From Actinomycetes bacterium (GTDB lineage: Bacteria > Actinomycetota > Acidimicrobiia > Spongiisociales > ZC4RG35): DNA of 64,000 nt. Made by a program: the position numbers and the translations under genes. The stretch lies in assembly GCA_003242515.2 (NCBI GenBank), contig QGUS02000003.1, forward strand, positions 12,647-76,646, written 5' to 3'. Within the stretch, counting starts at the first letter, position 1, and every line of letters starts with the position of its first letter. This document shows, piece by piece, positions 1-64,000 of the stretch. The notes beneath the pieces were generated by a model, which saw only the letters and a program-made list of their open reading frames with translations, was not told the origin of the DNA and did no database searches.

Positions 1-2049
1 CCGTTCGCGGCTCAGTTCGAAGGCGCGGCGGGCGGTGGCGTGGACCGACCGGGCGCGGGCCTCCTCGGTGCGGGCCCGCTCCAGGGCGACCTCGGCGGTC
101 TCGAGGAGGACCGAGCTGGCGCCGTCGGGGTTGGCGAGTGCGGCGCCGTCGGCGGTGATCAGGTCGCCCTCCGGGGTCACGGCCCGGAGGTTCGGGTGGG
201 CGGAGACGATCTCCCAGCCGGTGGACCAGCCCTCGACCACGACCACGTCGCCGAGCAGGGCGGCGGCCATGGTCTGATCGGCTTTCGGCCCGAGGAGGTC
301 GATCAGGGCGTCCAGCCCCTTGAAGCGGGCGACGTCCCGGGCGGTGACGGTGACACCGGAGCGGCCCGTGACCAGGGCGACGGAGCCGGACCCCCGGGAC
401 TTGACCTGCCCGGCCACCTCGCGGAGGGCGGAACGGTCGGGGAAGGCGACGGCGTCGGCCCAGGGGCCGAGGGCGGCGGAGACGGCGGCCTCGTACCCCT
501 CGGGGACGTCCAGCAGGGACGCGAGGCGGCCCAGGCTGGTCGGGGAGCTCTCCACGATCTGGAGGGCCTCCTCGTCGAAGCGTCCGGCGAGCGCCGACTG
601 GATCGCCTCCACCCGGGCCTCGGCGGCGGCGACGGCGGTGCGGGCCTCGGCGAGGGCGCTCTCGGCGGCGGTCCACTGGTCCTGGTCGACCGTGCGGGCC
701 TTCACCGCCTCGTCGTAGGCGGACTGGAGCCTGGTGAGCTCGCCGTCGAGGGTCTTGATCTCGTCGTCGATCTCACGGATCGCGGCGGTCTCCGACTCGA
801 CCTGGGAGCGGACCACCTCGAGGCGGTGGTCGATGGCCTTGATCTCCCGGGTGTCACGCTCGATGGCGGCTTCGAGGGCGCTCAGCTCGCCGCGCACTGC
901 GGCGAGGGCGCCCTCCGGCGAGAGGCTCGCCTGGGTGGCGAGAGCACGCTCCTCGTCCTCGAGACGGCGGAAACCGGCCTCGGCGGCCTCGACCCGGGAC
1001 TGAAGCGTCGACACCTGCCGCTCCAGCTCCTGCTTCTCCGCCTCGATGGCCCCGGCCTCGACGGCGAGGTCCTCGAGAAGGGCGGCGGCGGCCTCGATGC
1101 GGCCCGAGGCGGCACGGGCCCGCTCGTGGGCGACGGAGGCGATGCGGCGGAGACGTTCGCTGGTGGTCTCGAGCAGGGCGGCGGCGCTGGACGCACGGTC
1201 CAGCTCGCCGGTGACTCGGGTCACATCGGCGGTGAGACCGGTGACGCGGGACTCCAGGTCGCCGAGGCGGGACCGGTCGACTTCCATGGTCTCGGTGAGC
1301 ATCGACCGCTCCGAGGTGGCGATGGTCAGCTCCCGGTCGAGCTCGGAGAGCTTCTGCCCGCCGAGGTAGAGACGCAGCTTCACCACCTCGTCCCGGAGCT
1401 CCTGGTAGCGCTCGGCGGCCCGGGCCTGGCGGCGCAGGGGGCGCATCTGCCGCTCGATCTCGCCGATGATGTCCTGGAGCCTGGTGAGGTCCTCGTCGGT
1501 GCGCTCCAGACGGCGCTCCGCCTTCTCCTTGCGGCGGCGGTGCTTGAGGATGCCGGCGGCCTCCTCGATGACGGCGCGGTGCTCCTCGGGTGATGCGTTG
1601 AGGATCTGCCCGACCTCGCCCTGGCCGATGATCACGTGCTGGTGGCGCCCGACACCGGCGTCGGAGAGCAGGTCGAGTATGTCGATGAGCCGGCAGGCGA
1701 CGCCGTTCAGCTCGTAGTCGCTGGAGCCGTCGCGGTAGAGGCGCCGGGTGATGGAGACCTCGTCGAGGTCGATGTCGATGGCCCGGTCGGTGTTGTCGAC
1801 GACCAGGACCACCTCGGCCTTGTTGAGCGCCGGGCGTGCCGCGGTCCCGGCGAAGATCACATCCTCCATCTTCGGGGTGCGCAGGCTCTTCGCCGACTGC
1901 GTGCCGAGCACCCACGAGAGGGCGTCGACCAGATTGGACTTGCCGGAACCGTTGGGGCCGACCACGACAGTGACGCCCGGACGGAACTCGAGGCGCGTGC
2001 GGTCGGCGAACGACTTGAAACCGGCGAGCTTGAGCGACTTCAGATACAA
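1..2049 (-). CDS. smc: Chromosome segregation protein SMC, N-terminal about 683 codons (C-terminus lies beyond the window start)
   Basis: Hand reverse translation from TTG at 2049 gives MYLKSLKLAGFKSFADRTRLEFRPGVTVVVGPNGSGKSNLVDA (Walker A), followed by a long coiled coil. The frame stays open to position 1. It is absent from the ORF track because it runs off the edge. Confidence 0.9.
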   Translation of the reverse strand, partial: MYLKSLKLAGFKSFADRTRLEFRPGVTVVVGPNGSGKSNLVDALSWVLGTQSAKSLRTPKMEDVIFAGTAARPALNKAEVVLVVDNTDRAIDIDLDEVSITRRLYRDGSSDYELNGVACRLIDILDLLSDAGVGRHQHVIIGQGEVGQILNASPEEHRAVIEEAAGILKHRRRKEKAERRLERTDEDLTRLQDIIGEIERQMRPLRRQARAAERYQELRDEVVKLRLYLGGQKLSELDRELTIATSERSMLTETMEVDRSRLGDLESRVTGLTADVTRVTGELDRASSAAALLETTSERLRRIASVAHERARAASGRIEAAAALLEDLAVEAGAIEAEKQELERQVSTLQSRVEAAEAGFRRLEDEERALATQASLSPEGALAAVRGELSALEAAIERDTREIKAIDHRLEVVRSQVESETAAIREIDDEIKTLDGELTRLQSAYDEAVKARTVDQDQWTAAESALAEARTAVAAAEARVEAIQSALAGRFDEEALQIVESSPTSLGRLASLLDVPEGYEAAVSAALGPWADAVAFPDRSALREVAGQVKSRGSGSVALVTGRSGVTVTARDVARFKGLDALIDLLGPKADQTMAAALLGDVVVVEGWSTGWEIVSAHPNLRAVTPEGDLITADGAALANPDGASSVLLETAEVALERARTEEARARSVHATARRAFELSRER

Positions 2050-2116
2050 GGCGTGCTCCGCACTCCTACCTGGCGAATGACAGACATGTGATTTTGCCCC
2101 GTCAGGCTAACAACGA

Positions 2117-2953
2117 TCACGCCCAGTGCTGGCACTTGGGGCAGTAATGAGTGGACCGGGCGCGGACGACGATGCGCTCGATCGGCGTCCCGCAGGTGAC
2201 GCACGGCTCGCCCGTCCGGCCGTACACCCGCAGCGACCTGAGGTTCTCCCCCGCCCTGCCGTCGGGCAGGAGATAGGCGAGGTCGTCGAGGGTGGTGCCG
2301 CCGGCGTCGATGGCGGTGGCCAGGACCTCCCGCATCGCCCCCACCATCGCCTCCAGGCGTTCGAGGGGTATGTCCCCTCCCGGCGTCAGCGGATGGACGC
2401 CGGCCCGGTGGAGCACCTCGTCGGCGTAGATGTTCCCGAGACCCGCCACCGGGCCCTGGTCGAGCAGCAGCGCCTTGATCGGGGCCTTCCGCCCGGCCAG
2501 CTTCGCCTGCAGGGCGGCGGCGTCGAGACCGTCGCTCCAGGCGTCCGGCCCGAGGCGGCCCAGGGTGGACGAGGCCATCTCGTCCTCGTCGTAGACGGCG
2601 ACGAAGCCGAAGGTCCTCGGGTCGGTGAACCGGACCACGGTGCCGTCGTCCAGATGGAGCATCACGTGGGTGTGGGGCGGAACCTCGTCGTCGGCGGCGC
2701 CGTACGAGAAGCGGCCGGACATTCCGAGGTGGGCGATCAGCGTCCAGCCGTCGTCGAGGTCGCCGACGAGGAACTTCCCGTGGCGGCGCAGCGCCAGGAC
2801 CCTCCGTCCGGCGAGCCGCTCCTCGACCTCCCGGGTCGACGCGTTGCGCCGGGCGGTGCGGGGATGGGTGACCTCGGCCCGCTCGATCACCCGGCCCACG
2901 AGCACGGGCTCGAGATGGCGTCGGGTGGTCTCTACCTCGGGCAGTTCGGGCAA
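2117..2953 (-). CDS. mutM: Formamidopyrimidine-DNA glycosylase (Fpg/MutM)
   Basis: TTG at 2953 gives (M)PELPEVETTRRHLEP, the catalytic Pro2/Glu3 N-terminus. C-terminal zinc finger CVTCGTPIE...YCPKCQ. Track ORF 2117..3088 over-extends upstream. Confidence 0.9.
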   Translation of the reverse strand: MPELPEVETTRRHLEPVLVGRVIERAEVTHPRTARRNASTREVEERLAGRRVLALRRHGKFLVGDLDDGWTLIAHLGMSGRFSYGAADDEVPPHTHVMLHLDDGTVVRFTDPRTFGFVAVYDEDEMASSTLGRLGPDAWSDGLDAAALQAKLAGRKAPIKALLLDQGPVAGLGNIYADEVLHRAGVHPLTPGGDIPLERLEAMVGAMREVLATAIDAGGTTLDDLAYLLPDGRAGENLRSLRVYGRTGEPCVTCGTPIERIVVRARSTHYCPKCQHWA

Positions 2954-2996
2954 CACATCTCCTGGTGGGGGGCGCCGGATTACGGTAACCCCCCGA

Positions 2997-3881
2997 ATGC
3001 GGATACTCCCCCGGCCGTTCGGGCTGATCGTCGCCGACGCCATGGCCGTCCTCGGCCGCACCTGGAAGACCCTCGTCCCGGTCTCCATCGCCGTGTTCGT
3101 GCCAGCGGCGCTGGCGTCCTGGGCGGCCTACTCCATCCCGGGGGCACTCGAGTTCGTGGAGGCCATCCTCCTCGAGCCGGAGACCCTGGCCGGTCTCCCC
3201 GCCGCGGAGTTCTGGGAGCGGGCCCGGCCGTTCGTCACCGCCGCGGTGGTCACGATGGTCGTGCAGCTCCTCGCGTCCGTCCTCGTGTTCCTCTTCTGCC
3301 ACCGCGTCGTGATCGCGTCGGTCCGGGAACAGCCCACCGGCCGGGCCTCCCTGCAGAGGGTGCTCCGCCGCTACCCCGTCGCCGCCGCGGCCACCGTCCT
3401 GTCCGCGGCCGCCGCGTTCGGTCTCTTCCTGATCGGGTACACGGTGTGGAGCATCCCGGCGACCATCGTCGCCTTCCCCAACCCCACCGCAGAGTTCGCC
3501 GGCACCGTCCTCCTCTTCGCCTTCACCGGCCCGGGGATCTGGCTGGCCGTGTCCATGTCGATGGTGACCCCGGTCGCCTCCGTGGAGGAGAAGGGGGTCT
3601 TCGCCTCGATCCGACGCAGCGCCGCCCTGGTCAGGGGCCGTTGGTGGGCCACCCTGGGGTTCCTGCTGGTGGTGGCGATGCTCGGGATCATCGCCGTGAA
3701 CCTGATCCAGCTGGTGGCCATCCCCGTCACCGCGGCCGGTGGCGGCGGCGCCACCCCGATCGCCTCGCTGCTCGGCGTCCTGGCCCAGGGACCGATCGTG
3801 GCGGCGATGGGCGTGATGTTCACCAGCTGGTACCTGGACCTGCGGGCCCGCAAGGAAGTGCTGCTGGTCGCTCAGCTCTGA
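2997..3881 (+). CDS. Polytopic membrane protein of unknown function
   Basis: ATG at 2997 lies in frame within ORF 2625..3881. There are several hydrophobic helices (LVPVSIAVFVPAALASWAAY, LGFLLVVAMLGIIAVNLIQLVAI). The upstream part of the ORF is antisense shadow of mutM. Confidence 0.6.
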   Translation: MRILPRPFGLIVADAMAVLGRTWKTLVPVSIAVFVPAALASWAAYSIPGALEFVEAILLEPETLAGLPAAEFWERARPFVTAAVVTMVVQLLASVLVFLFCHRVVIASVREQPTGRASLQRVLRRYPVAAAATVLSAAAAFGLFLIGYTVWSIPATIVAFPNPTAEFAGTVLLFAFTGPGIWLAVSMSMVTPVASVEEKGVFASIRRSAALVRGRWWATLGFLLVVAMLGIIAVNLIQLVAIPVTAAGGGGATPIASLLGVLAQGPIVAAMGVMFTSWYLDLRARKEVLLVAQL

Positions 3882-4540
3882 GCGAGCCGGCGGAGGGCCT
3901 CCTCGGCGGCGCCCTGCTCCGCCTCTTTCTTGGAGCGGCCCTCGCCCCTGCCCATGACCTCGCCGTCGATGACAACTTCGGCCACGAACCAGCGGTCGTG
4001 GTCCGGCCCCGACCCCGTGACCTCGTAGGCCGGGCGCTTGCCGGCCTGGGCCAGCACCTCCTGGAGGCGGGTCTTGTAGTCCTTGATGCCCGGCTGGCGG
4101 GCCCGGTCCTCGATCCTCCCGCCCCAGAGGTCGAGGATCATCCGCCCGGCGACCTCCAGGCCTGCGTCCAGGTAGACGGCGCCGATCACGGCCTCCATGG
4201 CGTTGGCGAGTATCGAGTCCTTGCCCCGGCCACCGGAGCGCTCCTCGCTGGGCGACAGCTCCAGGTAGGCGCCGAGATCGATCGTCCTGGCGATCTCGGC
4301 GAGCGTGGGACGGCTGACCAGGGCGGCCCGGATCTTCGCCATCTGGCCCTCGGGGAACTGCGGGTAATCCTGGTAGAGGCGCTCGGTGATCACCAGCTGC
4401 AGCACGGCGTCACCGAGGAACTCGAGGCGCTCGTTGTCGGCCCGGCCGGGGTCGTCTGCGCTGACGGAGCGATGGGTGAGTGCGAGTAGCAGGAGGTCCC
4501 GGTCGGCGAAGGTGTGGCCGAGCCGGGCTTCGATGCTCAT
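3872..4540 (-). CDS. rnc: Ribonuclease III
   Basis: ALTHRS...NERLEFLGDAVL RNase III signature plus a C-terminal dsRNA-binding domain (GEGRSKKEAEQGAA). Confidence 0.93.
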   Translation of the reverse strand: MSIEARLGHTFADRDLLLLALTHRSVSADDPGRADNERLEFLGDAVLQLVITERLYQDYPQFPEGQMAKIRAALVSRPTLAEIARTIDLGAYLELSPSEERSGGRGKDSILANAMEAVIGAVYLDAGLEVAGRMILDLWGGRIEDRARQPGIKDYKTRLQEVLAQAGKRPAYEVTGSGPDHDRWFVAEVVIDGEVMGRGEGRSKKEAEQGAAEEALRRLAQS

Positions 4541-5505
4541 ACGAGGCGAGCCGCGATCTTCCCGGGGAGGTCCCGCTCCGCGGCCTCCGCGGCAACCTGG
4601 AGCGCGTTGGCGATCGCCACCCGGCTCGACGAGCCGTGGCCGATCACCGCGACGCCCTTCACGCCGAGCAGCTGGGCGCCTCCATGGGTCTCCGGGTCGA
4701 GACGGTGCCGCACCTCGTTGAGGGCGGGCAGCACCTGGGCCCTGACCTCGGGCGGGAGCTTGGAGATCGCCTCCTGGAAGTACCCGCCGACGAGCTTGGC
4801 GGCGCCCTCGGTGGTCTTGAGGAAGACGTTGCCGACGAAGCCGTCCGTCACCACCACGTCGCAGCGGTCGGCGGCGACGTCACGCCCCTCGACGTTGCCG
4901 ATGAAGTTGAGGCCGCTCGCCTCCAGGATCTCATGGGCCGTCTTCTCCAGCTCGCGGCCCTTGCCCTTCTCCTCGCCGATGTTGAGCAGGCCGATGCGGG
5001 GGCGCTCCACGCCGAGGATCAGCTCCGCCGCGACCGATCCCATGACGGCGAACTGGAGGAGCTGGTTGGCGTTCACCTCGGGGTTGGCCCCTGAGTCGAG
5101 GACGAGCGTGGGGGTGCCGGGTGTCGGGAAGATCGTGGCGATGGCCGGACGCTGCACGCCCTTGATGCGGCCGACGAGGAGCGCCGCCGCGGCCATGGCC
5201 GCACCGGTGGAACCGGCGCCCACGAAGCCGGCGGCGTCGCCCGAGGCGACCATTCGGGCGCAGACCGAGATGGAGGCGTTGGGCTTCTCCCGGAGCGCAC
5301 GCGCCGGGTCCTCGCCCATCTCGATGACTTCGGGCGCGTCGACGACGGGGAGGTCGGCCTCGAGCCGCTCCAGCTCGGACCGGACGATGGACTCGGGACC
5401 GACGAGGACGACATCGACCCCGCGACGCGCCGCATCGACCGCACCGGCGACGGTCTCTGCGGGGGCGTGATCGCCCCCCATGGCGTCGAGGGCGATTCGG
5501 GCCAA
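4537..5505 (-). CDS. plsX: Phosphate acyltransferase PlsX
   Basis: MARIALDAMGGDHAP N-terminus and overall PlsX-like sequence. 4-nt overlap with rnc. Sits downstream of rpmF, as in many bacteria. Confidence 0.9.
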   Translation of the reverse strand: MARIALDAMGGDHAPAETVAGAVDAARRGVDVVLVGPESIVRSELERLEADLPVVDAPEVIEMGEDPARALREKPNASISVCARMVASGDAAGFVGAGSTGAAMAAAALLVGRIKGVQRPAIATIFPTPGTPTLVLDSGANPEVNANQLLQFAVMGSVAAELILGVERPRIGLLNIGEEKGKGRELEKTAHEILEASGLNFIGNVEGRDVAADRCDVVVTDGFVGNVFLKTTEGAAKLVGGYFQEAISKLPPEVRAQVLPALNEVRHRLDPETHGGAQLLGVKGVAVIGHGSSSRVAIANALQVAAEAAERDLPGKIAARLV

Positions 5506-5510
5506 TCGGG

Positions 5511-5687
5511 TCAGTCGGTCGCGATCACTTCACGGCCGGCGTACGTGCCGCACTCCCGGCACGCACGGTGCGGGAGCTTCGGCTTGCCGCACTGTTCACA
5601 GGCCACGGTGCGCGGCGCGTCGACCTTCCAGGCGGCCTTGCGCTGCCTGGTCCTCGAACGCGAGCTCTTCTTCTTGGGCACCGCCAT
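5511..5687 (-). CDS. rpmF: 50S ribosomal protein L32
   Basis: Not in the ORF track (58 aa). Hand translation gives MAVPKKKSSRSRTRQRKAAWKVDAPRTVACEQCGKPKLPHRACRECGTYAGREVIATD, with the L32 N-terminal motif and a CxxC...CxxC ribbon. Confidence 0.9.
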   Translation of the reverse strand: MAVPKKKSSRSRTRQRKAAWKVDAPRTVACEQCGKPKLPHRACRECGTYAGREVIATD

Positions 5688-5704
5688 GACGGAGCACTCC
5701 TGAT

Positions 5705-6196
5705 TCAGGGGTCGAACAGGTCCTTGAGGGATGCGAAGGGCGAGTCGGAGTCATCCGGGTGCCCGTCGCACGGATCAGTATTCAAGTCGGTTCCGCAGAT
5801 TGGGCAAAGTCCCTTGCAGTCCGGCTTGCAGAGCGGGGCCAGCGGGATGGCGAGGGCGAGCTCGTCGGTGGCCGGACCGGACATGTCCACGGTGCCGTCG
5901 ACGATGGCGTATCCGTCCTCGTCAGGGGTCCTGGAGAAGTGCTGGCTGCCGGTGACCTCGAGGCTCTCGGTCCACTGCGTGAGGCAACGGGTGCAGGTGA
6001 GGTCGACGGGTGCGGTGACGGTGAAGGCGGCCTCCACGCCGTCGACGGTCCCGGTGAACGTGCCGGTGACCGCCATCTCGTCGTCGACGGCGGAGTCGAG
6101 GACGGAGACGTGGACGTGCTGGACGCCGGAGAAGCCGCGCTTCTGCCCCGGATGCCCGGCGATCCCTTCGACCTTGAAGATGAGAGCGTCACTCAT
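5705..6196 (-). CDS. yceD: YceD/DUF177 family protein (large-subunit rRNA accumulation protein)
   Basis: C-terminal CKPDCKGLCPICGTDLN motif and acidic tail. Classic yceD-rpmF-plsX gene order. Confidence 0.8.
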   Translation of the reverse strand: MSDALIFKVEGIAGHPGQKRGFSGVQHVHVSVLDSAVDDEMAVTGTFTGTVDGVEAAFTVTAPVDLTCTRCLTQWTESLEVTGSQHFSRTPDEDGYAIVDGTVDMSGPATDELALAIPLAPLCKPDCKGLCPICGTDLNTDPCDGHPDDSDSPFASLKDLFDP

Positions 6197-6309
6197 GACC
6201 TACCCCGTGTCCCGTTGCTCGTGCCTCGACCCCGTGGCCGGGCCACCTCCGGTTTGGCCGGCTGCCTTCCCATCGCTCCCGGCGATGAGGGACCGATGGT
6301 ACGGGGTGT

Positions 6310-6858
6310 CTACAGGGGAACTTCCGGCGGCTTGGGGCGGGCCTCGTGGAGCTCGGCACGAGCACGCTGGATCTCCGCCATCAGGCCGGCGAGGGTCGAC
6401 TCCGCCTTCTGCAGGCTCTTCTCGATGAGGTCCTCCGCCTCCAGCCGGATGCGCCGGGCCTCGCCCTCGGCGCGGCGGACCAGGATGTTCGCCTCCTCCA
6501 CGGCCTCGGCGACGATGTTGTGCTCCGAGACCAGGCGGTCGGCCTCCTCGCGGGCCTTGGTGACGATCTCTCGCGCCTTCTCGTTGGTGCGGGCGATGAA
6601 CGCCTCCCGCTCCCGGACCATCCAGCGGGCCGCCCGCAGCTCGTCGGGGAGGCTGGCGCGGATCCGCTCCAGGCGATCGAGGAACAGCTCACGGTCGACG
6701 AGGGCGTTCGACGACAGGGGCATCGACTTCGCCTCGTGGAGGTGGACGAGGAGGTCGTCGATCATGTCGAGCACGTCCTCCGGCTCCGCCGGGGGCACGG
6801 GCGCCGTCGCCGGCGCCTGCTCGATCTGTTCCTCGACGAAGTCCCGTTCCTCGGTCAT
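6310..6858 (-). CDS. Conserved coiled-coil protein of unknown function
   Basis: 182 aa with an acidic N-terminus followed by a long Arg/Glu/Ala heptad-like helix. 4-nt overlap with coaD. Codon usage is typical of the genome. Confidence 0.6.
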   Translation of the reverse strand: MTEERDFVEEQIEQAPATAPVPPAEPEDVLDMIDDLLVHLHEAKSMPLSSNALVDRELFLDRLERIRASLPDELRAARWMVREREAFIARTNEKAREIVTKAREEADRLVSEHNIVAEAVEEANILVRRAEGEARRIRLEAEDLIEKSLQKAESTLAGLMAEIQRARAELHEARPKPPEVPL

Positions 6859-7322
6859 TGCAGCTTCTCCTTCAGGGCTAGCTCGACGGCTTGGGGCACC
6901 AGGCCGGTTATCGACCCTCCGAGCCTCGCCACCTCCTTGACGAGGGAGGAAGAGATGAACGAGACGTCCGGGCTCGTGGGCAGGAACATGGTCTCGATGC
7001 CGGAGAGATGCCGGTTCATGTGGGCCATCTGCGTCTCGTACTCGTGGTCGGCGGTGGTGCGGATCCCCTTCACGATCACGTCCACGCCCTTCTCGCGGGC
7101 GTGGTCGACCAGCAGGCCCGAGAAGGTGGTCACCTCGACGGTGTCGCCGAAGACCACCCGGAACAGGTCGGCCCGCTCGGCGGCCGTGAACATGTGGCGC
7201 TTGGAGGGGTTGTCGATGACGGCGACGATCACCCGGTCGAAGACGGCGCGGGCGCGTTCCACGAGGTCGATGTGCCCATTCGTGGGCGGATCGAAGCTAC
7301 CGGGGCACATCGCGGTCGTCAT
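6855..7322 (-). CDS. coaD: Phosphopantetheine adenylyltransferase
   Basis: CPGSFDPPTNGHIDLVERA (HxGH nucleotidyltransferase motif). 155 aa. Confidence 0.93.
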   Translation of the reverse strand: MTTAMCPGSFDPPTNGHIDLVERARAVFDRVIVAVIDNPSKRHMFTAAERADLFRVVFGDTVEVTTFSGLLVDHAREKGVDVIVKGIRTTADHEYETQMAHMNRHLSGIETMFLPTSPDVSFISSSLVKEVARLGGSITGLVPQAVELALKEKLQ

Positions 7323-7861
7323 CGGCTCACCTTCTCGTACCGGAAGATTCTTGTATCCCCGTACCGCTTTGCCGCGGCACTCTCCCAGGTTTTCGGAGCT
7401 GACGGCTCCCGGTCACCGTGGCGACGGGACAGGACGACCGTAGCTCCCGGCGCCAAGCGGGCGTCGAGCAGGGCGAGGTCGCGGTCCAGCTGCTCGGTGG
7501 GCATGTCCCACGGCGGGTCGATGAACACGAGGTCGAAGGTGGCGTCCGACGACTCCAGCCAGGAGCGGACGTCGGCGACCACGATCTCACCTCCGAGACC
7601 CACGGCGGCGAGGTTGGACCTCAGGGCCTCGACCGCCTTGCGGCCCTTCTCCACGAACACGGCCGACCGTGCGCCCCGGGACAGGGCCTCCAGGCCGAAG
7701 GAGCCGCTGCCGGCGTAGAGGTCGGCCACCCGGGCGTCGTCGACCAGGGGCCCGAGCGAGCTGAACACCGCCTCCCGCACGCGGTCGGTGGCGGGCCTGG
7801 TTCCCGTCGTGTCCGGGGCCGCCAGCCTCCTCCCCCGTGCCTGTCCGGCGATGATCCTCAT
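7319..7861 (-). CDS. rsmD: 16S rRNA (guanine966-N2)-methyltransferase RsmD
   Basis: MRIIAGQARGRRL, DLYAGSGSFGLEALSRGA and FIDPPW motifs. ATG at 7861 overlaps the recG stop (ATGA). Confidence 0.85.
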   Translation of the reverse strand: MRIIAGQARGRRLAAPDTTGTRPATDRVREAVFSSLGPLVDDARVADLYAGSGSFGLEALSRGARSAVFVEKGRKAVEALRSNLAAVGLGGEIVVADVRSWLESSDATFDLVFIDPPWDMPTEQLDRDLALLDARLAPGATVVLSRRHGDREPSAPKTWESAAAKRYGDTRIFRYEKVSR

Positions 7862-10020
7862 GACACGAACAGCCACTCGACGCGGTCGCCCAGGACCGCC
7901 CTGATCTCCTCGACGAGTGCGGGCTGGGTGACCAGGTCGGGGTCGGAGGCGACCAGCCCGAAGGCGTCCCGCCGCGCCGCGATCAGCATCTCGAAGTCCT
8001 CCAGCAGGTCGGCGACCCGCAGGTCGCCCATGCCCGACTGCCGCGCCCCGAACACCGTGCCCTGGCCGCGGATGGCGAGGTCGACGTTGGCCAGCTCGAA
8101 CCCGTCGGTGGTGGAGACGAAGGCGGAGAGACGCATCTCGGCCTCCTCGCCCGGCGGGTCGGAGATGACCACGCAGTGGCCCCGGTGGGAGCCGCGACCG
8201 ACGCGGCCGCGCAGCTGGTGGAGCTGGCTCAGGCCGAACCGGTCGGCGTCCTCGATGACCATCACGGTGGCGTTGGGCACGTCAATGCCCACCTCGATGA
8301 CGGTGGTCGACACCAGCACGTCGATGTCCCCGGCCCGGAACGCGGCCATCACCTGCTCCTTGTCGGCGGGGCGCATCTGGCCGTGGATCAGGCCCACCCT
8401 GAGGTCGGAGAAGATGGCGCTGAGGCGGGCGTGCTCCGCCGTGGCGGACGCCGCCTCCACCTTGTCGCTGTCCTCGACCAGGGGGCACACCACGAAGGCC
8501 TGGCGGCCCTTCGCCACCTCCTGCCGGACCAGGTCCCAGGCGAGCCCCTCCTGAGCCTTGTGGACGTGGCGGGTGATCACCGGCGCCCGTCCCGGCGGCA
8601 TCTCGTCGATCACGGAGACGTCCAGGTCGCCGTACAGGGTCATGGAGAGGGTCCGGGGGATCGGCGTGGCGGTCATGATCAGAAGGTCGGGGTCGATCCC
8701 GGCCGCCTTCTCCTTCAGCTTGATCCGCTGATGGACGCCGAAGCGGTGCTGCTCGTCGACGATGGCAACGCCGAGGCGGGCGAACTCCACCCCCTCCTGG
8801 ATGAGGGCGTGGGTGCCCACGAGCATGTCGACCCTCCCCGCGGCGACGTCTTCCAGGAGCGTGGCCCTGGTGATCTCCGGGTCGTAGTTGGAGGCGGCGG
8901 TGTTGCCGGTGAGCAGGCCGACGCGTACCGCCGGCTCGTCGGTCTCGAAGAGGCTGGCCATCCCGAGCCGGGCGCCCTGCCCGAACGGCTCCGGGGACAT
9001 GCCCGCCTCGGCGAGGAGGTGGGTGACGCCCAGATAGTGTTGCTCGGCGAGGACCTCGGTGGGCGCCATGATCGCTCCCTGCCATCCGCCCTCCACCCCG
9101 GCGAGCAGCGCCATCACCGCGACGACGGTCTTGCCGGAGCCGACCTCGCCCTGGAGGAGCCGGTGCATCGGGTAGGGGCCGCGGAGGTCGGCGGTGATCT
9201 CGTCGATCACCCTCCGCTGGGCTCCGGTCAGCCGGTAGGGGAGGCCGGAGAGGAACCGTTCCGTCAGCTCACCCGTCGGCTCGTGGGCGACGCCCCGGGA
9301 CTCCTCGAGGCGGCGCCGCTTCTGCAACGCCAGGGCCAGCTCGAGACGGAAGAACTCGTCGTAGACGAGCCGCCGTCGGGCATGGCCGACCTGGTCCATC
9401 GACTGCGGGAAGTGGATGTTCTGGAAGGCGTCGTCCCTGGTCACGAGGCCATGGGTGGCGAGGAACTCCACCGGCACCGGGTCGGCGACCGGCCGCGACC
9501 GCTTCAGGGCCTGCCGGATCAGCTGGGCCACCTTCCACGGCTTGAGCTGGCCGACCTGGGAGTGGACCGGGGTGATCTCGGTGTCACGGAGCAGGTGCTC
9601 CCCCTCCGCCAGCCGGCGGGCGAGACGGACCCGGATCTGCTTCTTCCCGGCGAAGGTGTCGACCACTCCGGTGACCGCCCACCACGACCCCGGCTGCAAT
9701 TGGGCGGCCATGTGGCGCTGGTTGAACCAGACCGCGGTGATCGTGCCGGTCTCGTCGGCCAGCACGGCCTCGATGATCAGCAGGTTGCGCCGCGGCCGGC
9801 GGTCCCGGACGGTCCGGACCTGGCCCTGGATGGTCACTTCGGCGCCCTTCGAGGCGGTGGCGATCGTCGTGCCCTCCGCCTCCATGTAGCGGTGTGGGAT
9901 GAAGTGGAGGAGGTCGGCCACGGTCTGGATGCCCGCGTTGGCCAGGGCCCGGGCACTCGCCGGGCCCACTCCGGAAAGCTCGGTCACGGGGATCTGGCTC
10001 AGCCGGGCGAGGGTGGCCAT
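7858..10020 (-). CDS. recG: ATP-dependent DNA helicase RecG
   Basis: 720 aa. Wedge domain followed by a helicase core: GEVGSGKTVVA (Walker A), IVDEQHRFG (motif II), GQMRPADKE. Confidence 0.93.
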   Translation of the reverse strand: MATLARLSQIPVTELSGVGPASARALANAGIQTVADLLHFIPHRYMEAEGTTIATASKGAEVTIQGQVRTVRDRRPRRNLLIIEAVLADETGTITAVWFNQRHMAAQLQPGSWWAVTGVVDTFAGKKQIRVRLARRLAEGEHLLRDTEITPVHSQVGQLKPWKVAQLIRQALKRSRPVADPVPVEFLATHGLVTRDDAFQNIHFPQSMDQVGHARRRLVYDEFFRLELALALQKRRRLEESRGVAHEPTGELTERFLSGLPYRLTGAQRRVIDEITADLRGPYPMHRLLQGEVGSGKTVVAVMALLAGVEGGWQGAIMAPTEVLAEQHYLGVTHLLAEAGMSPEPFGQGARLGMASLFETDEPAVRVGLLTGNTAASNYDPEITRATLLEDVAAGRVDMLVGTHALIQEGVEFARLGVAIVDEQHRFGVHQRIKLKEKAAGIDPDLLIMTATPIPRTLSMTLYGDLDVSVIDEMPPGRAPVITRHVHKAQEGLAWDLVRQEVAKGRQAFVVCPLVEDSDKVEAASATAEHARLSAIFSDLRVGLIHGQMRPADKEQVMAAFRAGDIDVLVSTTVIEVGIDVPNATVMVIEDADRFGLSQLHQLRGRVGRGSHRGHCVVISDPPGEEAEMRLSAFVSTTDGFELANVDLAIRGQGTVFGARQSGMGDLRVADLLEDFEMLIAARRDAFGLVASDPDLVTQPALVEEIRAVLGDRVEWLFVS

Positions 10021-10147
10021 ACGCTCCCGCCACGGTACCGCCTGGCGGGGACGATCACGGCTAGGACTTTCGCGGGGCCGGGGCTAACATTCCGGGGCGG
10101 TCGGCCAGCCCGGCCCCTCTCTCGAGAGTCTTCCAGGAGTTCCAGTC

Positions 10148-10336
10148 ATGTCTTACAGGTGCGAGGTCTGCGGCAAGGAGCCGAGCTACGGCAAGACCGT
10201 CAGCTTCTCCCACAAGCGCAACAACCGCCGCTGGCTTCCGAACATCCAGCGCATCCGTATCAAGCACGGCTCCAACACCCGCCGCGCCCGCGTGTGCACT
10301 TCGTGCATCCGAGCCGGCAAGGTGGTCAAGGCCTGA
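10148..10336 (+). CDS. rpmB: 50S ribosomal protein L28
   Basis: [37 protein letters not shown] is L28-like. GGAG lies upstream of the ATG. Confidence 0.92.
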
Positions 10337-10551
10337 TGGAGCAGGGGGTCGTCAAGTCGTACGACCCCGTGACCGGGGTCGGTGTCGTCGTCCTGGACTC
10401 CGACCGGTCCGAGGTGTTCCTGCGACCGGGGTCCCTCGACGGCTCCATCTTCCGCATGCTCCGGCAGGGGCAGCGTCTCCTGGTCGACACCGTGGAGGAG
10501 GACGGCGTCCGTTACGTCACCACGGTGAAGGTCGGCCAGGACGAGTACTGA
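10336..10551 (+). CDS. Small beta-rich protein (71 aa), possibly cold-shock/OB-like, translationally coupled to rpmB
   Basis: ATG at 10336 overlaps the rpmB TGA (TGATG). Sequence is [34 protein letters not shown].... Nearly all third codon positions are G/C, as in real genes here. Confidence 0.6.
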   Translation: MEQGVVKSYDPVTGVGVVVLDSDRSEVFLRPGSLDGSIFRMLRQGQRLLVDTVEEDGVRYVTTVKVGQDEY

Positions 10552-10757
10552 CGCACCTGGCAGCCCGTAGCTCGCAAGCACGCCGGCGGCCTCGCCGCGT
10601 CTGACTGCCGCCCGCACCGACCCGACGACGGTCCGGCCCGCCCCTCCGGCGGCACTCCCCCACCCGCAGACGCCCATCGGGAAGTGGTCCGGTACCAGGT
10701 ACCCGGCACCCCGATTGCGCTACATTGCCCCGAACCCCTAGAGCACAGGAGGCTCAG

Positions 10758-10991
10758 TTGGTTCAGGCATACATCCTGATTCAGACGGAGGTCGGCAAGG
10801 CCGCTTCCGTCGCCGAGCAGGTTCGGGCCATCGAGGGTGTCGAGGCCGCGGACGACGTCACCGGCCCCTACGACGTGATCGTCAAGGCCGGGGCTCCGGA
10901 TGTCGACTCCCTCGGCAAGCTGGTGGTCGCCCGGATCCAGTCCATCGAGGGGATCACCCGCACCCTGACCTGCCCGGTCGTCAACCTCTGA
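10758..10991 (+). CDS. Stand-alone Lrp/AsnC ligand-binding (RAM) domain protein
   Basis: TTG at 10758 lies 5 nt after AGGAGG. (M)VQAYILIQTEVGKAASVAEQVRAIEGV...YDVIVKA...IEGITRTLT is typical of small AsnC-type RAM proteins. No HTH is present. Confidence 0.7.
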   Translation: MVQAYILIQTEVGKAASVAEQVRAIEGVEAADDVTGPYDVIVKAGAPDVDSLGKLVVARIQSIEGITRTLTCPVVNL

Positions 10992-11015
10992 CGGACGGGG
11001 CCGGCGGGGCCGGCC

Positions 11016-12086
11016 TCAACCCAGCTTGGAGGCGATAGCCCCCGCACTGCGGAGGGCGGTGCCATCGCTGCCCGCGGTGGAGAACACCCGGGCGGGGGTG
11101 GCCAGTGCCTCCGCGAGCATGTCCTCGAACAGCTGCCTCCTGCCCAGGGGCGGATCGATCCAGAGGTACGCGGCCATCGAGCCCGGGATCGTGTTCACCT
11201 CGTTGACGAAGACCTCGCCGCCCTGGCAGAGGAAATCGATGCGCGCCACGCCGCGCAGACCCGCCGCGGACGCCACCCGGCGGGCGTACTCCCGTATGCG
11301 GGCCTCCAGCTCGGGCTCGAGCTGTGCCGGCAGCTGGCGGCCTCCGCTCACCTCGCCACCCCACGCCAGGTACTTCTGGTCGTAGCTGTAGATGCCGCCC
11401 TCGGGACGGATCGGCTCCTCGATGGCCGACAGCTCCAGCTTCGGGTGGGTGCGCACCGCGATCTGGATGTCACGGCTCCCCTCGAGGAACGGCTCGACGA
11501 CGGCGCCCTGCTTCATGAACGGCGAGGTGCGCCAGAGGGCCACGACCGTGTCCCAGTCCTCCACCACCTCGATCCCGATGGACGAGCCGCCGAAGCGGGG
11601 CTTGACGATGTACGGGCCGCCGAACGGGGCGGTCACCCCCTCCCCCACGAGCGTCCGCGGCAGCGTCGGCAGGCCGACCGCGGCCATGGCGGCGCCGAAG
11701 GCCAGCTTGTCCATGCCGAGGGCGGACGCCGCCTGACCCGGCCCCGTGTAGCGCAGACCGGCCAGGTCCATGAGCCCCTGGAGGGTGCCGTCCTCGCCCG
11801 GCCCGCCGTGGCAGGCGTTGATCACGGCCGTGGGCGCCATCGGCTTCTTCTTGAGCACGAAGCCGCGTCCCGGGGAGGCCTCGAAGGTCAGCTCACGGGC
11901 CTTGCGGGGCACGCCGTCCGCGAAGTCGGCGGCCTCGAGCCCCGGGTCGACCAGGTACCACTCGCCGGACTTGGTCCAGTAGACGCAGTCGACGTCACCG
12001 AGGGCCCGGGCGACCTGGAGCCCGGTGAGGATCGAGATGTCGTGTTCGTCGGATGGACCGCCGAAGACCACCAGGGGGCGGCTCAT
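11016..12086 (-). CDS. ddl: D-alanine--D-alanine ligase (ATP-grasp)
   Basis: ATG at 12086 is preceded by GGAGGG. MSRPLVVFGGPSDEHDISILTG N-terminus and ATP-grasp core. The track ORF extends 48 codons too far upstream. Confidence 0.85.
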   Translation of the reverse strand: MSRPLVVFGGPSDEHDISILTGLQVARALGDVDCVYWTKSGEWYLVDPGLEAADFADGVPRKARELTFEASPGRGFVLKKKPMAPTAVINACHGGPGEDGTLQGLMDLAGLRYTGPGQAASALGMDKLAFGAAMAAVGLPTLPRTLVGEGVTAPFGGPYIVKPRFGGSSIGIEVVEDWDTVVALWRTSPFMKQGAVVEPFLEGSRDIQIAVRTHPKLELSAIEEPIRPEGGIYSYDQKYLAWGGEVSGGRQLPAQLEPELEARIREYARRVASAAGLRGVARIDFLCQGGEVFVNEVNTIPGSMAAYLWIDPPLGRRQLFEDMLAEALATPARVFSTAGSDGTALRSAGAIASKLG

Positions 12087-12099
12087 CTTCCCTCCATCG

Positions 12100-13581
12100 T
12101 CATGGGTAGTGATCGGGTAGGTCGTTCTCGTACAGAACCGCGTCGCCGGGCCCGAGGTTCTGCCTGGCCCACTCGACGGCCTGTTCTCTGGTGGCGACGA
12201 CGGTAACCGACGCCCGGCCCTTAGCCGCACCCCGCAGCAGCGCGGCCCGGTTGGTGCGGCCCACTATGACCAGGTGGTCTGCCACCTGTGCGGCGGCCGC
12301 GGCGAACGCCTCGTTCTCCTCGGCCTGGCGGGGACCCAGCTCCACCATGCCGGGGGTCACCACGGCCTTCGTGCCGCCCATGCCCGACAGGAGGTCGAGG
12401 GCGCGTCTCGCGCCGGCGGGGTTGGAGTTGAAGGTGTCGTCGATGATCACAAAGCCGGCCTCCCCCACCGACACCGTCTGGCGGTGCGGGGTCGCGGGCA
12501 GGGCGCCGACGCGGCGGGCGATGTCCTCCGGTGACATGCCGAGGGCGAGGCAGATGCCGGCAGCCACTGCCAGGTTGGCGGCGAACGCATCCGCCGACAC
12601 CTCGGCGACCTCGCTGCCGTCGATGATCAGCTTCCCGCCGGTGACCCGGACCCTCCCGGCGTCGCCGGTGGAGACCTCGACGATCTCCTGGCGCCCTGAC
12701 CGCTCCCGGGCGAGGGCGGCGAGGAGGGGGGTGTCGACGCAGATCACCCCGACCCGGGCCCCGTCGAGGATCTCCGACTTGGCGGCGACGATCCGCTCCT
12801 CCGAGCCGAACCGCTCCAGGTGGACCGGGCCGATCGAGACGATCGCCGCCACCTCGGGCTTCACCCAGGAGCACATGTCGGCGATCTCCCCCGGGCCGTA
12901 GGTGCCCATCTCGGCGACGAAGAGCTCGGTCCCCGGGGCTAGGTTCTCGTTGATGGAGCGGGCGAGGCCGAGGCGGTTGTTGAAAGAGGCGGGGGTGGCG
13001 ACGGTCCGCATCGCCGCGGACGCGATGTGCGCGGTGTAGGCCTTGGTGGTCGTCTTGCCGTACGAGCCCGTGATGGCGACGACCCGGGGCGAGACCGACT
13101 CCAGCCGGGACCGGGCCTGCCGGACCCACTTCTCGCCGAGGGCCCGCTCCAGCGGCGCCATCACCAACAGGCCGATGTCGACCAGGACCGGCATGAGCAG
13201 GACGGCCGACGACGCGGGCAGTGCCGTGTCCGCGGCCAGCCCGACCGACAGCAGCACGAGGAAGACGACGCCCACGAAGGCGGCGAGGCGGCGGAGGCGA
13301 GGCGTGAAGGCGAGCCTGGAGGTCCGCCCCCGGATCCCCAGCCCGACGGGCCCGATCTGGGCGGCCGCCACGCCGAGGGCGGCCCAGCCCCAGGCGGCCG
13401 CGGTGGCGTCGGAGAGGACGGCGAGGGCGAGGAGGGCCGTGTTGACCGAGGTGGTGAGCCACCAGCGGAGGGCGAACCGGGTCACCACAGGCAGGTAGTG
13501 CTCCCGCTGGGCGACGCGGAGCCAGCGGAGCCCGGCGGCGACACCGGCGACGAGCAGGGCGGCGGATACGACCCGGATCAC
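12100..13581 (-). CDS. Mur ligase family protein (MurF-like) with an N-terminal multi-TM domain
   Basis: GTG at 13581 overlaps the hydrolase stop. The first 145 aa or so are hydrophobic helices, followed by GSYGKTTTK (P-loop) and DDTFNSNPAGA (MurF-type DxYNxNP). Confidence 0.8.
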   Translation of the reverse strand: MIRVVSAALLVAGVAAGLRWLRVAQREHYLPVVTRFALRWWLTTSVNTALLALAVLSDATAAAWGWAALGVAAAQIGPVGLGIRGRTSRLAFTPRLRRLAAFVGVVFLVLLSVGLAADTALPASSAVLLMPVLVDIGLLVMAPLERALGEKWVRQARSRLESVSPRVVAITGSYGKTTTKAYTAHIASAAMRTVATPASFNNRLGLARSINENLAPGTELFVAEMGTYGPGEIADMCSWVKPEVAAIVSIGPVHLERFGSEERIVAAKSEILDGARVGVICVDTPLLAALARERSGRQEIVEVSTGDAGRVRVTGGKLIIDGSEVAEVSADAFAANLAVAAGICLALGMSPEDIARRVGALPATPHRQTVSVGEAGFVIIDDTFNSNPAGARRALDLLSGMGGTKAVVTPGMVELGPRQAEENEAFAAAAAQVADHLVIVGRTNRAALLRGAAKGRASVTVVATREQAVEWARQNLGPGDAVLYENDLPDHYP

Positions 13582-14321
13582 GGGACCCGCTCCATGACCG
13601 CGGCGCGGAGGCGGTCGGGCACCTCGATCGGGAGCATGTGGCCCACGCCATCGACCACCTCGAGGGAGACCGGCAGACCGGCCTCCTCCCGGATGGCGAG
13701 GGCCCGGCGGGCCACTTCGACGGGGACTTCCCGGTCGTTCCCGCCCCAGAGGAGGTGGACCGGCGCCGGCGCCTGCGCCAGCTCGGCCTCGTAGGTCTCG
13801 GCGATCACCTTGACGAGGATGTCACGCATGATCCCGGTGGCGGCCCGGTAGTCCGCGGAGCCGCTGCGGCGCCGCCTCCGCTCCATGGCCTCGTCGGAGA
13901 CGACCCCGATCCGGTTGGCCAGGCGCATCAGCCGGTACGAGAGGGGCGGTCTGCGGGCCGGCCTGAGGCGGAGCAGCGGGACCCCGGTGAGGACGATCCC
14001 GGCGACGGCCTCGGGGTGGTTCACGGCGAGCCGCATCGCCACCCTCCCGCCGAAGGAGTGTCCCACCACGAGGACGGGCGCGTCGAGGTCGTCGAGCATC
14101 CGCTCGACCACGCGCGCGTACCCTTCGGCTCCGATGACCTCCTGCGGTGCGGGAGACGCCCCGAAGCCCGGCAGATCCGGTGCGACGGCCGGCAGACCCG
14201 CCAGAGCCTTCGTGAAGTCGGCCCCCCGGCGGCCCCAGCCGTGCAGTGCGAGGATGCGTGGCACCCCCTCACCGAGGACCTCGGCGAAGAGGGCACCGTC
14301 AGCGAACGACCTCAGTGCCAA
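13578..14321 (-). CDS. Alpha/beta hydrolase
   Basis: ILALHGWGRRG and the GHSFGG nucleophile elbow. Start chosen at TTG 14321, after GAGGA. The longer track ORF (to 14414) would overlap the kinase gene. Confidence 0.7.
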   Translation of the reverse strand: MALRSFADGALFAEVLGEGVPRILALHGWGRRGADFTKALAGLPAVAPDLPGFGASPAPQEVIGAEGYARVVERMLDDLDAPVLVVGHSFGGRVAMRLAVNHPEAVAGIVLTGVPLLRLRPARRPPLSYRLMRLANRIGVVSDEAMERRRRRSGSADYRAATGIMRDILVKVIAETYEAELAQAPAPVHLLWGGNDREVPVEVARRALAIREEAGLPVSLEVVDGVGHMLPIEVPDRLRAAVMERVP

Positions 14322-14381
14322 GAATGAATCCTCGATCGGGTGGCTGGACCGACCGAGAATAACTTCTGATCCCCTGATCCC

Positions 14382-16151
14382 ATGACCACCTACTCCTCTA
14401 GACCCACCGTCCACGAGGCGATGTCCCGTTTCCGGGCGTCGCTGCTGCGACGCGCCTCGGCGGTGTCGTGGGTCGTCCTCGCGATCATCGGGGCGCAGGC
14501 GGTCAGGACCGAGGTCTACGACCGCCAGGAGTTCTATATCCCCGCGATCGGCCTGATCCTCCTGGTGGTCCTCTCCACCATCGCCCGGTGGGAGCGGGTC
14601 ATCGCCGCGTCATGGGCGCCCCTGGTCGTGGGGTCGTGGATGCTGGCGCTCATCGCCGGGGTCACCGCCGTGGGCCGGCTCCCCGAGCTGTCGGGGACCG
14701 CGGAGCCGATCCTCTATGGCCTCGCCGCCATCTCGGGCCTCCTCCTCCCCTGGTGGGCCCACACCCTCTCCACGGTCGCCATCGGCTCCGCCATCGCCCA
14801 CATCGCCCTCACCCTCGGGGAGGTCGACGCCGTCTCCGACGTGGTGGCGCCGGTCCTCACGGTGGTCGTGGTGGCCGCCGCCACCGCCCTGGTCAACTTC
14901 GAGCTGGAGCGGGAGATGGTCGTGTCGGCGAGCCGGGAGCGGATGCTCGAGGACCAGCGGCTCGACTTCGAGCGCCTCTACGAGGTGTCGGCGACGCTCG
15001 CCCGCGCCGAGTCGCTTTCCGAGATCGTCCCCTACCTGGTGGGCACGATCTGCCGCTACCTCGACGCCCAGGTCGGGGTGGTGCTCCTCTTCGACGGATC
15101 GACCAACAAGCTCCGGGTGATGAGCCCGATCTGGGTGAACGGGTCGACGGTCGACGCGGAGGAGACCGCGATCGAGGTGGTCGGGCCCAACGTCATCGCC
15201 CAGTCGTACCGGTCGATCCGGCCGATCCACGTGCGGAGGGTCGACGAGAACTCCGACGCCCACATCGTGCTGCGGGAGCTCGGCCTCACCCAGGCTCTCG
15301 TCGCCCCGCTGAAAGTGGAGGCCCTCCGGGTGGGCGTGATCGTCGTCGGCGAGCCGGTGCACGGCGACTTCACGCAGGACCAGCTGGAGCAGCTCGGCTC
15401 GCTGGCGGCGCCGGCAGGCCTCGTGCTCAGCCAGATCGGCCGTTACGAGGCGCAGACCGAGATGGCTCGCCGCCTCGAGGAGGTGGCGCAGATGAAGACC
15501 GACTTCGTCTCCACGGTGAGCCACGAGCTGCGCAGCCCGCTCACCTCGATCATCGGATCGCTGGACACGGTGAGCCGCCCGGAGCTTGCCCCGACGCACC
15601 CGACCTCACAGCAGCTCCTCCAGTCGGCACGGCGGCAGGCGGCCCGGCTGCAGCGCCTCATCGAGGACCTGCTCGTCGTCTCCCGCATCGACCGGGGTGC
15701 CATCCCCGTGCACCTGGAGAACATCGCCCTCAAGGAGATCTTCGACGAGGTCAACCGGGTGGTTCAAGTGGAGGCCTCGATCTTCGTCGAGCCCGCTGAC
15801 GCCACCGTCGAGGCCGACCGCGACCACCTCACCCGGGTGCTGATCAACCTGGTGGAGAACGCCGCCAAGTACGCCCCGGGGAGCCCGATCGAGCTCAAGG
15901 GCACCCAGATGGCCAGGCACTGCCGGATCGAGGTGGTCGACCACGGCCCCGGTATCCCCGAGGATCAGCGGGAGCGGGTCTTCGAGCGGTTCACCCAGCT
16001 CGACCAGTCGGACACGCGTTCACGCGGCGGCACCGGCCTGGGTCTCTCCATCGTGAAGAGTCTGGTCGAGGTGATGAACGGCTCGGTGCGGATCGAGACC
16101 ACGGAGGGCGGCGGCGCCACCTTCGTGGTCGACCTGCCCCGGGGTCGCTAG
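14382..16151 (+). CDS. Membrane sensor histidine kinase with a GAF-like domain
   Basis: N-terminal TM helices. H-box HELRSPLTSIIG, N-box VENAAKYAP, G-boxes DHGPGIP and GGTGLGLSIV. Confidence 0.85.
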   Translation: MTTYSSRPTVHEAMSRFRASLLRRASAVSWVVLAIIGAQAVRTEVYDRQEFYIPAIGLILLVVLSTIARWERVIAASWAPLVVGSWMLALIAGVTAVGRLPELSGTAEPILYGLAAISGLLLPWWAHTLSTVAIGSAIAHIALTLGEVDAVSDVVAPVLTVVVVAAATALVNFELEREMVVSASRERMLEDQRLDFERLYEVSATLARAESLSEIVPYLVGTICRYLDAQVGVVLLFDGSTNKLRVMSPIWVNGSTVDAEETAIEVVGPNVIAQSYRSIRPIHVRRVDENSDAHIVLRELGLTQALVAPLKVEALRVGVIVVGEPVHGDFTQDQLEQLGSLAAPAGLVLSQIGRYEAQTEMARRLEEVAQMKTDFVSTVSHELRSPLTSIIGSLDTVSRPELAPTHPTSQQLLQSARRQAARLQRLIEDLLVVSRIDRGAIPVHLENIALKEIFDEVNRVVQVEASIFVEPADATVEADRDHLTRVLINLVENAAKYAPGSPIELKGTQMARHCRIEVVDHGPGIPEDQRERVFERFTQLDQSDTRSRGGTGLGLSIVKSLVEVMNGSVRIETTEGGGATFVVDLPRGR

Positions 16152-16192
16152 TCCCCTGTGATCCGGGACGGCGGGTGGTCTCCCGGCGCCGA

Positions 16193-16975
16193 TCAGTCCG
16201 CGGGACCGGCGGCGATGGCGTGGAACCCGCCGTCGACGTGGACGATCTCGCCCGTCGTCATCGGCGCCCAGTCGCTCAGCAGCACGCAGTTCATCATCGC
16301 CACGGGCGTCGGGTCGGAGGTGTCCCACCTGAGCGGGGCACGCTCCGCCCACACCTCGTCGAAGCGCTCGAACCCGGGGATCGCCTTGGCGGCCACGGTG
16401 CCCAGCGGGCCGGCCGACACCAGGTTCACCCGGATGTTGTGCTTGCCCAGGTCCCGGGCGAGGTAGCGGGTGACGCTCTGCAGCGCCGACTTGGCCACGC
16501 CCATCCAGTCGTAGGCGGGCCAGGCCTGGCGGTTATCGAAGTCCATCGCCACCAGCGCACCTCCCCCGGCCTCGATCATCAGCGGCATCAGCGCCACGGC
16601 CAGGGTCTTGTAGGAGTAGGCGGAGGTGACGAACGCGGTCTGCGCCGACTCGACGGGCGTGTCGAGGAAGTTCCCGCCGAGGGCATCGCCCGGGGCGTAG
16701 GCGATGGCGTGCAGGGCGCCGTCCACGGCACCCCACCGCTTCCGCAGGTCGTCGACGACGGCCTCGACGTGCTCGGGGTCGTTGATGTCCAGCTCGAGGA
16801 CGTCGGGCGGGTTCGGCAGTCGCTGCGCCGAACGCTCCGTCAGCCGCATGCTCCGGCCGAAGCCGGTGAGGACGATCTCCGCGCCCTGCTCCTGGGCGAT
16901 GCGCGCCGTGTGGAAGGCGATCGAGTCGTCCGTGAGGACGCCGGTGATGAGCAGGCGCTTGCCCTGGAGGAGCAT
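16193..16975 (-). CDS. fabI: Enoyl-ACP reductase (NADH), FabI/InhA type
   Basis: MLLQGKRLLITGVLTDDSIAF... with a FabI/InhA-like SDR core. 260 aa. Confidence 0.85.
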   Translation of the reverse strand: MLLQGKRLLITGVLTDDSIAFHTARIAQEQGAEIVLTGFGRSMRLTERSAQRLPNPPDVLELDINDPEHVEAVVDDLRKRWGAVDGALHAIAYAPGDALGGNFLDTPVESAQTAFVTSAYSYKTLAVALMPLMIEAGGGALVAMDFDNRQAWPAYDWMGVAKSALQSVTRYLARDLGKHNIRVNLVSAGPLGTVAAKAIPGFERFDEVWAERAPLRWDTSDPTPVAMMNCVLLSDWAPMTTGEIVHVDGGFHAIAAGPAD

Positions 16976-17346
16976 CAGAAGCTCTCCCCGAAGGTCATGA
17001 TCCCCCGGATGGCCAGCCCCATGCAGAACAGGAGGAGCAGGCCGAAGTAGAGGGTGGGGCGCTTCCGGAACTGCGCCCGATAGATGTAGGTGAAGGCCAT
17101 GGCGAAGGCGATCACCACGCCGTAGAAGACGTGCTGGTTGCCCGGGTTGATCCCCTGGATCGACATGGCGCCGACTCCGAGCAGCACCTGGACCAGGAGC
17201 CCGGCGACGGCGACACCGACCGCCCAGTAGAAGGCCTTCGGCGGGGTCTGCTTGCGAGCCATGAGTACGCCCCAGAGACCGACTACCCCGCTGATGCCTG
17301 CTGCGATCGGTCCCCAGGCTTGATGGATGGTGCCCACGATCGGCAT
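16975..17346 (-). CDS. Small integral membrane protein (4 predicted helices)
   Basis: ATG at 17346 (MPIVGTIHQAWGPIAAGISGVV...). Its stop overlaps the fabI start. The upstream part of track ORF 16975..18015 is off-frame shadow. Confidence 0.55.
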   Translation of the reverse strand: MPIVGTIHQAWGPIAAGISGVVGLWGVLMARKQTPPKAFYWAVGVAVAGLLVQVLLGVGAMSIQGINPGNQHVFYGVVIAFAMAFTYIYRAQFRKRPTLYFGLLLLFCMGLAIRGIMTFGESF

Positions 17347-17419
17347 CTTAGGTGGAGCGAGACCCCGCGAGTCCGACGCCCGTGGGAACCATCCGCCCCG
17401 TGGGTAAGTTCTCCTCGAT

Positions 17420-18706
17420 GTGAGACGCGTCGCGGCGCTCGTCGTCCTCCTCGCCGCCTGCTCCGGAGCCGGCCCCGTCACCACGGGCACGACCGCGCCA
17501 CCGGCGGCGCCGACCACCACCGCCGCACCGGGGACCACCACCACGACCGGCCCCGCCGAGCTGGGCCCCGTCGTCTTCGCCTTCCTCGGCCCCGACGGGC
17601 TCGTCCTCGGCGATGGGGAGGTCCTGCTCCCCGGGCCCATCGAGGGCCGGCACGCCCTGGCGCGGGACCACGCGGGTGGTGTCGCGTACCTGGCCGAAGG
17701 CGTCCTCTGGTGGCTCCCTGCGGGCGCCACCGAGCCCAGCGAGGTGGGCGCCGCCCCTGGGGACGCCCTGGTCGAGGTGGTGCCGACGGATTCCGGTCCG
17801 GTGGCGCGGCTCGGCGTCTGCCCGTCCCGGTTCGTCTCCCTGGCCGACGGCTCGGAGGTCGCAGAGCCCGATCGGGTTGCAGTCGAGGTCGACTGCGGCG
17901 ACCCGGCCCTCGACCGGGCCACCCGGCGGGCCGCCAATGGCCTGGCCGTCGAGATCGCCGGGCCCGACAGCGACGGCCTCCCCCAGACGCTCGAGGTCAC
18001 GCAGGACGGCGCCATCGTCGTCTCGATCCCGGTCGGCGGCTTCTACGAGGACCGGGCACGCATCCACGACTTCGACGGGCGCGCCGTGATCGTCTCCAGG
18101 GGCACCGCCGACCAGCACGTGCCGGAGACCTTCTTCGTCATCGACCTGGCGTCCGGCGACCTGGTGCGCTGGAGCGAGGGCGTCCACACCCAGGCCGCTC
18201 TGCTGACGCCGGACGTCACGACGGTCCCCCCTGTCCCGGAAGAAGTGGTCCACGCCGTCTACAGGGGGACCCCTCTCCGCACCGACGACCTGATCGCATC
18301 CCTCGAAGACGGGGTCTACGCCGGGTACGTCGACTATGCCGCCACCTCGGGCCTCACCGGAGGGCCGGAGATCCATCTCGACCTGATCGTCTGGTTCATG
18401 GGCCGGGAAGCCGGGTACGCCGCCACCGAGGACGGCGAGGAGTGGCCACCCGGCGACTTCTACGTCCGCAACGAAGACCCGACCCAGATCGTGCTGCCGG
18501 TGTCACCCGACGTCGAGGTCACCTCGGTCTGGTTCCACTACGACGCGACGCAGCAGCTCGAGAACCGGCCGATCACCTATGAGGAGTTCGTCACGGCAAT
18601 GACCGGTGAGCCCGTCGGGGCGGAGATGAACATGCTCTCCGACCCCTGGTGGGTCACCGTCCGGGACGGCCGGGTCGTCGCCATCCACGAGCAGTACGTG
18701 CCCTAG
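17420..18706 (+). CDS. Secreted lipoprotein of unknown function
   Basis: GTG start. Signal peptide with lipobox VLLAAC, then a Thr/Pro-rich linker and a globular region of about 380 aa. Confidence 0.7.
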   Translation: MRRVAALVVLLAACSGAGPVTTGTTAPPAAPTTTAAPGTTTTTGPAELGPVVFAFLGPDGLVLGDGEVLLPGPIEGRHALARDHAGGVAYLAEGVLWWLPAGATEPSEVGAAPGDALVEVVPTDSGPVARLGVCPSRFVSLADGSEVAEPDRVAVEVDCGDPALDRATRRAANGLAVEIAGPDSDGLPQTLEVTQDGAIVVSIPVGGFYEDRARIHDFDGRAVIVSRGTADQHVPETFFVIDLASGDLVRWSEGVHTQAALLTPDVTTVPPVPEEVVHAVYRGTPLRTDDLIASLEDGVYAGYVDYAATSGLTGGPEIHLDLIVWFMGREAGYAATEDGEEWPPGDFYVRNEDPTQIVLPVSPDVEVTSVWFHYDATQQLENRPITYEEFVTAMTGEPVGAEMNMLSDPWWVTVRDGRVVAIHEQYVP

Positions 18707-18767
18707 GCACAGCCGGCGCCCGGCGAGAAGACGGCGGCGATCATCGGGACGGCGCCGGGGAGGCGAA

Positions 18768-18791
18768 GGCCGGGAGGGCGTCCCCCCGGCC
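18768..18791. terminator. GC-rich hairpin between convergent genes (possible bidirectional terminator)
   Basis: GGCCGGG-A-GGG-CGT-CCC-CCCGGCC gives a 10-bp interrupted stem. It lies between the lipoprotein stop (18706) and the fadD-like stop (18832). Confidence 0.35.
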
Positions 18792-18831
18792 CGACGCCGC
18801 CTGGCGAATCGGCCGGCCACGACCGGCGGGC

Positions 18832-20439
18832 TCAGGCCTGGTCGAGGAGGAGGTCGGCGTACTGGTCGCGCACGACCTTCTTGTCGAACTTCCCGGTGCC
18901 GGTCTTCGGAATGGCCTCGATGAAGACGATCCTGTCCGGGAGCCACCAGGAGGCGACCCGACCTTCGAGGTGCTTGCGGAGCTCCTCCTCGGTGACCTCG
19001 CCCTTCCTGACCACGAAGGCCACCGGGCGCTCCTGCCACTTCGGGTGCTTGAGGCCGACCACCGTGGCCTCGGCCACGGCCGGATGGGCCATCAGCTCGT
19101 TCTCCAGGTCCAGCGAGGAGATCCACTCGCCACCGGACTTGATCACGTCCTTGGCCCGGTCGGTGATCCGGATGTAGCCCTCCGGGGTGATCTTGCAGAC
19201 GTCACCCGTGCGCATCCAACCGTCGACGAACGACTGGGCGGAGCGGTCGTCCTTGTAGTACTCACCGGCGATCCACGGGCCGCGGATCAGCAGCTCGCCG
19301 AACGCCTCGCCGTCGTGCGGGAGCTCCTCTCCCACCTCGTCGACGATCTTCACCTGCAGGCCGAAGACCGGGATGCCGGCCGTCTCGAGACGATCGAGCT
19401 GGTCCTCCAGCGGCCAGTCCTCCATGTGCGGCTTGAGCACGGCGACCGACGCGACCGGATTGGTCTCGGTCATGCCCCATCCCTGGATGATCCGGATCCC
19501 CTGAGCCTTCCAGAACCACTCGATCAGGGCCCGGGGGACGGCGGAGCCGCCGCACAGGAAGGCCCGGATCGACGACAGCCTGACATCGGGGTTCGCCTCC
19601 AGGTACTGCTTGATCCCCAGCCAGACCGTGGGGACACCGGCGCTGAAGGTCACGTTCTCCTCGGTGAACAGCTTCACCAGCCCCTGCGGCGAGAGGTCCG
19701 GTCCCGGGTAGGTGAGCTTGACGCCCCGGGTCACCGCCATGAACGGGTAGCCCCAGGCGGCGGCGTGGAACATCGGGACGACGGGCAGGACGTTGTCCGT
19801 CGGCTCGATGGGGAAGTTCGCCATGTTGTGGACGGTGTGGAGGTAGGTCGACCGCTGGGTGTATGCGACGCCCTTGGGGTTCCCCGTGGTGCCCGACGAG
19901 TAGCAGAGCATCATCGGCGACCGCTCGTCGAGCATCGGCCACTGCCCGTGCTCGGGCTGGTCGGCGATCAGGTCCTCGTAGGCGATGGAGCCGGGCAGGT
20001 CGTCGGATGCCTCCGGGCCCATGACCACCCAGTGCTTCACCGTCTCCATCTTCGAGGCGATCGGGGCGAGCAGCGGGACCAGGTCGGGGTCGACGAACAT
20101 CGCCTCGTCACCGGCGTGGTTGGCGACGTAGACGATCTGGTCGGCGAAGAGGCGGATGTTGATGGTGTGGCAGATCCGTCCGGTGTTGGCCGTCGCCCAG
20201 TAGAGCTCGTGGTGGCGGATGTTGTTCCAGGCGAAGGTACCCACTGCGGCGCCGCGCTCCAGGCCGAGGGCGTCGAACGCCGACGCGAGCCTGCGGACGC
20301 GATGGTCCGTCTCGGCGTAGGTGGTGCGGGTGATGGAGCGGTCGGCCTCGACCGACACGATCTCGGCGTCGGGGTGGATCCACACCGCGTGGTCGTAGAG
20401 CGTGGAGAGCAGGAGCGGGAAATCCATCATGTGGGGCAT
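18832..20439 (-). CDS. Long/medium-chain fatty-acid--CoA ligase (AMP-dependent synthetase)
   Basis: YSSGTTGNPKGV AMP-binding motif. 535 aa. GGGAGGA lies 5 nt upstream of the ATG. Confidence 0.85.
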   Translation of the reverse strand: MPHMMDFPLLLSTLYDHAVWIHPDAEIVSVEADRSITRTTYAETDHRVRRLASAFDALGLERGAAVGTFAWNNIRHHELYWATANTGRICHTINIRLFADQIVYVANHAGDEAMFVDPDLVPLLAPIASKMETVKHWVVMGPEASDDLPGSIAYEDLIADQPEHGQWPMLDERSPMMLCYSSGTTGNPKGVAYTQRSTYLHTVHNMANFPIEPTDNVLPVVPMFHAAAWGYPFMAVTRGVKLTYPGPDLSPQGLVKLFTEENVTFSAGVPTVWLGIKQYLEANPDVRLSSIRAFLCGGSAVPRALIEWFWKAQGIRIIQGWGMTETNPVASVAVLKPHMEDWPLEDQLDRLETAGIPVFGLQVKIVDEVGEELPHDGEAFGELLIRGPWIAGEYYKDDRSAQSFVDGWMRTGDVCKITPEGYIRITDRAKDVIKSGGEWISSLDLENELMAHPAVAEATVVGLKHPKWQERPVAFVVRKGEVTEEELRKHLEGRVASWWLPDRIVFIEAIPKTGTGKFDKKVVRDQYADLLLDQA

Positions 20440-20789
20440 CGAATCCTCCCTGCTGGTCGAAGACGCGCGGGAGGTTACGCGAGCAACCGGCGGGGTGGCC
20501 TGCCGACCGGCATCTTTTCCGCACCGCCCCCCATGCGCATCGGTGCCGCTCCGGCGGCAACTTCATCCGGACCGTCGGCCGCATCCGTCCTCCACGGAGT
20601 CGGGCCTTCCGGAGAGCTCCCGGGCTCCCCGTTCCCGGCGCTCCCCCTCCGCCCGGAAACGGGGGTCCGCTCGGAGCGCTGCTCCCCTGCCGACTTCGCC
20701 GCCACGCGTCGGGGGCACGACGAGGCGGCTCACGACCTGGTGGGAACCACCCCCGGCCCGTGGGGACGGAGGGCGGCTCCCGCGGAACG

Positions 20790-21128
20790 AGGGAGAAAAG
20801 AGAAACCCCGAGGGAGCCTCGGCCGAAGCCTCAACCCTCTCGGGGCTCTCTTGCCGCGCTTCGTCGGGCCGGGGACCCGAATCCGAGCGGACTCTCTTGC
20901 CACCGGCCGAAGCCGACGGCGGGTGCGGCCCGAGGGCCGCCGTTCCCGTTGCCGGGAACTGGTACAGGCCCGAAGGCCTGTTGCCGTTCGTCGGTGACGA
21001 TCCCGAAGGATCCCCGCCGAGCGATCGGCCATCCGAACGCTGCGGGCCGAAGCCCGGCTGCGATTCGGGAAACCTTCACGGACGGTCTCCCGCCCGATCC
21101 GGTGTCTCCGGGTTTCCCCTTCGACGTG
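20790..21128 (-). ncRNA. Candidate structured RNA, unit 2 (about 340 nt), minus strand
   Basis: Bounded by the promoter-like hexamers at 21163-21135 and the terminator-like repeat at 20850-20795. It contains hairpins with UUCG (5 copies including the repeat) and GCAA loops when read on the minus strand. Ends and strand are inferred, not measured. Confidence 0.3.
20795..20850 (-). repeat. 56-nt repeat copy A, terminator-like on the minus strand
   Basis: 54 of 56 nt identical to 21305-21360. Minus strand reads CCCCGAGAGGG..GGCUUCGGCC..CCCUCGGGG followed by UUUCUCUUUUCUCCC. Confidence 0.6.
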
Positions 21129-21134
21129 ACCGGA

Positions 21135-21163
21135 AAGTTACGCCACCAGGTGGGGTGGCACAA
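21135..21163 (-). promoter_or_regulatory. Sigma70-like promoter candidate for unit 2 (TTGTGC-17 nt-TAACTT on the minus strand)
   Basis: The hexamers sit at exactly the same offsets (331 bp shift) as the stronger promoter candidate of unit 1. Confidence 0.3.
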
Positions 21164-21180
21164 GCGGATTCGGCACTTGT

Positions 21181-21208
21181 TTTTCGCGAGCTGCGAGGAG
21201 TTTTCGCG
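21181..21208. promoter_or_regulatory. Pair of TTTTCGCG boxes, 20-bp centre spacing (module 2)
   Basis: TTTTCGCG at 21181-21188 and 21201-21208. The pair ends 17 nt upstream (minus-strand sense) of the -35 candidate. Confidence 0.35.
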
Positions 21209-21302
21209 CTCTGTGTACTCGAAGAACAGCACGAGACCTCTCGCGGCCCGGCGGGAGCCACCCCCACATCTCCACACGCTTCGCTTGGGGAAGGGCAGGG
21301 TG

Positions 21303-21459
21303 CGGAAATGAGAAACCCCGAGGGAGCCTCGGCCGAAGCCTCAGCCCTCTCGGGGCTCTCGGTGTCGTCTCTCCCGGGGAAAGCGGGCCCCCCGTTCGAG
21401 GCGACTGGTCTCCGGGGCCGAAGCCCCTTCGACGGTGACCGGGGCGAACCCCGTTCACG
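21303..21459 (-). ncRNA. Candidate structured small RNA, unit 1 (about 155 nt), minus strand
   Basis: Runs from just downstream of the TATGTT -10 (21471-21466) to the U-tract after repeat copy B. It has a 5' hairpin GUGAACGGGG-UUCG-CCCCGGUCAC, a long hairpin capped by GGGGC-UUCG-GCCCC, and a terminator hairpin. Confidence 0.35.
21305..21360 (-). repeat. 56-nt repeat copy B, terminator-like on the minus strand
   Basis: 54 of 56 nt identical to 20795-20850. On the minus strand it is followed by UUUCUCAUUUCC. Confidence 0.6.
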
Positions 21460-21465
21460 GCACGA

Positions 21466-21494
21466 AACATATGGGTCCCCTCCCGAGCCGTCAA
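21466..21494 (-). promoter_or_regulatory. Sigma70-like promoter candidate for unit 1 (TTGACG-17 nt-TATGTT on the minus strand)
   Basis: The reverse complement of 21489-21494 is TTGACG and that of 21466-21471 is TATGTT. The spacer is exactly 17 nt. Confidence 0.4.
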
Positions 21495-21511
21495 CCGGGA
21501 CCGCTCGCGAC

Positions 21512-21539
21512 TTTTCGCGGCTTGTCACGAATTTTCGCG
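21512..21539. promoter_or_regulatory. Pair of TTTTCGCG boxes, 20-bp centre spacing (module 1)
   Basis: TTTTCGCG at 21512-21519 and 21532-21539. Both are exactly 331 bp from the module 2 boxes, and 17 nt from the -35 candidate. Confidence 0.35.
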
Positions 21540-21565
21540 ACCGGTTTCTGTCCCACCCCCTACCT

Positions 21566-22384
21566 ATGATCGCCACCATGACCGCGACCGCGGCACAGGC
21601 CGTCCCGCTGCGACTCGAGAACCTCTCGCCCAGCCGGGCCGGCGACTTCAAGACCTGCCCCCAGCTCTTCAAGTTCCGGGCCATCGATCGCATCCCCGAG
21701 CCCGTGACCATCCATCAGGCGCGGGGCACCACGGCGCACCTTGCGCTGCAGCGTCTCTTCGACCTCCCCCGCACCAACCGCACCCCGGACACCCTGTTCG
21801 ACCTCTTCAGGCAGGCGTGGACCGAGATCCGGGGCGACGAGGAGTTCACCGGGCTCTTCCCGTCGGTCGAGGAGGAGCGCGCCTGGGGGATCGAGTCCCT
21901 CGGCCTCCTCGCCAACTACTTCGCCATCGAGGACCCGGCCACCTTCGAGCCGGTCGCCCGCGAGCTGGACATGACCGAGCAATTGGGCGACATAGTGATC
22001 CGGGGGATCCTCGACCGGATGGACCGCCGGCCCGACGGGGCGCTGGTGATCACCGACTACAAGACCGGCAAGGCGCCACCCGAGTCGTACGCCCTCCCCG
22101 CCTTCTTCGCCCTCAAGATCTACGCCCTGCTCATCCGGAACCGTCTCGGCGAGACCCCGGCGGAGTTGCGGCTCCTCTACCTGAACGGGCCGACCATGTA
22201 CACGCTGCCCGTCGACGACCGGCAGCTCGACGGCATGGAGAGCCAGCTGCGCGCCCTGTGGTCGGCCATCGACCGGGCGCTGGCCTCGGGCAACTTCCCG
22301 CCCCGGCCGGGGACCCTGTGCAACTGGTGCTCCTACCGGGACATGTGCCCGGCCTGGGTCGAGCCCCCGACCGAGTCGGTCTAG
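21566..22384 (+). CDS. PD-(D/E)XK nuclease, RecB-family exonuclease / Cas4-like with Fe-S cysteines
   Basis: ATG at 21566 (MIATMTATAAQ...). FKTCPQLFKF, GILDRMD, VITDYKTGK (D..D/ExK core) and C-terminal CNWCSYRDMCPAW. Codon usage changes sharply to high GC3 at this ATG. Confidence 0.8.
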   Translation: MIATMTATAAQAVPLRLENLSPSRAGDFKTCPQLFKFRAIDRIPEPVTIHQARGTTAHLALQRLFDLPRTNRTPDTLFDLFRQAWTEIRGDEEFTGLFPSVEEERAWGIESLGLLANYFAIEDPATFEPVARELDMTEQLGDIVIRGILDRMDRRPDGALVITDYKTGKAPPESYALPAFFALKIYALLIRNRLGETPAELRLLYLNGPTMYTLPVDDRQLDGMESQLRALWSAIDRALASGNFPPRPGTLCNWCSYRDMCPAWVEPPTESV

Positions 22385-22385
22385 A

Positions 22386-23684
22386 TCACGGGAAGACGCC
22401 GCGGACGAGCTTGGCGTCGGCGACCCGCTTGATGCCCTTGATCAGGGCGGCGGTGCGCATGTCCACGTTCTCCGAGATGGAGATCGAGTACACGTCGTCG
22501 AACGCCTTGGTCATGATCTCCCGGAGGCGCGCCACCGTCTCGTTCTCCGTCCAGAAGTACTTCTGGACGTCCTGAACCCATTCGAAGTAGGAGACGGTCA
22601 CACCACCGGCGTTGGCCAGGATGTCCGGGACGATGAAGACCTCGCGCTCGCGCAGGATCTCGTCGCCCTCGATGGTCGTCGGGTTGTTGGCTCCCTCGAT
22701 GATGATCCTGGCCTTCACGTCCCTGGCGGTGTCGGTGTTGATCACGCCCTGGACCGCGGCCGGGATGAGCACGTCGCACTCGAGCCCGAGGAGCTGCTCG
22801 TTGGTGATGTGGTCAGCCTCGGGGTAGCCCTCGAGGTACTTGTGCTCCTGCACCCACTTCTGGGCAGAAGGCACGTCGATCCCGTCCGGGTTGTAGATGC
22901 CGCCGGAGATGTCGGACACCGCGATCACCTTGTGTCCCGCCTGCTGGGCGGCGATGGCCGCGTACAGGCCGACGTTGCCGAAGCCATGGATGGCGACGTC
23001 GAGGCCGTTGCCGTCCAGGCCGATCGCGTTGGCGGCCTGCGGGATGAGGAACACCAGGCCGCGGCCGGTCGCCTCGCGCCGGGCGACGGAGCCGCCGAGT
23101 GCCGGGGGCTTGCCGGTGACGATGGCCGGCACCGCATGCCCGACGTACTGGCTGTAGGTGTCCATCAACCAGGCCATCACCTGCTCGTTGGTGCCCAGGT
23201 CGGGCGCAGGGATGTCCTTCTCGGGGCCGATGACGTTGATGATCTCCATGGTGTAGCGGCGGGTGACCCGCTGCAGCTCGGCGCGGGACAGCTGCATCGG
23301 GTCGATGCGGACTCCGCCCTTGGCGCCACCGAACGGGACGCCGACGATGGCGCACTTCCACGTCATCAGCATCGCGAGGGCGGCCACCTCGCCGAGGTTC
23401 ACGTCCGGCGCGTAGCGGATGCCGCCCTTGGTCGGGCCCATCGTGGTGAGGTGCTGGACCCGGTAGCCGAAGATGGTCTCGACGTCCTTGTATGTGTCAC
23501 GACGGAACGGGAAGGCGACGATCGTCGACTTCTGCGGGACACGGAGCCGGGCGGCGACGTTCTTGTCGAGACCCATCAACTCCGCCACACGGTCGAACTG
23601 CCCCACCGCGTCGTGGTACATGGGAGAGTCGAACTCGTGACCTACGTCCAACAAAGTTGATCCCTTCCTTGCGGGTGGCCTCAT
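22386..23684 (-). CDS. gdhA: Glutamate dehydrogenase (Glu/Leu/Phe/Val dehydrogenase family)
   Basis: KGGIRY and GVPFGGAKGG motifs with a Rossmann fold (GFGNVG). The start is uncertain: ATG at 23684, or TTG at 23654/23651 after AGGAAGGG. Confidence 0.88.
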   Translation of the reverse strand: MRPPARKGSTLLDVGHEFDSPMYHDAVGQFDRVAELMGLDKNVAARLRVPQKSTIVAFPFRRDTYKDVETIFGYRVQHLTTMGPTKGGIRYAPDVNLGEVAALAMLMTWKCAIVGVPFGGAKGGVRIDPMQLSRAELQRVTRRYTMEIINVIGPEKDIPAPDLGTNEQVMAWLMDTYSQYVGHAVPAIVTGKPPALGGSVARREATGRGLVFLIPQAANAIGLDGNGLDVAIHGFGNVGLYAAIAAQQAGHKVIAVSDISGGIYNPDGIDVPSAQKWVQEHKYLEGYPEADHITNEQLLGLECDVLIPAAVQGVINTDTARDVKARIIIEGANNPTTIEGDEILREREVFIVPDILANAGGVTVSYFEWVQDVQKYFWTENETVARLREIMTKAFDDVYSISISENVDMRTAALIKGIKRVADAKLVRGVFP

Positions 23685-23754
23685 CCTATTGATGGGCGCC
23701 GGGGTTGCCACTTCTCCGCGGAATCTGTCACACCCGGTTCGTAGGGTGACGACC

Positions 23755-23877
23755 ATGAACCAGAACTTCGACACCGAGAAGGTGTTCGCCGACCCGGCGG
23801 CGTGGCTCGCCCGCTTCGGCATCGCCGCCGAGGTCGTGGAGACCCTCGCCGAGCAGCCGCTGGCGGAGGCCGCCTGA
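23755..23877 (+). CDS. Small acidic protein (40 aa) upstream of adnA
   Basis: MNQNFDTEKVFADPAAWLARFGIAAEVVETLAEQPLAEAA. By hand count every third codon position is G/C, matching real genes. It ends 17 nt before the adnA GTG. Confidence 0.45.
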   Translation: MNQNFDTEKVFADPAAWLARFGIAAEVVETLAEQPLAEAA

Positions 23878-23894
23878 CCCCTACGATCGGTTCC

Positions 23895-26819
23895 GTGGCG
23901 GAGTCACGGATCGGTCCCGACGAATGGCAGTCCGCGATCGAGCGGACCGACGGCCGTCAGCTGGTCGTCGCCGGCCCGGGCACCGGCAAGACCGAATTCA
24001 TCGCACGCCGGGTCGAGCACCTGGTCTCGTCGGGCAAGGCGCGCCGCGACGCGATCGCCGTCCTCTGCTTCTCGCGCCGGGCGGCCGGTTACCTGACCGA
24101 CCGCATAGCCGACCTGGTCGGGGCGACCGGGCATCCGATCACGGTCACCACCTTCCACTCCCTCGCCCTCTCCATCATGGAGGCGGCCCGGGACGGCGAG
24201 CCCCCGACCGTCCTCACCACACCAGAGCAGATCGACTTCGTGAGGCGGGTCCTCGCCGACGAGGACCCTGAGGACTGGCCCATCGTCTTCAGGGGCATCC
24301 TCGGGACCCGTCCGTTCGCCGTCGAGGTCGCCGACTTCGTGATGCGTTGCTCGGAGCGTCTCCTCACCCCCGAGGACCTCCAGTCGATGGCGGAGCAGCG
24401 GGCCGACTGGCGGGCCATGCCCGGCTTCTACCGCCGCTATCTGGACCGGCTGCGCCAGGCAGGGCGGACCGACTACGGGGTCCTCCTCGCCGACGTGGTG
24501 GGGATCCTCGCCTCGGGGCACGAGACGCCCTTCCGCTACGTCCTGGTCGACGAGTACCAGGACACCACCCCCGCCCAGGCGGAGATGGCCCGGCTGCTCG
24601 CGGAGCCGCACGGCAACCTCACCGTCGCAGGCGACCCCTACCAGTCGATCTACTCGTTCCGGGGCGCCGAGCTCTCCAACATCGCCGCATTCGCCGACGC
24701 GGAGCGGATCGTCCTCGCCGAGAGCTTCCGGGTGCCGCAGGCGATCATGGAGGCGGCCCTGCGCGTCGTGTCCGGAGCCGACCTGCCCGGCGCCGCCGGC
24801 CCGGTGGTCCCGGCACCGCACCAGGGCAGCGCCGAGGCCTACGTCTTCGACCAGGAGACCGCGGAGGCCGAGTGGATCGCCGACCAGGTGGAGAAGGCGA
24901 TCGTCGTCGACGGCGTCCCGGCCTCCCGCATCGCCATCCTCCTCCGCACCAAGAGGGAGCTCGCCGCCGAGCTGTCCCGGGCCCTGGACCGCCGCGGCAT
25001 CCCCCACGACCCGCCCCGGTCCCGCCTCGTCGACCACCCGGCGGTCAGCCTGGTACGGGACATCGTGACTGCCTCCGTGCACGGCGGTCCGCTTCCCACC
25101 ACCGACGCCTCCGACGCGGCGGAAGCCGACCGGGCCATGCGCCGCGTCCTCCTCGGGCCGGTCTTCGGGCTCGACCTCTCCACCGAACGCGCCCTGATGC
25201 GCGCCCGGCGGAGGACCTGGGAGCCGTGGCACCACATCGTCGCCGAGCGTCTGCCCCACCTTCCGGGGCTCGCCTCCCTCCTCGCCGACCCCTCGTGGGC
25301 CACCACCCGGCCGGCAGCCGAGGGCTTCTGGCACCTCTGGTCGACCGTCGAGGGGGTCGACCGGATCGTCGCCGACCCGGAGCGCGCCGACTGGCGGAGG
25401 GCATGGAGGTCGTTCGCCCAGACGCTGGCGCGACAGTCCGAGCGGGACCCGTCCGTGACGCTGCATCACTACTTCGTCCTCACCGAGGACGAGGACTTCG
25501 AGGCCCAGCCGATGCTCCCTGCCCACCTCCCCTCGGAGCGGGTCACCCTGACCACCCTCCACCAGGCCAAGGGCCTCGAGTTCGACATCGTCTTCATCGC
25601 CAACGCCGTCGAAGGCGTGTTCCCCGACCTCCGCCGCAGCCGCCGGCTGCTCCGGCCGGAGCTCCTGGAGCCCTCCCGTCTCACCGACATGGAGGCCCAG
25701 GGCACGTTCCATCTCCAGGAGGAGACCCGCCTCGCCTACACCGCGATGACCAGGGCGAGGTCCCGGGTCGTGTGGACCGCCACCCGGGCGGCCGACGATC
25801 TCGGCGAACGCCGGCCCTCGAGGTTCCTCGTGGCCGCATCCGGCGGGTCCGCCGACCTGGGTCCGCCCGACGACGCCGAGACCGAGCCCGTCACGGTCGT
25901 CGGCATGGAGCGTGTCCTCCGCCGGCACCTCCTCGACCCGGCTGCGCCCGCCGCGGTCCGGCTCGGGGCGGTGAGGGTGCTGGTCCGGCATGCCGAGGGC
26001 CGGTGGAACCCGATGCGGTTCGCCGGGGTCCCCGAGCGCGGGCCGTCGTCGCCGATCCTCCCCGAGTTCTTCCGGCTCTCCCCGAGCCAGGCGGAGTCCT
26101 TCCGCGACTGCCCCCGCAGGTACGCGCTGGAACGGCGCCTCCAGCTCACCGACTCGGACAACGACTACGCCCAATCGGGCTCGCTGGTCCACAAGGCCTG
26201 CGAGCTGGCCGAGACCGAGATCGTCGGCACCGGCGAGATCCACGCCCCCCTCAAGCGCGTGCTCGAGATCCTCGACGAGGTCTGGGAGGAGGAGGCCGAC
26301 TTCGGTGGCCACACCAGGAACCGCGCCTTCCTGAAGCGTGCCCGGGAGATCGTGACCACGCTCTACACCCTCTGGCCGAGCAACGGGACCCCGGTCGCCC
26401 TCGAGAAGCCCATCCGCATCGAGATCGGCGGGGTCACCTGGAGGGGCCTGGTCGACCGCGTCGAGAGGACCGACGCGGGGCTCAAGGTGGTCGACCTCAA
26501 GACGGGAACGAAGCCGCCTTCCCACGAAGAGGCGGCACGCTCGCTGCAGCTCGCCTTCTACGTCCTGGCACTCCAGGAGGAAGGAGAGGACGTGACCGCG
26601 GCCGAGCTCTGGTACCCGGCCGCGAGGTACAAGGCGAGCATCGCGGTGAGGAGGCTGGACATGTCGGCCGTGCCCGAGATCCGCCAGGAGCTCGAGGGGC
26701 TCGTGACCGAGCTCAGGGCGGAGAGGTGGGAGGCCCGGGTGTCCGCAGCGTGCGAGCACTGCGCCTTCAAGTCCTCATGCCCCCAGTGGCCCGACGGCAA
26801 GGAGGCCTACCTCCCGTGA
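23895..26819 (+). CDS. adnA: UvrD-like helicase + RecB-like nuclease subunit (AdnA-like)
   Basis: GTG at 23895. VVAGPGTGKTEF Walker A, VDEYQDT motif II. C-terminal nuclease VVDLKTG plus the cysteine set FRDCPRRY...CEHCAFKSSCPQW. Confidence 0.8.
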   Translation: MAESRIGPDEWQSAIERTDGRQLVVAGPGTGKTEFIARRVEHLVSSGKARRDAIAVLCFSRRAAGYLTDRIADLVGATGHPITVTTFHSLALSIMEAARDGEPPTVLTTPEQIDFVRRVLADEDPEDWPIVFRGILGTRPFAVEVADFVMRCSERLLTPEDLQSMAEQRADWRAMPGFYRRYLDRLRQAGRTDYGVLLADVVGILASGHETPFRYVLVDEYQDTTPAQAEMARLLAEPHGNLTVAGDPYQSIYSFRGAELSNIAAFADAERIVLAESFRVPQAIMEAALRVVSGADLPGAAGPVVPAPHQGSAEAYVFDQETAEAEWIADQVEKAIVVDGVPASRIAILLRTKRELAAELSRALDRRGIPHDPPRSRLVDHPAVSLVRDIVTASVHGGPLPTTDASDAAEADRAMRRVLLGPVFGLDLSTERALMRARRRTWEPWHHIVAERLPHLPGLASLLADPSWATTRPAAEGFWHLWSTVEGVDRIVADPERADWRRAWRSFAQTLARQSERDPSVTLHHYFVLTEDEDFEAQPMLPAHLPSERVTLTTLHQAKGLEFDIVFIANAVEGVFPDLRRSRRLLRPELLEPSRLTDMEAQGTFHLQEETRLAYTAMTRARSRVVWTATRAADDLGERRPSRFLVAASGGSADLGPPDDAETEPVTVVGMERVLRRHLLDPAAPAAVRLGAVRVLVRHAEGRWNPMRFAGVPERGPSSPILPEFFRLSPSQAESFRDCPRRYALERRLQLTDSDNDYAQSGSLVHKACELAETEIVGTGEIHAPLKRVLEILDEVWEEEADFGGHTRNRAFLKRAREIVTTLYTLWPSNGTPVALEKPIRIEIGGVTWRGLVDRVERTDAGLKVVDLKTGTKPPSHEEAARSLQLAFYVLALQEEGEDVTAAELWYPAARYKASIAVRRLDMSAVPEIRQELEGLVTELRAERWEARVSAACEHCAFKSSCPQWPDGKEAYLP

Positions 26820-29800
26820 CGCTCCCCAAGCCCTCCCCCGAACAGCAGGCCATCCTCGACCTCGGCCTGACCACCATCAAGGTCCGCGCCGGCGCAGGCA
26901 CGGGCAAGACGACCACCGTGGCCATGGTGATCGCCAACCTGGTTGCCAACCACGGCATCGACCCCACCCAGGTGGTCGGCCTCACCTTCACCAACAAGGC
27001 CGCCGCCGAGCTGGCCGACCGGGTCCGCGCCTACATCGGCGAGTCCGACCCCTCCCGCCAGGCGGAGATCCACACCTACCATGGGTTCGCCGCCCAGCTG
27101 CTCTCGGAGTTCGGCGTCCTCGCCGGGCTGGACAGCCGGCTCAAGGTGATCACCCCCACCTTCGCGCGGCAGATCCTCTCCGACGTCGTCTACTCGGGAG
27201 ACCTCCCCGAGCACCTGGACATCAGTTGGAAGGGGCGCATCGACCTCATCGGCACACTGGCCGACCGCCTCGGCGATCACCTGCTCACCCCCGACGACCT
27301 CCTGGCCCACGAGGAGGAAGACTCCAAGGCCTCCCGGGCTCGTCGGGACATGGCCATCATCCTCCGCCGGTACGAGGAGGAGAAGCGCCGTCTCGGAGTC
27401 GTCGACTTCTCCGACCTGGTCCGCATGGCGGCGATGCTGATGCAGGATCCGGCCGTCGCCGACATCGTCCGCAACCGCTACCGCGTGGTCGTCCTCGACG
27501 AGTACCAGGACACCAACCCCGCGCAGCGCAAGCTACTCCAGTCCCTCTTCGGGAACCGCTTCCCGGTGATCGCCGTCGGCGACGAGGACCAGACCATCTA
27601 CGAGTGGCGCGGCGCCTCCATGGAGAACTTCGCCGCCTTCGAGGAACACTTCACGGCACCGGATGGGCGCCGGCCCGTGCTCCGGACGCTCACGCTCAAC
27701 CGCCGGTCCACCCCCGCGATCCTCCAGGTCGGGAACGTGGTCAGGAAGCGCGCCAACGAGGACGCCGACGACCTGGTGCCTGCCCTGCCCGACGACCCCG
27801 ACGGGACGGTGCGTACCCACTGGGCCCAGACCGCGCTCGCAGAGGCGGAGTGGGTCGCCGCCCGTTTCGAGGAGCTCCACGACCGCGGCCTGCGATGGAA
27901 GGACATGGCCGTGCTCCTCCGCAAGAACAAGGACTTCCGCGTCGTGGTCGAGGCGCTCGCCCGTCACGACATCCCCGTCGAGGTGGCCAACGTCGGCGGT
28001 CTGCTCTCCATCCCCGAGGTCAACGACCTCGTCTGCTGGCTGAAGATCCTGGAGCGCCCGGACGACTCCGCCTCGCTCACCACGATCCTCATGGGCAGCC
28101 GGTTCCGGCTCGGCCTCGCCGACCTCGCCATCCTCTCCAAGCACGTCCGGGCCCGCTCGGAAGAGACCGAGTCGGAAGACGCCGAGGGCAATCCGGTCCC
28201 GGTGACCCTCCTGGAGGTCGTGGAGGACGAGGTGCCCGGGCTCCGGCCCGATGCGGCGGCCGCACTCTCCGACTTCCGGGACATGTACCGCCGCATCCTC
28301 ATCGAGTCGCAGGGACTGAGCCTGGTGGAGACCTGCCGTCTCGTCCTCGACGTGACCGGGGCCTGGCGCGACGTGGAGGCACTCCCACCCGTCCCGCGCC
28401 TCACCGCCCGCCTCAACCTCTACCGCGTGCTCGACCTCGCCCAGGACTGGAGCCCGCTCCAGGGGCGCCCCTCCCTGGAGGCCTTCCTGGACTACCTGGA
28501 CACGGCGAACGAAGAGACCTCGGTGGACGAACTCGACTCCGCCCGCCTCTCCGGCGAGGACGCGGTGACCCTGCTCACCGTCCACCGGGCCAAGGGTCTG
28601 GAGTGGGAGGCGGTCGCCATCCCCGCGGTCTACGAGAAGAACTTCCCGTCCTCATCGACCAACTACGGCAATCCCATGACGACCCCGGCGGCCGTCCCGA
28701 TCGAGCTGCGCCTCGACACCGTGATGGCGCACCTGGGGCCGGAAGAGAAGGCGGTCACGGCGTTCCTGACCGAAGCCCACCTGAGGCAGGAGTGGCGGAC
28801 CGCATATGTCGCCGTCACCCGGGCCCGGCGCCACCTCTTCGTCACCGGCGCCTACTGGTACGGCTACCCGGAAACCCTGAAGGATCCGAGGAGCCCCTCT
28901 CCCCTCTGGGAGGAGGTGAACCGCATCACGGGCGACGTCCCCGAACTGCCGCCGCCCATCGACCGCCCGGACCTGATCCGGTTCGAGTCGCAGGCCACCC
29001 CCGACCCGGTGTTCCCCGAGGGCTGGGACGCCGCGGTCCGCAGCACCCTCAGGGACCCGGACTGGCCCGACCGGCTCGCCGAGCAGCGGCAGATCGAGAC
29101 CGAGTACCGGGCGGCGGTCGCCTACATGGAGGAGCGGCTGTTCTCGCTGGCCGAGACCGATCCCCCGGCCGCCGTTCCGGAGACCCGGCCGGTATCGGTG
29201 ACCGGGCTCGTCACCTACGCCCAGTGCCCGAAGCGCTTCTACTGGAGCGAGGTGGACCCTCTGCCCCGGAGGCTCAACCCGGCCGCCGTGCGGGGCACGG
29301 AGCTGCACCGGCGCATCGAGCTCCACCAGAAGGGCATGATCCCGCTCCCGATCGACGACACGCCGTCCTACGACGCCGTCGCCGAGGACGACTGGTCGCC
29401 CGGGGCGTACGACACCTACCTCCGCTCCCGTTTCGCCGACCGGCAGGCGGCCCTGGTGGAGCAGCCGTTCAACCTCGAGGTCGGGCGGACCGTGATCCGG
29501 GGCCGCATCGACGCCATCTACGTCGAGGGCGACCGTTGGGAGATCGTGGACTTCAAGAGCGGGCTGCCCTCGGACGACCCGAACCGGCTGGTGCAGCTCC
29601 AGGCCTATGCGGTGGCGGCGAACGACGTGGACTTCGGACTGCCCTCCCCGGCGGACCTCCGGGTGACCTTCGCCTACCTGGGCGGGGGCGGGCACGAGGA
29701 GACCCACGTGGCCGACCGGGGGTGGACCGAGCGGGCCCGGGACGCCGTGACCGGGCTCGTGTCGGGCATCGAGTCGGGAGCCTTCGAGGAGACGCCGGGG

Positions 29801-29866
29801 ACCTGGTGCCGGCACTGCGACTTTGTCCGTTTCTGCCCCGCGGGACGGGAGTTTCTGGGAGGATGA
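26816..29866 (+). CDS. adnB: UvrD-like helicase + RecB-like nuclease subunit (AdnB-like)
   Basis: GTG at 26816 overlaps the adnA stop, after GGAGG. VRAGAGTGKTTT, LDEYQDTNP, IVDFKSG nuclease core, YAQCPKRF...CRHCDFVRFCPAG. Confidence 0.8.
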   Translation: MTLPKPSPEQQAILDLGLTTIKVRAGAGTGKTTTVAMVIANLVANHGIDPTQVVGLTFTNKAAAELADRVRAYIGESDPSRQAEIHTYHGFAAQLLSEFGVLAGLDSRLKVITPTFARQILSDVVYSGDLPEHLDISWKGRIDLIGTLADRLGDHLLTPDDLLAHEEEDSKASRARRDMAIILRRYEEEKRRLGVVDFSDLVRMAAMLMQDPAVADIVRNRYRVVVLDEYQDTNPAQRKLLQSLFGNRFPVIAVGDEDQTIYEWRGASMENFAAFEEHFTAPDGRRPVLRTLTLNRRSTPAILQVGNVVRKRANEDADDLVPALPDDPDGTVRTHWAQTALAEAEWVAARFEELHDRGLRWKDMAVLLRKNKDFRVVVEALARHDIPVEVANVGGLLSIPEVNDLVCWLKILERPDDSASLTTILMGSRFRLGLADLAILSKHVRARSEETESEDAEGNPVPVTLLEVVEDEVPGLRPDAAAALSDFRDMYRRILIESQGLSLVETCRLVLDVTGAWRDVEALPPVPRLTARLNLYRVLDLAQDWSPLQGRPSLEAFLDYLDTANEETSVDELDSARLSGEDAVTLLTVHRAKGLEWEAVAIPAVYEKNFPSSSTNYGNPMTTPAAVPIELRLDTVMAHLGPEEKAVTAFLTEAHLRQEWRTAYVAVTRARRHLFVTGAYWYGYPETLKDPRSPSPLWEEVNRITGDVPELPPPIDRPDLIRFESQATPDPVFPEGWDAAVRSTLRDPDWPDRLAEQRQIETEYRAAVAYMEERLFSLAETDPPAAVPETRPVSVTGLVTYAQCPKRFYWSEVDPLPRRLNPAAVRGTELHRRIELHQKGMIPLPIDDTPSYDAVAEDDWSPGAYDTYLRSRFADRQAALVEQPFNLEVGRTVIRGRIDAIYVEGDRWEIVDFKSGLPSDDPNRLVQLQAYAVAANDVDFGLPSPADLRVTFAYLGGGGHEETHVADRGWTERARDAVTGLVSGIESGAFEETPGTWCRHCDFVRFCPAGREFLGG

Positions 29867-29870
29867 CCCC

Positions 29871-30452
29871 GTGACCATGCTGGCCGCCCCCGTCGTCGGC
29901 TACCTGATCGGCACCATCCCGACCGCGGAGTGGCTGGGGCGGCTCTGGAAGGTCGAGCTCCGCAAGGAAGGGTCCGGCAATCCCGGGACCGCCAATGCCC
30001 TCCGGGTGGGCGGGCTGGCGCTGGCGGTGTCCGTGCTGCTCGTCGAGATGACCAAGGGCGCCACGGCGGCGATGCTCGGCGACTTCATCGCCGGCGAGCG
30101 GGGCATCCTCCTGGCGGGCCTCGCCGCCATCCTCGGAAACGTCTACAACGTCTGGTACCGCTTCGGTGGCGGCAAGGGGCTCGGGATCACCGCCGGCGTG
30201 CTCCTCGTGGCGTGGCCGTGGGTGGTCCCGGCGGTCGTCGTCGTGATCGGCCTGGGGGCGTGGCTCACGAGGTCGTCCGGCCGGGGGACCATCGTCGCCG
30301 TCGCCTTCCTCGTGGCCGCGGCCCTCGCCTGGGAGCCGCTCGGCCTCCCCCGGGGCTGGGGCATCGACCCTGGCCTGCTCCCCATCCTCGCCGCCGGCGC
30401 CGGGCTCGTCATCCTGCCCAAGCACCTGGCCGACGCCCGCAAGGCCTCCTGA
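29871..30452 (+). CDS. plsY: Glycerol-3-phosphate acyltransferase PlsY
   Basis: VVGYLIGTIPTAEW...EGSGNPGTANALR motif, multi-TM. The start is GTG at 29871 or ATG at 29877. Confidence 0.85.
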   Translation: MTMLAAPVVGYLIGTIPTAEWLGRLWKVELRKEGSGNPGTANALRVGGLALAVSVLLVEMTKGATAAMLGDFIAGERGILLAGLAAILGNVYNVWYRFGGGKGLGITAGVLLVAWPWVVPAVVVVIGLGAWLTRSSGRGTIVAVAFLVAAALAWEPLGLPRGWGIDPGLLPILAAGAGLVILPKHLADARKAS

Positions 30453-30453
30453 C

Positions 30454-30891
30454 TCAGAACTCGAGGATCAGGGTCACCGGCCCGTCGTTGACCAGCTCGA
30501 CGTCCATGTGCGCGCCGAAGGACCCCCGTTCGGTGTGGACGCCCCTCGACTCCAGCTCGCCGGCGAACAACTCGACGAGCGGCTCGGCCTCCGGGCCCGG
30601 GGCGGCGTCCGTGAACGACGGCCTCCGACCCCGGCTGGCGTCCCCGAGGAGCGTGAACTGGCTGACCACCAGCGCCGCCCCGCCGACGTCGGCGAGCGAG
30701 AGGTTCATCTTCCCCGCGGCGTCGGGGAACACCCGGAGCCCGGCGACCTTGTCGGCGGCGGCGCGCACCTGATCTGGCCCGTCACCCCGGGCGACGCCGA
30801 CGAGCAACAGGAAGCCCCGATCGATCTGCCCGACGACCGAGCCGTCGACGGTCACCGATGCCCTGGAGACGCGCTGGAGGACGATTCGCAT
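30454..30891 (-). CDS. dtd: D-aminoacyl-tRNA deacylase
   Basis: ATG at 30891: MRIVLQRVSRASVTVDG...VSQFTL...GAHMDVELVNDGPVT. 145 aa. Confidence 0.9.
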   Translation of the reverse strand: MRIVLQRVSRASVTVDGSVVGQIDRGFLLLVGVARGDGPDQVRAAADKVAGLRVFPDAAGKMNLSLADVGGAALVVSQFTLLGDASRGRRPSFTDAAPGPEAEPLVELFAGELESRGVHTERGSFGAHMDVELVNDGPVTLILEF

Positions 30892-30926
30892 GGCTCCGAT
30901 TACAGCACCGACCGTAGAGTGTTCCC

Positions 30927-33167
30927 GTGGCCCGTAAGGCCGTGGACACACATCTCCGCCCGCCGGACGGCAAGCAGGCCGTCTACCTGATCGACGCGTC
31001 CTCGGCCCTCGAGGAGCGCATCCTCCGCTCCTGGCTCGCCCGCGAGGTCGGGGCGTCCGCCCGGAGCATACGGATCACGCCCTCCCGCCGGCACCACAAC
31101 GCGGCGAGCACCGACTACCTCACCCGCATCCTCGCCGACGACTCCGACCCGTACCTGATCCCGCTCCGGGTGGTCTGGATGGCGCCGGAGCGCAACGGGA
31201 GCCGCTCGGTGGACTGGACCGACATCTTCAAACCCGGCGACCCGCGCGACCCGAGGTGGCTGCGTGCCTGGTGGACCCTGATCTTCAAGCCTTCCCGGGT
31301 GGTCCGGGTGAGCGGGGCGGGCGCCAGCGTCTCCGAGCTGCGGCGGGCCTACGAGGAGTCCGAGGACATCGACGGACTCGTCCCGTTCGTCACCCGGCGC
31401 GCCTGGCGCGCCCTGGACGTCGAGGAGCGCGGCGTCCTGGGCAACCGGTACAAGGTGCCCCGGTTCGTGCCGGAGGCGATCCTGTCCCGCCGCAGCTTCC
31501 GGGAGTCGATCACCGAGGCGGCTCGCGCCCAGGGGCTCGACCCCGAGTCGGCGATGCGGCTGGCCGAGCGGAACCTGGACGAGATCGCCGCCACGCACAG
31601 CCCCTATGCCATCGACATCATCGCCAACCTCATCCACGCCCTCTACCGGCAGGGCTACGGCCGCATCCGCTACCACGCAGACGAGGTCCGCCGCATCTCG
31701 GACCTCAACCGGGAGCACCCGGTCGTGTTCCTCCCCTCCCACCGGTCCAACCTGGACCGCCTCACGCTCCAGTACCTACTGTGGGAGAACGACCTGCCCG
31801 CCAACCACACGGCCGGCGGCAACAACCTGGACTTCTTCCCGGTCGGGCCGCTGATGCGGCGGACCGGCGTGTTCTTCATCCGCCGTTCGTTCAAGGACGA
31901 CGAGATCTACAAACGGGTCCTCCGGGCGTACATCGACTTCCTCATTGAGAAGCGGTTCAACCTGGAGTGGTACATGGAGGGTGGCCGCTCCCGGTCGGGC
32001 CGCCTCGCCCCGCCCCGCTTCGGCCTCCTCTCCTACGTCAACGACGCCCTCCGCCGCGGCAAGGCCGACGACGTGATCCTCGTCCCGGTCTCGATCACCT
32101 ACGACCAGATTCAGGACGTCCCCGACTACACCCGGGAAGCGCAGGGCCGGGCCAAGGAGAAGGAGTCGGTCCGCTGGCTGGTGAAGGCGGTCCGTTCGCT
32201 GCGCAAGCGATACGGGGACATCCACGTCCGCTTCGGCGAGCACATCTCACTCCGCTCGATGACCGCCGCCGCGGAGGCCGAGGAGGACTCGATCGTCCTG
32301 CAGAAGGTGGCGTTCGAGGCGATGCGCCGGGTCGGCCTGGCCACGCCGATCACACCGCTGGCCGTCGTCTCCATCGCCCTGCTCGCTGAGCGGGGCACGG
32401 CCCGGGACGCCGGGCACCTCGCCGGGTCATGTAGCCGCCTGCTCCGCTTCATCCACGACCGCAAGCTGGAGATGACCGACGACCTGAACCTCGCCGACCC
32501 CGCCGTGGTCACCGGCCTGCTCGAGTGGCTCGTGGAGACCGGGAATGCGTCGGCGCACGAGGCCGGCGGGCGCCGGGTCTACTGGCTCGACGACACCCAG
32601 ATGATCCAGGTCTCCTACTACCGGAACGTGGTGCTCCACTTCTTCGTGCCCCGGGCCATGGCGGAGATCGCCCTCGCGTCGGGGGCCTCCGATCCCGACG
32701 ACCTCATCGAGCGGATGCTGGAGCTGAGGGACCTGCTCAAGTTCGAGTTCTACTTCGCGGAGCGGGACCAGTTCGCGTCCGAGGTCGACGTCGACCTTGC
32801 CATCGACTGCCCGGACTGGAAGCGGGTCCTCACCGAGCAGGGCCCGCAGGCCGTCCTCGACTCCCTCGGGATGCGCCTCTCCCCCTGGGCGCTGCTGCCG
32901 ATCCTCGACGCCTACCAGGTCGTGGGCGACGAGCTGGAGACCTGGAAAAAGGCGTTCGACGAGAAGAAGTTCCTCTCGGCCTGCCTGGCACGGGCCCGCA
33001 TGTACCGATTGGAGGGCCGGGTCATCCACGGCGAGAGCGTGAGCCAGGTGGCTTTCAGGACGGCGCTGCAGTTGGCGCGGAACCGGGGCCTGCTCGACGA
33101 TCCGTCGGGCCGGGCGGCGTTCGCCGCCGAGATGCGGGAGGCCCGCCGGGCCGCCAGCGGCGGCTGA
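30927..33167 (+). CDS. plsB: Glycerol-3-phosphate acyltransferase, PlsB type
   Basis: 746 aa. Acyltransferase HxxxxD block FLPSHRSNLD, FFIRRSF, EGGRSRSGRL. Confidence 0.8.
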   Translation: MARKAVDTHLRPPDGKQAVYLIDASSALEERILRSWLAREVGASARSIRITPSRRHHNAASTDYLTRILADDSDPYLIPLRVVWMAPERNGSRSVDWTDIFKPGDPRDPRWLRAWWTLIFKPSRVVRVSGAGASVSELRRAYEESEDIDGLVPFVTRRAWRALDVEERGVLGNRYKVPRFVPEAILSRRSFRESITEAARAQGLDPESAMRLAERNLDEIAATHSPYAIDIIANLIHALYRQGYGRIRYHADEVRRISDLNREHPVVFLPSHRSNLDRLTLQYLLWENDLPANHTAGGNNLDFFPVGPLMRRTGVFFIRRSFKDDEIYKRVLRAYIDFLIEKRFNLEWYMEGGRSRSGRLAPPRFGLLSYVNDALRRGKADDVILVPVSITYDQIQDVPDYTREAQGRAKEKESVRWLVKAVRSLRKRYGDIHVRFGEHISLRSMTAAAEAEEDSIVLQKVAFEAMRRVGLATPITPLAVVSIALLAERGTARDAGHLAGSCSRLLRFIHDRKLEMTDDLNLADPAVVTGLLEWLVETGNASAHEAGGRRVYWLDDTQMIQVSYYRNVVLHFFVPRAMAEIALASGASDPDDLIERMLELRDLLKFEFYFAERDQFASEVDVDLAIDCPDWKRVLTEQGPQAVLDSLGMRLSPWALLPILDAYQVVGDELETWKKAFDEKKFLSACLARARMYRLEGRVIHGESVSQVAFRTALQLARNRGLLDDPSGRAAFAAEMREARRAASGG

Positions 33168-33908
33168 TCAGCCCTGGCCGATGCCGAGACGCTCCTTGGC
33201 CTCGGCGACCATCTCGGCGGAGGTCTTGATCCCCGCGGGCTGATGGCGGGCGGTGCGGGTCATCCCGGTGGTGCGCCCCACCGATCCGCCCATGGTGGTG
33301 GTCCCGGTGCGACGGGCGGTCGTGGTGCCGGTGCGCCGGGCCGTGCCCGTGCCGATGCGCCGGGAGGTCGAGATCCCGGCCCTGGCGACGGAGGTCTGCC
33401 CGGTCGGTGAAGGCTGGATCGTGGTGCGGGCCGCGGCGGTGCGGCCGACGGTGATGGCCGGGTAGGCGAACTCGGACGCCTCGTCCACGGGTCGCCTCTG
33501 GCGCTCCTCCCTCGCCGGTCGGGGCGGCGGCTCGGGACGGGGCACCTGCGCCACCGGCTCCGGCACGGTCCCGGCGGGCTGCGGCGCCCCGGTGGCGGGC
33601 CTGGACGCGGTGCGGGCCGGTGCGGGCTTGGGGGCCGGGACCGTCCCGCCGGGGACGTCGGCCGCCTGGCGGATGGCCTCCTCGAGGCTCTGCTGGGCCT
33701 TGTTCGGCTTCGGCAGGTTCGCCGGCTGGCCCTCGGTGCCCTGCCTGGCGGCACGCCACACGCGGCGCACGATGAAGAAGAGGAAGACCAGCCAGACGAG
33801 GAACCCGATGCCCTCCCCGCGTTCGGACAGGGCGCCGACGATGCTCATCGCCAAAATGAACGGAACCACGAACCGACTGGGTGACTGGCGCTTCACGGGG
33901 TCATTCAA
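33168..33908 (-). CDS. Membrane-anchored Pro/Thr/Arg-rich protein with short tandem repeats
   Basis: Two N-terminal hydrophobic helices, then a PxP-rich linker and GTARRTGTTTARRTGTTT repeats. 4-nt overlap with the upstream permease gene. Confidence 0.5.
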   Translation of the reverse strand: MNDPVKRQSPSRFVVPFILAMSIVGALSERGEGIGFLVWLVFLFFIVRRVWRAARQGTEGQPANLPKPNKAQQSLEEAIRQAADVPGGTVPAPKPAPARTASRPATGAPQPAGTVPEPVAQVPRPEPPPRPAREERQRRPVDEASEFAYPAITVGRTAAARTTIQPSPTGQTSVARAGISTSRRIGTGTARRTGTTTARRTGTTTMGGSVGRTTGMTRTARHQPAGIKTSAEMVAEAKERLGIGQG

Positions 33909-35068
33909 CCAGAGGTGAGCGTCCGGCGGAGACGCCAGGTGCCCAGGGCGAACAGTGCCACCGCGAAGAGGAGCAACACCCCGACCTCGGGGAGGATGTC
34001 ACCGATGCCCCCGTCGTGGAGCACCAGCTTGGAGAACCCCTCCAGCGCCCATGCGTGCGGGGTGATCAGCGACGCAGTCTTCAGGCCGGGCGGGAACAGC
34101 TGGCGCGGGAGCATGGAGCCGCCCAGGGCGGCGAGGGTCATCGAGACCATCACCGCGATGCCTCCCGCGGCCTGCTCTGTGGAGAAGACCGACCCGAAGA
34201 CCATGGCGGCGCCGGCGGCAGCCGCGGTGAAGGCCGCCAGCAGCAGGATGGCTGCCACGGGGTCGCCCCAGTCGACACCGAAGACGACCATGCTCACCAC
34301 CATGATGTAGACGCCCTGGAACAGGCCCGTGAGGGCCCGGCCGAGGCTTTCCCCGACGATCACGGTGCGCAGCGGCGTGGGGGTCGCCAGCATCCGGTGG
34401 GTGATGCCGAGCTTGCGCGACAGGATCAGCGCCGCCGACCCCGTGAGGGTGGTGATGAAGGTGAACAGGACCAGTTGTTGCGGGGCACCGAGGTCGAAGC
34501 GGCCCATGTTCTCGGGGAACACCGACTCGCCCAGGTACGACACCTCGACCGCCACGTTCTCGAAGCTCCCGACCGCGCTCCGCGCCACCTCCAGGGCATC
34601 GTCGAAGCCGGCACCCGCACCGGCGGCCGCGTATCGGGCGGCCCCGGCCGGGGCGAGCGCCCTGGCCACGGCCGAAGTCACGAAGGTGCGGAGGTCGCTG
34701 CCGAAGTCGTCGGGCCGGGCGACGAACTCCACCCGCGCCATGCCGCCCGAGGAGATCGTGTCCTCCATTCCGGGGGGTAGGAAGACCCCGGCGTCCACTC
34801 GGCCCCGCTCCACGGCCCGGATCAGCAGGTCACGGTCGTCGAACTCCTCCGCCGCCACGGCGCCGTTCGCCTCGAGCTCGTCCATCACCGCCCCGGCCAG
34901 CGTCCCGGAGTCGGCCCGGAACACGCCGATCCTCGGCGCGGTGCCGCCGCCGAACTGGATCCCGATGAGCAGGATGAGCGCGATCGGGAAGATGAAGACG
35001 AAGAAGATGTTGCTGCGCTCGCGCAGCATCCGTTTCAGGTTGGCCCCGGCGATGACCAGCGCCTTCAT
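33905..35068 (-). CDS. ABC-2 type transporter permease
   Basis: ATG at 35068 overlaps the stop of the upstream permease (ATGA). MKALVIAGANLKRMLRERSNIFFVFIFP, a large extracytoplasmic loop and 5 C-terminal helices. Confidence 0.8.
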   Translation of the reverse strand: MKALVIAGANLKRMLRERSNIFFVFIFPIALILLIGIQFGGGTAPRIGVFRADSGTLAGAVMDELEANGAVAAEEFDDRDLLIRAVERGRVDAGVFLPPGMEDTISSGGMARVEFVARPDDFGSDLRTFVTSAVARALAPAGAARYAAAGAGAGFDDALEVARSAVGSFENVAVEVSYLGESVFPENMGRFDLGAPQQLVLFTFITTLTGSAALILSRKLGITHRMLATPTPLRTVIVGESLGRALTGLFQGVYIMVVSMVVFGVDWGDPVAAILLLAAFTAAAAGAAMVFGSVFSTEQAAGGIAVMVSMTLAALGGSMLPRQLFPPGLKTASLITPHAWALEGFSKLVLHDGGIGDILPEVGVLLLFAVALFALGTWRLRRTLTSG

Positions 35069-36246
35069 CGCTCGAACCTCCGGTTGAGCGACCACCAGCC
35101 GATGGCCCCGAAGACCACGGCGATCCCGAGCAGGACTCCGGCGGATGGAAGGGCATCGGTCCACGGAGCCCCGCCGGCGATCTCGCCGAGGCCCCTGAGG
35201 AACCAGTGATGCGGGGTGAACGAGGAGAGAAGCGCCAGCGCCCCGCCGTTGGTGTCGATCGGGAAGAAGACCCCGCCCAGCATGCCGAAGACCACGGCGA
35301 TGATCGAGCCGAGATTCTCGGCCGCCTCCGGGGTCCGGGCGAGGCCGGCGATGACTCCGATGATCGACGACGCCGCCACGATCGCGGCCAGGGTGACCAC
35401 GGCCACGCCCAGCGGGGGCCCCCACTCGGCGCCCATGAGGAACGTCGAGGCGATGATCAGCGTCGCCATCGCCACGATGCCGAGCATGACGGCGAGTAGG
35501 GCCTTGCCCAGGATCACGGCATGTCTCCGCACCGGGGCCGCGAAGAGGCGCACCAGCGTGCCGTCACGCTCCTCGTCGAGCAACCCCAGCACCGCCGACT
35601 GGACGGTGAAGAATAGGAAGAAGACGGCCATGCCGGCCGTGAGGTAGGTGGTGCCGTCGAGCTGGCGGACCTGGGCGTCCACGTCCACTACCTCCGCGGT
35701 GAACGCCGCGGTCGCCGGGTCACCGAGCCGGCCGATGAGGTCCGGCGTGGGTGGCTGGCCGAGGATCTGCGCCGCGGTGACCACCGCGAGCCGGGCCGCG
35801 TCGACACCGGCCCCGTACTGCCGGGCGATGGCGGCCGCGACCGAGGTCGCCGTCCCCTGGTCGATGTCGCCGATCACCTCGAGGGTCGGCTTCCCCGCGG
35901 CCAGCGCCTCGTCGAACCCGGACGGGACCAGCATGAAGGCGTCGATCTCCTCGTCCTCGACGGCGGCGATGGCGGCGTCACGGTCGTCGTACCGGAACAC
36001 CTCGATGAAGCCCTCGGCCTCGATCTGGTCCAGGACCTCCCCGAGCGCCTGCGAGCTCTGGCTCCGGTCGAGGTCGACGATCCCATACTGGAGGTCGAGG
36101 CCGCCGGGGACGAGGAAGCCGCCGAAGATCAGGTTGAAGATGAACGCCAGGCCCAGCGGGGCGATGATCCCGACGATGAGGAACGACCTGTCCCGCAGCC
36201 TCAGTCTCAGGTCCTTGGCGGCGATGAGACGGGCGGCTGCGAACAT
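35065..36246 (-). CDS. ABC-2 type transporter permease
   Basis: Paralogous architecture to 33905..35068. 393 aa. Confidence 0.8.
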   Translation of the reverse strand: MFAAARLIAAKDLRLRLRDRSFLIVGIIAPLGLAFIFNLIFGGFLVPGGLDLQYGIVDLDRSQSSQALGEVLDQIEAEGFIEVFRYDDRDAAIAAVEDEEIDAFMLVPSGFDEALAAGKPTLEVIGDIDQGTATSVAAAIARQYGAGVDAARLAVVTAAQILGQPPTPDLIGRLGDPATAAFTAEVVDVDAQVRQLDGTTYLTAGMAVFFLFFTVQSAVLGLLDEERDGTLVRLFAAPVRRHAVILGKALLAVMLGIVAMATLIIASTFLMGAEWGPPLGVAVVTLAAIVAASSIIGVIAGLARTPEAAENLGSIIAVVFGMLGGVFFPIDTNGGALALLSSFTPHHWFLRGLGEIAGGAPWTDALPSAGVLLGIAVVFGAIGWWSLNRRFER

Positions 36247-36247
36247 C

Positions 36248-37186
36248 TCAGTCCCGTAGGGCTTTGCCCGTCAGGTGGAGGAACACCGCCTCGAGGTTCG
36301 GCTCCTCCACCTCCACGCCGCTCACATGCCCGCCCGCCTCGCCGATGCGGGCGAGGAGGGCCGGGAGGAGGGACGAGGCCTCGGCGGCCATCACGTCGAG
36401 CCGGTGCTCCGACGGATACACGTCCGCCACTCCCGTGAGCCCGCGCACCGCCTCCGCGGCCTGCTCCACGTCCCCGGTGACCACGATGCGGTCCTTCTCC
36501 CCCACCATGGAGACCAGCTCGCGGCGGGTGCCCTCGGCCTTGATCTTCCCCTCGTCGATGATCCCGACGCGGTCGCAGAGGCGCTCCGCCTCCTCCATGT
36601 AGTGGGTCGTGTAGAGCACGGCGAGGCCTTCGGCGGAGAGGTCCTCGACGGCGGTGAGGATGGCGTTGCGGGACTGGGGGTCGACGCCGACGGTGGGCTC
36701 GTCGAGGATGAGCAGGGTCGGCTCGTGGAGCAGCCCGATGCCGATGTTGAGGCGGCGCTTCATGCCGCCGGAGAACTCCTTGGTGAGGTCGTCGGCGCGG
36801 TCGGCGAGCCCGATCAGCTCCAGGACCTGGTCCACCCGCTTCTTGAGGTGGTCCCCGGACATCCCGTACATGCGGCCGAAGAAGACGAGGTTCTCCCGGC
36901 AGGTCAGGTCGGGGTAGATCGCCAGGTCCTGGGGGACGAGGCCGATGTGCTCCCGCCCCTTCGTGGACCGCACGGAGATCGGCTGGCCGGCGACCACGAT
37001 CTGGCCGGCGTCCGGAGCGAGCAGCCCGGAGATCATCGAGATGGTCGTGGTCTTCCCGGCGCCGTTGGGGCCGAGCAGGCCGTAGGTCTCGCCTGCGGAG
37101 ATGTCGAACCCGACCCCGTCGACAGCCACCAGGTCGCCGAACCGCTTCTCGAGACCGCTGACGGAGAGGACTTCACTCATCTGCAC
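36248..37186 (-). CDS. ABC transporter ATP-binding protein
   Basis: GPNGAGKTT (Walker A), FSGGMKRRL (signature), LLILDEPT (Walker B). Confidence 0.92.
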   Translation of the reverse strand: MQMSEVLSVSGLEKRFGDLVAVDGVGFDISAGETYGLLGPNGAGKTTTISMISGLLAPDAGQIVVAGQPISVRSTKGREHIGLVPQDLAIYPDLTCRENLVFFGRMYGMSGDHLKKRVDQVLELIGLADRADDLTKEFSGGMKRRLNIGIGLLHEPTLLILDEPTVGVDPQSRNAILTAVEDLSAEGLAVLYTTHYMEEAERLCDRVGIIDEGKIKAEGTRRELVSMVGEKDRIVVTGDVEQAAEAVRGLTGVADVYPSEHRLDVMAAEASSLLPALLARIGEAGGHVSGVEVEEPNLEAVFLHLTGKALRD

Positions 37187-37236
37187 ACCTCACGGAATTG
37201 CGAGGATACGCGGAAGGGCCGCCATACTCTCGGCCG

Positions 37237-38133
37237 ATGGGCCGCTTCTTCGAGCTCGCCGACGGCACCCGCATCCACCGGGTGGACCACGGTGGCGACG
37301 GCGCGCCCATCCTGCTGGTCCACGGAATGGGCGGCTCGTCCGCCGACTGGACGGCCGTGGCGGGGCCACTCAGCGGCGTCGGGAACGTGGTGGCGATGGA
37401 CCTCCCCCGGTTCGGGGTCTCGCCGCCCACCCGGGCCAGGGGACTCGAGGGCATGACCCGTGCCGTGGAGGCCGTGCTGGCCGATCTCGTCAGCGGGACC
37501 GGCCGCCGGGCGGTCCTGGTCGGCAACTCCATGGGCGGGCTCATCTCCACCTTCGTCGCCGCCCGCCATCCCGATCTGGTCGCCGGGATGATCCTCGTGG
37601 CCCCGGCGTACCCGCCACGGCCCGGGGACTTCCCCCGCCTCCACCGTGCCACGGCGCTGCGCCTCGCCCTGCAGGCGGCGCCGGGGACCGGCGAGCTGGT
37701 CGACGCCTGGCTCCACCGCCTCGAGCCCCGCGAGCGGGTGATGAAGACTCTGCAGTTGGTGGCGCACCGGACCGACCGCATCCCGGCCGCGGCGGTCGAG
37801 GCCCTGGTGGCGGTCGCCGAGCAGCGCCAGGCATTGCCCTGGGCCCGTGGTGCGGTGCCTGCGGCGGCCCGGTCGATCACGGCGGTGTGGGCGAAGCCGT
37901 CCAGGATGATCGCCGGGGTGCGTCAGGTCACCTGCCCGACCCTGGTGGTCCAGGGCGAGGCGGACAACCTGGTCCCACCCGCGGCAGTGGCCCGGATCGC
38001 CGGGCTCCGCTCCGACTGGGAGCTCGCGGTGATGGAGGACACCGGCCACGTGCCGCAGCTGGACGCACACGACCGCTTCCTCGACCTGGTCACCCCCTGG
38101 ATCCGGGGGCTCGCCTCCCCCGCCGTTCCCTGA
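37237..38133 (+). CDS. Alpha/beta hydrolase
   Basis: ATG at 37237. ILLVHGMGGSS and the GNSMGG nucleophile elbow. C-terminal DTGHVPQLD. Confidence 0.8.
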   Translation: MGRFFELADGTRIHRVDHGGDGAPILLVHGMGGSSADWTAVAGPLSGVGNVVAMDLPRFGVSPPTRARGLEGMTRAVEAVLADLVSGTGRRAVLVGNSMGGLISTFVAARHPDLVAGMILVAPAYPPRPGDFPRLHRATALRLALQAAPGTGELVDAWLHRLEPRERVMKTLQLVAHRTDRIPAAAVEALVAVAEQRQALPWARGAVPAAARSITAVWAKPSRMIAGVRQVTCPTLVVQGEADNLVPPAAVARIAGLRSDWELAVMEDTGHVPQLDAHDRFLDLVTPWIRGLASPAVP

Positions 38134-38160
38134 GCGCGCCCCGCTTAGTAGCCTGGCCTC

Positions 38161-40874
<2,714 letters not shown>

Positions 40875-40875
<1 letters not shown>

Positions 40876-42014
40876 TGAACCGGCTCGACCTCATCCGGCT
40901 CGCGCAGGACGTCGAGGAGGTCGAGCCCGGCCGGTTCGACCCGGACTCCGTGGTCCTAGTCGACGTCCGCGAGCCCGTGGAGACCGCGTCCGGGGTCATC
41001 CCCGGGGCGATCGTGATCCCGCTGGGCCAGCTTCCGGATCGGATCGGCGACCACCTCGCACCCGACGGACGCACTGTGGTCGTCTACTGCGCCCACGGTC
41101 ATCGGTCGGTCTTCGGCGCCGCCATCCTCAACCATCTCGGGTACCGGGCGGTGTCGCTGCGCGGCGGGGTCGAGGCGTGGCTCGACCGCGGGCTCCCCTG
41201 GGCGGGCCCGGGGACCCTCACCGGAGAGCAGCTGCAGCGGTACTCCCGCCACATCCGCCTCCCCGAGGTCGGGGAGAAGGGCCAGCAGCGCCTGCTGGAG
41301 TCGCGGGTATTGCTCGTGGGCGCCGGCGGCCTCGGCTCGCCGGCCGCCCTGTACCTGGCCGCCGCCGGCGTGGGCACGCTCGGCATCGTCGACGACGACC
41401 GGGTCGACGCATCCAACCTGCAGCGCCAGGTCCTCCACTCCCTCGACCGCATCGGCATGCCCAAGGTGGAGTCGGCCAGGGAGACGATCTCGTCGCTCAA
41501 CCCCGACGTCACCGTGGAGACTCACCAGGTGCGCCTCGACTCCTCCAACGTCCTCGACCTGATGAGCCGATACGACCTGGTGGTCGACGGGGGTGACAAC
41601 TTCCCCACCCGGTACCTGGTGAACGACGCCAGCCTGCACCTGGGGGTCCCGGTGGTCCATGGCTCGATATTCCGGTTCGAGGGGCAGGTCACGGTCTTCG
41701 ACCCGTACAACGGGCCCTGTTACCGCTGCGTCCACCGTCTCCCCCCGCCGCCGGGAGTAGCCCCCTCCTGCGAGGTCGCCGGCGTCTTCGGCGTCCTCCC
41801 GGGTGTGGTCGGGTCCATCCAGGCGACCGAGGCGATCAAGCTCCTCCTCGGCATCGGCTCCAGCCTGGTCGGGCGGTTGCTGGTCTACGACGCGCTCGAG
41901 CAGGAGTTCGCCACACTCCACATCAGCCGCGACCCGGAGTGCCCGGCGTGCCGGGACCGGGAGGACCCGCCGCGGCTGGTCGACTACGACGACACCTGCC
42001 GGCCCGTTGCCTGA
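40875..42014 (+). CDS. Rhodanese-fused MoeB/ThiF-type E1-like adenylyltransferase
   Basis: ATG overlaps the aceE stop (TGATG). N-terminal rhodanese loop VYCAHGHRS. E1 core GAGGLGSPAALYLAAAG. Zn motifs CYRC and CPAC. Active-site region PSCEVAGV. Confidence 0.85.
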
Positions 42015-42405
42015 GACCCTCCGTCTGCCGCCGGAAGCCAGGGAGGCGATCCTGGAGCACTGTCTGGCAGCCGCGCCCGACGAGGCGTGCGGACTTCTCG
42101 GGGTGGCCGGCGGGGCGGTGCGTGCCGTCTACCCGGCGGGGAACGACTCGCCCGAGCCGGAGCGTTCGTTCGTGGTGAGGCCAGGAGACCACTACCGGGC
42201 CCTGGTGCACGCCGAGGCCCGAGGTTGGGAGGTGGGCGGGTGCTACCACTCCCATCCGGGAGGCAGGGCCGAGCCGTCGGGCGCCGACGTCGCCGGCGCC
42301 CTCGACCCGAACTGGTTCTACCTGGTGGTCGGCCTGGGACCGGACCCGATGATCCGGGCGTGGCGGATCCGCCACGGCACGGTCACCGAGGTGGAGCTGG
42401 GCTAG
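42007..42405 (+). CDS. JAMM/MPN+ metalloprotease (Mec+/Mov34 family)
   Basis: EACGLL and HSHPGGRAEPSGAD (HxHx7Sx2D). The proposed TTG at 42007 overlaps the end of the E1-like gene; the start is uncertain. Confidence 0.8.
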   Translation: MPETLRLPPEAREAILEHCLAAAPDEACGLLGVAGGAVRAVYPAGNDSPEPERSFVVRPGDHYRALVHAEARGWEVGGCYHSHPGGRAEPSGADVAGALDPNWFYLVVGLGPDPMIRAWRIRHGTVTEVELG

Positions 42406-42785
42406 CCCTCGACGATCAGCTTGCCGGCCATGCCGGCACCCTGGGCGTTGCCGTGGAAGGTGCAGAAGAAGACGTACTCGCCCGGGGTGTCGAAGGTCAG
42501 CGTGGCCTCGTCGCCCTCGTACTGCTCCAGGCTGCCGAACACGTCCTCGGTGGACCAGGAGCCGTCGGCGGCGACCGCGTTGTGCGGGATCGTCTTCGAG
42601 GTCCCGACGAAGGTCACCGAGCCCCCGACCGGGATCCGGATCTCGTCGTACTCGAAGGTCGTGTCGAGCATCTTCACGGTGACGTGCTCGCCGGAGACCG
42701 GCCTGGTCTCGCCGCTGCCGCCGCCGCAGGCGACGAGCGCGAGCGCGAGCAAGAAGGGCAGGATTCGCTTGTACAAGATTCTCAC
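42402..42785 (-). CDS. Cupredoxin (plastocyanin/pseudoazurin-like blue copper) lipoprotein
   Basis: Lipobox LALVAC. Copper ligand pattern H(NAV)...FFCTFH...AGM. Confidence 0.75.
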   Translation of the reverse strand: MRILYKRILPFLLALALVACGGGSGETRPVSGEHVTVKMLDTTFEYDEIRIPVGGSVTFVGTSKTIPHNAVAADGSWSTEDVFGSLEQYEGDEATLTFDTPGEYVFFCTFHGNAQGAGMAGKLIVEG

Positions 42786-43333
42786 CTCTTACCGAAGAGG
42801 GCCTTGATGCGGGCCCAAAGGGCGGAGAAGAACAGCCGGAGGCCACGCACCTCGGGGGCCGACACCTGGGCCGCCTCCTCCGGGGTCGATGCGGAGAGCG
42901 AGGCCTCGAGGCAGGTGACGAACTCGGCGATGAGCCGCCGCGACATCTCGTTGATGAGGCCGGTGCGGCCGAACTGGGCAGCCGGGCCGGAGAGGGTCAC
43001 ATCGGCATCGACCGTGACCTTCGTCCCCCCGTCGGCTGGCTCGAGCCTGTAGTCGACGGTGACCTGGCCGCGGGAACCGCCCTTGCGGTCGACGCCGCGG
43101 CCCTCGATGCGGGCCGACCGGTTCGCCTCGTCCGGCGTCACCACCGCGGTCCCCTCGAACGACGCCGTCATCGGGCCCAGCTTCGCGGCGAGCTTGCCCT
43201 CCCAGGCACCCTCGTCGTTCTGGCCGGTCAGCTCGGCACCGGGGAGGCAGCGAGCCACGGCAGGGATGTCCTGGAAGTAGGTCCAGACGGTGTCCGGGTC
43301 ACGGGCGACGACGAACTCCTGGCTGATCTTCAT
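42782..43333 (-). CDS. SRPBCC family protein, CoxG-like
   Basis: MKISQEFVVARDPDTVWTYFQDIPAVARCLPGAEL... is typical of the CoxG/carbon monoxide dehydrogenase subunit G family. Confidence 0.75.
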   Translation of the reverse strand: MKISQEFVVARDPDTVWTYFQDIPAVARCLPGAELTGQNDEGAWEGKLAAKLGPMTASFEGTAVVTPDEANRSARIEGRGVDRKGGSRGQVTVDYRLEPADGGTKVTVDADVTLSGPAAQFGRTGLINEMSRRLIAEFVTCLEASLSASTPEEAAQVSAPEVRGLRLFFSALWARIKALFGKR

Positions 43334-43348
43334 GATTGCCCTGCGAGC

Positions 43349-43852
43349 CTAGTAACCATGCGGCTGCTGTTCATGGTGCCCCGTGCGCCCCTCCATCAGG
43401 TCCATGACGTGCGGCAGCAACCCGGCGATGGCCTCGAAGCTCTCCGTCGCGCCCTTCGGCGAGCCGGGCAGGTTCACCACCAGGGCACTCCCCACCGTGC
43501 CCGCCCGGGCCCGGCTGAGGGCGGCCATCGGGGTCGACTCCAGCCCCCGGGCCAGCATGACATGGACCAGGCCCGGTGCCTCCCGCTCCAGGACCGATGC
43601 GGTCGCCTCGGGGGTGACGTCACGCGGGCCGAAGCCGGTCCCGCCCGTGGTGAGCACCAGGAGCGAGTCGGCGGCGGCCCCGGCGATGGCGGCGGCGATG
43701 CGGTCCGCCTCGTCGGGGACGACGACCCGGTGCACCTCCTCCCAGCCCGTCTGCCGGAGCAGGTCCTCCAGGGCCGCACCGGAGAGGTCCTCGCGCACGC
43801 CCGCGGAGACGCCGTCGGAGACGGTGATGACGGTGGCCCGTCTCATCCCCAC
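43349..43852 (-). CDS. mogA: Molybdenum cofactor biosynthesis protein MogA/MoaB
   Basis: [11 protein letters not shown]...[19 protein letters not shown] motif. Confidence 0.85.
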
Positions 43853-44694
43853 ATGCGCGGGTCGACGTCGACCCCGCCCCGCAGCACGAGGATGTGGAAC
43901 GACAGGGCCACGGCCATGAAGCCGGCGAACCCGACCGGCCAGGGCGTGTGCACCTCGTCCTCGGGGCCCGTCACCGTGGTCGTCCCCGGGGCCGCGGCGA
44001 GCGTGACGAAGAACATCAGGGCCGCCAGCGGCAGGGTCGGGATCACGTTCGACTGCTCGTCGGGCAGGAAGTACGGGATCGACAGGAACACCGACGCCAC
44101 CGCCGGCACCAGGGCGATCCAGAAGCAGAGGCGCAGCCTCCGCCGGGCGTCGTAGACGAACCTGCGGTGCGGCGTGAACGCCAGGAACGCCGCCGCCGAC
44201 GAGAGGGCCACGAGCAGCAGGCCGATGGCGCCGCCCGCGGCGATCACCATGTCCAGCCCGGCTGGCGGGTTCAGCTCGGCGTAGGCGCGGGCCAGTGGCG
44301 CCGCGTCGTCGAACGGGAGCAGCATCGCCTGGGTGAGCGCCTGACGCAGCAGGTGGAGCAGCACCCAGAGGAACACCAGACGGGGGATCCCGTACCCGCG
44401 CAGCGTCGGGTAGGCGAAGAGGAGCAGGACGCCGAGGATCAAACAGAACAGGAACCCGCCTGCCCAGGCGAGGTCCCCCGCTCCCGTGAACTCGACGCGG
44501 TTGGAGAAGACCCTCGCGTCCCCACCCATCATCTCGGCGAGCAGGCCCACACCCAGGTGGCCGGCCAGATGGGACAGCACGATCCCGAAGGTTGATCCGA
44601 GCATCGACGCCACCACCAGGCCGGTGCCGACGCGGCTCGCCTGGCGTGGAGCCGCCTCAGTTGCTGTGGAAACGTCACCGGTCACGCCCGACAA
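43843..44694 (-). CDS. Integral membrane protein of unknown function
   Basis: 283 aa with 7 or more hydrophobic helices. Overlaps the mogA start by 10 nt. Confidence 0.55.
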
Positions 44695-44741
44695 TGCTAA
44701 ACAGCGGCGGCTGACCGGACCGGCCCCACTACCGTCCGATC

Positions 44742-45542
44742 ATGACCCCAGAGGCCGTCTACCTCCCCACCGACGACCCCAACGTCTACGAGTCCACCGA
44801 ACTGGCCAACGCCGGCTGGTACGACCAGGGACAGCACGGGGGCGCCGTCGCCGCACTCGTCACCGGCCACGTCGAGGCCACCGTCCCGACCCTCACCCCC
44901 ATGGAGGTGGCGCGGGTCTCGCTCGAGCTGTTCCGGGTCGTCCCCCTGGTGCCGCTGCGGATCGAGACCCGGATCATCCGGGAGGGGAAGCGTATCCAGA
45001 CCGTCGAGGCGCAGCTGATCGACCCCGAGGGGACCGTCCTCACCCATGCGCTCGTGCAGAGGCTCAGGGTGGCCGACCGGCCCATCCCGCCGGAGGCGCA
45101 GACCCCGGCCGCGCCGCTCCCGGCCCCCGAGGGCTGCCCGCCCATGTCCTTTGAGAACCGCCCGTCCAAGGTGATGTTCCACAGTGACGCCATGGAGTTC
45201 CGGGCGGTCGAGGGGAGCCTGAACGAGCCGGGGCCTGCAACCGTGTGGATGCGCCTCACGGTGCCCGTGATCGCCGGCCGCCCGGTCACCCCGGCGCAGC
45301 GGGCGGCACTGGCGGGCGACTTCACCAACGGGATATCGGCGAGCCTCGACCTGGCCGAGTGGGTCTACATGAACAGCGACCTGACGGTCACCATCGGCCG
45401 CCTGCCGGAGGGTGAGTGGGTCGCCGTGTCCGGCGAGTCCACCTACCACGACCTCGGACGCGGGTTCACGCATGCCCGTCTCTGGGACCGGGCAGGACGC
45501 ATCGGCCAGGCCAGCCAGACCCTCTTCCTGGACCGGACATGA
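44742..45542 (+). CDS. Thioesterase-like (double hotdog, acyl-CoA thioesterase family) protein
   Basis: 266 aa. GWYDQGQHGGAVAALV and overall similarity to TesB-like / thioesterase-superfamily proteins. The assignment is by recall, not a search. Confidence 0.6.
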   Translation: MTPEAVYLPTDDPNVYESTELANAGWYDQGQHGGAVAALVTGHVEATVPTLTPMEVARVSLELFRVVPLVPLRIETRIIREGKRIQTVEAQLIDPEGTVLTHALVQRLRVADRPIPPEAQTPAAPLPAPEGCPPMSFENRPSKVMFHSDAMEFRAVEGSLNEPGPATVWMRLTVPVIAGRPVTPAQRAALAGDFTNGISASLDLAEWVYMNSDLTVTIGRLPEGEWVAVSGESTYHDLGRGFTHARLWDRAGRIGQASQTLFLDRT

Positions 45543-46189
45543 GCGGCTACGAGGTCACGTCGCGCAACAAGGTGAGGCGGCTGGAGGGCCGGGCCCACTA
45601 CGACCGGGAGACGGTCCATGCCGTCCTGGACGCCGCACTCGTCTGCCATGTCGGGATCGTCCGGGAGGAGGGCCCGCTGGTGGTGCCGACCATCTTCGGC
45701 CGGATCGACGACACGGTCTACTTCCACGGCTCGGTGGCGTCGGGGAACCTCCGGGCGATGCGGGCGGGTACCGAGGTCTGCGTGGCGGCGACCGTCGTCG
45801 ACGGCATCGTCCTGGCCCGGTCGCTCTTCAACAGCTCGATGAACTACCAGTCGGTGGTCGCCTTCGGACGGTCGCGCCAGGTGAGCGACCCCGGGGAGCG
45901 TGAGGCCGCGTTGAAGGCCATCTCGGACCACGTCCTGCCGGGCCGGTGGGAGGACGCCCGGCGGCCCGACCACACCGAGGACCTCCAGACGGCGGTGGTG
46001 GCCGTCGACATCGAGCAGGCGTCGGCGAAGGTGCGTGACTGGGGCGTCGGGGATGAGCCCGAGGAGGACCTCGAGCTGGACGTCTGGGCCGGGGTCCTCC
46101 CGCTCCGCATGGTCACGGGCGAGCCGCAGCCTGACCCGAAGCTGAGGCCGGGGATCGAAGTGCCCGGCTACGTACGGGACCGGGAGTAG
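45539..46189 (+). CDS. Pyridoxamine 5'-phosphate oxidase family (flavin-binding split barrel) protein
   Basis: ATG overlaps the upstream stop (ATGA). RNKVRRLEGRAHYDRETVHAVLD...PTIFGRIDDTVYFHGS is typical of the Pyridox_ox_2 family. Confidence 0.7.
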   Translation: MSGYEVTSRNKVRRLEGRAHYDRETVHAVLDAALVCHVGIVREEGPLVVPTIFGRIDDTVYFHGSVASGNLRAMRAGTEVCVAATVVDGIVLARSLFNSSMNYQSVVAFGRSRQVSDPGEREAALKAISDHVLPGRWEDARRPDHTEDLQTAVVAVDIEQASAKVRDWGVGDEPEEDLELDVWAGVLPLRMVTGEPQPDPKLRPGIEVPGYVRDRE

Positions 46190-46758
46190 CGGGGCTCGAT
46201 CCCCGCCGCCTCCGCCAGGGTCCGCACCCAGTCGGCCATCGAGTCGATCGTGACGTGGGCATTGAGCCCGCTGGGGTTGGGGCCGACCCACAGCTCCGCC
46301 CCGGCGAGGTCCTCGGGCTGGCGACCCATCACCGCCCCGGGGCGATCGAACGCGGTGCGATAGGCCGTGACGCCGAGGATGGCAACCACCTTCGGGCCGA
46401 TGGAGGCGACCCGATCGGTGAGCCGGGTCGCTCCCGCCCTCAGGTCGTCGGCGGAGAGCTCGTCGGCGCGGGCCGTGGCGTGCTCGACGATGTTGGTGAT
46501 GCCGATGCCCGCCGCCACGAGGTCGGCCCGCTGGGCGTCGGTGAGCCCGGTGGACGCGTCCAGGTCCCAGTCGACGATGCCGGCTCGACGCAGCGCCGGG
46601 TAGAAGCGGTTGGACGGGTGGCAGAAGTGGGTCTGACGCGCCGCGGTCATCAGCCCGGGGTTGATCCCGACGAAGAGGAGACGCGTGCCGTCACCGACCA
46701 GGTCGGGCACGGTGCGACCGCGATGGGCCTCCAGCTCCTCCCGGGTCAGCCGGGCCAC
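46168..46758 (-). CDS. mug: G/U mismatch-specific DNA glycosylase (Mug/TDG family)
   Basis: LLFVGINPGL...HPSNRFY motifs. Confidence 0.8.
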   Translation of the reverse strand: MARLTREELEAHRGRTVPDLVGDGTRLLFVGINPGLMTAARQTHFCHPSNRFYPALRRAGIVDWDLDASTGLTDAQRADLVAAGIGITNIVEHATARADELSADDLRAGATRLTDRVASIGPKVVAILGVTAYRTAFDRPGAVMGRQPEDLAGAELWVGPNPSGLNAHVTIDSMADWVRTLAEAAGIEPRYSRSRT

Positions 46759-46761
46759 CGG

Positions 46762-47385
46762 TCAGTGGGCGTGGGCGGCGTAGTACGGGTTGGTGCCCGA
46801 GGCGTGGTCGGTCACGTCGACGACACCCGTGAGCTCGCCCTCGAAGGCCTCGAGCAGCGCCCGCTCTATGCCCTGGCGGAGGGTGACGGCGGCGAGACCG
46901 CAGCCCTGGCAGCCGCCCATGAGACGCAGGTACGCGGTGGTCCCGTCGATGGAGACCAGCTCGGCTGCGCCGCCGTGGCCGGCAATCGCGGGGTTGATGG
47001 TCGAGTTGAGGAAGGAGGCGACCCGCTCGGCCAGCGGACCGTCCAGGCTCCCCGGCACGTCCACCGAGCCCAGGAACGGCGACTTCGGCGTGTTGGGGTT
47101 GTTCATCGCCAGACCCTGGTCGGTCAGCTCGAGCGTGGCGCCGTCGAGCTTCTCGACGTCCCGGGCCGGGAAGATCACCGCCAGGTCCCCGTGACGCTCC
47201 AGCAGCCAGTCCTCGCCCTGGTCCGACAGCGGGACGAAGGCGAGCTCGTAGGCGTACTGGAGACCCCTCACCCCGGCGACCTCGATGGAGAGGGCGAACT
47301 CCTCGTCGCCCGGCTCCTGGTCGCGGAGCTTGATGATCATGTCCAGGGCATCCGGGGTGATGGTGAGTACCTGCATCTGAGACAT
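46762..47385 (-). CDS. NfuA-like Fe-S cluster biogenesis protein (IscA-like N-domain + NifU C-domain)
   Basis: C-terminal GGCQGCG (CxxC) Nfu domain. The N-terminal HesB-like fold lacks the Cys triad. Start at ATG 47385 or 47376. Confidence 0.7.
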   Translation of the reverse strand: MSQMQVLTITPDALDMIIKLRDQEPGDEEFALSIEVAGVRGLQYAYELAFVPLSDQGEDWLLERHGDLAVIFPARDVEKLDGATLELTDQGLAMNNPNTPKSPFLGSVDVPGSLDGPLAERVASFLNSTINPAIAGHGGAAELVSIDGTTAYLRLMGGCQGCGLAAVTLRQGIERALLEAFEGELTGVVDVTDHASGTNPYYAAHAH

Positions 47386-47511
47386 CACCACGAGACTAGC
47401 GACGAGGACCCCGTATTCCACTGCGAGGTCGTACGATGACCAATATTCTCCCAATGACCACGGCCACTTTCAACCCTCGATCCACCCTCGACCTCTACTT
47501 GAGGTTCAGAC

Positions 47512-47553
47512 CTTACGCGCGGTGTTGCGCGTAAGACGATTTTGTCATTTTCC
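47512..47553 (+). terminator. Perfect 9-bp inverted repeat + T-rich tract directly upstream of the TPK start (attenuator or operator candidate)
   Basis: CTTACGCGC-GGTGTT-GCGCGTAAG (47512-47535) is followed by ACGATTTTGTCATTTTCC, then ATG at 47554. Confidence 0.35.
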
Positions 47554-48171
47554 ATGGAGACCGTGCTCGTCTTCGCCGCCGGTGACCCCCTCCCCCGCTC
47601 GATGGCCGGGGACATCCCCGAAGCGGCCCTGGTGATCGCAGCGGACGGGGGCCACCGTCTAGCCGACGCCCTGGGGTGGCGCATCGATGTCCTCGTCGGG
47701 GACCTCGACTCCACCGGGACGGTCCCCGAAGGCGTCAATGTGCAGGCACATCCCACCGACAAGGACGCCACCGACCTGGAGCTGGCCCTGGAGCTCGCCG
47801 TCGCACGAGACCCGCGCCGGATCGTGGTGGTGGGTGGCGCGGGCGGGCGGCTGGACCACGAGCTGGCGGTGGCCGGCGTGATCGCCTCGACCCGCTGGGC
47901 AGGCGTGGGCGAGATCGACTGGGTGTCGGGGCGAGGCCGCAGCCACGTGGTCCGGGGGACGCGCCGGCTCCACGGCGAGGTAGGGGCGACGCTCACGCTC
48001 CTCGCCATGGGCGGCCCCGTGACGGGGCTGACCACGAGCGGGCTCCACTGGGAGCTCCGGGACGCGACCCTGCATCCCGGGAGCTCCCTGGGGGTGTCCA
48101 ACTACCTGGAGCGGACGGCGGTCGAGATCAGCGTGGGGAGCGGGACGCTCCTCGCCGTCTTCCCCGCCTAG
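47554..48171 (+). CDS. Thiamine pyrophosphokinase
   Basis: METVLVFAAGDP...VIAADGG...LVGDLDS...HPTDKDATDLELAL motifs. The track start, TTG at 47542, is the alternative. Confidence 0.8.
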   Translation: METVLVFAAGDPLPRSMAGDIPEAALVIAADGGHRLADALGWRIDVLVGDLDSTGTVPEGVNVQAHPTDKDATDLELALELAVARDPRRIVVVGGAGGRLDHELAVAGVIASTRWAGVGEIDWVSGRGRSHVVRGTRRLHGEVGATLTLLAMGGPVTGLTTSGLHWELRDATLHPGSSLGVSNYLERTAVEISVGSGTLLAVFPA

Positions 48172-49751
48172 ACGCCGAGACTGGCCGCGACCGACGGGTC
48201 GAGTGCCGTGTAGCCCTCGAGGTACGCCTTCCGCTCCGACTTGAGCCGGGCGACCACGTCCTCGTACTCGGCCAGCCTGCCGGTCCGCTCGTAGAGCCGT
48301 CTGGGCTGGAGCAGCTCGATGTCGTCGATGCCGTTCACCGAGGAGGCCACCAGGTAGCCGAAGTCGGGGTCCTCCTCCCACTGGATCGTCCCCTCGACGA
48401 TGCCCTGGACGATCGCCGACGAGTCGGGGATGGTCACCTTCTTGGAGCCCTCCCCTTCGCCACCGATCCGGCCGGTGTTGAGCACGAACGCCTCGAGGTC
48501 CGGGACGGTGTCCAGCAGCTCGAGCAGGCGGTTGCCCTGCATGGCGTCGTCGTCGAAGAAGAACGGGTTGGTGCCCGGCACCCGCAGGCTCTTCCCCGCC
48601 TCGGCGGCGCCGCCGGCATCGGTGCCCTTCGTCTCGCCGAGCATGAAGTACGCCACGATCTGCTCCCGGTTCAGCTTCGACACCGCCGGGATGACGTGGT
48701 CGGAGCGGTTGAGGATGAGCAGGTAACGGGCAGGCGGCACGTCACGCGGGTCGCGGTGCCGGATGTTCGCCAGCGGGAAGGTGCAGCGTCCGTTCGACGT
48801 GTAGGAGGTGTCGAAGAAGTCGACCTTCCCGTTCTCGTCGACGGACACGTTCTCCAGCCAGGCGTCCGGGCGGGTGGTGCCGCCGTAGATGGTCGGCTCG
48901 TCGTCCGGATCGAGACCGAAGGTCTTGGCGAAGCAGCCGGCCTCGGTGGTGTGGATGGTCCCGCCCGGCATGAGCGCCACGAAGTCGTCCTGGACCGGGA
49001 GCGAGCCCAGCTGCTGGCGGAACGTGGTCGTGGTCTTGCCGGTGCCGGAGAGGCCGATGATCAGCATCGACTCCTCCTCCCCGCTCCGGGTGACCTCGGC
49101 CGGGAAGGTCTTCAGCCCGGCGTGGAGGGCCAGGCCGCCGCGGTCGTAGACGAGGCGGTTCCACATCCGGAGACCGCCCATCTTGGACTCGCCGAAGTAG
49201 TCGGACCCGAATACACGGGTGGTCCAGTTGTCCAGGTCGATGATGATCAGCTTGTCGTCCGGCTTGCCCGGGGCGGGCAGGCCCGGCGTGTAGATCACGG
49301 TGAACTCGGGCTCCCAGGCATCGTCCTTGGGGAAGTAGAGATGCTTCTGCATCCCGGGGATGTTCGGCTGCGACTTCTCGATGTAGAGGCGGCAGCCGGT
49401 GCGGAACTCCGGGTCGGGGCCGATGTAACCCTCGACCAGGATCATGTCCTGCTGGGCGATGTACTCGTCCTGCCGGCGGGCCCATTCGTCCGCCTCCTCC
49501 CTGGAGATCCGGTTCTTCGGGATCTCACGGTCGGACACGAAGAACGTGGACGGTCCTAGGCGCGAGGTCGTGAGCGCGCGGTAGTTGAGGTTGCCGAACT
49601 CGGTCACCTGGATCCTCGGGTGCTGAAGGGCCAGCTCCCGGAGGAGCTCCTGGTCGGGGTTGGCCGTCACCGACCTCGCCGGGGGCAGATTGGAGTACGT
49701 GATCGCTCTCCTCCTTGGATGCTGGCGACAGGGTAACGACTTGGGGGCCAC
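48168..49751 (-). CDS. Phosphoenolpyruvate carboxykinase (ATP) family protein, divergent
   Basis: GLSGTGKTT kinase-1a, EAGCFAKT, LENV and NTGRIGG blocks are collinear with ATP-PEPCK. The start is uncertain: a strong AAGGAGGA lies inside the 5' end of the ORF. Confidence 0.7.
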   Translation of the reverse strand: MAPKSLPCRQHPRRRAITYSNLPPARSVTANPDQELLRELALQHPRIQVTEFGNLNYRALTTSRLGPSTFFVSDREIPKNRISREEADEWARRQDEYIAQQDMILVEGYIGPDPEFRTGCRLYIEKSQPNIPGMQKHLYFPKDDAWEPEFTVIYTPGLPAPGKPDDKLIIIDLDNWTTRVFGSDYFGESKMGGLRMWNRLVYDRGGLALHAGLKTFPAEVTRSGEEESMLIIGLSGTGKTTTTFRQQLGSLPVQDDFVALMPGGTIHTTEAGCFAKTFGLDPDDEPTIYGGTTRPDAWLENVSVDENGKVDFFDTSYTSNGRCTFPLANIRHRDPRDVPPARYLLILNRSDHVIPAVSKLNREQIVAYFMLGETKGTDAGGAAEAGKSLRVPGTNPFFFDDDAMQGNRLLELLDTVPDLEAFVLNTGRIGGEGEGSKKVTIPDSSAIVQGIVEGTIQWEEDPDFGYLVASSVNGIDDIELLQPRRLYERTGRLAEYEDVVARLKSERKAYLEGYTALDPSVAASLGV

Positions 49752-49752
49752 C

Positions 49753-50697
49753 CTATCGCCAGGGGACCTCCGCCGGCATCGTCTCGCCCCTGAGACCGGC
49801 CACCAGGTTGGCGACCGCCAGCTCCGCCATCGCCCTCCTCGTGGGCTCCGACGCGCTCCCGATGTGGGGCGTCACCAGGCAGTTGGGGAACCCGAGCAGG
49901 GGATGGTCCGGCGGGAGCGGCTCGGGGTCGGTGACGTCGAGCGCGGCCCCGGCGATCTCGCCGTTCGCCAGCGCCGCCACCAGGTCGTCGGTCACCACCA
50001 CCTCGCCGCGCGCCACGTTGACCAAGTAGGACCCCTCCCCCATGGCCTGCAGCTGGGGCCGGCCGACCAGGCCCCGGGTCTCGCCGGTGAGCCGAGTGCA
50101 CAGCACCACGGCGTCGGCGACCCGGAGCAGCTCGTCGAGCCCGAGCTTCCGGCCCGGGCCTTCCGACCGCGGCGACGAGTAGACGAACTCCATCCCGAAA
50201 CCCGAGGCCCGCCTCGCCACGGCGGAGCCGACGCGGCCCATCCCGACGATCCCCAGGGTCATCCCGTGGAGGTCGCCTCCGGTCAACCAGAAGGGAGACC
50301 ACGGTCCCCACGCCCCTTCCCGGACGGCCCGCTCCCCCTCCGGGATGCGTCGGACGATCGCGGCCAGGAGGGCGAACGCGGTGTCGGCGACGGTCTCCGT
50401 GAGCACGCCGGGCGTGTGGCCCACCTTCAGGCCGCGGCGGTGGCAGGCGGCGACGTCGATGTTGTCGACCCCGACGGCCATCTGGGACACGACCTCGAGC
50501 TGGGGAGCCGCGTCGAGCACGGCGTGGTCGATCGGGTCGGTGAGCATGCAGAGCAGGCCCCTCGCGTCCCGGACCGCCTCGAGCAGGGCTTCCCGCGGGA
50601 TCGGGCGGTCGTCGCCCCACACCCACGTCTCCCCCACCTCGTGTAGCGGGGCCAGGATCTCCTCGGGCAGGTTCCTCGTGACGACTATCTCGGCCAC
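49753..50697 (-). CDS. D-2-hydroxyacid dehydrogenase / glyoxylate-hydroxypyruvate reductase family
   Basis: GIVGMGRVGSAVARR NAD fold and a C-terminal PHIGSA catalytic block. GTG at 50697 is preferred, because the track start at 50754 would leave only 2 bp to the divergent gene. Confidence 0.75.
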   Translation of the reverse strand: MAEIVVTRNLPEEILAPLHEVGETWVWGDDRPIPREALLEAVRDARGLLCMLTDPIDHAVLDAAPQLEVVSQMAVGVDNIDVAACHRRGLKVGHTPGVLTETVADTAFALLAAIVRRIPEGERAVREGAWGPWSPFWLTGGDLHGMTLGIVGMGRVGSAVARRASGFGMEFVYSSPRSEGPGRKLGLDELLRVADAVVLCTRLTGETRGLVGRPQLQAMGEGSYLVNVARGEVVVTDDLVAALANGEIAGAALDVTDPEPLPPDHPLLGFPNCLVTPHIGSASEPTRRAMAELAVANLVAGLRGETMPAEVPWR

Positions 50698-50756
50698 GGC
50701 GTCCGAGGGTATCGGGCCGTTCCAGGAGCCGCCATGCCGCGCCGATACCATCACCG

Positions 50757-51542
50757 ATGATGCGGGGCCGAGTGATCACGATGGTCCTGGCGGGGACGGT
50801 CCTCGCCGGCTGCGCCGCGGCTCCGGCGTCCCCACCGCCCGCACCGACCACCACGACGGCCCCCGCCGTGGCGACGACCACGACGACCGCTCCGGGGCCG
50901 TTGCTCCCCGGGTATCAGGGGTTCGACTCGACCTACGAGCTGGACGGCACCCTGGTTGCCATCCTGGGGGCGGAGATCCCGGTGTATGCCAGGCCGGGCG
51001 ACACCGAGCCGAAGGTGGTCATGCCGGCCACGACGATCCTGGGGACGACCACCGTCCTCGCCACCACCGGGCCGCCGGTGGACGGCTGGATCGAGGTGAT
51101 GCTCCCGATGCGCCCCAACGGCTCCACCGGGTGGGTTCCGGTCGACGAGGTGGCGCTGTACGTGGTGCACCACCGCATCGAGGTCGACCTCAGCGACCGG
51201 GAGCTCATCTACTACGTCCGGGACAAGGAAGTGCTCCGCACCACGGTCGCCATCGGCAACGACCGAAGCCCGACCCCGACGGGGACCTTCTTCGTCACCG
51301 ACAACGTGCGGGTCTCGAGGAGTAGCGGGCCGTGGGGACCCGCGGCGCTGGGGCTGTCGGCCCGCTCCGACACCATCACCGAGTTCAACGGCGGCGACGG
51401 GATCATCGGGATCCACGGGACCAACCGGCCGGACACGATCGGGAAGGCGGCCTCGCTGGGCTGCATCCGGGTGCCCAACGACATCGCCCTGAGGCTCAAC
51501 GAGCTGGTCCCGCTGGGAACGATCGTGGAGATACGGGCCTGA
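50757..51542 (+). CDS. L,D-transpeptidase (YkuD) lipoprotein
   Basis: Signal peptide + lipobox VLAGC. Catalytic block GIHGT...SLGCIRV. Confidence 0.85.
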   Translation: MMRGRVITMVLAGTVLAGCAAAPASPPPAPTTTTAPAVATTTTTAPGPLLPGYQGFDSTYELDGTLVAILGAEIPVYARPGDTEPKVVMPATTILGTTTVLATTGPPVDGWIEVMLPMRPNGSTGWVPVDEVALYVVHHRIEVDLSDRELIYYVRDKEVLRTTVAIGNDRSPTPTGTFFVTDNVRVSRSSGPWGPAALGLSARSDTITEFNGGDGIIGIHGTNRPDTIGKAASLGCIRVPNDIALRLNELVPLGTIVEIRA

Positions 51543-51569
51543 GCCGCAGGCCCAGGCCCGTGGCACGCG

Positions 51570-52478
51570 CTATTCGGCCAGCTTCTGGCCGAGGAGCATG
51601 ATCTCGTCGGTGTTGGACTCCGGGATCACGTACTCGCCGATGTCCCGGATGGTGTCCATGTTGGCCGCGATGTCCTCGACGGTCGGGACCACGCCCTTGC
51701 CGGCGAACCAGCCGGGGTTGGTGGCAATGAACACCCGGCCGTAGCGGCCGCCACCGGCCGTGAAGATCTGGTGGGTGTACTGGTTGGCCTCCGAGCAGAG
51801 ATAGACCACCAGCGGCGTCACCAGCTCCGGGGCCACGTACTCGGCGAGCGGGCCGAGCAGGTCCTCGGTCATGCGGGTCCGGGCGATCGGGGCCACCGCG
51901 TTGGAGAGGATCCCGTACTTGGCGCCCTCGATGGCGAGCACGTTGCTCAGGCCGACCAGGCCGGCCTTGGCGGCGCCGTAGTTGGTCTGCCCGAAGTTGC
52001 CGAACAGGCCCGAGGCCGAGCTGGTGAAGACGAACCGGCCGTAGCCGTTCTCTCGCATCACCTGGAACGCCGGGAGCGAGACGTGGAACGCGCCCCTGAG
52101 GTGGACGTCGATGACGGCGTTCACCTCCTCCATGGTCATCTTGGAGAAGGACTTGTCCCGGAGGATCCCGGCGTTGTTGATGACGATGTCGACCTTCCCG
52201 AATGCGTCGACGGCGGCCTGCACGATCGCCTTGCCCCCATCCTCGGTGGCCACGGAGTCGTAGTTGGGGATCGCCTCGCCGCCCAGCGCCTCGATCTCGG
52301 CCACCACCTTGGCGGCCGCGGTCTGGTCCGAGCCGGTCCCGTCGACGGCGCCTCCCAGGTCGTTGACCACCACGCGGGCGCCGCGCCGGGCCAACTCCAG
52401 GGCGTAGGTCCGCCCCAGGCCGCCGCCGGCACCCGTCACGATGGCCACGCGGCCATCGAAGGTGATCGTGTCACTCAT
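51570..52478 (-). CDS. SDR family oxidoreductase, MFE-2-type 3-hydroxyacyl-CoA dehydrogenase-like
   Basis: TGAGGGLG and NNAGILRD motifs with the YGAAK catalytic motif. Confidence 0.75.
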   Translation of the reverse strand: MSDTITFDGRVAIVTGAGGGLGRTYALELARRGARVVVNDLGGAVDGTGSDQTAAAKVVAEIEALGGEAIPNYDSVATEDGGKAIVQAAVDAFGKVDIVINNAGILRDKSFSKMTMEEVNAVIDVHLRGAFHVSLPAFQVMRENGYGRFVFTSSASGLFGNFGQTNYGAAKAGLVGLSNVLAIEGAKYGILSNAVAPIARTRMTEDLLGPLAEYVAPELVTPLVVYLCSEANQYTHQIFTAGGGRYGRVFIATNPGWFAGKGVVPTVEDIAANMDTIRDIGEYVIPESNTDEIMLLGQKLAE

Positions 52479-52500
52479 TCCCTACCTCCAGGATGTCGGA

Positions 52501-54342
52501 TCAGACGCCCGTGTACATGGCATCGATCTCGTTGGCGTACTTCTCCAGCACCACGTTGCGGCGCAGCTTGAGGGACGGGGTCAGCTCACCGGTGTCGGGG
52601 CCCCACTCGTCCGGCACGATGTACCACTTCTTGATCTGCTCGACGCGGGACACCGTGGCGTTCGCCGCCTCGATGGCGGCCGCGATCTCCTCGTGCACCT
52701 TCGGATGCCGGGAGAACGAGGCCAGGTCGGTGTACTCGATGCCGTGCGCCGCCGCCCACGCCGGGGCCTCCTCGGCGTCCAGGGCAATGATCATGGTGAG
52801 GAACTTCTTCCCGTCACCGACCATCGCGGCCTTGGAGATCAGCGGGTGGTTGCCCAGCATGGTCTCCATGTGGGCGGGTGCGACGTTCTTGCCGGCCGCC
52901 GTGATGATGATGTCCTTCTTCCGGCCGACGATCCAGATGAATCCGTCCTCGTCGATCCGGGCCAGGTCGCCGGTGTAGAGCCACCCGTCCTCGCCGAAGG
53001 TCTCGGCGGTCTGCTCGGGCAGCTTGTAGTACCCGGCGGCCACGATCCCGCCCTTGATGGCGAGCTCGCCGTCCTCCCCGATCTTCGCCTCGACGCCGGG
53101 GAGCGGCTTGCCCACCGACCCGATCCGGAAGGCGCCCGGCAGGCACGCCGTCGCCGGGCCGGTGTTCTCGGACATCCCGTAGATCTCGAAGAGCGGGACG
53201 CCGAGGGTGAGGAAGAACTTGACCAGGTCGGGGCTGATCGGAGCAGCCGAGGTGATGGCGATCTCCAGCTGGTCCATGCCGAGCTGGTCGCGCACCTTGG
53301 ACAGGACGATCTTGTCGAGCAGACCGGCCATCGCCGGTCCCTTCTTGCCCCGCTCCTCGGCGAGGACCCGCTTCTCGTTCAGCTCCAGCGCCCTGTCGAG
53401 GAGCTTCTTCTTGACGCCGGTCATCTCCTCGAACCGGGCGTGGAGACGGGCGGCGAACTTCTCGTACACCCGGGGCACGCCCACGAACAGGTTGGGCCGG
53501 GCCGCCTGGATGTACTCGAGGACGTTGGACAGGTTCGGGCAGTACCAGACCTGGCCGGCCAGGTAGGTGCCCAGGTAGTGGGTGGCGATCCGCTCGGCGA
53601 TGTGGGCCAGCGGCAGGTACGACACCATGCGGAAGCCGGGCTTGAGGTCGGCCGCCCGCACCATGGACTCCAGGGTCCACATCACGTTGCGCTGCGTGAT
53701 CATCACGCCCTTCGGCGTGCCGGTGGTCCCGGAGGTGTAGATCAGCGTGGCCAGGTTCCCGGGGGTCACCGCCCGGGCAGAACGCTCCACCGTCTTCGGG
53801 TCGCTGGCGAGGCGGCTGGCGCCGCGGAGCATCAGGTCGTCCCAGCTGAGCACCCAGTCGAGGGTGTCGTAGTTCTCGGCGCCCTCCATGAGGACGACGT
53901 AACGGAGGTTCGGGAGGTCGGACCGGATCTCCTCCCACCGCTTCATGAACTCGAGGTCCTCGAGGATGGCGACGGTGACCTTGCAGTTGTCCGCGATGTA
54001 CTGGACCTGCGAGGAGACCAGCGTCGAGTAGATGGTGACCGGGGTGGCCCCGGCGTGGACGACGCCGAAGTCGGCGATCACGTGCTCGGGGCGGTTGGAG
54101 GCCTGGATGGCGACGAACTCGCCGTCACCCACCCCCAGGGTCTGCAGGCCGGCAGCGACCTGGTGGATCTGCTCCCGGTACTCGGCCCAGGTGAGACTGG
54201 CCCAGCCATCGCCGTCCTTCCAGTGGATGGCGGGCTGGCCGCCGTACTGCTCAGCGTTCCGGTCGAGAAGGTCGACGATGGTCTTGCCTTCGACGAGGGC
54301 ATCGATCTCGGCCCTCTCCTTGAGGACTGCCTGGTCAGTCAC
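52501..54342 (-). CDS. Long-chain-fatty-acid--CoA ligase (AMP-dependent synthetase)
   Basis: YTSGTTGTPKGV motif. 613 aa. Confidence 0.85.
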   Translation of the reverse strand: MTDQAVLKERAEIDALVEGKTIVDLLDRNAEQYGGQPAIHWKDGDGWASLTWAEYREQIHQVAAGLQTLGVGDGEFVAIQASNRPEHVIADFGVVHAGATPVTIYSTLVSSQVQYIADNCKVTVAILEDLEFMKRWEEIRSDLPNLRYVVLMEGAENYDTLDWVLSWDDLMLRGASRLASDPKTVERSARAVTPGNLATLIYTSGTTGTPKGVMITQRNVMWTLESMVRAADLKPGFRMVSYLPLAHIAERIATHYLGTYLAGQVWYCPNLSNVLEYIQAARPNLFVGVPRVYEKFAARLHARFEEMTGVKKKLLDRALELNEKRVLAEERGKKGPAMAGLLDKIVLSKVRDQLGMDQLEIAITSAAPISPDLVKFFLTLGVPLFEIYGMSENTGPATACLPGAFRIGSVGKPLPGVEAKIGEDGELAIKGGIVAAGYYKLPEQTAETFGEDGWLYTGDLARIDEDGFIWIVGRKKDIIITAAGKNVAPAHMETMLGNHPLISKAAMVGDGKKFLTMIIALDAEEAPAWAAAHGIEYTDLASFSRHPKVHEEIAAAIEAANATVSRVEQIKKWYIVPDEWGPDTGELTPSLKLRRNVVLEKYANEIDAMYTGV

Positions 54343-54358
54343 TGAACCTCCAAGTAGA

Positions 54359-55492
54359 TCAGGCGACAGCGCCGCTGCTACGGAGCTTACCGATGTCCTG
54401 CTCGGTCCGGCCGAGCAGGGCGAGGATCAGGTCGGTGTCCCTCCCGGGTGCCGAGGGCGGCGCAGGCGCGCCGACCGGTGTCCCGGAGAACCTCGGGGCG
54501 GGCGCCGGCTGGACCACGCCCTCCACCTCGACGAAGGTCCCCCGGGCGGCGTTGTGGGGGTGCGAGGGTGCCTCGGCCATGTCGAGGACGGGGGCGACGC
54601 AGGCATCGGAGCCGGAGAAGGCCTCCTCCCACTCGGCCCTGGTGCGGGAGGCGAACACCTCGGCGAACCGGGCACGGAGCGCCGGCCACCCGGAGCGGTC
54701 GTGCTGATGCGGCAGGTCCTCCCCCTCCAGCCCGAGGACCCGGAGCAGCTCGGCGTAGAACTGCGGCTCGATGGCGCCCACCGCCATGTGCCCACCGTCG
54801 GCGGTGCGGTAGGTCGTGTACCAGGGGGCGGCCCCGTCGAGCATGTTGTCCTCCCGCTTCGGGCTCCAGAATCCTGCCGCCCGCAGACCATGCTGGAAGG
54901 CCATGAGCAGGGCCGACCCGTCGACCATGGCCGCGTCGACGACCTGGCCCTTCCCGGTGGCGCGGGCGGAGAGGATCCCGGCGAGGACGCCCACGGCGAG
55001 GAGCATCCCTCCCCCGCCGAAGTCGCCTACGAGGTTGAGAGGAGGTACCGGATCGGCTGCGGTGCCGATCGACCCGAGCACGCCGGACAGGGCGATGTAG
55101 TCGATGTCGTGGCCGGCCCGCTCGGCGAGGGGGCCGTCCTGGCCCCACCCGGTCATGCGACCGTAGACAAGGCGTGGGTTGCGCTCCAGGCAGACGTCGG
55201 GGCCGAGACCGAGGCGCTCGGTGACTCCGGGCCGGAACCCCTCGAGGAGGGCGTCGGCCCGCTCCACGAGGTCCAGCACCACCCCGACGCCGTCGGGGTG
55301 CTTGAGGTCGACGGCGATCGAGAGCTTCCCACGGTTGAGGAGATCGGTGTAGGCGCCGGGACCACCGGTCCCGGGGCGGTCGACGCGGACGACGCGGGCG
55401 CCGAGGTCGGCGAGGACCATCCCGCAGAAGGGGGCAGGGCCGATCCCTGCGAGCTCGACGACCGTCACGCCCTCCAGCGGACCCATCCTCAC
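54359..55492 (-). CDS. Family III CoA-transferase (CaiB/BaiF; alpha-methylacyl-CoA racemase-like)
   Basis: MGPLEGVTVVELAGIGPAPFCGMVLADLGARVVRVDRP N-terminus is typical of this family. Confidence 0.8.
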   Translation of the reverse strand: MRMGPLEGVTVVELAGIGPAPFCGMVLADLGARVVRVDRPGTGGPGAYTDLLNRGKLSIAVDLKHPDGVGVVLDLVERADALLEGFRPGVTERLGLGPDVCLERNPRLVYGRMTGWGQDGPLAERAGHDIDYIALSGVLGSIGTAADPVPPLNLVGDFGGGGMLLAVGVLAGILSARATGKGQVVDAAMVDGSALLMAFQHGLRAAGFWSPKREDNMLDGAAPWYTTYRTADGGHMAVGAIEPQFYAELLRVLGLEGEDLPHQHDRSGWPALRARFAEVFASRTRAEWEEAFSGSDACVAPVLDMAEAPSHPHNAARGTFVEVEGVVQPAPAPRFSGTPVGAPAPPSAPGRDTDLILALLGRTEQDIGKLRSSGAVA

Positions 55493-56979
55493 CCTCCGAC
55501 GATCTCGAAGTCCACGATCAGGTCCGGAGCGTATCCGCCGTCACCGGTGGGCCGGAACGCTCCCCGGTAGAGGCTGCGGCGAAGCGACGCCGTCAGCGGG
55601 TCGAGCGCCCGCAGCGTGGCCGGGTCCTCCGGCATGGAGGTCACGGCGATGCGGACCTCGCCGCCGAGGGCGGCCGCCACCTCGAACGGCCCGTCGTGTG
55701 GCCCCTGATCGGCTACCGGGCCCTGGAACGCCCAGACCACCGGCCGGCGGAAGAGAGGGATCACCACGAGGTGGCCCAGCACCTCCTGATCGATCTCCTC
55801 GATGAGGGCACGGCGCTCGTCGTCGTCGACGGTCCGGAGGGCGGCCTCGATCTTCCCGTCGAGGTCGGGGGAGCAGAGCCGGCCGATGTTCAGTTCCCCG
55901 CCACACCGGTAGAGGTCGAGGATGGAGGTCGGGTCGGCAGGCGCCTCCCAGGAGAACGCGACGACGTCCCACCCGTCACCCCCCAGGAACCCGGAGTTGA
56001 AGAGGTCGGCAGGGAGCCTCAGGTCGGGCACCACCCGGATGCCCGCCTCGCCCAGGTCGGCGGTCGCCCGCTCCAGCATCGCCACCCGCCACGGGTCGCC
56101 CGCGGTGGTGGCCCAACGGAGGACCAGGGGTGTCCCGTCACAGACCAGCACACCGTCGGTGCCGGGCCGGCACCGGTCCGGGAGCACCGCGACCGGCTCG
56201 GGCCGGCCGGACCCCGCGGCGAACACGAGCCTGCCCACCGCGGAGAGAAGCGGTCGCGCCTCCGGGTCCACCGTCCCGACCGTGAGGTCCGCCAGTGCCT
56301 GGCGGTCCAGGGACGAGACGACCCAGGCCCTGATCCCGGCGTCGGCGAGGAGCGGGTTGGCCAGGTTGAAGGTGATCATCTCCCAGTCGGGGCCCGGCGT
56401 CACCACCGTCGAGAAGCCACCCAGGTCCCGGAGCTCGGCGACCGCCCAGTCGGGAGCCCCGGGCAGCCACGCCATGTCGGCCTCCCCGCGCCGCAACGCC
56501 TGGATCACCCCCCTGACACCGTCGGCCGGCACGGCGGTGACGGTCACGCCGTCGCCGGACCACACCCCGTCACCGTCGGGAGCGAGGTCACCCGAGGTCG
56601 CGTCCGGGTCGTGCGCGGGCAGGACGACCTCGAAGAGGCGCTGGAACGGGGCGCCGATCCGGTCGAGGACGATCAGCACCTCCTTCTCCCCCACGGCCTC
56701 CACCGAGACGACGTCGGCATACAGCGGGTCGAAGGCCGGCCCCTCGCCTGCGGACTCGAAGGTGTGGACGAAGTCGGCCGCCGTCACCGGGACCCCGTCG
56801 TCCCACGAGGCGTCGGGGTCGATACGGAGCAGGATGCACCGTTCCCCGGAGCAGGGGGCATCGGTGCTGGTGGGAGCGGGCGCCGCGGTCGTCGAGGGAG
56901 TGGTCGTCGCGGTCGTCGGGGTCGAAGCCGTGGTGCACGCGGCGAGGAGCAGGACGGCGGCGAGGATCCTGGCGGTCAC
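55489..56979 (-). CDS. Solute-binding lipoprotein, family-5 (peptide/nickel)-like
   Basis: GTG at 56979: (M)TARILAAVLLLAAC lipobox, Thr-rich linker, SBP-like body. The track ORF 55489..58128 is over-extended. Confidence 0.6.
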   Translation of the reverse strand: MTARILAAVLLLAACTTASTPTTATTTPSTTAAPAPTSTDAPCSGERCILLRIDPDASWDDGVPVTAADFVHTFESAGEGPAFDPLYADVVSVEAVGEKEVLIVLDRIGAPFQRLFEVVLPAHDPDATSGDLAPDGDGVWSGDGVTVTAVPADGVRGVIQALRRGEADMAWLPGAPDWAVAELRDLGGFSTVVTPGPDWEMITFNLANPLLADAGIRAWVVSSLDRQALADLTVGTVDPEARPLLSAVGRLVFAAGSGRPEPVAVLPDRCRPGTDGVLVCDGTPLVLRWATTAGDPWRVAMLERATADLGEAGIRVVPDLRLPADLFNSGFLGGDGWDVVAFSWEAPADPTSILDLYRCGGELNIGRLCSPDLDGKIEAALRTVDDDERRALIEEIDQEVLGHLVVIPLFRRPVVWAFQGPVADQGPHDGPFEVAAALGGEVRIAVTSMPEDPATLRALDPLTASLRRSLYRGAFRPTGDGGYAPDLIVDFEIVGG

Positions 56980-57002
56980 GCGGCCTACGGTAGGCAGGGT
57001 GA

Positions 57003-58655
57003 TCACGGCATCTGGCGTGGCCACGTCCGCGGATCGGAAGCGATCCCGCCCGCCACGGGGGCGAACGGCAGGGCCGACGAGTGCACCTCGATCACGGTCT
57101 CCCGGTACAGGAGCAGCTGGGGCACCTCCCTCAGCAGGAGCGCCTCCATGGCCGCGGCGGCCTCGGCGACAGCGACAGGGTCCGGGGTCACCCGATAGCG
57201 GTCGGCGAGGTCGTCGAACCCGTCCGAGGCGAAGCCGGTGACGTTGGTCCCGCCCCAGAGCGCTGCGTCCTCCGAAGAGTGGAAGAGGTGGATCATCCGG
57301 GCGGCAGGGTCGGACGGCCCAGTGTCGCGCCAGCCGACCAGGGCGAGCGCCCAGGACCCGGCGCTCGCGGCGTCGATCGGAGGGAGGATCCGAGCGGGGA
57401 GGTCGGGCTCTGCCACCACCGTCACCTCGATCCCGAGCAGGGCCAGCCGCCCGGCGATCCACTCGCCCGCCCGGACACGCAGCGGGTCGCCGGCCGGGAC
57501 CAGCATCTCCATCGGGCCGACCGGGGAGCCGCCCGGGAACCGGAGACCCCATCCCGCCGTGCCGCCTCCGGGTGGGACCTCCCACCGGAACCCGGCCTCC
57601 GTCAGAGCGGCGACCGAGGCCTCCACCCGGGCGCCCAGGTCTAGCCAGTCGCCGTCGAAGGTCCCGGGGCCCGAAGGCACCGTCTCGTCGGGACGCAGCC
57701 AGGAGTACGCCGGGAGGGCTCCCAGCTCCGCCGCCAGCTCGCGGCGATCGATCACCGCGGCGATGGCGAACCGGAAGGCCGGGTCGTCGAACGGGGCATG
57801 CCTCTGGTTCATCGCCAGGGCCCGGACCGATGAACGCGGGCTCACCGTGGTCGCCACGAGCGGGGACGCCTCCAGGCCCTCCACGACGTCGCCGGGGAGC
57901 CCGGAGACCCCGTCGGGGTCGGCCACCAGGTCGACCTCTCCCCGCTCCAGCGCCCGGTAGGCGTCCTCGCGGGAGCCGGCCACCACCCAGTCGATCGTCC
58001 CGGGTGCCGCCCGGGGCGGCTCGGGGGCCTCCAGGGAGTAGAGGTCGAAGCGGTCCGCCACTTCCCGGACCGAGTCCTCCCAGTGGTGCGCCGGTGCGAA
58101 CGGGGCGAACCCCACCGCGCCGGGCCACAGGCCGGGCCAGGGCTCGGTCTCGAAACGGAACCGGAGGGTGTGGTCGTCGACCGCCTCCACCTCCACCCCG
58201 GCCGCGACGACGTGCTCACCGTCCAGGGCCAGCCGGCGGGCGGTCTCCAGGTAGAACACGAGGTCGGCCGCGGCGATGGGGGTCCCGTCGCTCCAGGTGC
58301 GGCCCGCGACGATCCCCTGTTCCACAACCCAGGTGTCGCCGTCGCGCCTGGGCACCCTGAGCGGGGGCGCGGCCAGGTCGGGAACCGGGTCGAGGGAGCT
58401 GCCGGCGAAGAGCGACGCGGTGTGCGCCCGGGCGACGACCCGGTCGGTCCACGACGCCCCCTCCCCCAGGGCGGCCCACCAGTTCGTCGCCGCCGGCCTC
58501 TCGACCAGGGCGACGCGCAGGGTGGGCTCGGGGACGGTCGTGGTGGTGGACGGCGCCGGGGTGGCGGCCGGGGTCGCCGTCGTGGTCGTCGCCGCGACCC
58601 GGCAACCCGCCAGCAGGGCGCAGAGCAGGAGGACGAATGCGGCCTTGCGGGTCAA
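57003..58655 (-). CDS. Solute-binding lipoprotein, family-5-like (paralogue)
   Basis: TTG at 58655 overlaps the upstream stop (TTGA): (M)TRKAAFVLLLCALLAGC lipobox, Thr-rich linker. Confidence 0.6.
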   Translation of the reverse strand: MTRKAAFVLLLCALLAGCRVAATTTTATPAATPAPSTTTTVPEPTLRVALVERPAATNWWAALGEGASWTDRVVARAHTASLFAGSSLDPVPDLAAPPLRVPRRDGDTWVVEQGIVAGRTWSDGTPIAAADLVFYLETARRLALDGEHVVAAGVEVEAVDDHTLRFRFETEPWPGLWPGAVGFAPFAPAHHWEDSVREVADRFDLYSLEAPEPPRAAPGTIDWVVAGSREDAYRALERGEVDLVADPDGVSGLPGDVVEGLEASPLVATTVSPRSSVRALAMNQRHAPFDDPAFRFAIAAVIDRRELAAELGALPAYSWLRPDETVPSGPGTFDGDWLDLGARVEASVAALTEAGFRWEVPPGGGTAGWGLRFPGGSPVGPMEMLVPAGDPLRVRAGEWIAGRLALLGIEVTVVAEPDLPARILPPIDAASAGSWALALVGWRDTGPSDPAARMIHLFHSSEDAALWGGTNVTGFASDGFDDLADRYRVTPDPVAVAEAAAAMEALLLREVPQLLLYRETVIEVHSSALPFAPVAGGIASDPRTWPRQMP

Positions 58656-59782
58656 TCCGGTGTGGTGTCCGGGGTGGTGTCCGGGGTGCCGTTTCCCTCC
58701 GCCCGGGAGGCCATCAGCTCCACGTCGTCGAGCACGACCTCGTGACCGCGCCGGTACTCGCCGATGATCGCCTGGACGATGCCGGCCACGGGGAGGGCCA
58801 GGAGGACGCCCACACCGCCGAGCAGGTAGCCGCCGGCCAGGATGGCGCCGACCGTGATCGCGGGGTGGATCTCCATGGTCCGCTTGGTGATCCACGGGCC
58901 GACGACGAAGTTCTCCACCTGCTGGTAGAGCACGAAGATCACGACCACCCAGAGGACCGTCTGCAGGTCGTTGAAGGTGAGGGCGACGATGCCCGGGAGG
59001 ATCATCGCCAGGTAGGTGCCCACGACCGGCACGAACTGGCTGAGCACGCCCACCCAGGCGCCGAGCGCCGGGGCGAACGGGACCCCGAGGAACTGGAGCG
59101 CCGCCCAGGAGACCCCGCCGGCGATCACCGCCAGCACCAGGCGGGAGTAGATGTACCCGCCCATCTTCTCCACGGCCACGTCCCAGACGTGCAGGGCCTG
59201 CATCTGGCTCTCCTTCGGCATGAAGGAGAGGACGGTGCGCTGCATCTTGGGCAGCTCGGCCAGCATGAAGAAGGCGAACAGCCCGGTGGTGGTGGTGAAG
59301 AGGAAGAAGTTCCCCAGGGAGTTGAGGAACGCGATCACCCCGCCCGCCAGGCCGCTTCCGAGCTGCTGCCACGATGCGCCGAGGTCGGAGGCCAGCTTCT
59401 CGGGGTCGACCTCGATGTCGAGCCCGAACTGCTCGTTGAGCCAGGTGACCGTGGACTCGATCATCGTCGGCAGCTTCGCCACCAGCTCCTCGGCCTGGGC
59501 GACGAACACGGGGGTCAAGGCCGCGACGAACCCGAAGAGCAGCAGGATCGCCCCGAAAAGGACGACGAACGCGGCGAGGCCCCGCTTCCAGCCCTTCTTC
59601 TCGAGCCAGTGAACGCCCGGCTCGAACGCGACCGTGATGAAGAGGGCCACGAAGACCATGAAGATGAGGTTCGAGAGCTTCCAGATCAGCCAGAGGACGC
59701 CGAAGACGCCGAGCAGGACCCCGGCGACCACCAGGGTCCGGTCCCGGAACCTCTTCATCTCTGCTCGCTCTGAAGGTGTCAT
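58652..59782 (-). CDS. AI-2E family transporter (PerM/UPF0118)
   Basis: 376 aa, 8 predicted helices, PerM-like sequence. Confidence 0.75.
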   Translation of the reverse strand: MTPSERAEMKRFRDRTLVVAGVLLGVFGVLWLIWKLSNLIFMVFVALFITVAFEPGVHWLEKKGWKRGLAAFVVLFGAILLLFGFVAALTPVFVAQAEELVAKLPTMIESTVTWLNEQFGLDIEVDPEKLASDLGASWQQLGSGLAGGVIAFLNSLGNFFLFTTTTGLFAFFMLAELPKMQRTVLSFMPKESQMQALHVWDVAVEKMGGYIYSRLVLAVIAGGVSWAALQFLGVPFAPALGAWVGVLSQFVPVVGTYLAMILPGIVALTFNDLQTVLWVVVIFVLYQQVENFVVGPWITKRTMEIHPAITVGAILAGGYLLGGVGVLLALPVAGIVQAIIGEYRRGHEVVLDDVELMASRAEGNGTPDTTPDTTPD

Positions 59783-59841
59783 CGAATCGGAAGCGTAGGA
59801 GCGAGCCCGGGCCCGGCGCGGGTTTCGATACCCTCGTCGTC

Positions 59842-61779
59842 ATGGATCGCTTCGAGGTCGTCTGGAGGCCGGACCCCGAGCTGGCGGCATCGACGAACAC
59901 GGCCCGTTTCATGGAGGCTCACGGCATCGGCAGTCTGGACGAGCTGGGCGAGCGTTCCGTCCGTGAGCCCGAGTGGTTCTGGACCGAGGTCATCCGCTTC
60001 CTCGGGCTCCCTTTCGACCGGGAGCCGACGGTGATCAAGGACACCTCCCGCGGGCTCCCGTGGACCACCTGGTTCGTGGACGGCCGGTTCAACCTCTCCC
60101 GCGCCTGCGTGGACCGCTGGGCGGACGAGGCCCCGGACCGCATGGCGGTGAAGTCGCTGCGGGAGTCGGGCGAGGCGACGGTGGTCACCTTCGCCGGACT
60201 GCGGGACCTCGTGTCCCGCCTCGCCGGCGCCCTCGCCTCCCTGGGCGTGCGCCGGGGCGACGCGGTGGCCGTCTTCCTCCCCATGTCCCTCGAGGCCGTG
60301 GCGTCGATGCTCGCCGTGGCCAGGCTGGGCGGCATCTTCGTCCCGGTCTTCTCCGGGTACGGCGCCGAGGCGGTCGCCACCCGGATCACCGATCCCGGCC
60401 CGAAGGTGGTGATCTGCGCCAACGCCTTCCAGAGGCGCGGCAAGACGGTCGCCATGAAGCCCGTCGCCGACGAGGCGATGCGGATGGCCGGCTGCGAGGC
60501 CCCGGTGCTGGTGGTCGACTACCTGCCCGGCCACGAGCCGCCGATGACCGATGGCAGGGACCACCGCTGGGAGGACCTCGTCCCGGCCGCCGAGCCCCTG
60601 CCCCCGGCTCCGACCTGGTCGGAGGACCCGGTGATGATCGCCTACACCTCCGGCACCACGGGACGGCCCAAGGGCGCGGTCCACGTCCAGGCCGGGCTCA
60701 CCGTGAAGCTGGCCGCCGAGGGCGCCTTCCAGCTCGAGGTGAAGCCGGGCGACACCCTCATGTGGGTCACCGACATGGGCTGGATCATGGGCCCCTGGAC
60801 CGTGGTGGCGGGGCTCGCCAACGGGGCCGCGGTCGCCACCTACGACGGCGCTCCCGACTACCCCGGCCCCGACCGGATCTGGCAGGTCGTGGCCGAGCTG
60901 GGCGTGACCCATCTCGGGGTCTCTCCCACCCTGATCCGGGCGCTGCAGCCCCACGGCGCCGACCAGGCCCGCAGGCACGATCTGTCCCGTCTCGAGGTGT
61001 TCGGCTCCACCGGCGAACCCTGGAACCCCGAGCCCTGGTGGTGGCTGTTCCGGGAGGTCGGCGGGGAGAGGATCCCGATCGTGAACATCTCGGGCGGCAC
61101 CGAGATAGGCGCCTGCATCCTCTCCGTGAACCTGCTCCAGGGCATCAAGCCGACCTCCCTCGGCAGGCCTTCATTCGGGATGGCGGCGAACGTCTACGAC
61201 GCCGCGGCGAAGCCGGTGCGGGGCGAGGTCGGCGAGCTCGTCATCGAGGACTCCTGGCCCGCCATGACCCGCGGGTTCTGGGGCGAGCCCGAGCGTTACC
61301 TGGAGACCTACTGGTCGCGGTTCGAAGGGGTGTGGGTGCACGGTGACTGGGCGTCGGTCGACGAGGACGGCTTCTGGTATCTCCACGGCCGCTCCGACGA
61401 CACGCTCAACATCGCCGGCAAGCGGATCGGACCGGCGGAGATCGAGTCTGCCGCGGTGGCGCTGCCCGAGGTGACGATGGCGGCGGCGATCGGCGTGCCC
61501 GACCCGGTGAAGGGAGAGACCGTCGCCCTCTACGCGGTGCCCGCCCCCGGCGTGGAGGCGGGACCCGACCTCGAGGCGAAGGTCTCCGACGCGGTGGCGG
61601 CCTCGCTGGGCCGGTCGTTCCGGCCGTCGAAGGTCGTCTTCGTCCCCGACCTGCCCCGGACGCGGTCGCAGAAGATCATGCGGCGGGTGGTCCGTGCGGT
61701 CGCCCTCGGCCAGGACCCGGGCGACGTCTCCAGCCTGGAGAACCCGGACGCTCTCCAGCACCTCGGCGCCGAGCTCTGA
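59842..61779 (+). CDS. AMP-dependent acyl-CoA synthetase (acetate/acetoacetate--CoA ligase family)
   Basis: ATG at 59842. YTSGTTGRPKG, DTLNIAGKRIG and KIMRR motifs. Confidence 0.8.
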   Translation: MDRFEVVWRPDPELAASTNTARFMEAHGIGSLDELGERSVREPEWFWTEVIRFLGLPFDREPTVIKDTSRGLPWTTWFVDGRFNLSRACVDRWADEAPDRMAVKSLRESGEATVVTFAGLRDLVSRLAGALASLGVRRGDAVAVFLPMSLEAVASMLAVARLGGIFVPVFSGYGAEAVATRITDPGPKVVICANAFQRRGKTVAMKPVADEAMRMAGCEAPVLVVDYLPGHEPPMTDGRDHRWEDLVPAAEPLPPAPTWSEDPVMIAYTSGTTGRPKGAVHVQAGLTVKLAAEGAFQLEVKPGDTLMWVTDMGWIMGPWTVVAGLANGAAVATYDGAPDYPGPDRIWQVVAELGVTHLGVSPTLIRALQPHGADQARRHDLSRLEVFGSTGEPWNPEPWWWLFREVGGERIPIVNISGGTEIGACILSVNLLQGIKPTSLGRPSFGMAANVYDAAAKPVRGEVGELVIEDSWPAMTRGFWGEPERYLETYWSRFEGVWVHGDWASVDEDGFWYLHGRSDDTLNIAGKRIGPAEIESAAVALPEVTMAAAIGVPDPVKGETVALYAVPAPGVEAGPDLEAKVSDAVAASLGRSFRPSKVVFVPDLPRTRSQKIMRRVVRAVALGQDPGDVSSLENPDALQHLGAEL

Positions 61780-61814
61780 GCCGACGCCCGTGCGGCGGGT
61801 GCCGCGCAGCAGCC

Positions 61815-62585
61815 CTATTTGGCAGGCATCCGGGCGCCGGCGTCGAGCCGGATCACCTCGCCGTTGAGCATCGGGTTCTCGACGATCGCCTGGACCAGGT
61901 GGGCGAACTCGTCGGGACGGCCCAGCCGCTGCGGGAACACCTGGATCTTGCCCAGCGCCTCTTTCAGCTCCGGCGGGGCGGCGGCGAGCAGCGGCGTGTC
62001 CATGATCCCCGGCGCGATGGTGCACACCCGGATCCCGAGCGCGCCGAGGTCGCGGGCGATGGGGAGGGTCATCCCGACCACGCCTCCCTTGGACGCCGAG
62101 TAGGCGGCCTGGCCGACCTGGCCCTCGAAGGCGGCGATGGACGCTACGTTGACGATGACGCCGCGCTCGCCCTCCTCGTTGGGCTCGTTGCGGGCCATCA
62201 CGCCGGCGACGTTCCGGATCACGTCGAACATCCCGATCAGGTTGACCTCGATGACGGTCCGGAACAGGTCGAGGTCGAAGAGGGAGCCGTCACGGGACAC
62301 CGTGCGCATCGCAGGGGCGATGCCGGCGGCGTTGACCAGCACGTGGACCTCGCCCCACAGCTCGGCGACACCCTGCACCGCGGCGGCCACCGCCTCGCGG
62401 TCGGTGACGTCGACCTCGAAGAAGCGGGCGTTCTCCCCCAGCTCCTCCTCGGCGGCCCGGCCCCGGTCACGGTTGACGTCGAACATGGCGACCCTGGCGC
62501 CGTTGGCGATGAAGCGGCGCGCCGCCCCGTTGCCGAGGCCCGACACGCCGCCGGTGACGATTGCGGTCTTTCCCTTGAGGTCCAT
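61815..62585 (-). CDS. SDR family 3-hydroxyacyl-CoA dehydrogenase (HSD17B10-like)
   Basis: TGGVSGLG and YSASKGG motifs. 256 aa. Confidence 0.75.
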   Translation of the reverse strand: MDLKGKTAIVTGGVSGLGNGAARRFIANGARVAMFDVNRDRGRAAEEELGENARFFEVDVTDREAVAAAVQGVAELWGEVHVLVNAAGIAPAMRTVSRDGSLFDLDLFRTVIEVNLIGMFDVIRNVAGVMARNEPNEEGERGVIVNVASIAAFEGQVGQAAYSASKGGVVGMTLPIARDLGALGIRVCTIAPGIMDTPLLAAAPPELKEALGKIQVFPQRLGRPDEFAHLVQAIVENPMLNGEVIRLDAGARMPAK

Positions 62586-62637
62586 CGGTCGGCGACGCTA
62601 CCACCGATAGGACCGGGCAAGTGCTACTGATGATGCG

Positions 62638-63402
62638 GTGATCGGCGTCTTCGACTCGGGTCTCGGCGGCCTCTCGGTGCTGGCCGAGATCCGGCGCACC
62701 CTCCCCGACTCCGACCTGCTCTACGTGGCCGACCGCAAGCGCGCTCCCTACGGGACGCGCAGCCTGGAGGAGGTGAGGGACTTCTCCCTCGAGATCGCCG
62801 GCTGGCTCCTCGACCACGGCGCCGGCACGATCGTCGTGGCCTGCAACACGGCGTCGGCCGCATCCCTGGACGACCTGAGGGCCCGTCACCCGGACGTGCC
62901 GATCGTGGGCATGGAGCCGGCCGTGAAGCCCGCCGCCGAACGCACCGGCACCGGGGTCATCGGTGTCTTCGCCACGGCCGCCACCTTCCAGGGCCGCCTC
63001 TTCGAGACCACCGTCCACCGTTGGGCCGAGGACAAGCAGGTGAAGGCGATGGCGTGCCCCGAGTGGGTGGTACTGGTGGAGAGCGGCGTGCTCGACGGGC
63101 CGGAGGCCGACAGCGTCGTCAGGCCGCCGGTCGAGGAGGCCCTGTCGGCCGGGGCGGACACACTGGTCCTCGGCTGCACCCACTTCTCCTTCCTGGCCCC
63201 CGTCATCTCCCGAATCGCCGGGCCGGGGGTGGACGTGATCGACCCGGCTCCGGCCGTGGCCCGCCAGACCGCACGCGTCACCCGGGACGCAGGGGGCCGC
63301 GGAAGGGTCACCCTGGCCGCCTCGGGTGACCTCGACGAGTTCGCCCGTCTCGTCACCCGGATTGGCAGCTGGGACGGGGCGGATATGGTGCCGTACCCAT
63401 GA
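62638..63402 (+). CDS. murI: Glutamate racemase
   Basis: IGVFDSGLGGLSV, VVACNTAS and LGCTHF motifs. Confidence 0.92.
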   Translation: MIGVFDSGLGGLSVLAEIRRTLPDSDLLYVADRKRAPYGTRSLEEVRDFSLEIAGWLLDHGAGTIVVACNTASAASLDDLRARHPDVPIVGMEPAVKPAAERTGTGVIGVFATAATFQGRLFETTVHRWAEDKQVKAMACPEWVVLVESGVLDGPEADSVVRPPVEEALSAGADTLVLGCTHFSFLAPVISRIAGPGVDVIDPAPAVARQTARVTRDAGGRGRVTLAASGDLDEFARLVTRIGSWDGADMVPYP

Positions 63403-64000
63403 GGGCCGCCTGGTCGTCGCCGACGACCCGCATCGACGCGTCAGAGGGTGTCATCTCCGATCCCGGCACCGGGCAGGACCGGTACCGGGTGGCGATGTAC
63501 GCGCTGAGGACCAGCCCATCGCCGCTGGCGATCGCGGCGTTCACCTTCGACCCCGACGAGCCCGGCTCCGTCGTCATCGTCCCCGAGGCCGGCCATGCCC
63601 TGCCCGCGGCGCGCGCGGTGCCCCGCGGGAGGGTGGTGGACGACGGGAAGGCGGAGTGGGATCTCTCGTTCGCCCGCTCGACCGAGGCACTGGCGTCCGG
63701 GGCAGTCGAGAAGCTGGTCCTCGCCCGGCGGGTCACATGCCGGTTCGACGGCGAGGTAGATCCGGTGCGGGTCTGGCAGAACCTCGTGGCCCAGAACCCC
63801 GGAACCTACTGCTTCCTGGTCGACGGGTTCACCGGGGCCAGCCCGGAGCTGCTGATCCGGGTGGAAGGCCCGACGGTCGAGTCGCTGGCCCTGGCGGGCA
63901 CCGGGGTGACGGACTACGACCTCGCCGGTGAGCTGATCGACACCGAGCACCGTCTCGCCGCCGACTCCGTCGCCGAGGCGCTGGCCCCGCACGTGGAAGG
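63399..64000 (+). CDS. menF: Isochorismate synthase / chorismate-binding enzyme, N-terminal part (continues beyond the window end)
   Basis: ATG overlaps the murI stop (ATGA). Hand translation gives ...VEKLVLARRV...GASPELLIRVEG...LAGT. Not in the ORF track because it runs off the edge. Confidence 0.65.
   Translation, partial: MRAAWSSPTTRIDASEGVISDPGTGQDRYRVAMYALRTSPSPLAIAAFTFDPDEPGSVVIVPEAGHALPAARAVPRGRVVDDGKAEWDLSFARSTEALASGAVEKLVLARRVTCRFDGEVDPVRVWQNLVAQNPGTYCFLVDGFTGASPELLIRVEGPTVESLALAGTGVTDYDLAGELIDTEHRLAADSVAEALAPHVE

Follow-up and report, generated by a model that had tools for sequence, protein, structure and literature searches.

A predicted pair of paralogous structured RNA genes with a shared terminal hairpin in a conserved noncoding gap of Acidimicrobiia

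The single large noncoding gap in the window (the whole 64,000-nt stretch of DNA that was analysed) most probably harbours two paralogous, independently transcribed genes for structured noncoding RNAs on the minus strand. Both are predicted to be read away from the neighbouring nuclease gene and towards an acyl-CoA ligase gene. Judged by comparison with known families, the two appear to be previously undescribed and to represent a new RNA family of a known kind; their promoters, their ends and transcription itself we infer from the sequence. The initial annotation had suggested that the gap is a large structured RNA locus or a small-RNA array, and something more than a plain divergent promoter region. 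Comparative data across Acidimicrobiia support both statements, in the form of two predicted genes whose promoters are conserved, whose helices covary and which end in a common hairpin. The layout of the region is as follows.

20440-20795, no strand: unconserved G+C-rich spacer of ~355 nt outside the conserved RNAs, with the acyl-CoA ligase promoter and 5' leader
20796-21131, minus strand: predicted long RNA gene, ~336 nt here and 279-535 nt in relatives, with about ten helices (from alignment A2 and folding)
21135-21163, minus strand: putative long RNA promoter, read from the sequence, with -35 TTGTGC (21163-21158), a 17-nt spacer and -10 TAACTT (21140-21135)
21181-21208, minus strand: long RNA twin boxes CGCGAAAA-N12-CGCGAAAA, plus-strand TTTTCGCG at 21181-21188 and 21201-21208 (direct repeat D3)
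21209-21305, no strand: spacer from the short RNA 3' end to the long RNA boxes, conserved only in the closest relatives
21306-21462, minus strand: predicted short RNA gene, ~155 nt, with four helices (from alignment A1, covariance model R1 and folding)
21466-21494, minus strand: putative short RNA promoter, with -35 TTGACG (21494-21489), a 17-nt spacer and -10 TATGTT (21471-21466)
21512-21539, minus strand: short RNA twin boxes CGCGAAAA-N12-CGCGAAAA, plus-strand TTTTCGCG at 21512-21519 and 21532-21539 (direct repeat D3)
21549-21580, plus strand: putative promoter and start of the PD-(D/E)XK nuclease gene, TGTC-N12-TATGAT-N7-ATG

The noncoding gap spans 20440-21577. The initial annotation had the nuclease gene start at 21566, but the ATG at that position lies inside the conserved -10 element TATGAT, and the conserved start is the ATG at 21578. 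That this is the only large noncoding gap of the window was confirmed by a codon-phase scan of the whole window, in which 20391-21651 is the sole stretch of more than 400 nt without any phase above 0.85 G+C; a second apparent gap at 10020-10725 was discarded, as it carries the gene for ribosomal protein L28 and another small gene. Codon-phase G+C is flat from ~20440 to 21560, with a largest phase difference of 0.02-0.30 versus 0.4-0.66 in the flanking genes. Long open reading frames do span the gap, as would be expected of a decayed pseudogene or of a region concealing small protein genes, but their G+C contents at the first, second and third positions are ~0.63-0.79, compared with 0.92-0.96 at third and 0.42-0.48 at second positions in the genuine genes of the window. 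For the frame 20402-21565 the computed third-position value is 0.69, so the hand count of ~65% in the initial annotation was right. None of the six-frame open reading frames of the gap had a Pfam match. Among homologous sequences, variability is similar in all three codon phases of the gap (0.63-0.76; 0.47/0.27/1.11 in a neighbouring coding control), substitutions lack codon periodicity, and the lengths of most indels are not divisible by three; a search for relatives with an intact protein gene at this position, which the initial annotation had called for, found no protein-coding gene aligned to the conserved parts of the gap in any relative compared. Taken together, these observations make a pseudogene or hidden small genes extremely unlikely. 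Nor is the gap an assembly artefact, since the same sequence was recovered at 99.9-100% identity in independent JGI and Logan assemblies.

Folding, loop composition, base-pair type and model scores all place the structures on the minus strand. Minus-strand folding beats shuffled sequences with z = -5.67 for 20796-21131 and -3.29 for 21306-21462, whereas the plus strand gives weaker values (-3.51 and -1.55, respectively). Within 20796-21462 the hexamer CTTCGG occurs seven times on the minus strand and never on the plus strand (~0.4 expected from the rest of the window), and the seven C(UUCG)G loops and one GCAA loop all lie on the minus strand, with none on the plus strand. Invariant G-U pairs fit the minus strand and would become A-C mismatches on the other, covariance model R1 scores 97-169 bits for sense matches versus at most 37 bits for antisense ones, and both putative RNA promoters are on the minus strand. 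Strand, two-gene organisation, promoters and the 51-nt repeat described below had not been part of the initial annotation.

Helices were assigned from comparative data rather than from minimum-free-energy folds, and those of the long RNA were mapped from its alignment onto window coordinates. In the order of predicted transcription, they are:

21435-21458, minus strand: short RNA P1, whose tetraloop swaps between UUCG, GCAA, GAAA and GAGA among species
21408-21433, minus strand: short RNA P2, with a UUCG loop
21364-21405, minus strand: short RNA P3, with the invariant apical sequence GGGGGCCCGCUUUCC
21310-21360, minus strand: short RNA P4, the shared terminal hairpin
21103-21126, minus strand: long RNA 5' GNRA hairpin, conserved
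within 20992-21021, minus strand: long RNA invariant hairpin GGGGAUCC-UUCG-GGAUCGUC
20964-20981, minus strand: long RNA hairpin with a UUCG loop, conserved
20942-20959, minus strand: long RNA hairpin with a GCAA loop, conserved
20926-20941, minus strand: long RNA hairpin specific to this window
20899-20920, minus strand: long RNA hairpin with a UUCG loop, conserved
20854-20890, minus strand: long RNA C-rich hairpin domain (GGGUCCCCGGCCCG), conserved
20800-20850, minus strand: long RNA shared terminal hairpin

The four hairpins singled out in the initial annotation (20926-20941, 20942-20959, 20964-20981 and 21435-21458) are all real, and three of them are conserved helices. By contrast, its 8-bp long-range pairing of 21067-21074 with 21111-21118 found no support: 21110-21119 belongs to a local covarying GNRA hairpin, and the pairing was rejected because it breaks this conserved 5' hairpin. 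Minimum-free-energy folds of the whole gap and a single-sequence fold of the long RNA, whose long-range closures break the same hairpin, were set aside.

Compensatory substitutions, a general hallmark of small-RNA genes, are abundant in both predicted RNAs, as judged against slid alignments and shuffles as controls rather than by a formal test such as R-scape. In the 46 short-RNA homologues of alignment A1, 91.7% of cells are paired (36-61% when slid; 0 of 500 shuffles as high), and 29 of 47 pairs changed on both sides. In the 25 long-RNA homologues of alignment A2, in which the MAFFT alignment of the variable middle is imprecise, the corresponding values are 92.5% (34-49% when slid; again none of 500 shuffles this high) and 44 of 101 pairs. 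At the short RNA of the window, model R1 scores 121 bits, with 97-169 bits in 52 loci, and it matches the 3' part of the long RNA at 74 bits. From species to species, entire hairpins come and go in the long RNA, but its conserved domains are kept. Some genomes (L100, L108, L145, L151 and L043 among them) have the short RNA in inverted orientation, and in the most divergent short-RNA homologues (L038, L059, L072 and L080) the P3 loop is swapped for other sequence.

The two predicted RNA genes share their end, a near-invariant 51-nt hairpin with UUUCUC behind it. This 51-mer, of which the window has two copies, is an imperfect palindrome, and it is 85-100% identical across loci whose nuclease proteins are only 68-87% identical. 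Seven of its 17 pairs in A1 and nine of 15 in A2 never vary, while neighbouring helices drift freely; in the GGGGAUCC hairpin of the long RNA the same holds for six of 11 pairs. A terminator scan flags both hairpin sites in the window as terminator-like. Most relatives have few U residues in the tail that follows the hairpin (GGGGUUUCUCGCGU), so that intrinsic termination is not assured. Contigs carrying an identical nuclease gene commonly break at 21314, but we rejected this as evidence for a transcript end, since the 51-nt repeat accounts for the break. Directly 5' of the terminal hairpin lies a conserved C/U-rich loop, which reads GGCCCGCUUU in the short RNA; in the long RNA the hairpin at this place has CCC/UCCCC as its loop.

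Each predicted RNA gene has a conserved promoter of housekeeping type of its own, as expected of small-RNA genes in general, with phased twin boxes and -35/-10 elements at fixed distance in 75 gene units. The short RNA promoter is the only sigma-70-type site found in 20300-21700, where shuffles predict none, and the predicted 5' end of the RNA was placed from it to within a few nucleotides. Over the 75 units, which include both RNA classes, the consensus is cTTGaCg-17-Tac.TT (CTTGAC-17-TAnnTT), and the putative long RNA promoter matches it in architecture and spacing. The -35 element of the short RNA promoter follows the end of the proximal box at a distance of 18 nt, which is kept in 69 of the 75 units, and the distance from box to hairpin is 150-161 nt in 46 units. 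The CGCGAAAA boxes occur only upstream of these RNA genes, both in the window and in 80 related loci, and we know of no match between them and GlnR-like or other known actinobacterial operators. As to the INDEPENDENCE of the two units, boxes and promoter are separate for each, and some genomes carry inserted protein genes to one side or the other.

In nearly all of 80 Acidimicrobiia loci, the sequence preceding the orthologous nuclease gene is a match to the gap, and model R1 finds at least one copy in 76 of these 80, between the acyl-CoA ligase and nuclease genes. In a metagenome scan, 69 of 85 matching stretches had the same flanking genes and the rest were short contigs save one false positive (~84 contigs); the latter, L133, is a chance match within a coding region in a different context. 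The terminal hairpin had no match in a scan of viral contigs, and there is thus no sign of a mobile or phage origin. As the nuclease homologue search returned only close relatives (at least 70% identity), the distribution data lie within Acidimicrobiia, and there, as far as these homologues indicate, the predicted RNA pair is a stable feature of the class at this locus. The synteny with the nuclease gene may reflect only the general gene-order conservation of the region.

Conservation in BLAST comparisons stops at the terminal hairpin of the short RNA. In the spacer that follows, 21231-21265 is a weak copy (repeat D2, 77% identity) of 20720-20754, the sequence after the long RNA. BLAST matched the outer spacer, 20440-20795, to none of the 80 loci, not even to that of the closest relative (87-90% protein identity); the corresponding interval in other genomes ranges from ~30 nt to more than 1300 nt and can hold protein genes. 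On this side the locus is bounded by the AMP-binding acyl-CoA ligase gene, with a Shine-Dalgarno sequence GGGAGGA 5 nt before its ATG at 20439, and on the other by the PD-(D/E)XK nuclease gene, followed by genes for glutamate dehydrogenase and an AdnA-like helicase-nuclease. The pair is surrounded by nuclease, AdnAB-like and RecG genes. A pattern TGTC-N12-TAnnnT-N5-8-(A/G)TG precedes the nuclease gene in 53 of 57 full-length loci, versus 0.3% of shuffled controls, and the nuclease mRNA is probably leaderless, starting at the ATG at 21578. We take TGTC-N12-TATGAT-N7-ATG to be the RecA-NDp/PafBC form of promoter, a motif for which Gamulin et al. 2004 is reportedly the source. The RecA-NDp/PafBC motif is named in PMC6789036 and PMC8223512.

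Comparison with known RNA families identified no relative. A cmscan of 20000-22000 against the 4227 models of Rfam 15, among them those for 6S, 6C, raiA, tmRNA, RNase P, SRP, riboswitches and group I/II introns, at E<=10 returned two noise matches only (Transposase-2, at 18.2 bits versus a threshold of 42.7, and an archaeal snoRNA), and neither the whole window at the gathering threshold nor eight homologous loci at E<=1 gave any match. This Infernal search, suggested in the initial annotation, agrees with its failure to recognise the cores of tmRNA, RNase P RNA, SRP RNA or common riboswitches, and ARAGORN likewise found no tRNA or tmRNA in the window or in 60 related loci.

Could the hairpins be DNA-level repeats (REP, MITE or terminator-like) or protein-binding palindromes rather than parts of RNA genes? 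The 51-mer is a palindrome present twice, assemblies break at it, and the orientation of one unit flips between genomes, all as such elements would predict. REP or MITE families have many dispersed copies per genome, whereas the 64 kb of the window hold two copies, and these keep to a single locus, where almost all metagenome matches also fall, and viral contigs have none. Conserved promoters at fixed distances from the hairpins are likewise hard to reconcile with repeats, and the strand-specific G-U pairs, tetraloops and compensatory changes point to selection on a single-stranded transcript, so that we consider repeats very unlikely. Cis-acting leaders, with the long RNA controlling the acyl-CoA ligase gene in the manner of a riboswitch or an attenuator and the terminal hairpin as its regulated terminator, seem improbable to us. 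It is true that in most loci the long RNA precedes the ligase gene and has the same orientation, and that its hairpin ends 30-90 nt before the ligase start in compact genomes. A leader would hold a constant position directly upstream of its gene, but the distance here varies from ~30 to more than 1300 nt, with protein genes in between in L007 and L075, and compact loci have -10-like elements between hairpin and ligase start. Moreover, this near-invariant hairpin also closes the short RNA, behind which lies a second promoter instead of a gene, and the orientation of the short RNA can be reversed; an alternative anti-terminator pairing is not evident, and no Rfam riboswitch matched.

The predicted RNAs might, alternatively, be Acidimicrobiia counterparts of the polymerase-binding 6S and Ms1 RNAs, which are abundant in stationary phase and sequester RNA polymerase. 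Their sizes of ~155 and ~335 nt resemble those of 6S (~180 nt) and Ms1 (~300 nt) (PMC9130861), and, like these, they are structured, presumably abundant RNAs with strong, conserved promoters. 6S is poorly detected in Actinobacteria and Ms1 has not been reported for Acidimicrobiia. Yet in both consensus structures local hairpins follow one another, where 6S-like RNAs would form a long rod with a central bubble resembling an open promoter, the RNA 3' end is locked in a local covarying hairpin, and the 6S models give no match. Ms1, an actinobacterial RNA found largely via synteny, is flanked by genes for a HAD-IB hydrolase/phosphoserine phosphatase and an oxidoreductase (PMC9130861), which are not neighbours here. 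On synteny and architecture we rejected identity with Ms1, and we regard membership of this group as a slim prospect. Pseudogene, dispersed repeats, gene leaders and 6S/Ms1 membership are, in sum, rejected or disfavoured in favour of two structured RNA genes.

Our best inference for the role of these genes is a co-regulated pair of stable trans-acting RNAs that would bind protein, pair with mRNAs via C-rich loops, or both. The twin boxes would bind one dedicated regulator or bend DNA, so that both RNAs would be made together, and the hairpin with its U-rich tail would end transcription and protect the 3' end, yielding discrete stable RNAs of ~155 and ~335 nt that would act in trans. As the likeliest single mechanism, still put forward tentatively, we suggest that a protein partner recognises the helical sequences that never vary: in both RNAs the 5' strand of the terminal hairpin, and in the long one also the GGGGAUCC/GGAUCGUC hairpin. 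Such binding would make the RNAs ribonucleoprotein scaffolds or decoys, the short one being the minimal and the long one the extended version. Protein or tertiary recognition is suggested because some helices never vary while their neighbours drift freely, and because the long RNA exchanges whole hairpins while retaining its conserved domains.

A possible though somewhat doubtful mechanism is base-pairing of the 6C/RsaE type, in which the loops GGCCCGCUUU of the short RNA and UCCCC of the long RNA would pair with G-rich Shine-Dalgarno regions of mRNAs and the other hairpins would only stabilise the RNA. The position of the invariant GGCCCGCUUU loop and of the CCC/UCCCC loop, both directly 5' of the terminal hairpin, fits this well, and siblings with a common promoter and terminator and differing bodies are typical of base-pairing regulators, as in the small RNAs OmrA/OmrB, Qrr and AbcR. 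Actinobacteria are not known to have Hfq and use C-rich loops in 6C RNA, which would also be in keeping with base-pairing. On the other hand, a body of 280-535 nt with several invariant helices far exceeds the needs of a base-pairing RNA, the 6C model gives no match, and the replacement of the P3 loop in the four divergent homologues weakens the idea of a seed there. The window shows no excess of sites that could pair with the short-RNA loop (6 versus 13 expected); being below chance, this search says nothing on targets. Protein binding and base-pairing are not mutually exclusive. We think it rather unlikely that the long RNA represents a new class of large tertiary-folded RNA (a ribonucleoprotein core, or a catalytic or ligand-binding RNA) that belongs to the core of Acidimicrobiia biology, the short RNA being its minimal paralogue or decoy and the pair perhaps tied to the DNA-damage response; the last link is suggested by the surrounding nuclease, AdnAB-like and RecG genes and by the PafBC-type promoter of the nuclease gene.

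Soils, sediments, the ocean and wastewater all harbour abundant Acidimicrobiia, and almost none of the RNA biology of this class is known. The predicted pair is kept throughout the class with an unusually conserved promoter architecture and a shared invariant module, and its long member is large and intricate enough to be compared with the few 'ornate' bacterial RNAs. If confirmed, the pair would provide annotation pipelines with two new RNA families in a region now left blank or called as spurious open reading frames, make the CGCGAAAA twin box a candidate regulator-binding site and the long RNA a tractable target for structure and partner discovery, and explain the frequent breaks of metagenome contigs at this position.

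In its many covarying helices, invariant blocks, predicted promoter and terminator of its own and stable distribution across a clade, the long RNA resembles the large structured bacterial RNAs raiA, OLE, ROOL and GOLLD, and its GNRA tetraloops similarly suggest tertiary contacts. It differs from them in having no sequence or structure match to any in Rfam 15, in being so far predicted without pseudoknots, in sharing its terminal module with a short paralogue and, relative to OLE, ROOL and GOLLD, in its smaller size. The raiA motif is present in Acidimicrobiia (PMC10861870), but identity with it was rejected, as its model does not match. The 51-nt element resembles intrinsic terminators as a G+C-rich hairpin followed by UUUCUC(UUUU) at each gene end. 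Ordinary terminators, however, lack class-wide sequence conservation, whereas its 5' strand is nearly invariant, its U-tract is short in most relatives, and its tail can pair with GAGAG at the hairpin base. Small RNAs of high-G+C Gram-positive bacteria such as 6C (RF01066) of Actinobacteria, and RsaE of Firmicutes, likewise have stable hairpins with conserved C-rich loops, are independently transcribed and are conserved over a large taxon. 6C itself is ~60-100 nt long, lies in a different genomic context and has two loops of about six C each, while the RNAs described here have four to about ten helices with mostly UUCG or GNRA loops, one C-rich loop per RNA and no covariance-model match, so that we did not assign them to 6C. 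The organisation of the locus recalls OmrA/OmrB, PrrF1/2, AbcR1/2 and the decoy pair GlmY/GlmZ. These are proteobacterial RNAs of 80-200 nt, mostly Hfq-dependent, that share no sequence with the RNAs described here, one of which is a multi-domain RNA of 280-535 nt; but they, too, come from neighbouring paralogous genes that carry separate copies of one regulated promoter, conserved upstream sites included, and their terminal hairpins are nearly identical on bodies that differ.

The gap between the acyl-CoA ligase start (20439, minus strand) and the PD-(D/E)XK nuclease gene lacks a coding signal, as the initial annotation had proposed. Codon-phase G+C is flat over ~20440-21560 (phase difference 0.02-0.30; 0.4-0.66 in the flanking genes, with one phase at 0.92-1.00), and a whole-window scan returned 20391-21651 as the sole stretch longer than 400 nt without this signal. 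The ORFs crossing the gap have no Pfam match and GC1, GC2 and GC3 values of 0.63-0.79; the longest, whose low third-position G+C had already been remarked upon, has a computed GC3 of 0.69, compared with 0.92-0.96 (GC2 0.42-0.48) in the real genes of the window. In alignments of homologous gaps, column variability is the same in all three codon phases (0.63-0.76; 0.47/0.27/1.11 in the nuclease coding control) and the majority of indels are not multiples of three, on which grounds both a coding gene and the decayed pseudogene envisaged as an alternative in the initial annotation were rejected. Nor is the gap an assembly artefact, since its sequence is 99.9-100% identical in independent JGI and Logan assemblies. 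The second-largest apparent gap (10020-10725) is occupied, at 10148-10551, by an ORF of ~70 residues next to the L28 ribosomal protein gene (62 residues), and is therefore not non-coding.

Folding z-scores against dinucleotide shuffles were -5.67 and -3.29 on the minus strand for the segments of two proposed RNA genes, the long RNA and the short RNA, respectively, and weaker on the plus strand (-3.51 and -1.55). When the minus strand is read, nearly all hairpin tips are classical stable tetraloops (seven C(UUCG)G, one GCAA), and CTTCGG occurs seven times on this strand and never on the other within 20796-21462, with ~0.4 expected from how often it occurs in the rest of the window. A direct repeat of 51-56 nt (20800-20850 and 21310-21360, one mismatch, 510 nt apart) has no third copy in the 64 kb, and TTTTCGCG-N12-TTTTCGCG is likewise found twice (21181-21208 and 21512-21539). 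A generic promoter scan of 20300-21700 marked both 51-nt hairpins as terminator-like and gave TTGACG-17-TATGTT as the only such promoter site. The resulting gene units are as follows.

~21462 to ~21306, minus: short RNA, predicted ends within a few nt
21494-21466, minus: predicted short-RNA promoter TTGACG-17-TATGTT, from the scan
~21131 to ~20796, minus: long RNA, predicted ends within a few nt
21163-21135, minus: predicted long-RNA promoter TTGTGC-17-TAACTT, read from the sequence
21181-21208, minus: long-RNA twin boxes, a direct repeat

A 35-nt segment found ~45-80 nt past either terminal hairpin (20720-20754 and 21231-21265) is 77% identical between the units in this genome only, which points to a recent duplication or gene conversion reaching beyond the RNA ends. 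Many independent assemblies of the organism (Logan contigs L170-L175) break at one identical base inside the 51-nt hairpin, equivalent to window position 21314, so that the repeat, present in two copies, systematically interrupts assemblies in this lineage.

A search with the flanking nuclease yielded 80 loci (68-87% protein identity), essentially all from metagenome-assembled Acidimicrobiia genomes, in which the gene order acyl-CoA ligase (-), gap, nuclease (+), glutamate dehydrogenase (-) and AdnA-like helicase-nuclease (+) is kept; a further protein search with the nuclease returned only close relatives. By BLAST, 20800-21020 together with 21080-21210, and 21310-21565, are conserved in nearly all loci, while the 355 nt beside the ligase gene (20440-20795) matched none, the closest relative included. 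The 51-mer is 85-100% identical across loci, exceeding the conservation of the neighbouring proteins. The short RNA was turned into a covariance model, R1, which matches 76 of the 80 loci at least once and the window only twice. Its sense-strand scores are 97-169 bits in 52 loci and 121 bits in the window; the 3' portion of the long RNA reaches 60-93 bits, and antisense scores do not exceed 37 bits. A metagenome scan gave 85 stretches, of which 69 include at least one of the two flanking genes, ligase and nuclease; one is a chance match within a coding region, and the remaining ones are short contigs that carry the same pair of RNAs. As nearly all of the stretches scanned represent the same locus or RNA pair and viral contigs gave no matches, a dispersed repeat is considered very improbable.

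Box-to-hairpin units number 112 when the window and the 80 loci are taken together. Their distances fall into two main classes, 150-161 nt for the short RNA and 279-535 nt for the long RNA, the latter reaching 535 nt in L024 (1200-1734); a few units, short-RNA variants, measure only ~100 nt. On the minus strand, the aligned nuclease-proximal copies share a single layout, namely a pair of CGCGAAAA boxes spaced by 21-22 nt, an interval of 18 nt (in 69 of 75 units) before CTTGAC(G), a 17-nt spacer, TAC.TT, the RNA body and the 51-nt hairpin. The twin boxes are restricted to the fronts of these units, with their centres ~three and ~five turns of the helix before the -35, and we recognised no known actinobacterial operator matching them; a dedicated regulator may bind there, or the boxes may be a phased A-tract element. 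Comparative analysis thus shows two conserved units of predicted promoter, structured body and hairpin, both on one strand, in agreement with the structured RNA locus or small-RNA array initially postulated.

The short-RNA unit is inverted and faces the nuclease in L100, L108, L145, L151, L043, L072 and L080, with the long RNA keeping its orientation, which suggests that a cassette running from promoter to hairpin was inverted. L047 (complete chromosome OY970227.1) carries three units with hairpins ahead of the nuclease rather than two (602-886, 1055-1097 and 3417-3725), and the count of RNA genes at the locus is therefore not constant. Two YdbS/YdbT-like membrane-protein genes lie between the long RNA and the ligase in L007 (1915-3170) and L075, and an MFS-like transporter gene lies between the short RNA and the nuclease in L010 (2728-3975); insertions thus recur in this intergenic region.

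Homologues of the short RNA (A1, 46 sequences) and the long RNA (A2, 25 sequences) were aligned, and the following elements, all on the minus strand, were recognised.

Short RNA P1: helix, loop varying between UUCG, GCAA, GAAA and GAGA by species
Short RNA P2: helix, UUCG loop, numerous G-C to A-U exchanges
Short RNA P3: helix, invariant apical sequence GGGGGCCCGCUUUCC
Short RNA P4: helix, the terminal hairpin common to both RNAs
21103-21126: long RNA, conserved 5' GNRA hairpin
Within 20992-21021: long RNA, invariant hairpin GGGGAUCC-UUCG-GGAUCGUC
Including 20942-20959 and 20964-20981: long RNA, several covarying tetraloop hairpins, these two already picked out in the initial annotation
20854-20890: long RNA, conserved C-rich hairpin domain
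20800-20850: long RNA, conserved terminal hairpin, common with the short RNA

In A1, 91.7% of cells form standard pairs, compared with 36-61% after shifting the partner by 1-3 columns, and both sides change in 29 of 47 pairs, values reached by none of 500 shuffles. In A2, which is rough across the long RNA's variable core, pairing holds in 92.5% of cells (34-49% after shifting), with double changes in 44 of 101 pairs. The alignments indicate selection for base pairing, joined in some helices by selection for the sequence itself. The terminal hairpin is conserved much too strongly for a plain terminator: 7 of 17 pairs (A1) and 9 of 15 (A2) never vary, and hardly any change is seen along its 5' strand, while its internal loop drifts on the 3' side and a G-C to A-U compensation occurs at one pair. 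Whole hairpins of the long RNA are gained and lost among species, and L009 and L014 carry an internal duplication of hairpin modules with a repeated GAAAGCCAAAGGGAAACCGGAGGCGGAAGG unit.

Upstream of the nuclease gene, TGTC-N12-TAnnnT-N7-ATG is present in 53 of 57 loci and 0.3% of shuffles (21549-21580), an element that we take to have the form of the PafBC-bound actinobacterial RecA-independent DNA-damage promoter, and that implies a leaderless nuclease mRNA. The predicted true start is ATG 21578, and the ATG at 21566 initially assigned as the start falls within the -10 element TATGAT. The neighbourhood is rich in DNA-repair genes (7858-10020, 21578-22384 and 23802-29866), with a RecG helicase, the stand-alone nuclease and an AdnA-like UvrD-helicase/nuclease fusion, after which comes another long ORF, probably AdnB-like. 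On identical contigs, glutamate dehydrogenase (22386-23822) is called with 411 residues (start ~23621) against a maximal ORF of 478, and a 40-residue ORF is called between it and the helicase-nuclease gene (~23755-23877).

As to function, the housekeeping polymerase would transcribe both units, and the twin boxes would either be bound by one activator common to both or bend the DNA as phased A-tracts, which would make the two RNAs co-expressed; the terminal hairpin and its UUUCUC tail would end and protect the transcripts. Our first choice, tentatively held, is that a protein recognises the RNA, which would serve as ribonucleoprotein scaffold or decoy, because this fits the conserved terminal hairpin, the unvarying hairpin with GGGGAUCC and the way in which inert hairpins come and go as modules. 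A 6C-like base-pairing role, nearly as probable, is favoured by conserved C/U-rich loops adjoining the terminator and need not exclude protein recognition. Both are likelier than polymerase sequestration, which we consider improbable, and than cis-regulation, about equally improbable. If the long RNA were a leader of the ligase gene, it would be difficult to explain why the distance from hairpin to ligase start ranges from ~30 nt to >1300 nt, why compact loci have -10-like elements after the hairpin, and why membrane-protein genes can intervene; the transporter gene separating short RNA and nuclease and the inverted short-RNA units also argue against such control.

With cmscan, no known RNA family was found in the region, the window or eight homologous loci, and ARAGORN found nothing in the window or related loci. 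Identity with Ms1 or 6S was rejected, as the HAD-IB hydrolase and oxidoreductase genes flanking Ms1 (PMC9130861) are absent here and neither RNA has a rod-with-bubble shape; the raiA motif occurs in Acidimicrobiia (PMC10861870), but its model has no match here. Neither Rfam 15 nor the searched literature describes these RNAs, and we rate both as candidate new bacterial structured RNA families. Their organisation is similar to that of the tandem sibling small RNAs OmrA/OmrB and GlmY/GlmZ, their loops recall those of 6C, and the long RNA is akin to the raiA-type, clade-stable large RNAs of unknown function, although they are members of none of these groups.

Follow-up and report, generated by a model that had tools for sequence, protein, structure and literature searches.

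A repeated 56-nt hairpin probably ends two adjacent paralogous non-coding RNA genes in Acidimicrobiia

Ordinary terminators are conserved in shape and not in sequence. Tandem sibling small RNAs are exemplified by OmrA/OmrB in E. coli and PrrF1/PrrF2 in Pseudomonas, and small RNAs of the Csr/Rsm type have a conserved upstream activating sequence. From the Acidimicrobiia, mostly uncultured bacteria that abound in soils, sediments, and waters, we know of almost no described regulatory RNAs; a literature search for their small RNAs returned no paper. We analyzed a 56-nt direct repeat in a 64-kb window (the whole stretch of DNA under analysis) and propose with good confidence that its two copies are the 3′-terminal hairpins of two paralogous non-coding RNA genes, denoted S and L, that lie side by side on the minus strand and whose promoters, starts, and termination are predicted.

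The S/L pair resembles OmrA/OmrB and PrrF1/PrrF2 in being adjacent paralogues of the same orientation with conserved ends and diverged middles, each having its own predicted promoter and the same putative upstream regulatory site, but it shows no sequence or structure relation to these siblings, comes from another phylum, and includes a member (L) more than twice as long as the other. With the Csr/Rsm type it shares a conserved box at a fixed distance from the promoter, a predicted terminator end, and a variable number of similar hairpins, whereas its loops are UUCG and GNRA tetraloops instead of GGA motifs, and its upstream element is a direct repeat of CGCGAAAA instead of a palindrome. 6C and Ms1/6S are likewise structured non-coding actinobacterial RNAs; the hairpins of 6C RNA display C-rich loops, a feature that S and L may share, and Ms1 (~300 nt) is similar to L in length. 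However, 6S and Ms1 form a rod with a central bubble, in contrast to the strings of independent hairpins in S and L (four or more in the consensus), and the neighbors of Ms1 are oxidoreductase and HAD-hydrolase genes (PMC9130861), unlike those of S and L, so that fold and flanking genes both differ from those of the 6S/Ms1 group. The Ms1 paper (PMC9130861) does not cover the S/L locus.

Comparison with databases gave no closer relative. Rfam 15 at the gathering score returned no match in the window or in 20 related loci, and its E-value mode, applied to the region and to related locus L031, returned chance-level matches only (E = 0.84–9.5, e.g., Transposase-2 RNA at E = 0.84). A tRNA/tmRNA scan of the window found none. 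A likeness to the 3′ end of 16S rRNA, 5S rRNA, SRP RNA, and P4 of RNase P was considered and dropped: the stretches in question are stems that covary or short GNRA hairpins, and the Rfam models of these RNAs gave no match. S and L are, by all computed comparisons, members of a structured RNA family that is conserved across Acidimicrobiia and absent from Rfam. The octamer CGCGAAAA appeared in the literature only in papers on E2F sites and primers.

The two repeat copies (copy 1, 20795–20850; copy 2, 21305–21360) are spaced 510 nt apart and identical at 54 of 56 bases, and both mismatches (20799 A vs. 21309 T, 20834 A vs. 21344 G) are where the original prediction had put them. A search of the 64-kb window for a 40-nt core, with up to three mismatches allowed, returned the two copies and no others, and 100 shuffles gave no match. 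On the minus strand each copy can form the hairpin CCCCGAG-A-GGGyU..GGC-UUCG-GCC..GGCUC-C-CUCGGGG, with a UUCUC tail that pairs with an upstream GAGAG. Copy 2 (GAGAG-CCCCGAGAGGGCUGAGGCUUCGGCCGAGGCUCCCUCGGGG-UUUCUCAUUUC) is the predicted 3′ terminal stem-loop of S and helix P4 of the consensus structure; copy 1, the corresponding stem-loop of L, has GGGUUG for GGGCUG and the tail UUUCUCUUUUC. The computed folds on the minus strand (−38.9 and −36.6 kcal/mol) were more stable than shuffles (z = −2.5 and −2.8), whereas those on the plus strand were close to shuffles (z = −0.8 and −1.0), and a terminator consensus scan returned terminator-like sites at both copies on the minus strand only. As an observation, the repeat is confirmed.

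The module resembles the intrinsic (Rho-independent) terminators of small RNAs in that a G+C-rich hairpin with a short U-rich tail would end a short promoter-bearing unit, and in that the hairpin would stay as a stable 3′ end of the RNA. It differs from them in a stem core of invariant sequence (63 homologues, see below) and in a short U tract that pairs with GAGAG; moreover, the tail is hardly U-rich in some homologues. The tails after the stem (UUUCUCUUUUC in copy 1, UUUCUCAUUUC in copy 2) have just three consecutive U, and in some L homologues CCUUCUCGUU takes the place of the short tract UUUCUC. With such tails the efficiency of termination is uncertain, and the hairpin may act in RNA processing or stability instead.

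S, L, and both repeat copies sit in a 1.1-kb gap flanked by genes for an AMP-binding enzyme and a PD-(D/E)XK nuclease; in this gap, gene callers placed no gene and a conserved ORF was absent. The predicted S gene (21307–21459, minus strand, ~153 nt, with the 5′ end set from the −10 box) has four stems: P1 and P2 with UUCG loops, P3 with an invariant 10-nt loop, GGCCCGCUUU, and P4, the predicted terminator. The match to the S covariance model (21307–21466) scored 122 bits (E about 1e-25), and the predicted fold reached −87.9 kcal/mol (z = −3.3). The predicted promoter of S (21466–21494, minus strand) consists of −35 TTGACG (21494–21489), a 17-nt spacer, and −10 TATGTT (21471–21466), and it was the sole promoter-like site found between 20300 and 21700 by a consensus scan (0.0 expected). 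Upstream of it lies a double box (21512–21539, minus strand), CGCGAAAA-N12-CGCGAAAA (TTTTCGCG on the plus strand), the proximal box of which ends 17 nt before the −35 element. With up to three mismatches allowed, the double box matched the window twice, both times exactly (0.14 expected). A pseudoknot between the S loop (CUUUCC) and a GGAAGG linker is allowed by the consensus and not by the window's own S, and is not claimed. The complement of the S loop, sought across the window, matched the S gene itself only. The S gene of the window also has an L-like 5′ segment, GGUCAC(C)GUCGAAGGGG..CCCGGAGAC.

The L gene (20797–21128, minus strand, ~330 nt) was predicted from homologues, their alignment, a covariance-model match, and folding. 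Its 5′ block, GGUCACGUCGAAGGGGAAACCCGGAGAC, is followed by a run of cUUCGg and GNRA hairpins that includes the invariant CGGGGAUCCUUCGGGAUCGUC; the body consists of similar hairpins in variable number, differing between species. The last 160 nt (20797–20956) form an S-like four-stem domain that matched the S model over its full length (73 bits). Compensatory changes were found at 24 of 71 pairs in the alignment of L homologues, and the L region folds at −193.9 kcal/mol on the minus strand vs. −171.8 kcal/mol on the plus strand. The predicted L promoter (21135–21163, minus strand) has −35 TTGTGC (21163–21158), a 17-nt spacer, and −10 TAACTT (21140–21135), the L-type consensus in other species being TTGnnn-N17-(GGTC)TACTTT. 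The double box of L (21181–21208, minus strand) is again CGCGAAAA-N12-CGCGAAAA with the proximal box ending 17 nt before the −35 element.

The locus thus presents two homologous non-coding RNA genes, each with its own predicted promoter and terminator, as in sibling small RNAs, and a conserved putative promoter stands 153 nt (S) or ~330 nt (L) upstream of the hairpin, as at the end of a transcription unit. The sequence around the repeats had been described as unrelated, which does not hold: the 160 nt ending at each copy fit one four-stem covariance model (122 and 73 bits), and the promoter layout and upstream double box are also common to both units. Global alignment of S with L by MAFFT failed in the 5′ parts, which the covariance model aligned.

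The S covariance model found 63 homologues. A MAFFT alignment of S showed compensatory changes at 17 of 47 pairs; in the alignment of the 63 homologues, which was fitted to the model, 95.9% of cells were paired vs. 35–59% with the partners slid, 36 of the 47 pairs changed on both sides, and 0 of 500 shuffles reached the observed values. The terminator helix is kept throughout (97.8% of cells paired), and none of the 63 homologues departs from the core sequence of its stem, CCCGAG/CUCGGG, in which one G·U is fixed. The G·U pairs of this helix, invariant or frequent, turn into A·C mismatches if the plus strand is read, and model scores fall from 122 and 73 bits on the minus strand to 25.6 and 23.4 bits on the plus strand. 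The intergenic plus strand has CCGAAG seven times and CTTCGG never, corresponding to seven cUUCGg loops on the minus strand. Because the G·U pairs and cUUCGg loops are strand-specific, we assigned the RNA to the minus strand.

Related loci were gathered through the neighboring nuclease gene, and all counts of loci cover nuclease-linked copies only. The S/L layout recurs beside nuclease orthologues (57–85% protein identity) in dozens of metagenome contigs, and the module was present in ~60 of 80 metagenome loci with nuclease orthologues, mostly in two copies. In 85 distinct box-plus-promoter units, the box spacer is 12–13 nt, the distance from box to −35 is 17 nt (84 of 85), the −35 element is TTGACg, the spacer is mostly 17–18 nt, and the −10 element is TACnTT. 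Sequence similarity between species stops directly after the U-rich tail. Contigs encoding identical flanking proteins all belong to the same strain (gap 99.7–100% identical) and have no comparative power. A scan of 185,579 genomes with a strict exact hairpin pattern, which is narrow and has little bearing on copy number, returned a single match, the orthologous locus of a MAG (nuclease 57% identical) with the same boxes, promoter, UUCG hairpins, and hairpin followed by UUUUGCUUUUG. Short-read assemblies break exactly within the repeat copies, and such breaks are a possible reason why few Acidimicrobiia genomes matched the pattern.

The comparison across species dates the duplication. The difference between GGGCUG (S) and GGGUUG (L) recurs in loci L024, L029, L033, L038, L062, and L065, and the copies are therefore best read as old paralogues held by selection; by this sequence evidence, the duplication that gave rise to S and to the S-like domain at the 3′ end of L is shown to be old. 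The near-identity of the two copies reflects strong sequence-level selection on the module. Since the stem core never varies, not even in a compensatory manner, the hairpin is probably also read by sequence, for instance by a protein that docks on it, with sequence invariance as the basis for this suggestion. It is unusual for a stem to be conserved in sequence beyond its shape when the neighboring protein is just 57–85% identical, and this hints at a specific partner. The earlier proposal of selection on a functional element tied to a specific RNA gene is in line with the predicted promoters, the covariation, the minus-strand G·U pairs, and the synteny.

Near-identity could also arise without selection on the sequence, through a tandem duplication of recent date or gene conversion that still goes on. 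Within the window, and likewise within L024, the two copies agree even at the inner hairpin positions that usually vary (GAGGCUUCGGCCGAGGCU), and the L-like 5′ segment of S hints at some exchange between paralogues in the lineage of the window. However, S and L are distinct genes in many species and have diverged outside the module (73 vs. 122 bits), the C/U difference stays paralogue-specific across species, and conversion within one genome cannot explain a core that is invariant across 63 homologues from different organisms. We regard this origin as unlikely; where the original prediction had named selection or gene conversion, selection is retained, and conversion or recent duplication is unneeded given the invariant core and the paralogue-specific C/U. 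A dispersed palindromic repeat of the REP/MITE kind that landed twice by chance in one intergenic region would share with the copies their palindromic, G+C-rich, extragenic, and repeated nature, and also the breaks of short-read assemblies inside them. It is extremely unlikely, since the window has just two copies in 64 kb, in one gap and one orientation, and in 411 kb of related loci the module stands at a syntenic position ending promoter-bearing units. Two well-assembled contigs (864 kb and 317 kb) have one S/L pair only in the 20 kb around the nuclease gene, between it and the AMP-binding gene; the G·U pairs make the pairing strand-specific; and the exact-pattern scan of genomes matched only the orthologous locus. 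No terminator module was found in viral contigs, in which a search for the double box plus TTG returned two unrelated palindromic TTTCGCGCGAAA sites in one phage type. Each copy is thus, as far as computation shows, a minus-strand terminator-type hairpin of one RNA gene and not a dispersed repeat.

The predicted terminator of L and the AMP-binding gene share a strand, with the terminator 355 nt upstream, and the window sequence contains the alternative local pairing CCGAGG-CUC-CCUCGG that had been pointed out earlier. Both would suit a cis-acting, riboswitch-like leader or attenuator of that gene, with the hairpin as expression platform and the alternative fold as anti-terminator switch. The alternative fold is, however, not conserved among homologues: among 20 homologues, its two central pairs are disrupted in 9 and 11, and an equal result came from 46 of 500 shuffles. 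Moreover, what follows S is another promoter and L and not a gene, the minus-strand gene that comes next after L lies ~125 to ~680 nt away, depending on the locus, that gene is a bPH_2 gene in place of the AMP-binding gene in L105, and some loci have the units inverted onto the nuclease strand. With downstream gene and distance both variable and the competing fold not conserved, attenuation is very unlikely. Also scarcely credible is an element of the plus strand, such as an RNA of that strand or a segment of the nuclease mRNA's 5′ region. The double boxes are on the nuclease side, and the L region folds better than shuffles on the plus strand too (z = −3.1), but there the model scores only ~25 bits (122 and 73 on the minus strand), G·U pairs that are conserved would become A·C mismatches, the loops would be CGAA and not UUCG, and the hairpin has no T-rich tract after it. 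In 67 of 70 loci, with or without an adjacent S, the nuclease gene carries a conserved promoter motif of its own, TGTC-N12-TAnnnT.

Under the preferred reading of two minus-strand RNA genes, RNA polymerase would start at a housekeeping (sigma-70-type) promoter, TTGACG-17-TATGTT for S and TTGTGC-17-TAACTT for L, probably aided by a factor bound to the two CGCGAAAA boxes centered near −57 and −77. A hairpin-rich RNA of ~153 nt (S) or ~330 nt (L) would be made, and transcription would stop at the 56-nt module, a G+C-rich hairpin of ~12 outer pairs with a 3-bp, UUCG-capped tip followed by UUUCUC. The tail would then fold back onto the upstream GAGAG; because the finished RNA would end in a long closed helix, it should resist 3′ exonucleases too. 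S and L most likely act in trans, and the invariant loop GGCCCGCUUU in S and UCCCC in L are candidate contact sites. More speculatively, S and L may be the RNA parts of an undescribed, clade-wide system of Acidimicrobiia in which a factor reading the CGCGAAAA double box switches the genes on, the invariant 3′ hairpin serves a partner protein mainly as a sequence-specific handle, beyond any role as terminator, and L is a modular large structured RNA of 300–450 nt; we offer this as a tentative possibility. On this view L would be composed of many GNRA and UUCG hairpins, gained and lost from species to species, and would be of a kind comparable to the orphan large non-coding RNAs.

The locus adds two well-supported new structured RNA genes, known from sequence, and their rigid promoter signature is a tool for finding further members of the family as well as its binding factor. 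Annotation pipelines would gain from a family model. Gene callers place spurious ORFs over the RNAs: in L105 a 175-aa ORF was called, and a 333-aa ORF in L104 is probably of the same kind.

The 56-nt direct repeat of the original prediction is present in the window (20795-20850 and 21305-21360), with 54 of 56 bases identical and both mismatches at the positions first reported, and its 40-nt core occurs exactly twice in the 64 kb with up to three mismatches tolerated (shuffled sequence: 0 matches). Both copies lie in a 1.1-kb gap between a minus-strand AMP-binding enzyme gene (18832-20439) and a plus-strand PD-(D/E)XK nuclease gene (start at 21566 or 21578), whose named close homologues are from Acidimicrobiia, so that the host is probably an uncultured bacterium of this class; beyond the nuclease gene are a glutamate dehydrogenase gene and then two AdnA/AdnB-type helicase-nuclease genes. 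In a metagenome contig from this strain, gene calling left the gap empty, and searches of the whole window gave no match to Rfam families and no tRNA or tmRNA gene. On the minus strand both copies fold into a long hairpin with a UUCG tetraloop at its tip, followed by UUUCUC (-38.9 and -36.6 kcal/mol; z = -2.5 and -2.8). Folds of the plus strand showed no gain over shuffled sequence, and a consensus scan returned terminator-like sites at both copies on the minus strand alone, which agrees with the earlier claim that the repeat looks like a terminator only on that strand.

The gap consists of two head-to-tail minus-strand units, each running from a double box through a promoter and a hairpin-rich stretch to the 56-nt module, and the two copies are very probably 3′ hairpins, one for each of two paralogous RNA genes on that strand. 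The predicted RNAs are S (~153 nt, ~21459 to 21307), which ends with the copy at 21305-21360, and L (~330 nt, ~21128 to 20797), which ends with the other. CCGAAG occurs seven times and CTTCGG not once in the gap, equivalent to seven minus-strand hairpins with a cUUCGg tetraloop, and the remainder of the window has no such bias (48 vs. 36). The L region folds more stably on the minus strand (-193.9 kcal/mol, z = -4.2) than on the plus strand (-171.8 kcal/mol, z = -3.1), and S folds at -87.9 kcal/mol (z = -3.3). A covariance model of S gave minus-strand matches of 122 and 73 bits in the window, against 25.6 and 23.4 bits on the plus strand. The 73-bit match spans the full model over the last 160 nt of L, so that L is a 5′ extension joined to an S-like four-stem domain, and the flanks of the repeat, previously described as unrelated, are diverged homologues.

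Contigs with identical flanking proteins came from the same strain (99.7-100% identical) and carried no comparative information. Among short-read (Logan) contigs from the strain (L002-L020), many stop exactly within one or other copy (window 21314 and 20829), so assemblers also see the repeat; the near-identical pair breaks assemblies and may explain the rarity of the locus in binned genomes. A strict hairpin pattern run against 185,579 genomes, including many of Acidimicrobiia, gave one match, in an Actinomycetota MAG (L021), and this is the orthologous locus, in front of a nuclease gene with 57% identity to that of the window. It shares the double boxes, the promoter layout and several cUUCGg hairpins, and, on the strand opposite the nuclease, UUUUGCUUUUG comes after its hairpin. 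A protein-guided scan of metagenome contigs added 80 loci whose nuclease orthologues are 66-78% identical, all related loci being collected through the neighboring nuclease gene, and the terminator module, CCCCGAGAGGG..(UUCG hairpin)..CyCUCGGGGUUUCUCGCG, was found in ~60 loci, typically twice per locus. L021 also carries ~11 tandem copies of GGTAGAC directly beside the terminator hairpin (3085-3160), which neither the window nor any other locus inspected contains. Its second promoter-bearing unit contains an internal direct repeat of ~60-70 nt (3470-3625; …ccgccttgcggcg.ttcacgg…cttgcgccggtcacgg…), suggesting that these RNAs lengthen through duplication of hairpin modules within them.

An alignment of 20 S homologues covers ~150 nt and yields a four-stem consensus (P1, P2, P3 and the terminator P4), in which P3 is a covarying stem bearing the invariant 10-nt loop GGCCCGCUUU. 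Compensatory changes were seen in 17 of 47 pairs in the MAFFT alignment of these 20 sequences, and the covariance model built from them found 63 matches (E below 1e-8). In the 63 model-aligned matches, 95.9% of cells were paired, against 35-59% with partners slid by 1-3 columns, and 36 of 47 pairs had changed on both sides, figures that are flattered because this alignment is fitted to the model, with the independent MAFFT alignment agreeing in direction; none of 500 shuffles attained the observed values. The P1 tetraloop alternates between UUCG and GNRA, as RNA would, and G·U pairs are fixed or frequent in the terminator helix (one is G·U in 63/63), which would become A·C mismatches if read on the plus strand. 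The 17 L homologues (296-454 nt) have in common a 5′ block CACGUCGAAGGGGAAACCCGGAGAC, the invariant CGGGGAUCCUUCGGGAUCGUCG and GGUCCCCGGCC, and the terminator; compensatory changes occur in 24 of 71 predicted pairs, and entire hairpins are gained or lost between species. On this comparative evidence, S and L are structured RNAs of the minus strand. The alternative local fold proposed earlier (CCGAGG-CUC-CCUCGG) does exist in the window sequence, but its two central pairs fail to form in 9 and 11 of the 20 homologues; its pairing there is 82%, equaled by 46 of 500 shuffles, and it looks fortuitous. In the related contig L105, a called 175-aa ORF without Pfam match (9132-9659) is probably a spurious protein prediction because it overlies an L match (9281-9438); a 333-aa ORF in L104 (7934-8935), also without Pfam match, likewise spans an L match (8544-8701).

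The near-identity of the copies had been attributed to selection or gene conversion. The terminator stem core (CCCGAG/CUCGGG and neighboring pairs) is invariant in 63/63 homologues from many organisms, with the hairpin tip varying and covarying among them, and the sole in-stem difference between the window copies (C in S, GGGCUG; U in L, GGGUUG) recurs in six related loci (L024, L029, L033, L038, L062 and L065). The copies are therefore old paralogues under purifying selection on the sequence itself, and some exchange between S and L may have occurred in the lineage of the window. S and L of the window, and likewise those of L024, also agree throughout the inner part of the hairpin. Where S of other species reads GUCGGGGAAGGAGAG..CUCUCUGGA, near P2, the S of the window (21420-21450, compared with 21095-21128) has the L-type GGUCAC(C)GUCGAAGGGG-loop-CCC(C)GGAGAC; the model flags mismatches there, and exchange between paralogues in this lineage may be the cause.

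Both genes have a predicted sigma-70-type promoter on the minus strand: TTGACG-17-TATGTT for S (21494-21466), the sole promoter-like site from a scan of the region, and TTGTGC-17-TAACTT for L (21163-21135). Upstream of each is a direct repeat of octamers, CGCGAAAA-N12-CGCGAAAA (minus strand, 21539-21512 for S and 21208-21181 for L), with the proximal octamer ending exactly 17 nt upstream of the -35 element, and no further double box was found in the window with up to three mismatches tolerated. Most of the 80 nuclease-orthologue loci carry the double box, nearly always as TTTTCGCG on the nuclease strand, and 85 of 94 distinct double boxes have a promoter at a fixed distance on the strand opposite TTTTCGCG. 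Among these 85 distinct units, counted over 411 kb of related loci, 62 have a box spacer of 12 nt and 23 one of 13 nt, the distance from box to -35 is 17 nt in 84, and the promoter consensus is TTGACg (-35) and TACnTT (-10) with a spacer of 17 or 18 nt in 84. The double box resembles a site to which a dedicated activator would bind, and a literature search found no published counterpart. In the DNA sampled (the window and L021-L101), it was seen solely in front of structured-RNA genes.

Other readings of the repeat fit the locus poorly. A dispersed repeat is contradicted by the two copies in 64 kb in a single orientation, and two long contigs each have only one S/L pair within 20 kb, between the AMP-binding and nuclease genes; a search of viral contigs for the terminator module found none. 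The copies are not a leader of the downstream gene: behind S comes L, and neither the identity nor the distance of the gene that comes next is constant among loci; the genes intervening between S and the nuclease also differ (MFS transporter, DUF2306 protein). Nor are they part of the nuclease promoter, since that gene has its own TGTC-N12-TAnnnT (67 of 70 orthologous loci vs. 4% of random 140-nt windows). Ms1 or 6S RNA is ruled out by the S/L fold, a string of hairpins, and by the reported flanking genes of Ms1, which differ from the S/L neighborhood (PMC9130861).

For the pair of RNA genes, sequence comparison establishes the sequence, structure and strand of both RNAs, the conserved promoter, boxes and module, and the age of the duplication. 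Transcription would start ~7 nt beyond each -10, aided by a factor on both boxes, centered near -57 and -77, two helical turns apart. The hairpin and UUUCUC would end transcription, a role that is likely for the 3′ hairpins of both S and L. Because GAGAG can pair with the tail, the hairpin would then be retained as a closed helix at the 3′ end of the RNA. The invariant stem might double as a sequence-specific recognition site, its use as a protein handle being a tentative suggestion, and S and L might work in trans via their invariant loops. Small-RNA genes with intrinsic terminators and tandem siblings are a familiar kind; the S/L family is absent from Rfam 15, and a literature search gave no paper describing it.

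Immediately 5′ of the nuclease gene is TGTCCCAC-N8-TATGAT (21549-21570). The nuclease-gene motif resembles the RecA-independent DNA-damage promoter of actinobacteria (PafBC regulon, tTGTCRgtg-N8-TAnnnT). Since the first ATG of the nuclease gene (21566) lies within the -10, translation probably begins at the ATG at 21578 of a leaderless mRNA. A 40-codon ORF was consistently called just 5′ of the AdnA-type helicase-nuclease gene (12190-12312 in contig L001, and the equivalent site in L002-L010), and a 52-codon ORF was called at the equivalent position in L105.

Follow-up and report, generated by a model that had tools for sequence, protein, structure and literature searches.

Two adjacent minus-strand genes that very probably encode paralogous structured RNAs of one Acidimicrobiia family

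Introduction

Acidimicrobiia are abundant, mostly uncultured Actinomycetota of soil, freshwater and marine habitats, and we know of no described non-coding RNA that is specific to them. Among high-GC Gram-positive bacteria, Streptomyces provides the small RNA Scr5239, which is about 159 nt long and contains five stem-loops. Some Gram-positive small RNAs use C-rich loops to pair with G-rich sites in mRNAs. Small RNAs also occur as tandem paralogues, such as OmrA/OmrB in E. coli, PrrF1/PrrF2 in Pseudomonas and AbcR1/AbcR2 in rhizobia. As far as we know, neither Hfq nor ProQ has been described in the phylum of the host studied here, and CsrA is not typical of Actinomycetota. 6S RNA and the actinobacterial Ms1 RNA bind RNA polymerase, in the case of Ms1 the core enzyme. 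The Ms1 gene is syntenic with a gene for a HAD-IB hydrolase/phosphoserine phosphatase and an oxidoreductase gene (PMC9130861), and its authors report that Infernal with Rfam models detects Ms1 only near mycobacteria (PMC9130861).

Here, we analyze a hairpin-rich locus in a 64-kb stretch of Acidimicrobiia DNA (henceforth termed the window). The locus very probably comprises two adjacent, independently transcribed minus-strand genes for structured non-coding RNAs, RNA-A and RNA-B, that are paralogues of one Acidimicrobiia family.

Results

A cluster of one-sided hairpins in a non-coding gap

The hairpins lie in a 1.13-kb non-coding gap (20440-21565) between a gene for a fatty-acid-CoA ligase and a gene for a PD-(D/E)XK nuclease. 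An exact-stem scan recovered all eight hairpins of the plus-strand form stem-CGAA-stem that an earlier note on this DNA had reported:

20821-20830, stem of 3 bp
20904-20915, stem of 4 bp
20964-20981, stem of 7 bp
20999-21012, stem of 5 bp
21043-21056, stem of 5 bp
21331-21340, stem of 3 bp
21414-21427, stem of 5 bp
21440-21453, stem of 5 bp

All eight had been described as C(UUCG)G loops on the minus strand, which holds for seven; the eighth (21440-21453) reads G(UUCG)C. The hexamer CCGAAG occurs seven times in the gap and CTTCGG not once. A further hairpin with a TTGC loop, GCAA on the minus strand, is likewise present (20943-20958). The gap contains 8 of the 17 stem-CGAA-stem hairpins in the window, including five of the six with stems of at least 5 bp, and none in the TTCG orientation. 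The earlier note proposed a background count; within the 64-kb window, this gave about 7 CGAA hairpins per kb in the gap versus 0.14 per kb elsewhere, a density roughly 50 times the background, while TTCG hairpins outside the gap occur at 0.08 per kb. Its view that base composition alone was an unlikely cause is borne out by 2000 dinucleotide shuffles of the gap, which yielded a mean of 0.22 hairpins, a maximum of three and never eight.

Third-position GC content (GC3) across the six frames of the gap is 0.67-0.72 versus 0.95-0.96 in the flanking genes, and codon bias is absent from every frame. A plus-strand open reading frame of 660 codons (20402-22384) nevertheless runs from one end of the gap to the other and shares its frame with the nuclease gene; GC3 in its upstream part is 0.69 versus 0.96 in the nuclease gene proper. 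Together with two copies of a 3' hairpin, P4, that form a 96% direct repeat (see below), this reading frame could suggest that the region holds no RNA gene and consists of repeat palindromes or terminators, a by-product of base composition, or coding sequence. We consider this extremely improbable. The GC3 drop, the shuffles that never approach eight hairpins and the compensatory changes that preserve RNA helices effectively refute it, and P4 does not behave as a dispersed repeat: it occurs only twice in the 64 kb, is confined to this locus across 143 contigs and gave zero matches in a scan of viral contigs. A search for tRNA and tmRNA genes found none.

The neighboring nuclease resembles AdnAB-type DNA-repair nuclease domains, which give no link to RNA. 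Linkage to two unknown reading frames (16175-17050 and 17420-18706) was considered and dropped, as they are kept in just 8-16 of 143 loci, many of which have little flank.

Two units with their own promoters and a common 3' hairpin

Motif scanning delimits two units, where the earlier note had envisaged a single minus-strand product; its choice of strand stands. The ends of RNA-A are predictions by motif, and those of RNA-B are predicted from its promoter (5') and from P4 (3'). Scores refer to R1, a covariance model built from RNA-B.

20794..21128, minus strand, RNA-A, about 330 nt, roughly ten local hairpins in a row (minimum free energy (MFE) z -5.3)
21304..21459, minus strand, RNA-B, about 150 nt, four hairpins P1-P4 (R1 123.7 bits, E 3.9e-24)
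21532..21539, minus strand, distal CGCGAAAA box of RNA-B
21512..21519, minus strand, proximal CGCGAAAA box of RNA-B, its start 20 bp from that of the distal box, with 17 nt between it and the -35 element
21466..21494, minus strand, core promoter of RNA-B, TTGACG, 17-nt spacer, TATGTT
21201..21208, minus strand, distal CGCGAAAA box of RNA-A
21181..21188, minus strand, proximal box of RNA-A, CGCGAAAAACAA, kept in homologues
21135..21163, minus strand, core promoter of RNA-A, TTGTGC, 17-nt spacer, TAACTT, below the scan threshold and read by eye
21310..21360, minus strand, P4 of RNA-B, 51 nt, GAGAGCCCCGAGAGGGCUGAGGC(UUCG)GCCGAGGCUCCCUCGGGGUUUCUC, terminator-like site in the scan
20800..20850, minus strand, P4 of RNA-A, 51-nt 3' hairpin, terminator-like site in the scan

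The RNA-B core promoter is the sole promoter-like site that the scan found in 20300-21700 (0.0 expected in shuffles). Homologues keep TTGACG-N17-TACNTT at this position and CTTGTGC-N17-(GGTC)TACTTT at the RNA-A promoter. The window contains four copies of CGCGAAAA, all at the two promoters (0.59 expected). The dual-box pattern recurs in 72 of 80 related loci, and a box followed by TTGNNN-N16-19-TANNNT lies upstream of P4 in 195 of 206 P4 matches. Each RNA would be driven by a near-consensus sigma-70/housekeeping-type promoter, preceded near -60 and -80 by a pair of CGCGAAAA direct repeats 20 bp apart, a putative binding site of a dedicated activator.

The two P4 copies, with a stem of about 20 pairs, have folding energies of -35.1 kcal/mol in RNA-B and -32.6 kcal/mol in RNA-A; 11 of the 20 pairs in the RNA-B copy never vary. 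The tail that follows P4 is short (UUUCUC) and able to pair with an upstream GAGAG, so that termination efficiency is uncertain. P4 is a putative intrinsic terminator and 3' stability or recognition element.

The minus strand as the strand of function

Six independent lines agree in supporting a minus-strand RNA as the functional product. Promoter-like and terminator-like sites in 20300-21700 were found on the minus strand only. Predicted minimum free energies favor this strand for RNA-A (-202.5 kcal/mol, z -5.3, versus -182.3, z -3.4, for the plus strand) and RNA-B (-87.9 kcal/mol, z -3.1, versus -78.8, z -1.4), and model R1 assigns 123.7 (RNA-B) and 76.9 bits (RNA-A) to the minus strand versus 27.7 and 20 bits to the plus strand. 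Codon bias is absent from every frame. Compensatory changes also point to the minus strand, as do two asymmetries. G.U cells outnumber A.C cells by 198 to 13 in the covariation-supported structure, and a family-wide census of UNCG and GNRA loops over 172 distinct homologous units counted 490 in sense versus 31 in antisense orientation for A-type units and 153 versus 3 for B-type units.

Two hairpins that read better on the plus strand had been recorded as counter-evidence. Both exist, and neither carries weight: the one at 20651-20666 sits in the poorly conserved spacer 3' of RNA-A (20440-20799), into which few related loci align, and the one at 21017-21030 is a window-specific palindrome, missing from homologues, at the base of the stem of a minus-strand hairpin that is itself conserved.

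RNA-B

RNAalifold and pair counts give RNA-B a comparative structure of four local hairpins, three of which precede P4:

21435..21458, minus strand, P1, G(UUCG)C here, GNRA loop in most homologues
21408..21433, minus strand, P2, GUC-GAA-GGGGC(UUCG)GCCCC-GGA-GAC
21364..21405, minus strand, P3, covarying stem with the invariant loop GGCCCGCUUU, core 21378-21392

In this structure, 94.9% of cells are paired, versus 34-65% in control versions with slid partners. Changes on both sides affect 21 pairs versus 10.9 in shuffles, of which 0/500 reach 21. The P2 loop is UUCG in 21 of 27 homologues, and 26 of 27 sequences share an unchanged P3 loop, GGCCCGCUUU, on a covarying stem. Variants of 171 nt carry one additional hairpin, and minimal variants (92-93 nt) retain P3 and P4 only, with one invariant loop.

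RNA-A

The 3' 160 nt of RNA-A align end to end with RNA-B (20794-20955; R1 76.9 bits, E 1.6e-14), which identifies RNA-A as a B-like core with a 5' extension. In its 3' half, compensatory changes occur at 23 of 59 pairs, and the helices are all local.

21104..21125, minus strand, P1, GUC-GAA-GGG(GAAA)CCC-GGA-GAC, conserved 5' module CACGYCGAAGGGGAAACCC
21039..21061, minus strand, h3, C(UUCG)G (the hairpin at 21043-21056 above), in the 5' region of variable module number
20996..21016, minus strand, central hairpin, CGGGGAUCC(UUCG)GGAUCGUC, stem sequence invariant in 25/25
20964..20981, minus strand, h5, strongly covarying 7-bp stem, UUCG here and GCAA, GAGA, UCAC or UUCG in homologues
20943..20958, minus strand, h6, GNRA cap, GCAA here and GAGA or GAAA elsewhere
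20900..20922, minus strand, h8, CCGCCGUCGGC(UUCG)GCCGGUGG, covarying stem, UUCG in 21/25
20854..20890, minus strand, penultimate hairpin, counterpart of P3 of RNA-B in the R1 alignment, invariant loop UCCCCGG at 20869-20875

The UCCCCGG loop is identical in 24 of 25 sequences, and its stem shows the compensations GUUGGG/CCCGAC, GUCGGG/CCCGGC and GUCCGG/CCGGAC. A long-range pairing between the central and UCCCCGG hairpins, suggested by RNAalifold on the full-length alignment, was not adopted, as both partners are invariant and the local hairpins are supported by covariation. Homologues of RNA-A reach 475 nt with about four GNRA loops per molecule, which is large for a base-pairing small RNA.

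The UUCG loops are not themselves the functional signal; they are interchangeable structural caps. From genome to genome, one and the same hairpin may end in UUCG, GCAA, GAGA or UCAC, with UUCG swapping with GNRA, and anywhere from 0 to about 12 capped hairpins are present. Since cap loops swap and minimal RNA-B variants keep P3 and P4 alone, the conserved functional core is P4 with the hairpin just upstream of it (loop GGCCCGCUUU in RNA-B and UCCCCGG in RNA-A).

Conservation and independence of the two genes

Model R1 recovered the pair in 75 of the 80 related Acidimicrobiia genomes, with 142 matches at E<=1e-6. A search anchored on the RNA motifs yielded 63 metagenome contigs with the order ligase, RNA-A, RNA-B, nuclease, GDH. 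As far as sampled, the family is found only in Acidimicrobiia.

RNA-A, RNA-B and the ligase gene share one strand, and the ligase gene follows RNA-A in essentially all contigs with enough flank. As the weak tail after P4 also makes read-through plausible, the region might instead act in cis and control the ligase gene as a long 5' leader containing two attenuators. We regard this as quite improbable. The distance from RNA-A to the ligase gene ranges from about 110 to about 1100 nt, and at least three examined loci hold a separate codon-biased gene between them, one of which encodes a product (201 aa) that is presumably a bPH/SHOCT-type membrane protein. In various genomes, unrelated genes of either strand intervene between RNA-B and RNA-A, and others between RNA-A and the ligase gene or between RNA-B and the nuclease gene. 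Each RNA has a full promoter of its own, a separate Shine-Dalgarno sequence precedes the ligase gene, and the spacer 20440-20799 is poorly conserved. The insertions around each RNA, together with the inversion of RNA-B in some loci, indicate that the two are independent genes.

Comparison with RNA family models

Rfam 15 has no match at gathering score in the 64-kb window. Permissive searches gave no real match at E<=10 in 20300-21700 or at E<=5 in seven homologous loci; what they returned was junk, such as Transposase-2 at E 0.84 and microRNA models. A literal text search of a library of papers for the RNA motifs also found no match. The 6S RNA model (RF00013) is unmatched in the window, in 20300-21700 at E<=10 and in the seven loci at E<=5, and the 6C RNA model (RF01066) is unmatched in the window, the region and the seven loci. 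The Ms1 model is unmatched in the window, the region and the seven loci, a model that reaches only close mycobacterial relatives (PMC9130861). No HAD domain was found among the reading frames scanned in 7.8-33 kb (excepting 26.8-29.7 kb). We rejected an identity with Ms1 on the basis of synteny, with the long-chain fatty-acid-CoA ligase and PD-(D/E)XK nuclease genes as flanks, and of the hairpin-chain structure.

A highly diverged 6S, Ms1 or 6C RNA could in principle escape the Rfam models, as Infernal with Rfam finds Ms1 only near mycobacteria (PMC9130861); RNA-A is moreover about as long as Ms1 (about 300-400 nt) and has a C-rich loop like 6C. This reading is very improbable, given that even the permissive searches yielded no Rfam 15 match and that Ms1 synteny is missing. 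Covariation furthermore describes a chain of local hairpins in RNA-B and the 3' half of RNA-A, and a long, largely double-stranded rod of the 6S or Ms1 type, with its 5' and 3' ends paired and a large central bubble, is unsupported.

Discussion

Possible modes of action

We tentatively read RNA-A and RNA-B as regulatory small RNAs that act in trans, with the invariant loops pairing with G-rich mRNA sites, although we would put this somewhat below even odds. The UUCG- and GNRA-capped hairpins are accessory, most likely serving as folding nucleators and nuclease protection. As expected of trans-acting base-pairing small RNAs, each gene is intergenic, with its own promoter and intrinsic terminator as predicted by motif scan and a promoter layout that is conserved, and GGCCCGCUUU (26/27) and UCCCCGG (24/25) offer conserved, accessible seeds on covarying stems. 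Complements of the invariant loops occur at chance level only and without conserved position in the 64-kb window and in about 1 Mb of related loci, which cover some 9 kb of each genome.

Both arms of P4, and likewise of the central hairpin in RNA-A, are invariant, almost without covariation, across genomes whose flanking nuclease is only about 70% identical. Such a pattern is odd for a plain terminator or a base-pairing small RNA and agrees no less well with contact to a protein or with a tertiary contact. The same genes could therefore produce RNAs that bind a protein, sequestering or scaffolding it like CsrB/RsmZ, 6S, Ms1 or GlmY, with P4 and the invariant hairpins as sites and the modular 5' hairpins as additional binding sites or spacers. 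The 5' modules, whose number varies by duplication, the recurrent purine-rich symmetric internal loops (GAA/GGA and GGAA/GGAA) and the roughly four GNRA loops per RNA-A would suit this role. It seems rather unlikely to us all the same: no candidate partner is linked, the neighboring unknown reading frames are not co-conserved, the loops that recur are generic UUCG/GNRA caps and differ from genome to genome, and minimal RNA-B variants have a single invariant loop.

Beyond the trans-acting small RNAs that we tentatively favor, it is conceivable, if again rather doubtful, that RNA-A and RNA-B are the RNA parts of a new Acidimicrobiia-specific ribonucleoprotein or RNA-based regulatory system. Proteins would then recognize P4 and the GGGGAUCC...GGAUCGUC hairpin by sequence and use them as handles, the long form with its many GNRA loops would adopt a defined tertiary architecture, and a dedicated transcription factor would act via CGCGAAAA-N12-CGCGAAAA. 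If true, this would be a functional class of the standing of 6S, Ms1 or raiA, beyond one more base-pairing small RNA; if the both-arm invariance of P4 reflects a protein partner, the locus points to a new RNA-protein system in the phylum. The locus yields a well-defined RNA family, wide in the sampled Acidimicrobiia, with two paralogues, a supported secondary structure, loops that do not vary and a promoter motif of its own; the family can now be entered in an Rfam-style catalogue and taken to experiment. The locus also provides a worked example of how orientation-biased UUCG/GNRA tetraloops and an excess of G.U over A.C can reveal, from raw DNA, which strand encodes an RNA.

Comparison with known RNAs

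With Ms1 and 6S, the two RNAs share the character of possibly abundant, structured Actinomycetota RNAs that Rfam detects poorly, and Ms1 is, like RNA-A, about 300 nt long (PMC9130861). They differ in being strings of local hairpins without a long rod or central bubble, and in their flanks. The row of stable hairpins with conserved nucleotides in a hairpin loop, C-rich in RNA-A, is reminiscent of Scr5239 and 6C. However, 6C consists of two hairpins with C-rich loops, whereas RNA-A has one such loop (UCCCCGG) and RNA-B none of this type, its loop GGCCCGCUUU not being a plain C-run, and the family is restricted to Acidimicrobiia as sampled. CsrB/RsmZ and GlmY/GlmZ offer parallels in a variable number of hairpin modules and in paralogous RNAs of one architecture. 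Unlike CsrB/RsmZ, RNA-A and RNA-B lack a repeated specific loop motif: the loop census found no repeated GGA loops, and the caps are generic, variable UUCG or GNRA loops.

OmrA/OmrB, PrrF1/PrrF2 and AbcR1/AbcR2 have no sequence relationship to the present pair and belong to another phylum; RNA-A is also unusually long by comparison, and conservation within RNA-A and RNA-B is highest in the 3' hairpin. The arrangement is nonetheless the same: head-to-tail homologues in one intergenic region, with their own promoters behind the same upstream motif and their own terminators, which are predicted ones in the present pair, and paralogues with common ends whose differences lie in the middle or toward the 5' side.

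Two minus-strand RNA units in a non-coding gap

The 1.13-kb gap between a ligase gene and a nuclease gene holds two non-coding, structured, paralogous minus-strand units with conserved promoter and terminator-like signals. The earlier note had proposed a single RNA product from the minus strand; the strand stands, but the region resolves into two head-to-tail units, A and B, encoding the predicted RNA-A and RNA-B.

Features of the ligase-nuclease region
18832-20439, minus: long-chain fatty-acid-CoA ligase gene, with a GGGAGG Shine-Dalgarno sequence
20440-21565: non-coding gap, 1.13 kb, between the ligase and nuclease genes
21566-22384, plus: PD-(D/E)XK nuclease gene, 272 aa
21532-21539 and 21512-21519, minus: CGCGAAAA boxes of unit B
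21494-21466, minus: promoter of unit B, TTGACG-17-TATGTT (motif scan)
3' of the unit B promoter, minus: RNA-B, about 150 nt predicted
21360-21310, minus: P4 of RNA-B, a 51-nt hairpin, followed by UUUCUC
21201-21208 and 21181-21188, minus: CGCGAAAA boxes of unit A
21163-21135, minus: promoter of unit A, TTGTGC-17-TAACTT (read by eye)
3' of the unit A promoter, minus: RNA-A, about 330 nt predicted
20850-20800, minus: P4 copy at the 3' end of RNA-A

The unit B promoter is the sole promoter-like site in 20300-21700 (0.0 expected), and all four CGCGAAAA octamers of the window lie at units A and B (0.59 expected). The P4 regions of A and B form a 56-nt direct repeat with 96% identity. RNA-A and RNA-B are presumed to be transcribed, with putative ends, and an activator would act through the boxes, which lie near -60 and -80.

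No codon signature was found by third-position G+C content (GC3) in any of the six frames of 20440-21565, with values of 0.67-0.72 in the gap versus 0.95-0.96 in both flanking genes. A plus-strand ORF of 660 codons (20402-22384) is open across the entire gap and shares the reading frame of the nuclease gene. The 1.16-kb upstream part of this ORF was rejected as spurious coding sequence (GC3 0.69 versus 0.96 for the true nuclease gene), a drop implying that an automatic gene caller could mis-extend the nuclease gene across both RNA genes.

Protein-anchored retrieval assigns the window (70.6% G+C) to the Acidimicrobiia (Actinomycetota): nearly all of the best 80 related loci carry Acidimicrobiia or Acidimicrobiaceae MAG titles, and the few other taxon labels look like binning errors. 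Further along, a UvrD-helicase and PD-(D/E)XK nuclease fusion of AdnA/AdnB type (23802-26819, plus, and downstream) adjoins the glutamate dehydrogenase gene. The 272-aa protein encoded beside RNA-B finds its closest similarity in the nuclease domains of AdnAB structures from mycobacteria (6ppu, 7sjr). On the other side, plus-strand ORFs 16175-17050 (291 aa) and 17420-18706 (428 aa) match nothing in Pfam or NCBIfam and are kept in only 8-16 of 143 loci, many with little flank.

Only 27 nt separate the distal CGCGAAAA box of RNA-B (21532-21539) from the start codon of the nuclease gene, and the spacing is comparably short in most homologous loci. At such a distance the divergent promoter of the nuclease gene must overlap with the region of the boxes, so that this gene and RNA-B may be regulated together or in opposite directions.

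The UUCG hairpin cluster

An exact-stem scan reproduced all eight stem-CGAA-stem hairpins listed in the earlier note. Seven have the C(UUCG)G loop claimed for all of them on the minus strand, while that at 21440-21453 is G(UUCG)C. Their enrichment stands at the scale of the window: 8 of its 17 such hairpins, and 5 of the 6 with stems of at least 5 bp, fall within the gap, where the same scan found none in the opposite (TTCG) orientation. Elsewhere in the window such hairpins occur at 0.14 per kb (CGAA) and 0.08 per kb (TTCG), and 2000 dinucleotide shuffles of the gap gave a mean of 0.22 and a maximum of 3 hairpins.

The UUCG loops are caps, not the signal. The loop of the RNA-A hairpin h5 (20964-20981) is UUCG in the window and GCAA (9), UCAC (5), UUCG (3) or GAGA (3) in homologues; that of RNA-B hairpin P1 is UUCG in the window and GNRA in most homologues. 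Minimal B variants of 92-93 nt retain only P3 and P4, while 171-nt variants have one more capped hairpin. From this the capped hairpins count as accessory elements whose number varies, around a conserved core of a P3-type loop plus P4.

Structure and strand of function

RNAalifold gives four local hairpins, P1-P4, for RNA-B. Changes on both sides occur in 21 of 45 pairs, 94.9% of cells are paired in the fixed structure, and none of 500 shuffles equals the observed value on any of the five measures; when the 3' partners are shifted by 1-3 columns, pairing falls to 34-65%. P3 has a covarying stem, and its loop GGCCCGCUUU is the same in 26 of 27 sequences; P4 is nearly invariant in both arms (11 of 20 pairs without variation).

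RNA-A homologues range from 287 to 475 nt, and full-length alignments are gappy because the GNRA-capped modules of the 5' half vary in number. The 3' half aligns well; its fold consists solely of local hairpins, and compensatory changes affect 23 of 59 pairs. The central hairpin, GGGGAUCC-loop-GGAUCGUC, is invariant in 25 of 25 sequences; the loop UCCCCGG, kept in 24 of 25, caps a stem that shows clear compensations; P4 is the third invariant or near-invariant element. R1, a covariance model built from 27 B-type sequences, aligns end to end with the last 160 nt of RNA-A (76.9 bits, E 1.6e-14), which identifies RNA-A as a B-like core extended at its 5' end and makes its UCCCCGG hairpin the equivalent of P3 in RNA-B.

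In the window genome and in related locus L001, RNA-A P1 (21104-21125, GUCGAAGGGGAAACCCGGAGAC) much resembles RNA-B P2 (21408-21433, GUCGAAGGGGCUUCGGCCCCGGAGAC). As the two differ in other genomes, this suggests lineage-specific gene conversion between the paralogues.

Six independent lines bear out a functional RNA from the minus strand. Promoter and terminator motifs lie on it. Minimum free energies favor it for RNA-A (-202.5, z -5.3, versus -182.3, z -3.4, on the plus strand), RNA-B (-87.9, z -3.1, versus -78.8, z -1.4) and the P4 copies (-32.6 and -35.1 versus -23.8 and -27.5). The B helices contain 198 G.U cells against 13 A.C cells. Across 172 distinct units of both types, UNCG and GNRA loops number 490 sense versus 31 antisense for A and 153 versus 3 for B. 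R1 scores are 123.7 and 76.9 bits for the minus strand, versus 27.7 and 20 for the plus strand, and no frame of the gap has coding potential.

Two hairpins once held against this strand lose their weight. The plus-strand hairpin at 20651-20666, with its GAAA loop, belongs to neither RNA: it lies in a G+C-rich 360-nt spacer (20440-20799) that separates the putative RNA-A terminator from the ligase gene and is poorly conserved, few related loci aligning to it. That at 21017-21030 is a window-specific chance palindrome within the base of the RNA-A central hairpin.

Conservation and independence of the units

BLAST, motif and covariance-model searches detected both units in the majority of related genomes. 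Of 80 related loci, 72 have the dual box, and R1 has 142 matches at E<=1e-6 in 75 of the 80, usually two per locus. To avoid bias from nuclease-gene anchoring, metagenome contigs were scanned with the P4 motif itself. Wherever the flank suffices, the 63 contigs found share the order ligase, A, B, divergent nuclease and glutamate dehydrogenase, which looks like a single conserved locus, as judged from contigs. An upstream box followed by TTGNNN-N16-19-TANNNT accompanies 195 of 206 P4 matches. We rejected P4 as a generic repeat: the 64-kb window has two copies, and each locus one to three, always at the RNA-A/RNA-B locus. Viral contigs contained none.

A and B are independent units. Unrelated genes, read as a membrane protein, a methyltransferase and a small opposite-strand gene, lie between them in different genomes, the B-type copy is inverted in some loci, and each unit always has boxes and a promoter of its own. 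A 201-aa gene, read as a bPH/SHOCT-type membrane protein, separates A from the ligase gene in several loci. A role as cis-leader of the ligase gene is unlikely, given the intervening genes, the variable spacing and the separate promoter of each RNA.

Insertions occur between B and A (L008, L005, L019, L073) and between B and the nuclease gene (L082, L090, L099), unrelated small genes entering at RNA-gene boundaries in different lineages as if P4/promoter junctions were permissive or preferred insertion points. Eight loci (L043, L051, L060, L063, L071, L072, L074, L080) have one RNA copy on the nuclease-gene strand, implying local inversion, and L047 has three P4 motifs. Directly 3' of the putative B-type terminator, in minus-strand reading, two divergent loci carry short tandem repeats (L027 ~3640-3700, L059 ~3470-3560): one set consists of roughly five GACGGAA copies, the other is G/T-rich and GTTTTGGG-like.

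Possible function and known families

We tentatively favor trans-acting regulatory RNAs, a possibility to which three features point: small RNAs classically combine an invariant loop on a covarying stem with a neighboring 3' terminator, the minimal variant has exactly this layout, and the RNA-A loop is C-rich, as in other Gram-positive small RNAs. A protein-binding or scaffold role, somewhat doubtful yet nearly as likely, would fit the frozen sequence in both arms of P4 and of the RNA-A central hairpin, the length and many GNRA loops of RNA-A, and the variable module number.

The family is apparently undescribed and widely conserved among sampled Acidimicrobiia. Neither RNA matches Rfam 15, and their motif strings had no match in the text of the literature searched. 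Membership in 6S, Ms1 and 6C was rejected: none of these models matches, the structure lacks the rod with a bubble of 6S and Ms1, and the synteny differs from that of Ms1. Tandem paralogous small RNAs, for example OmrA/OmrB or PrrF1/PrrF2, come closest in organization, and multi-hairpin small RNAs of actinobacteria, for example Scr5239, come closest in build.
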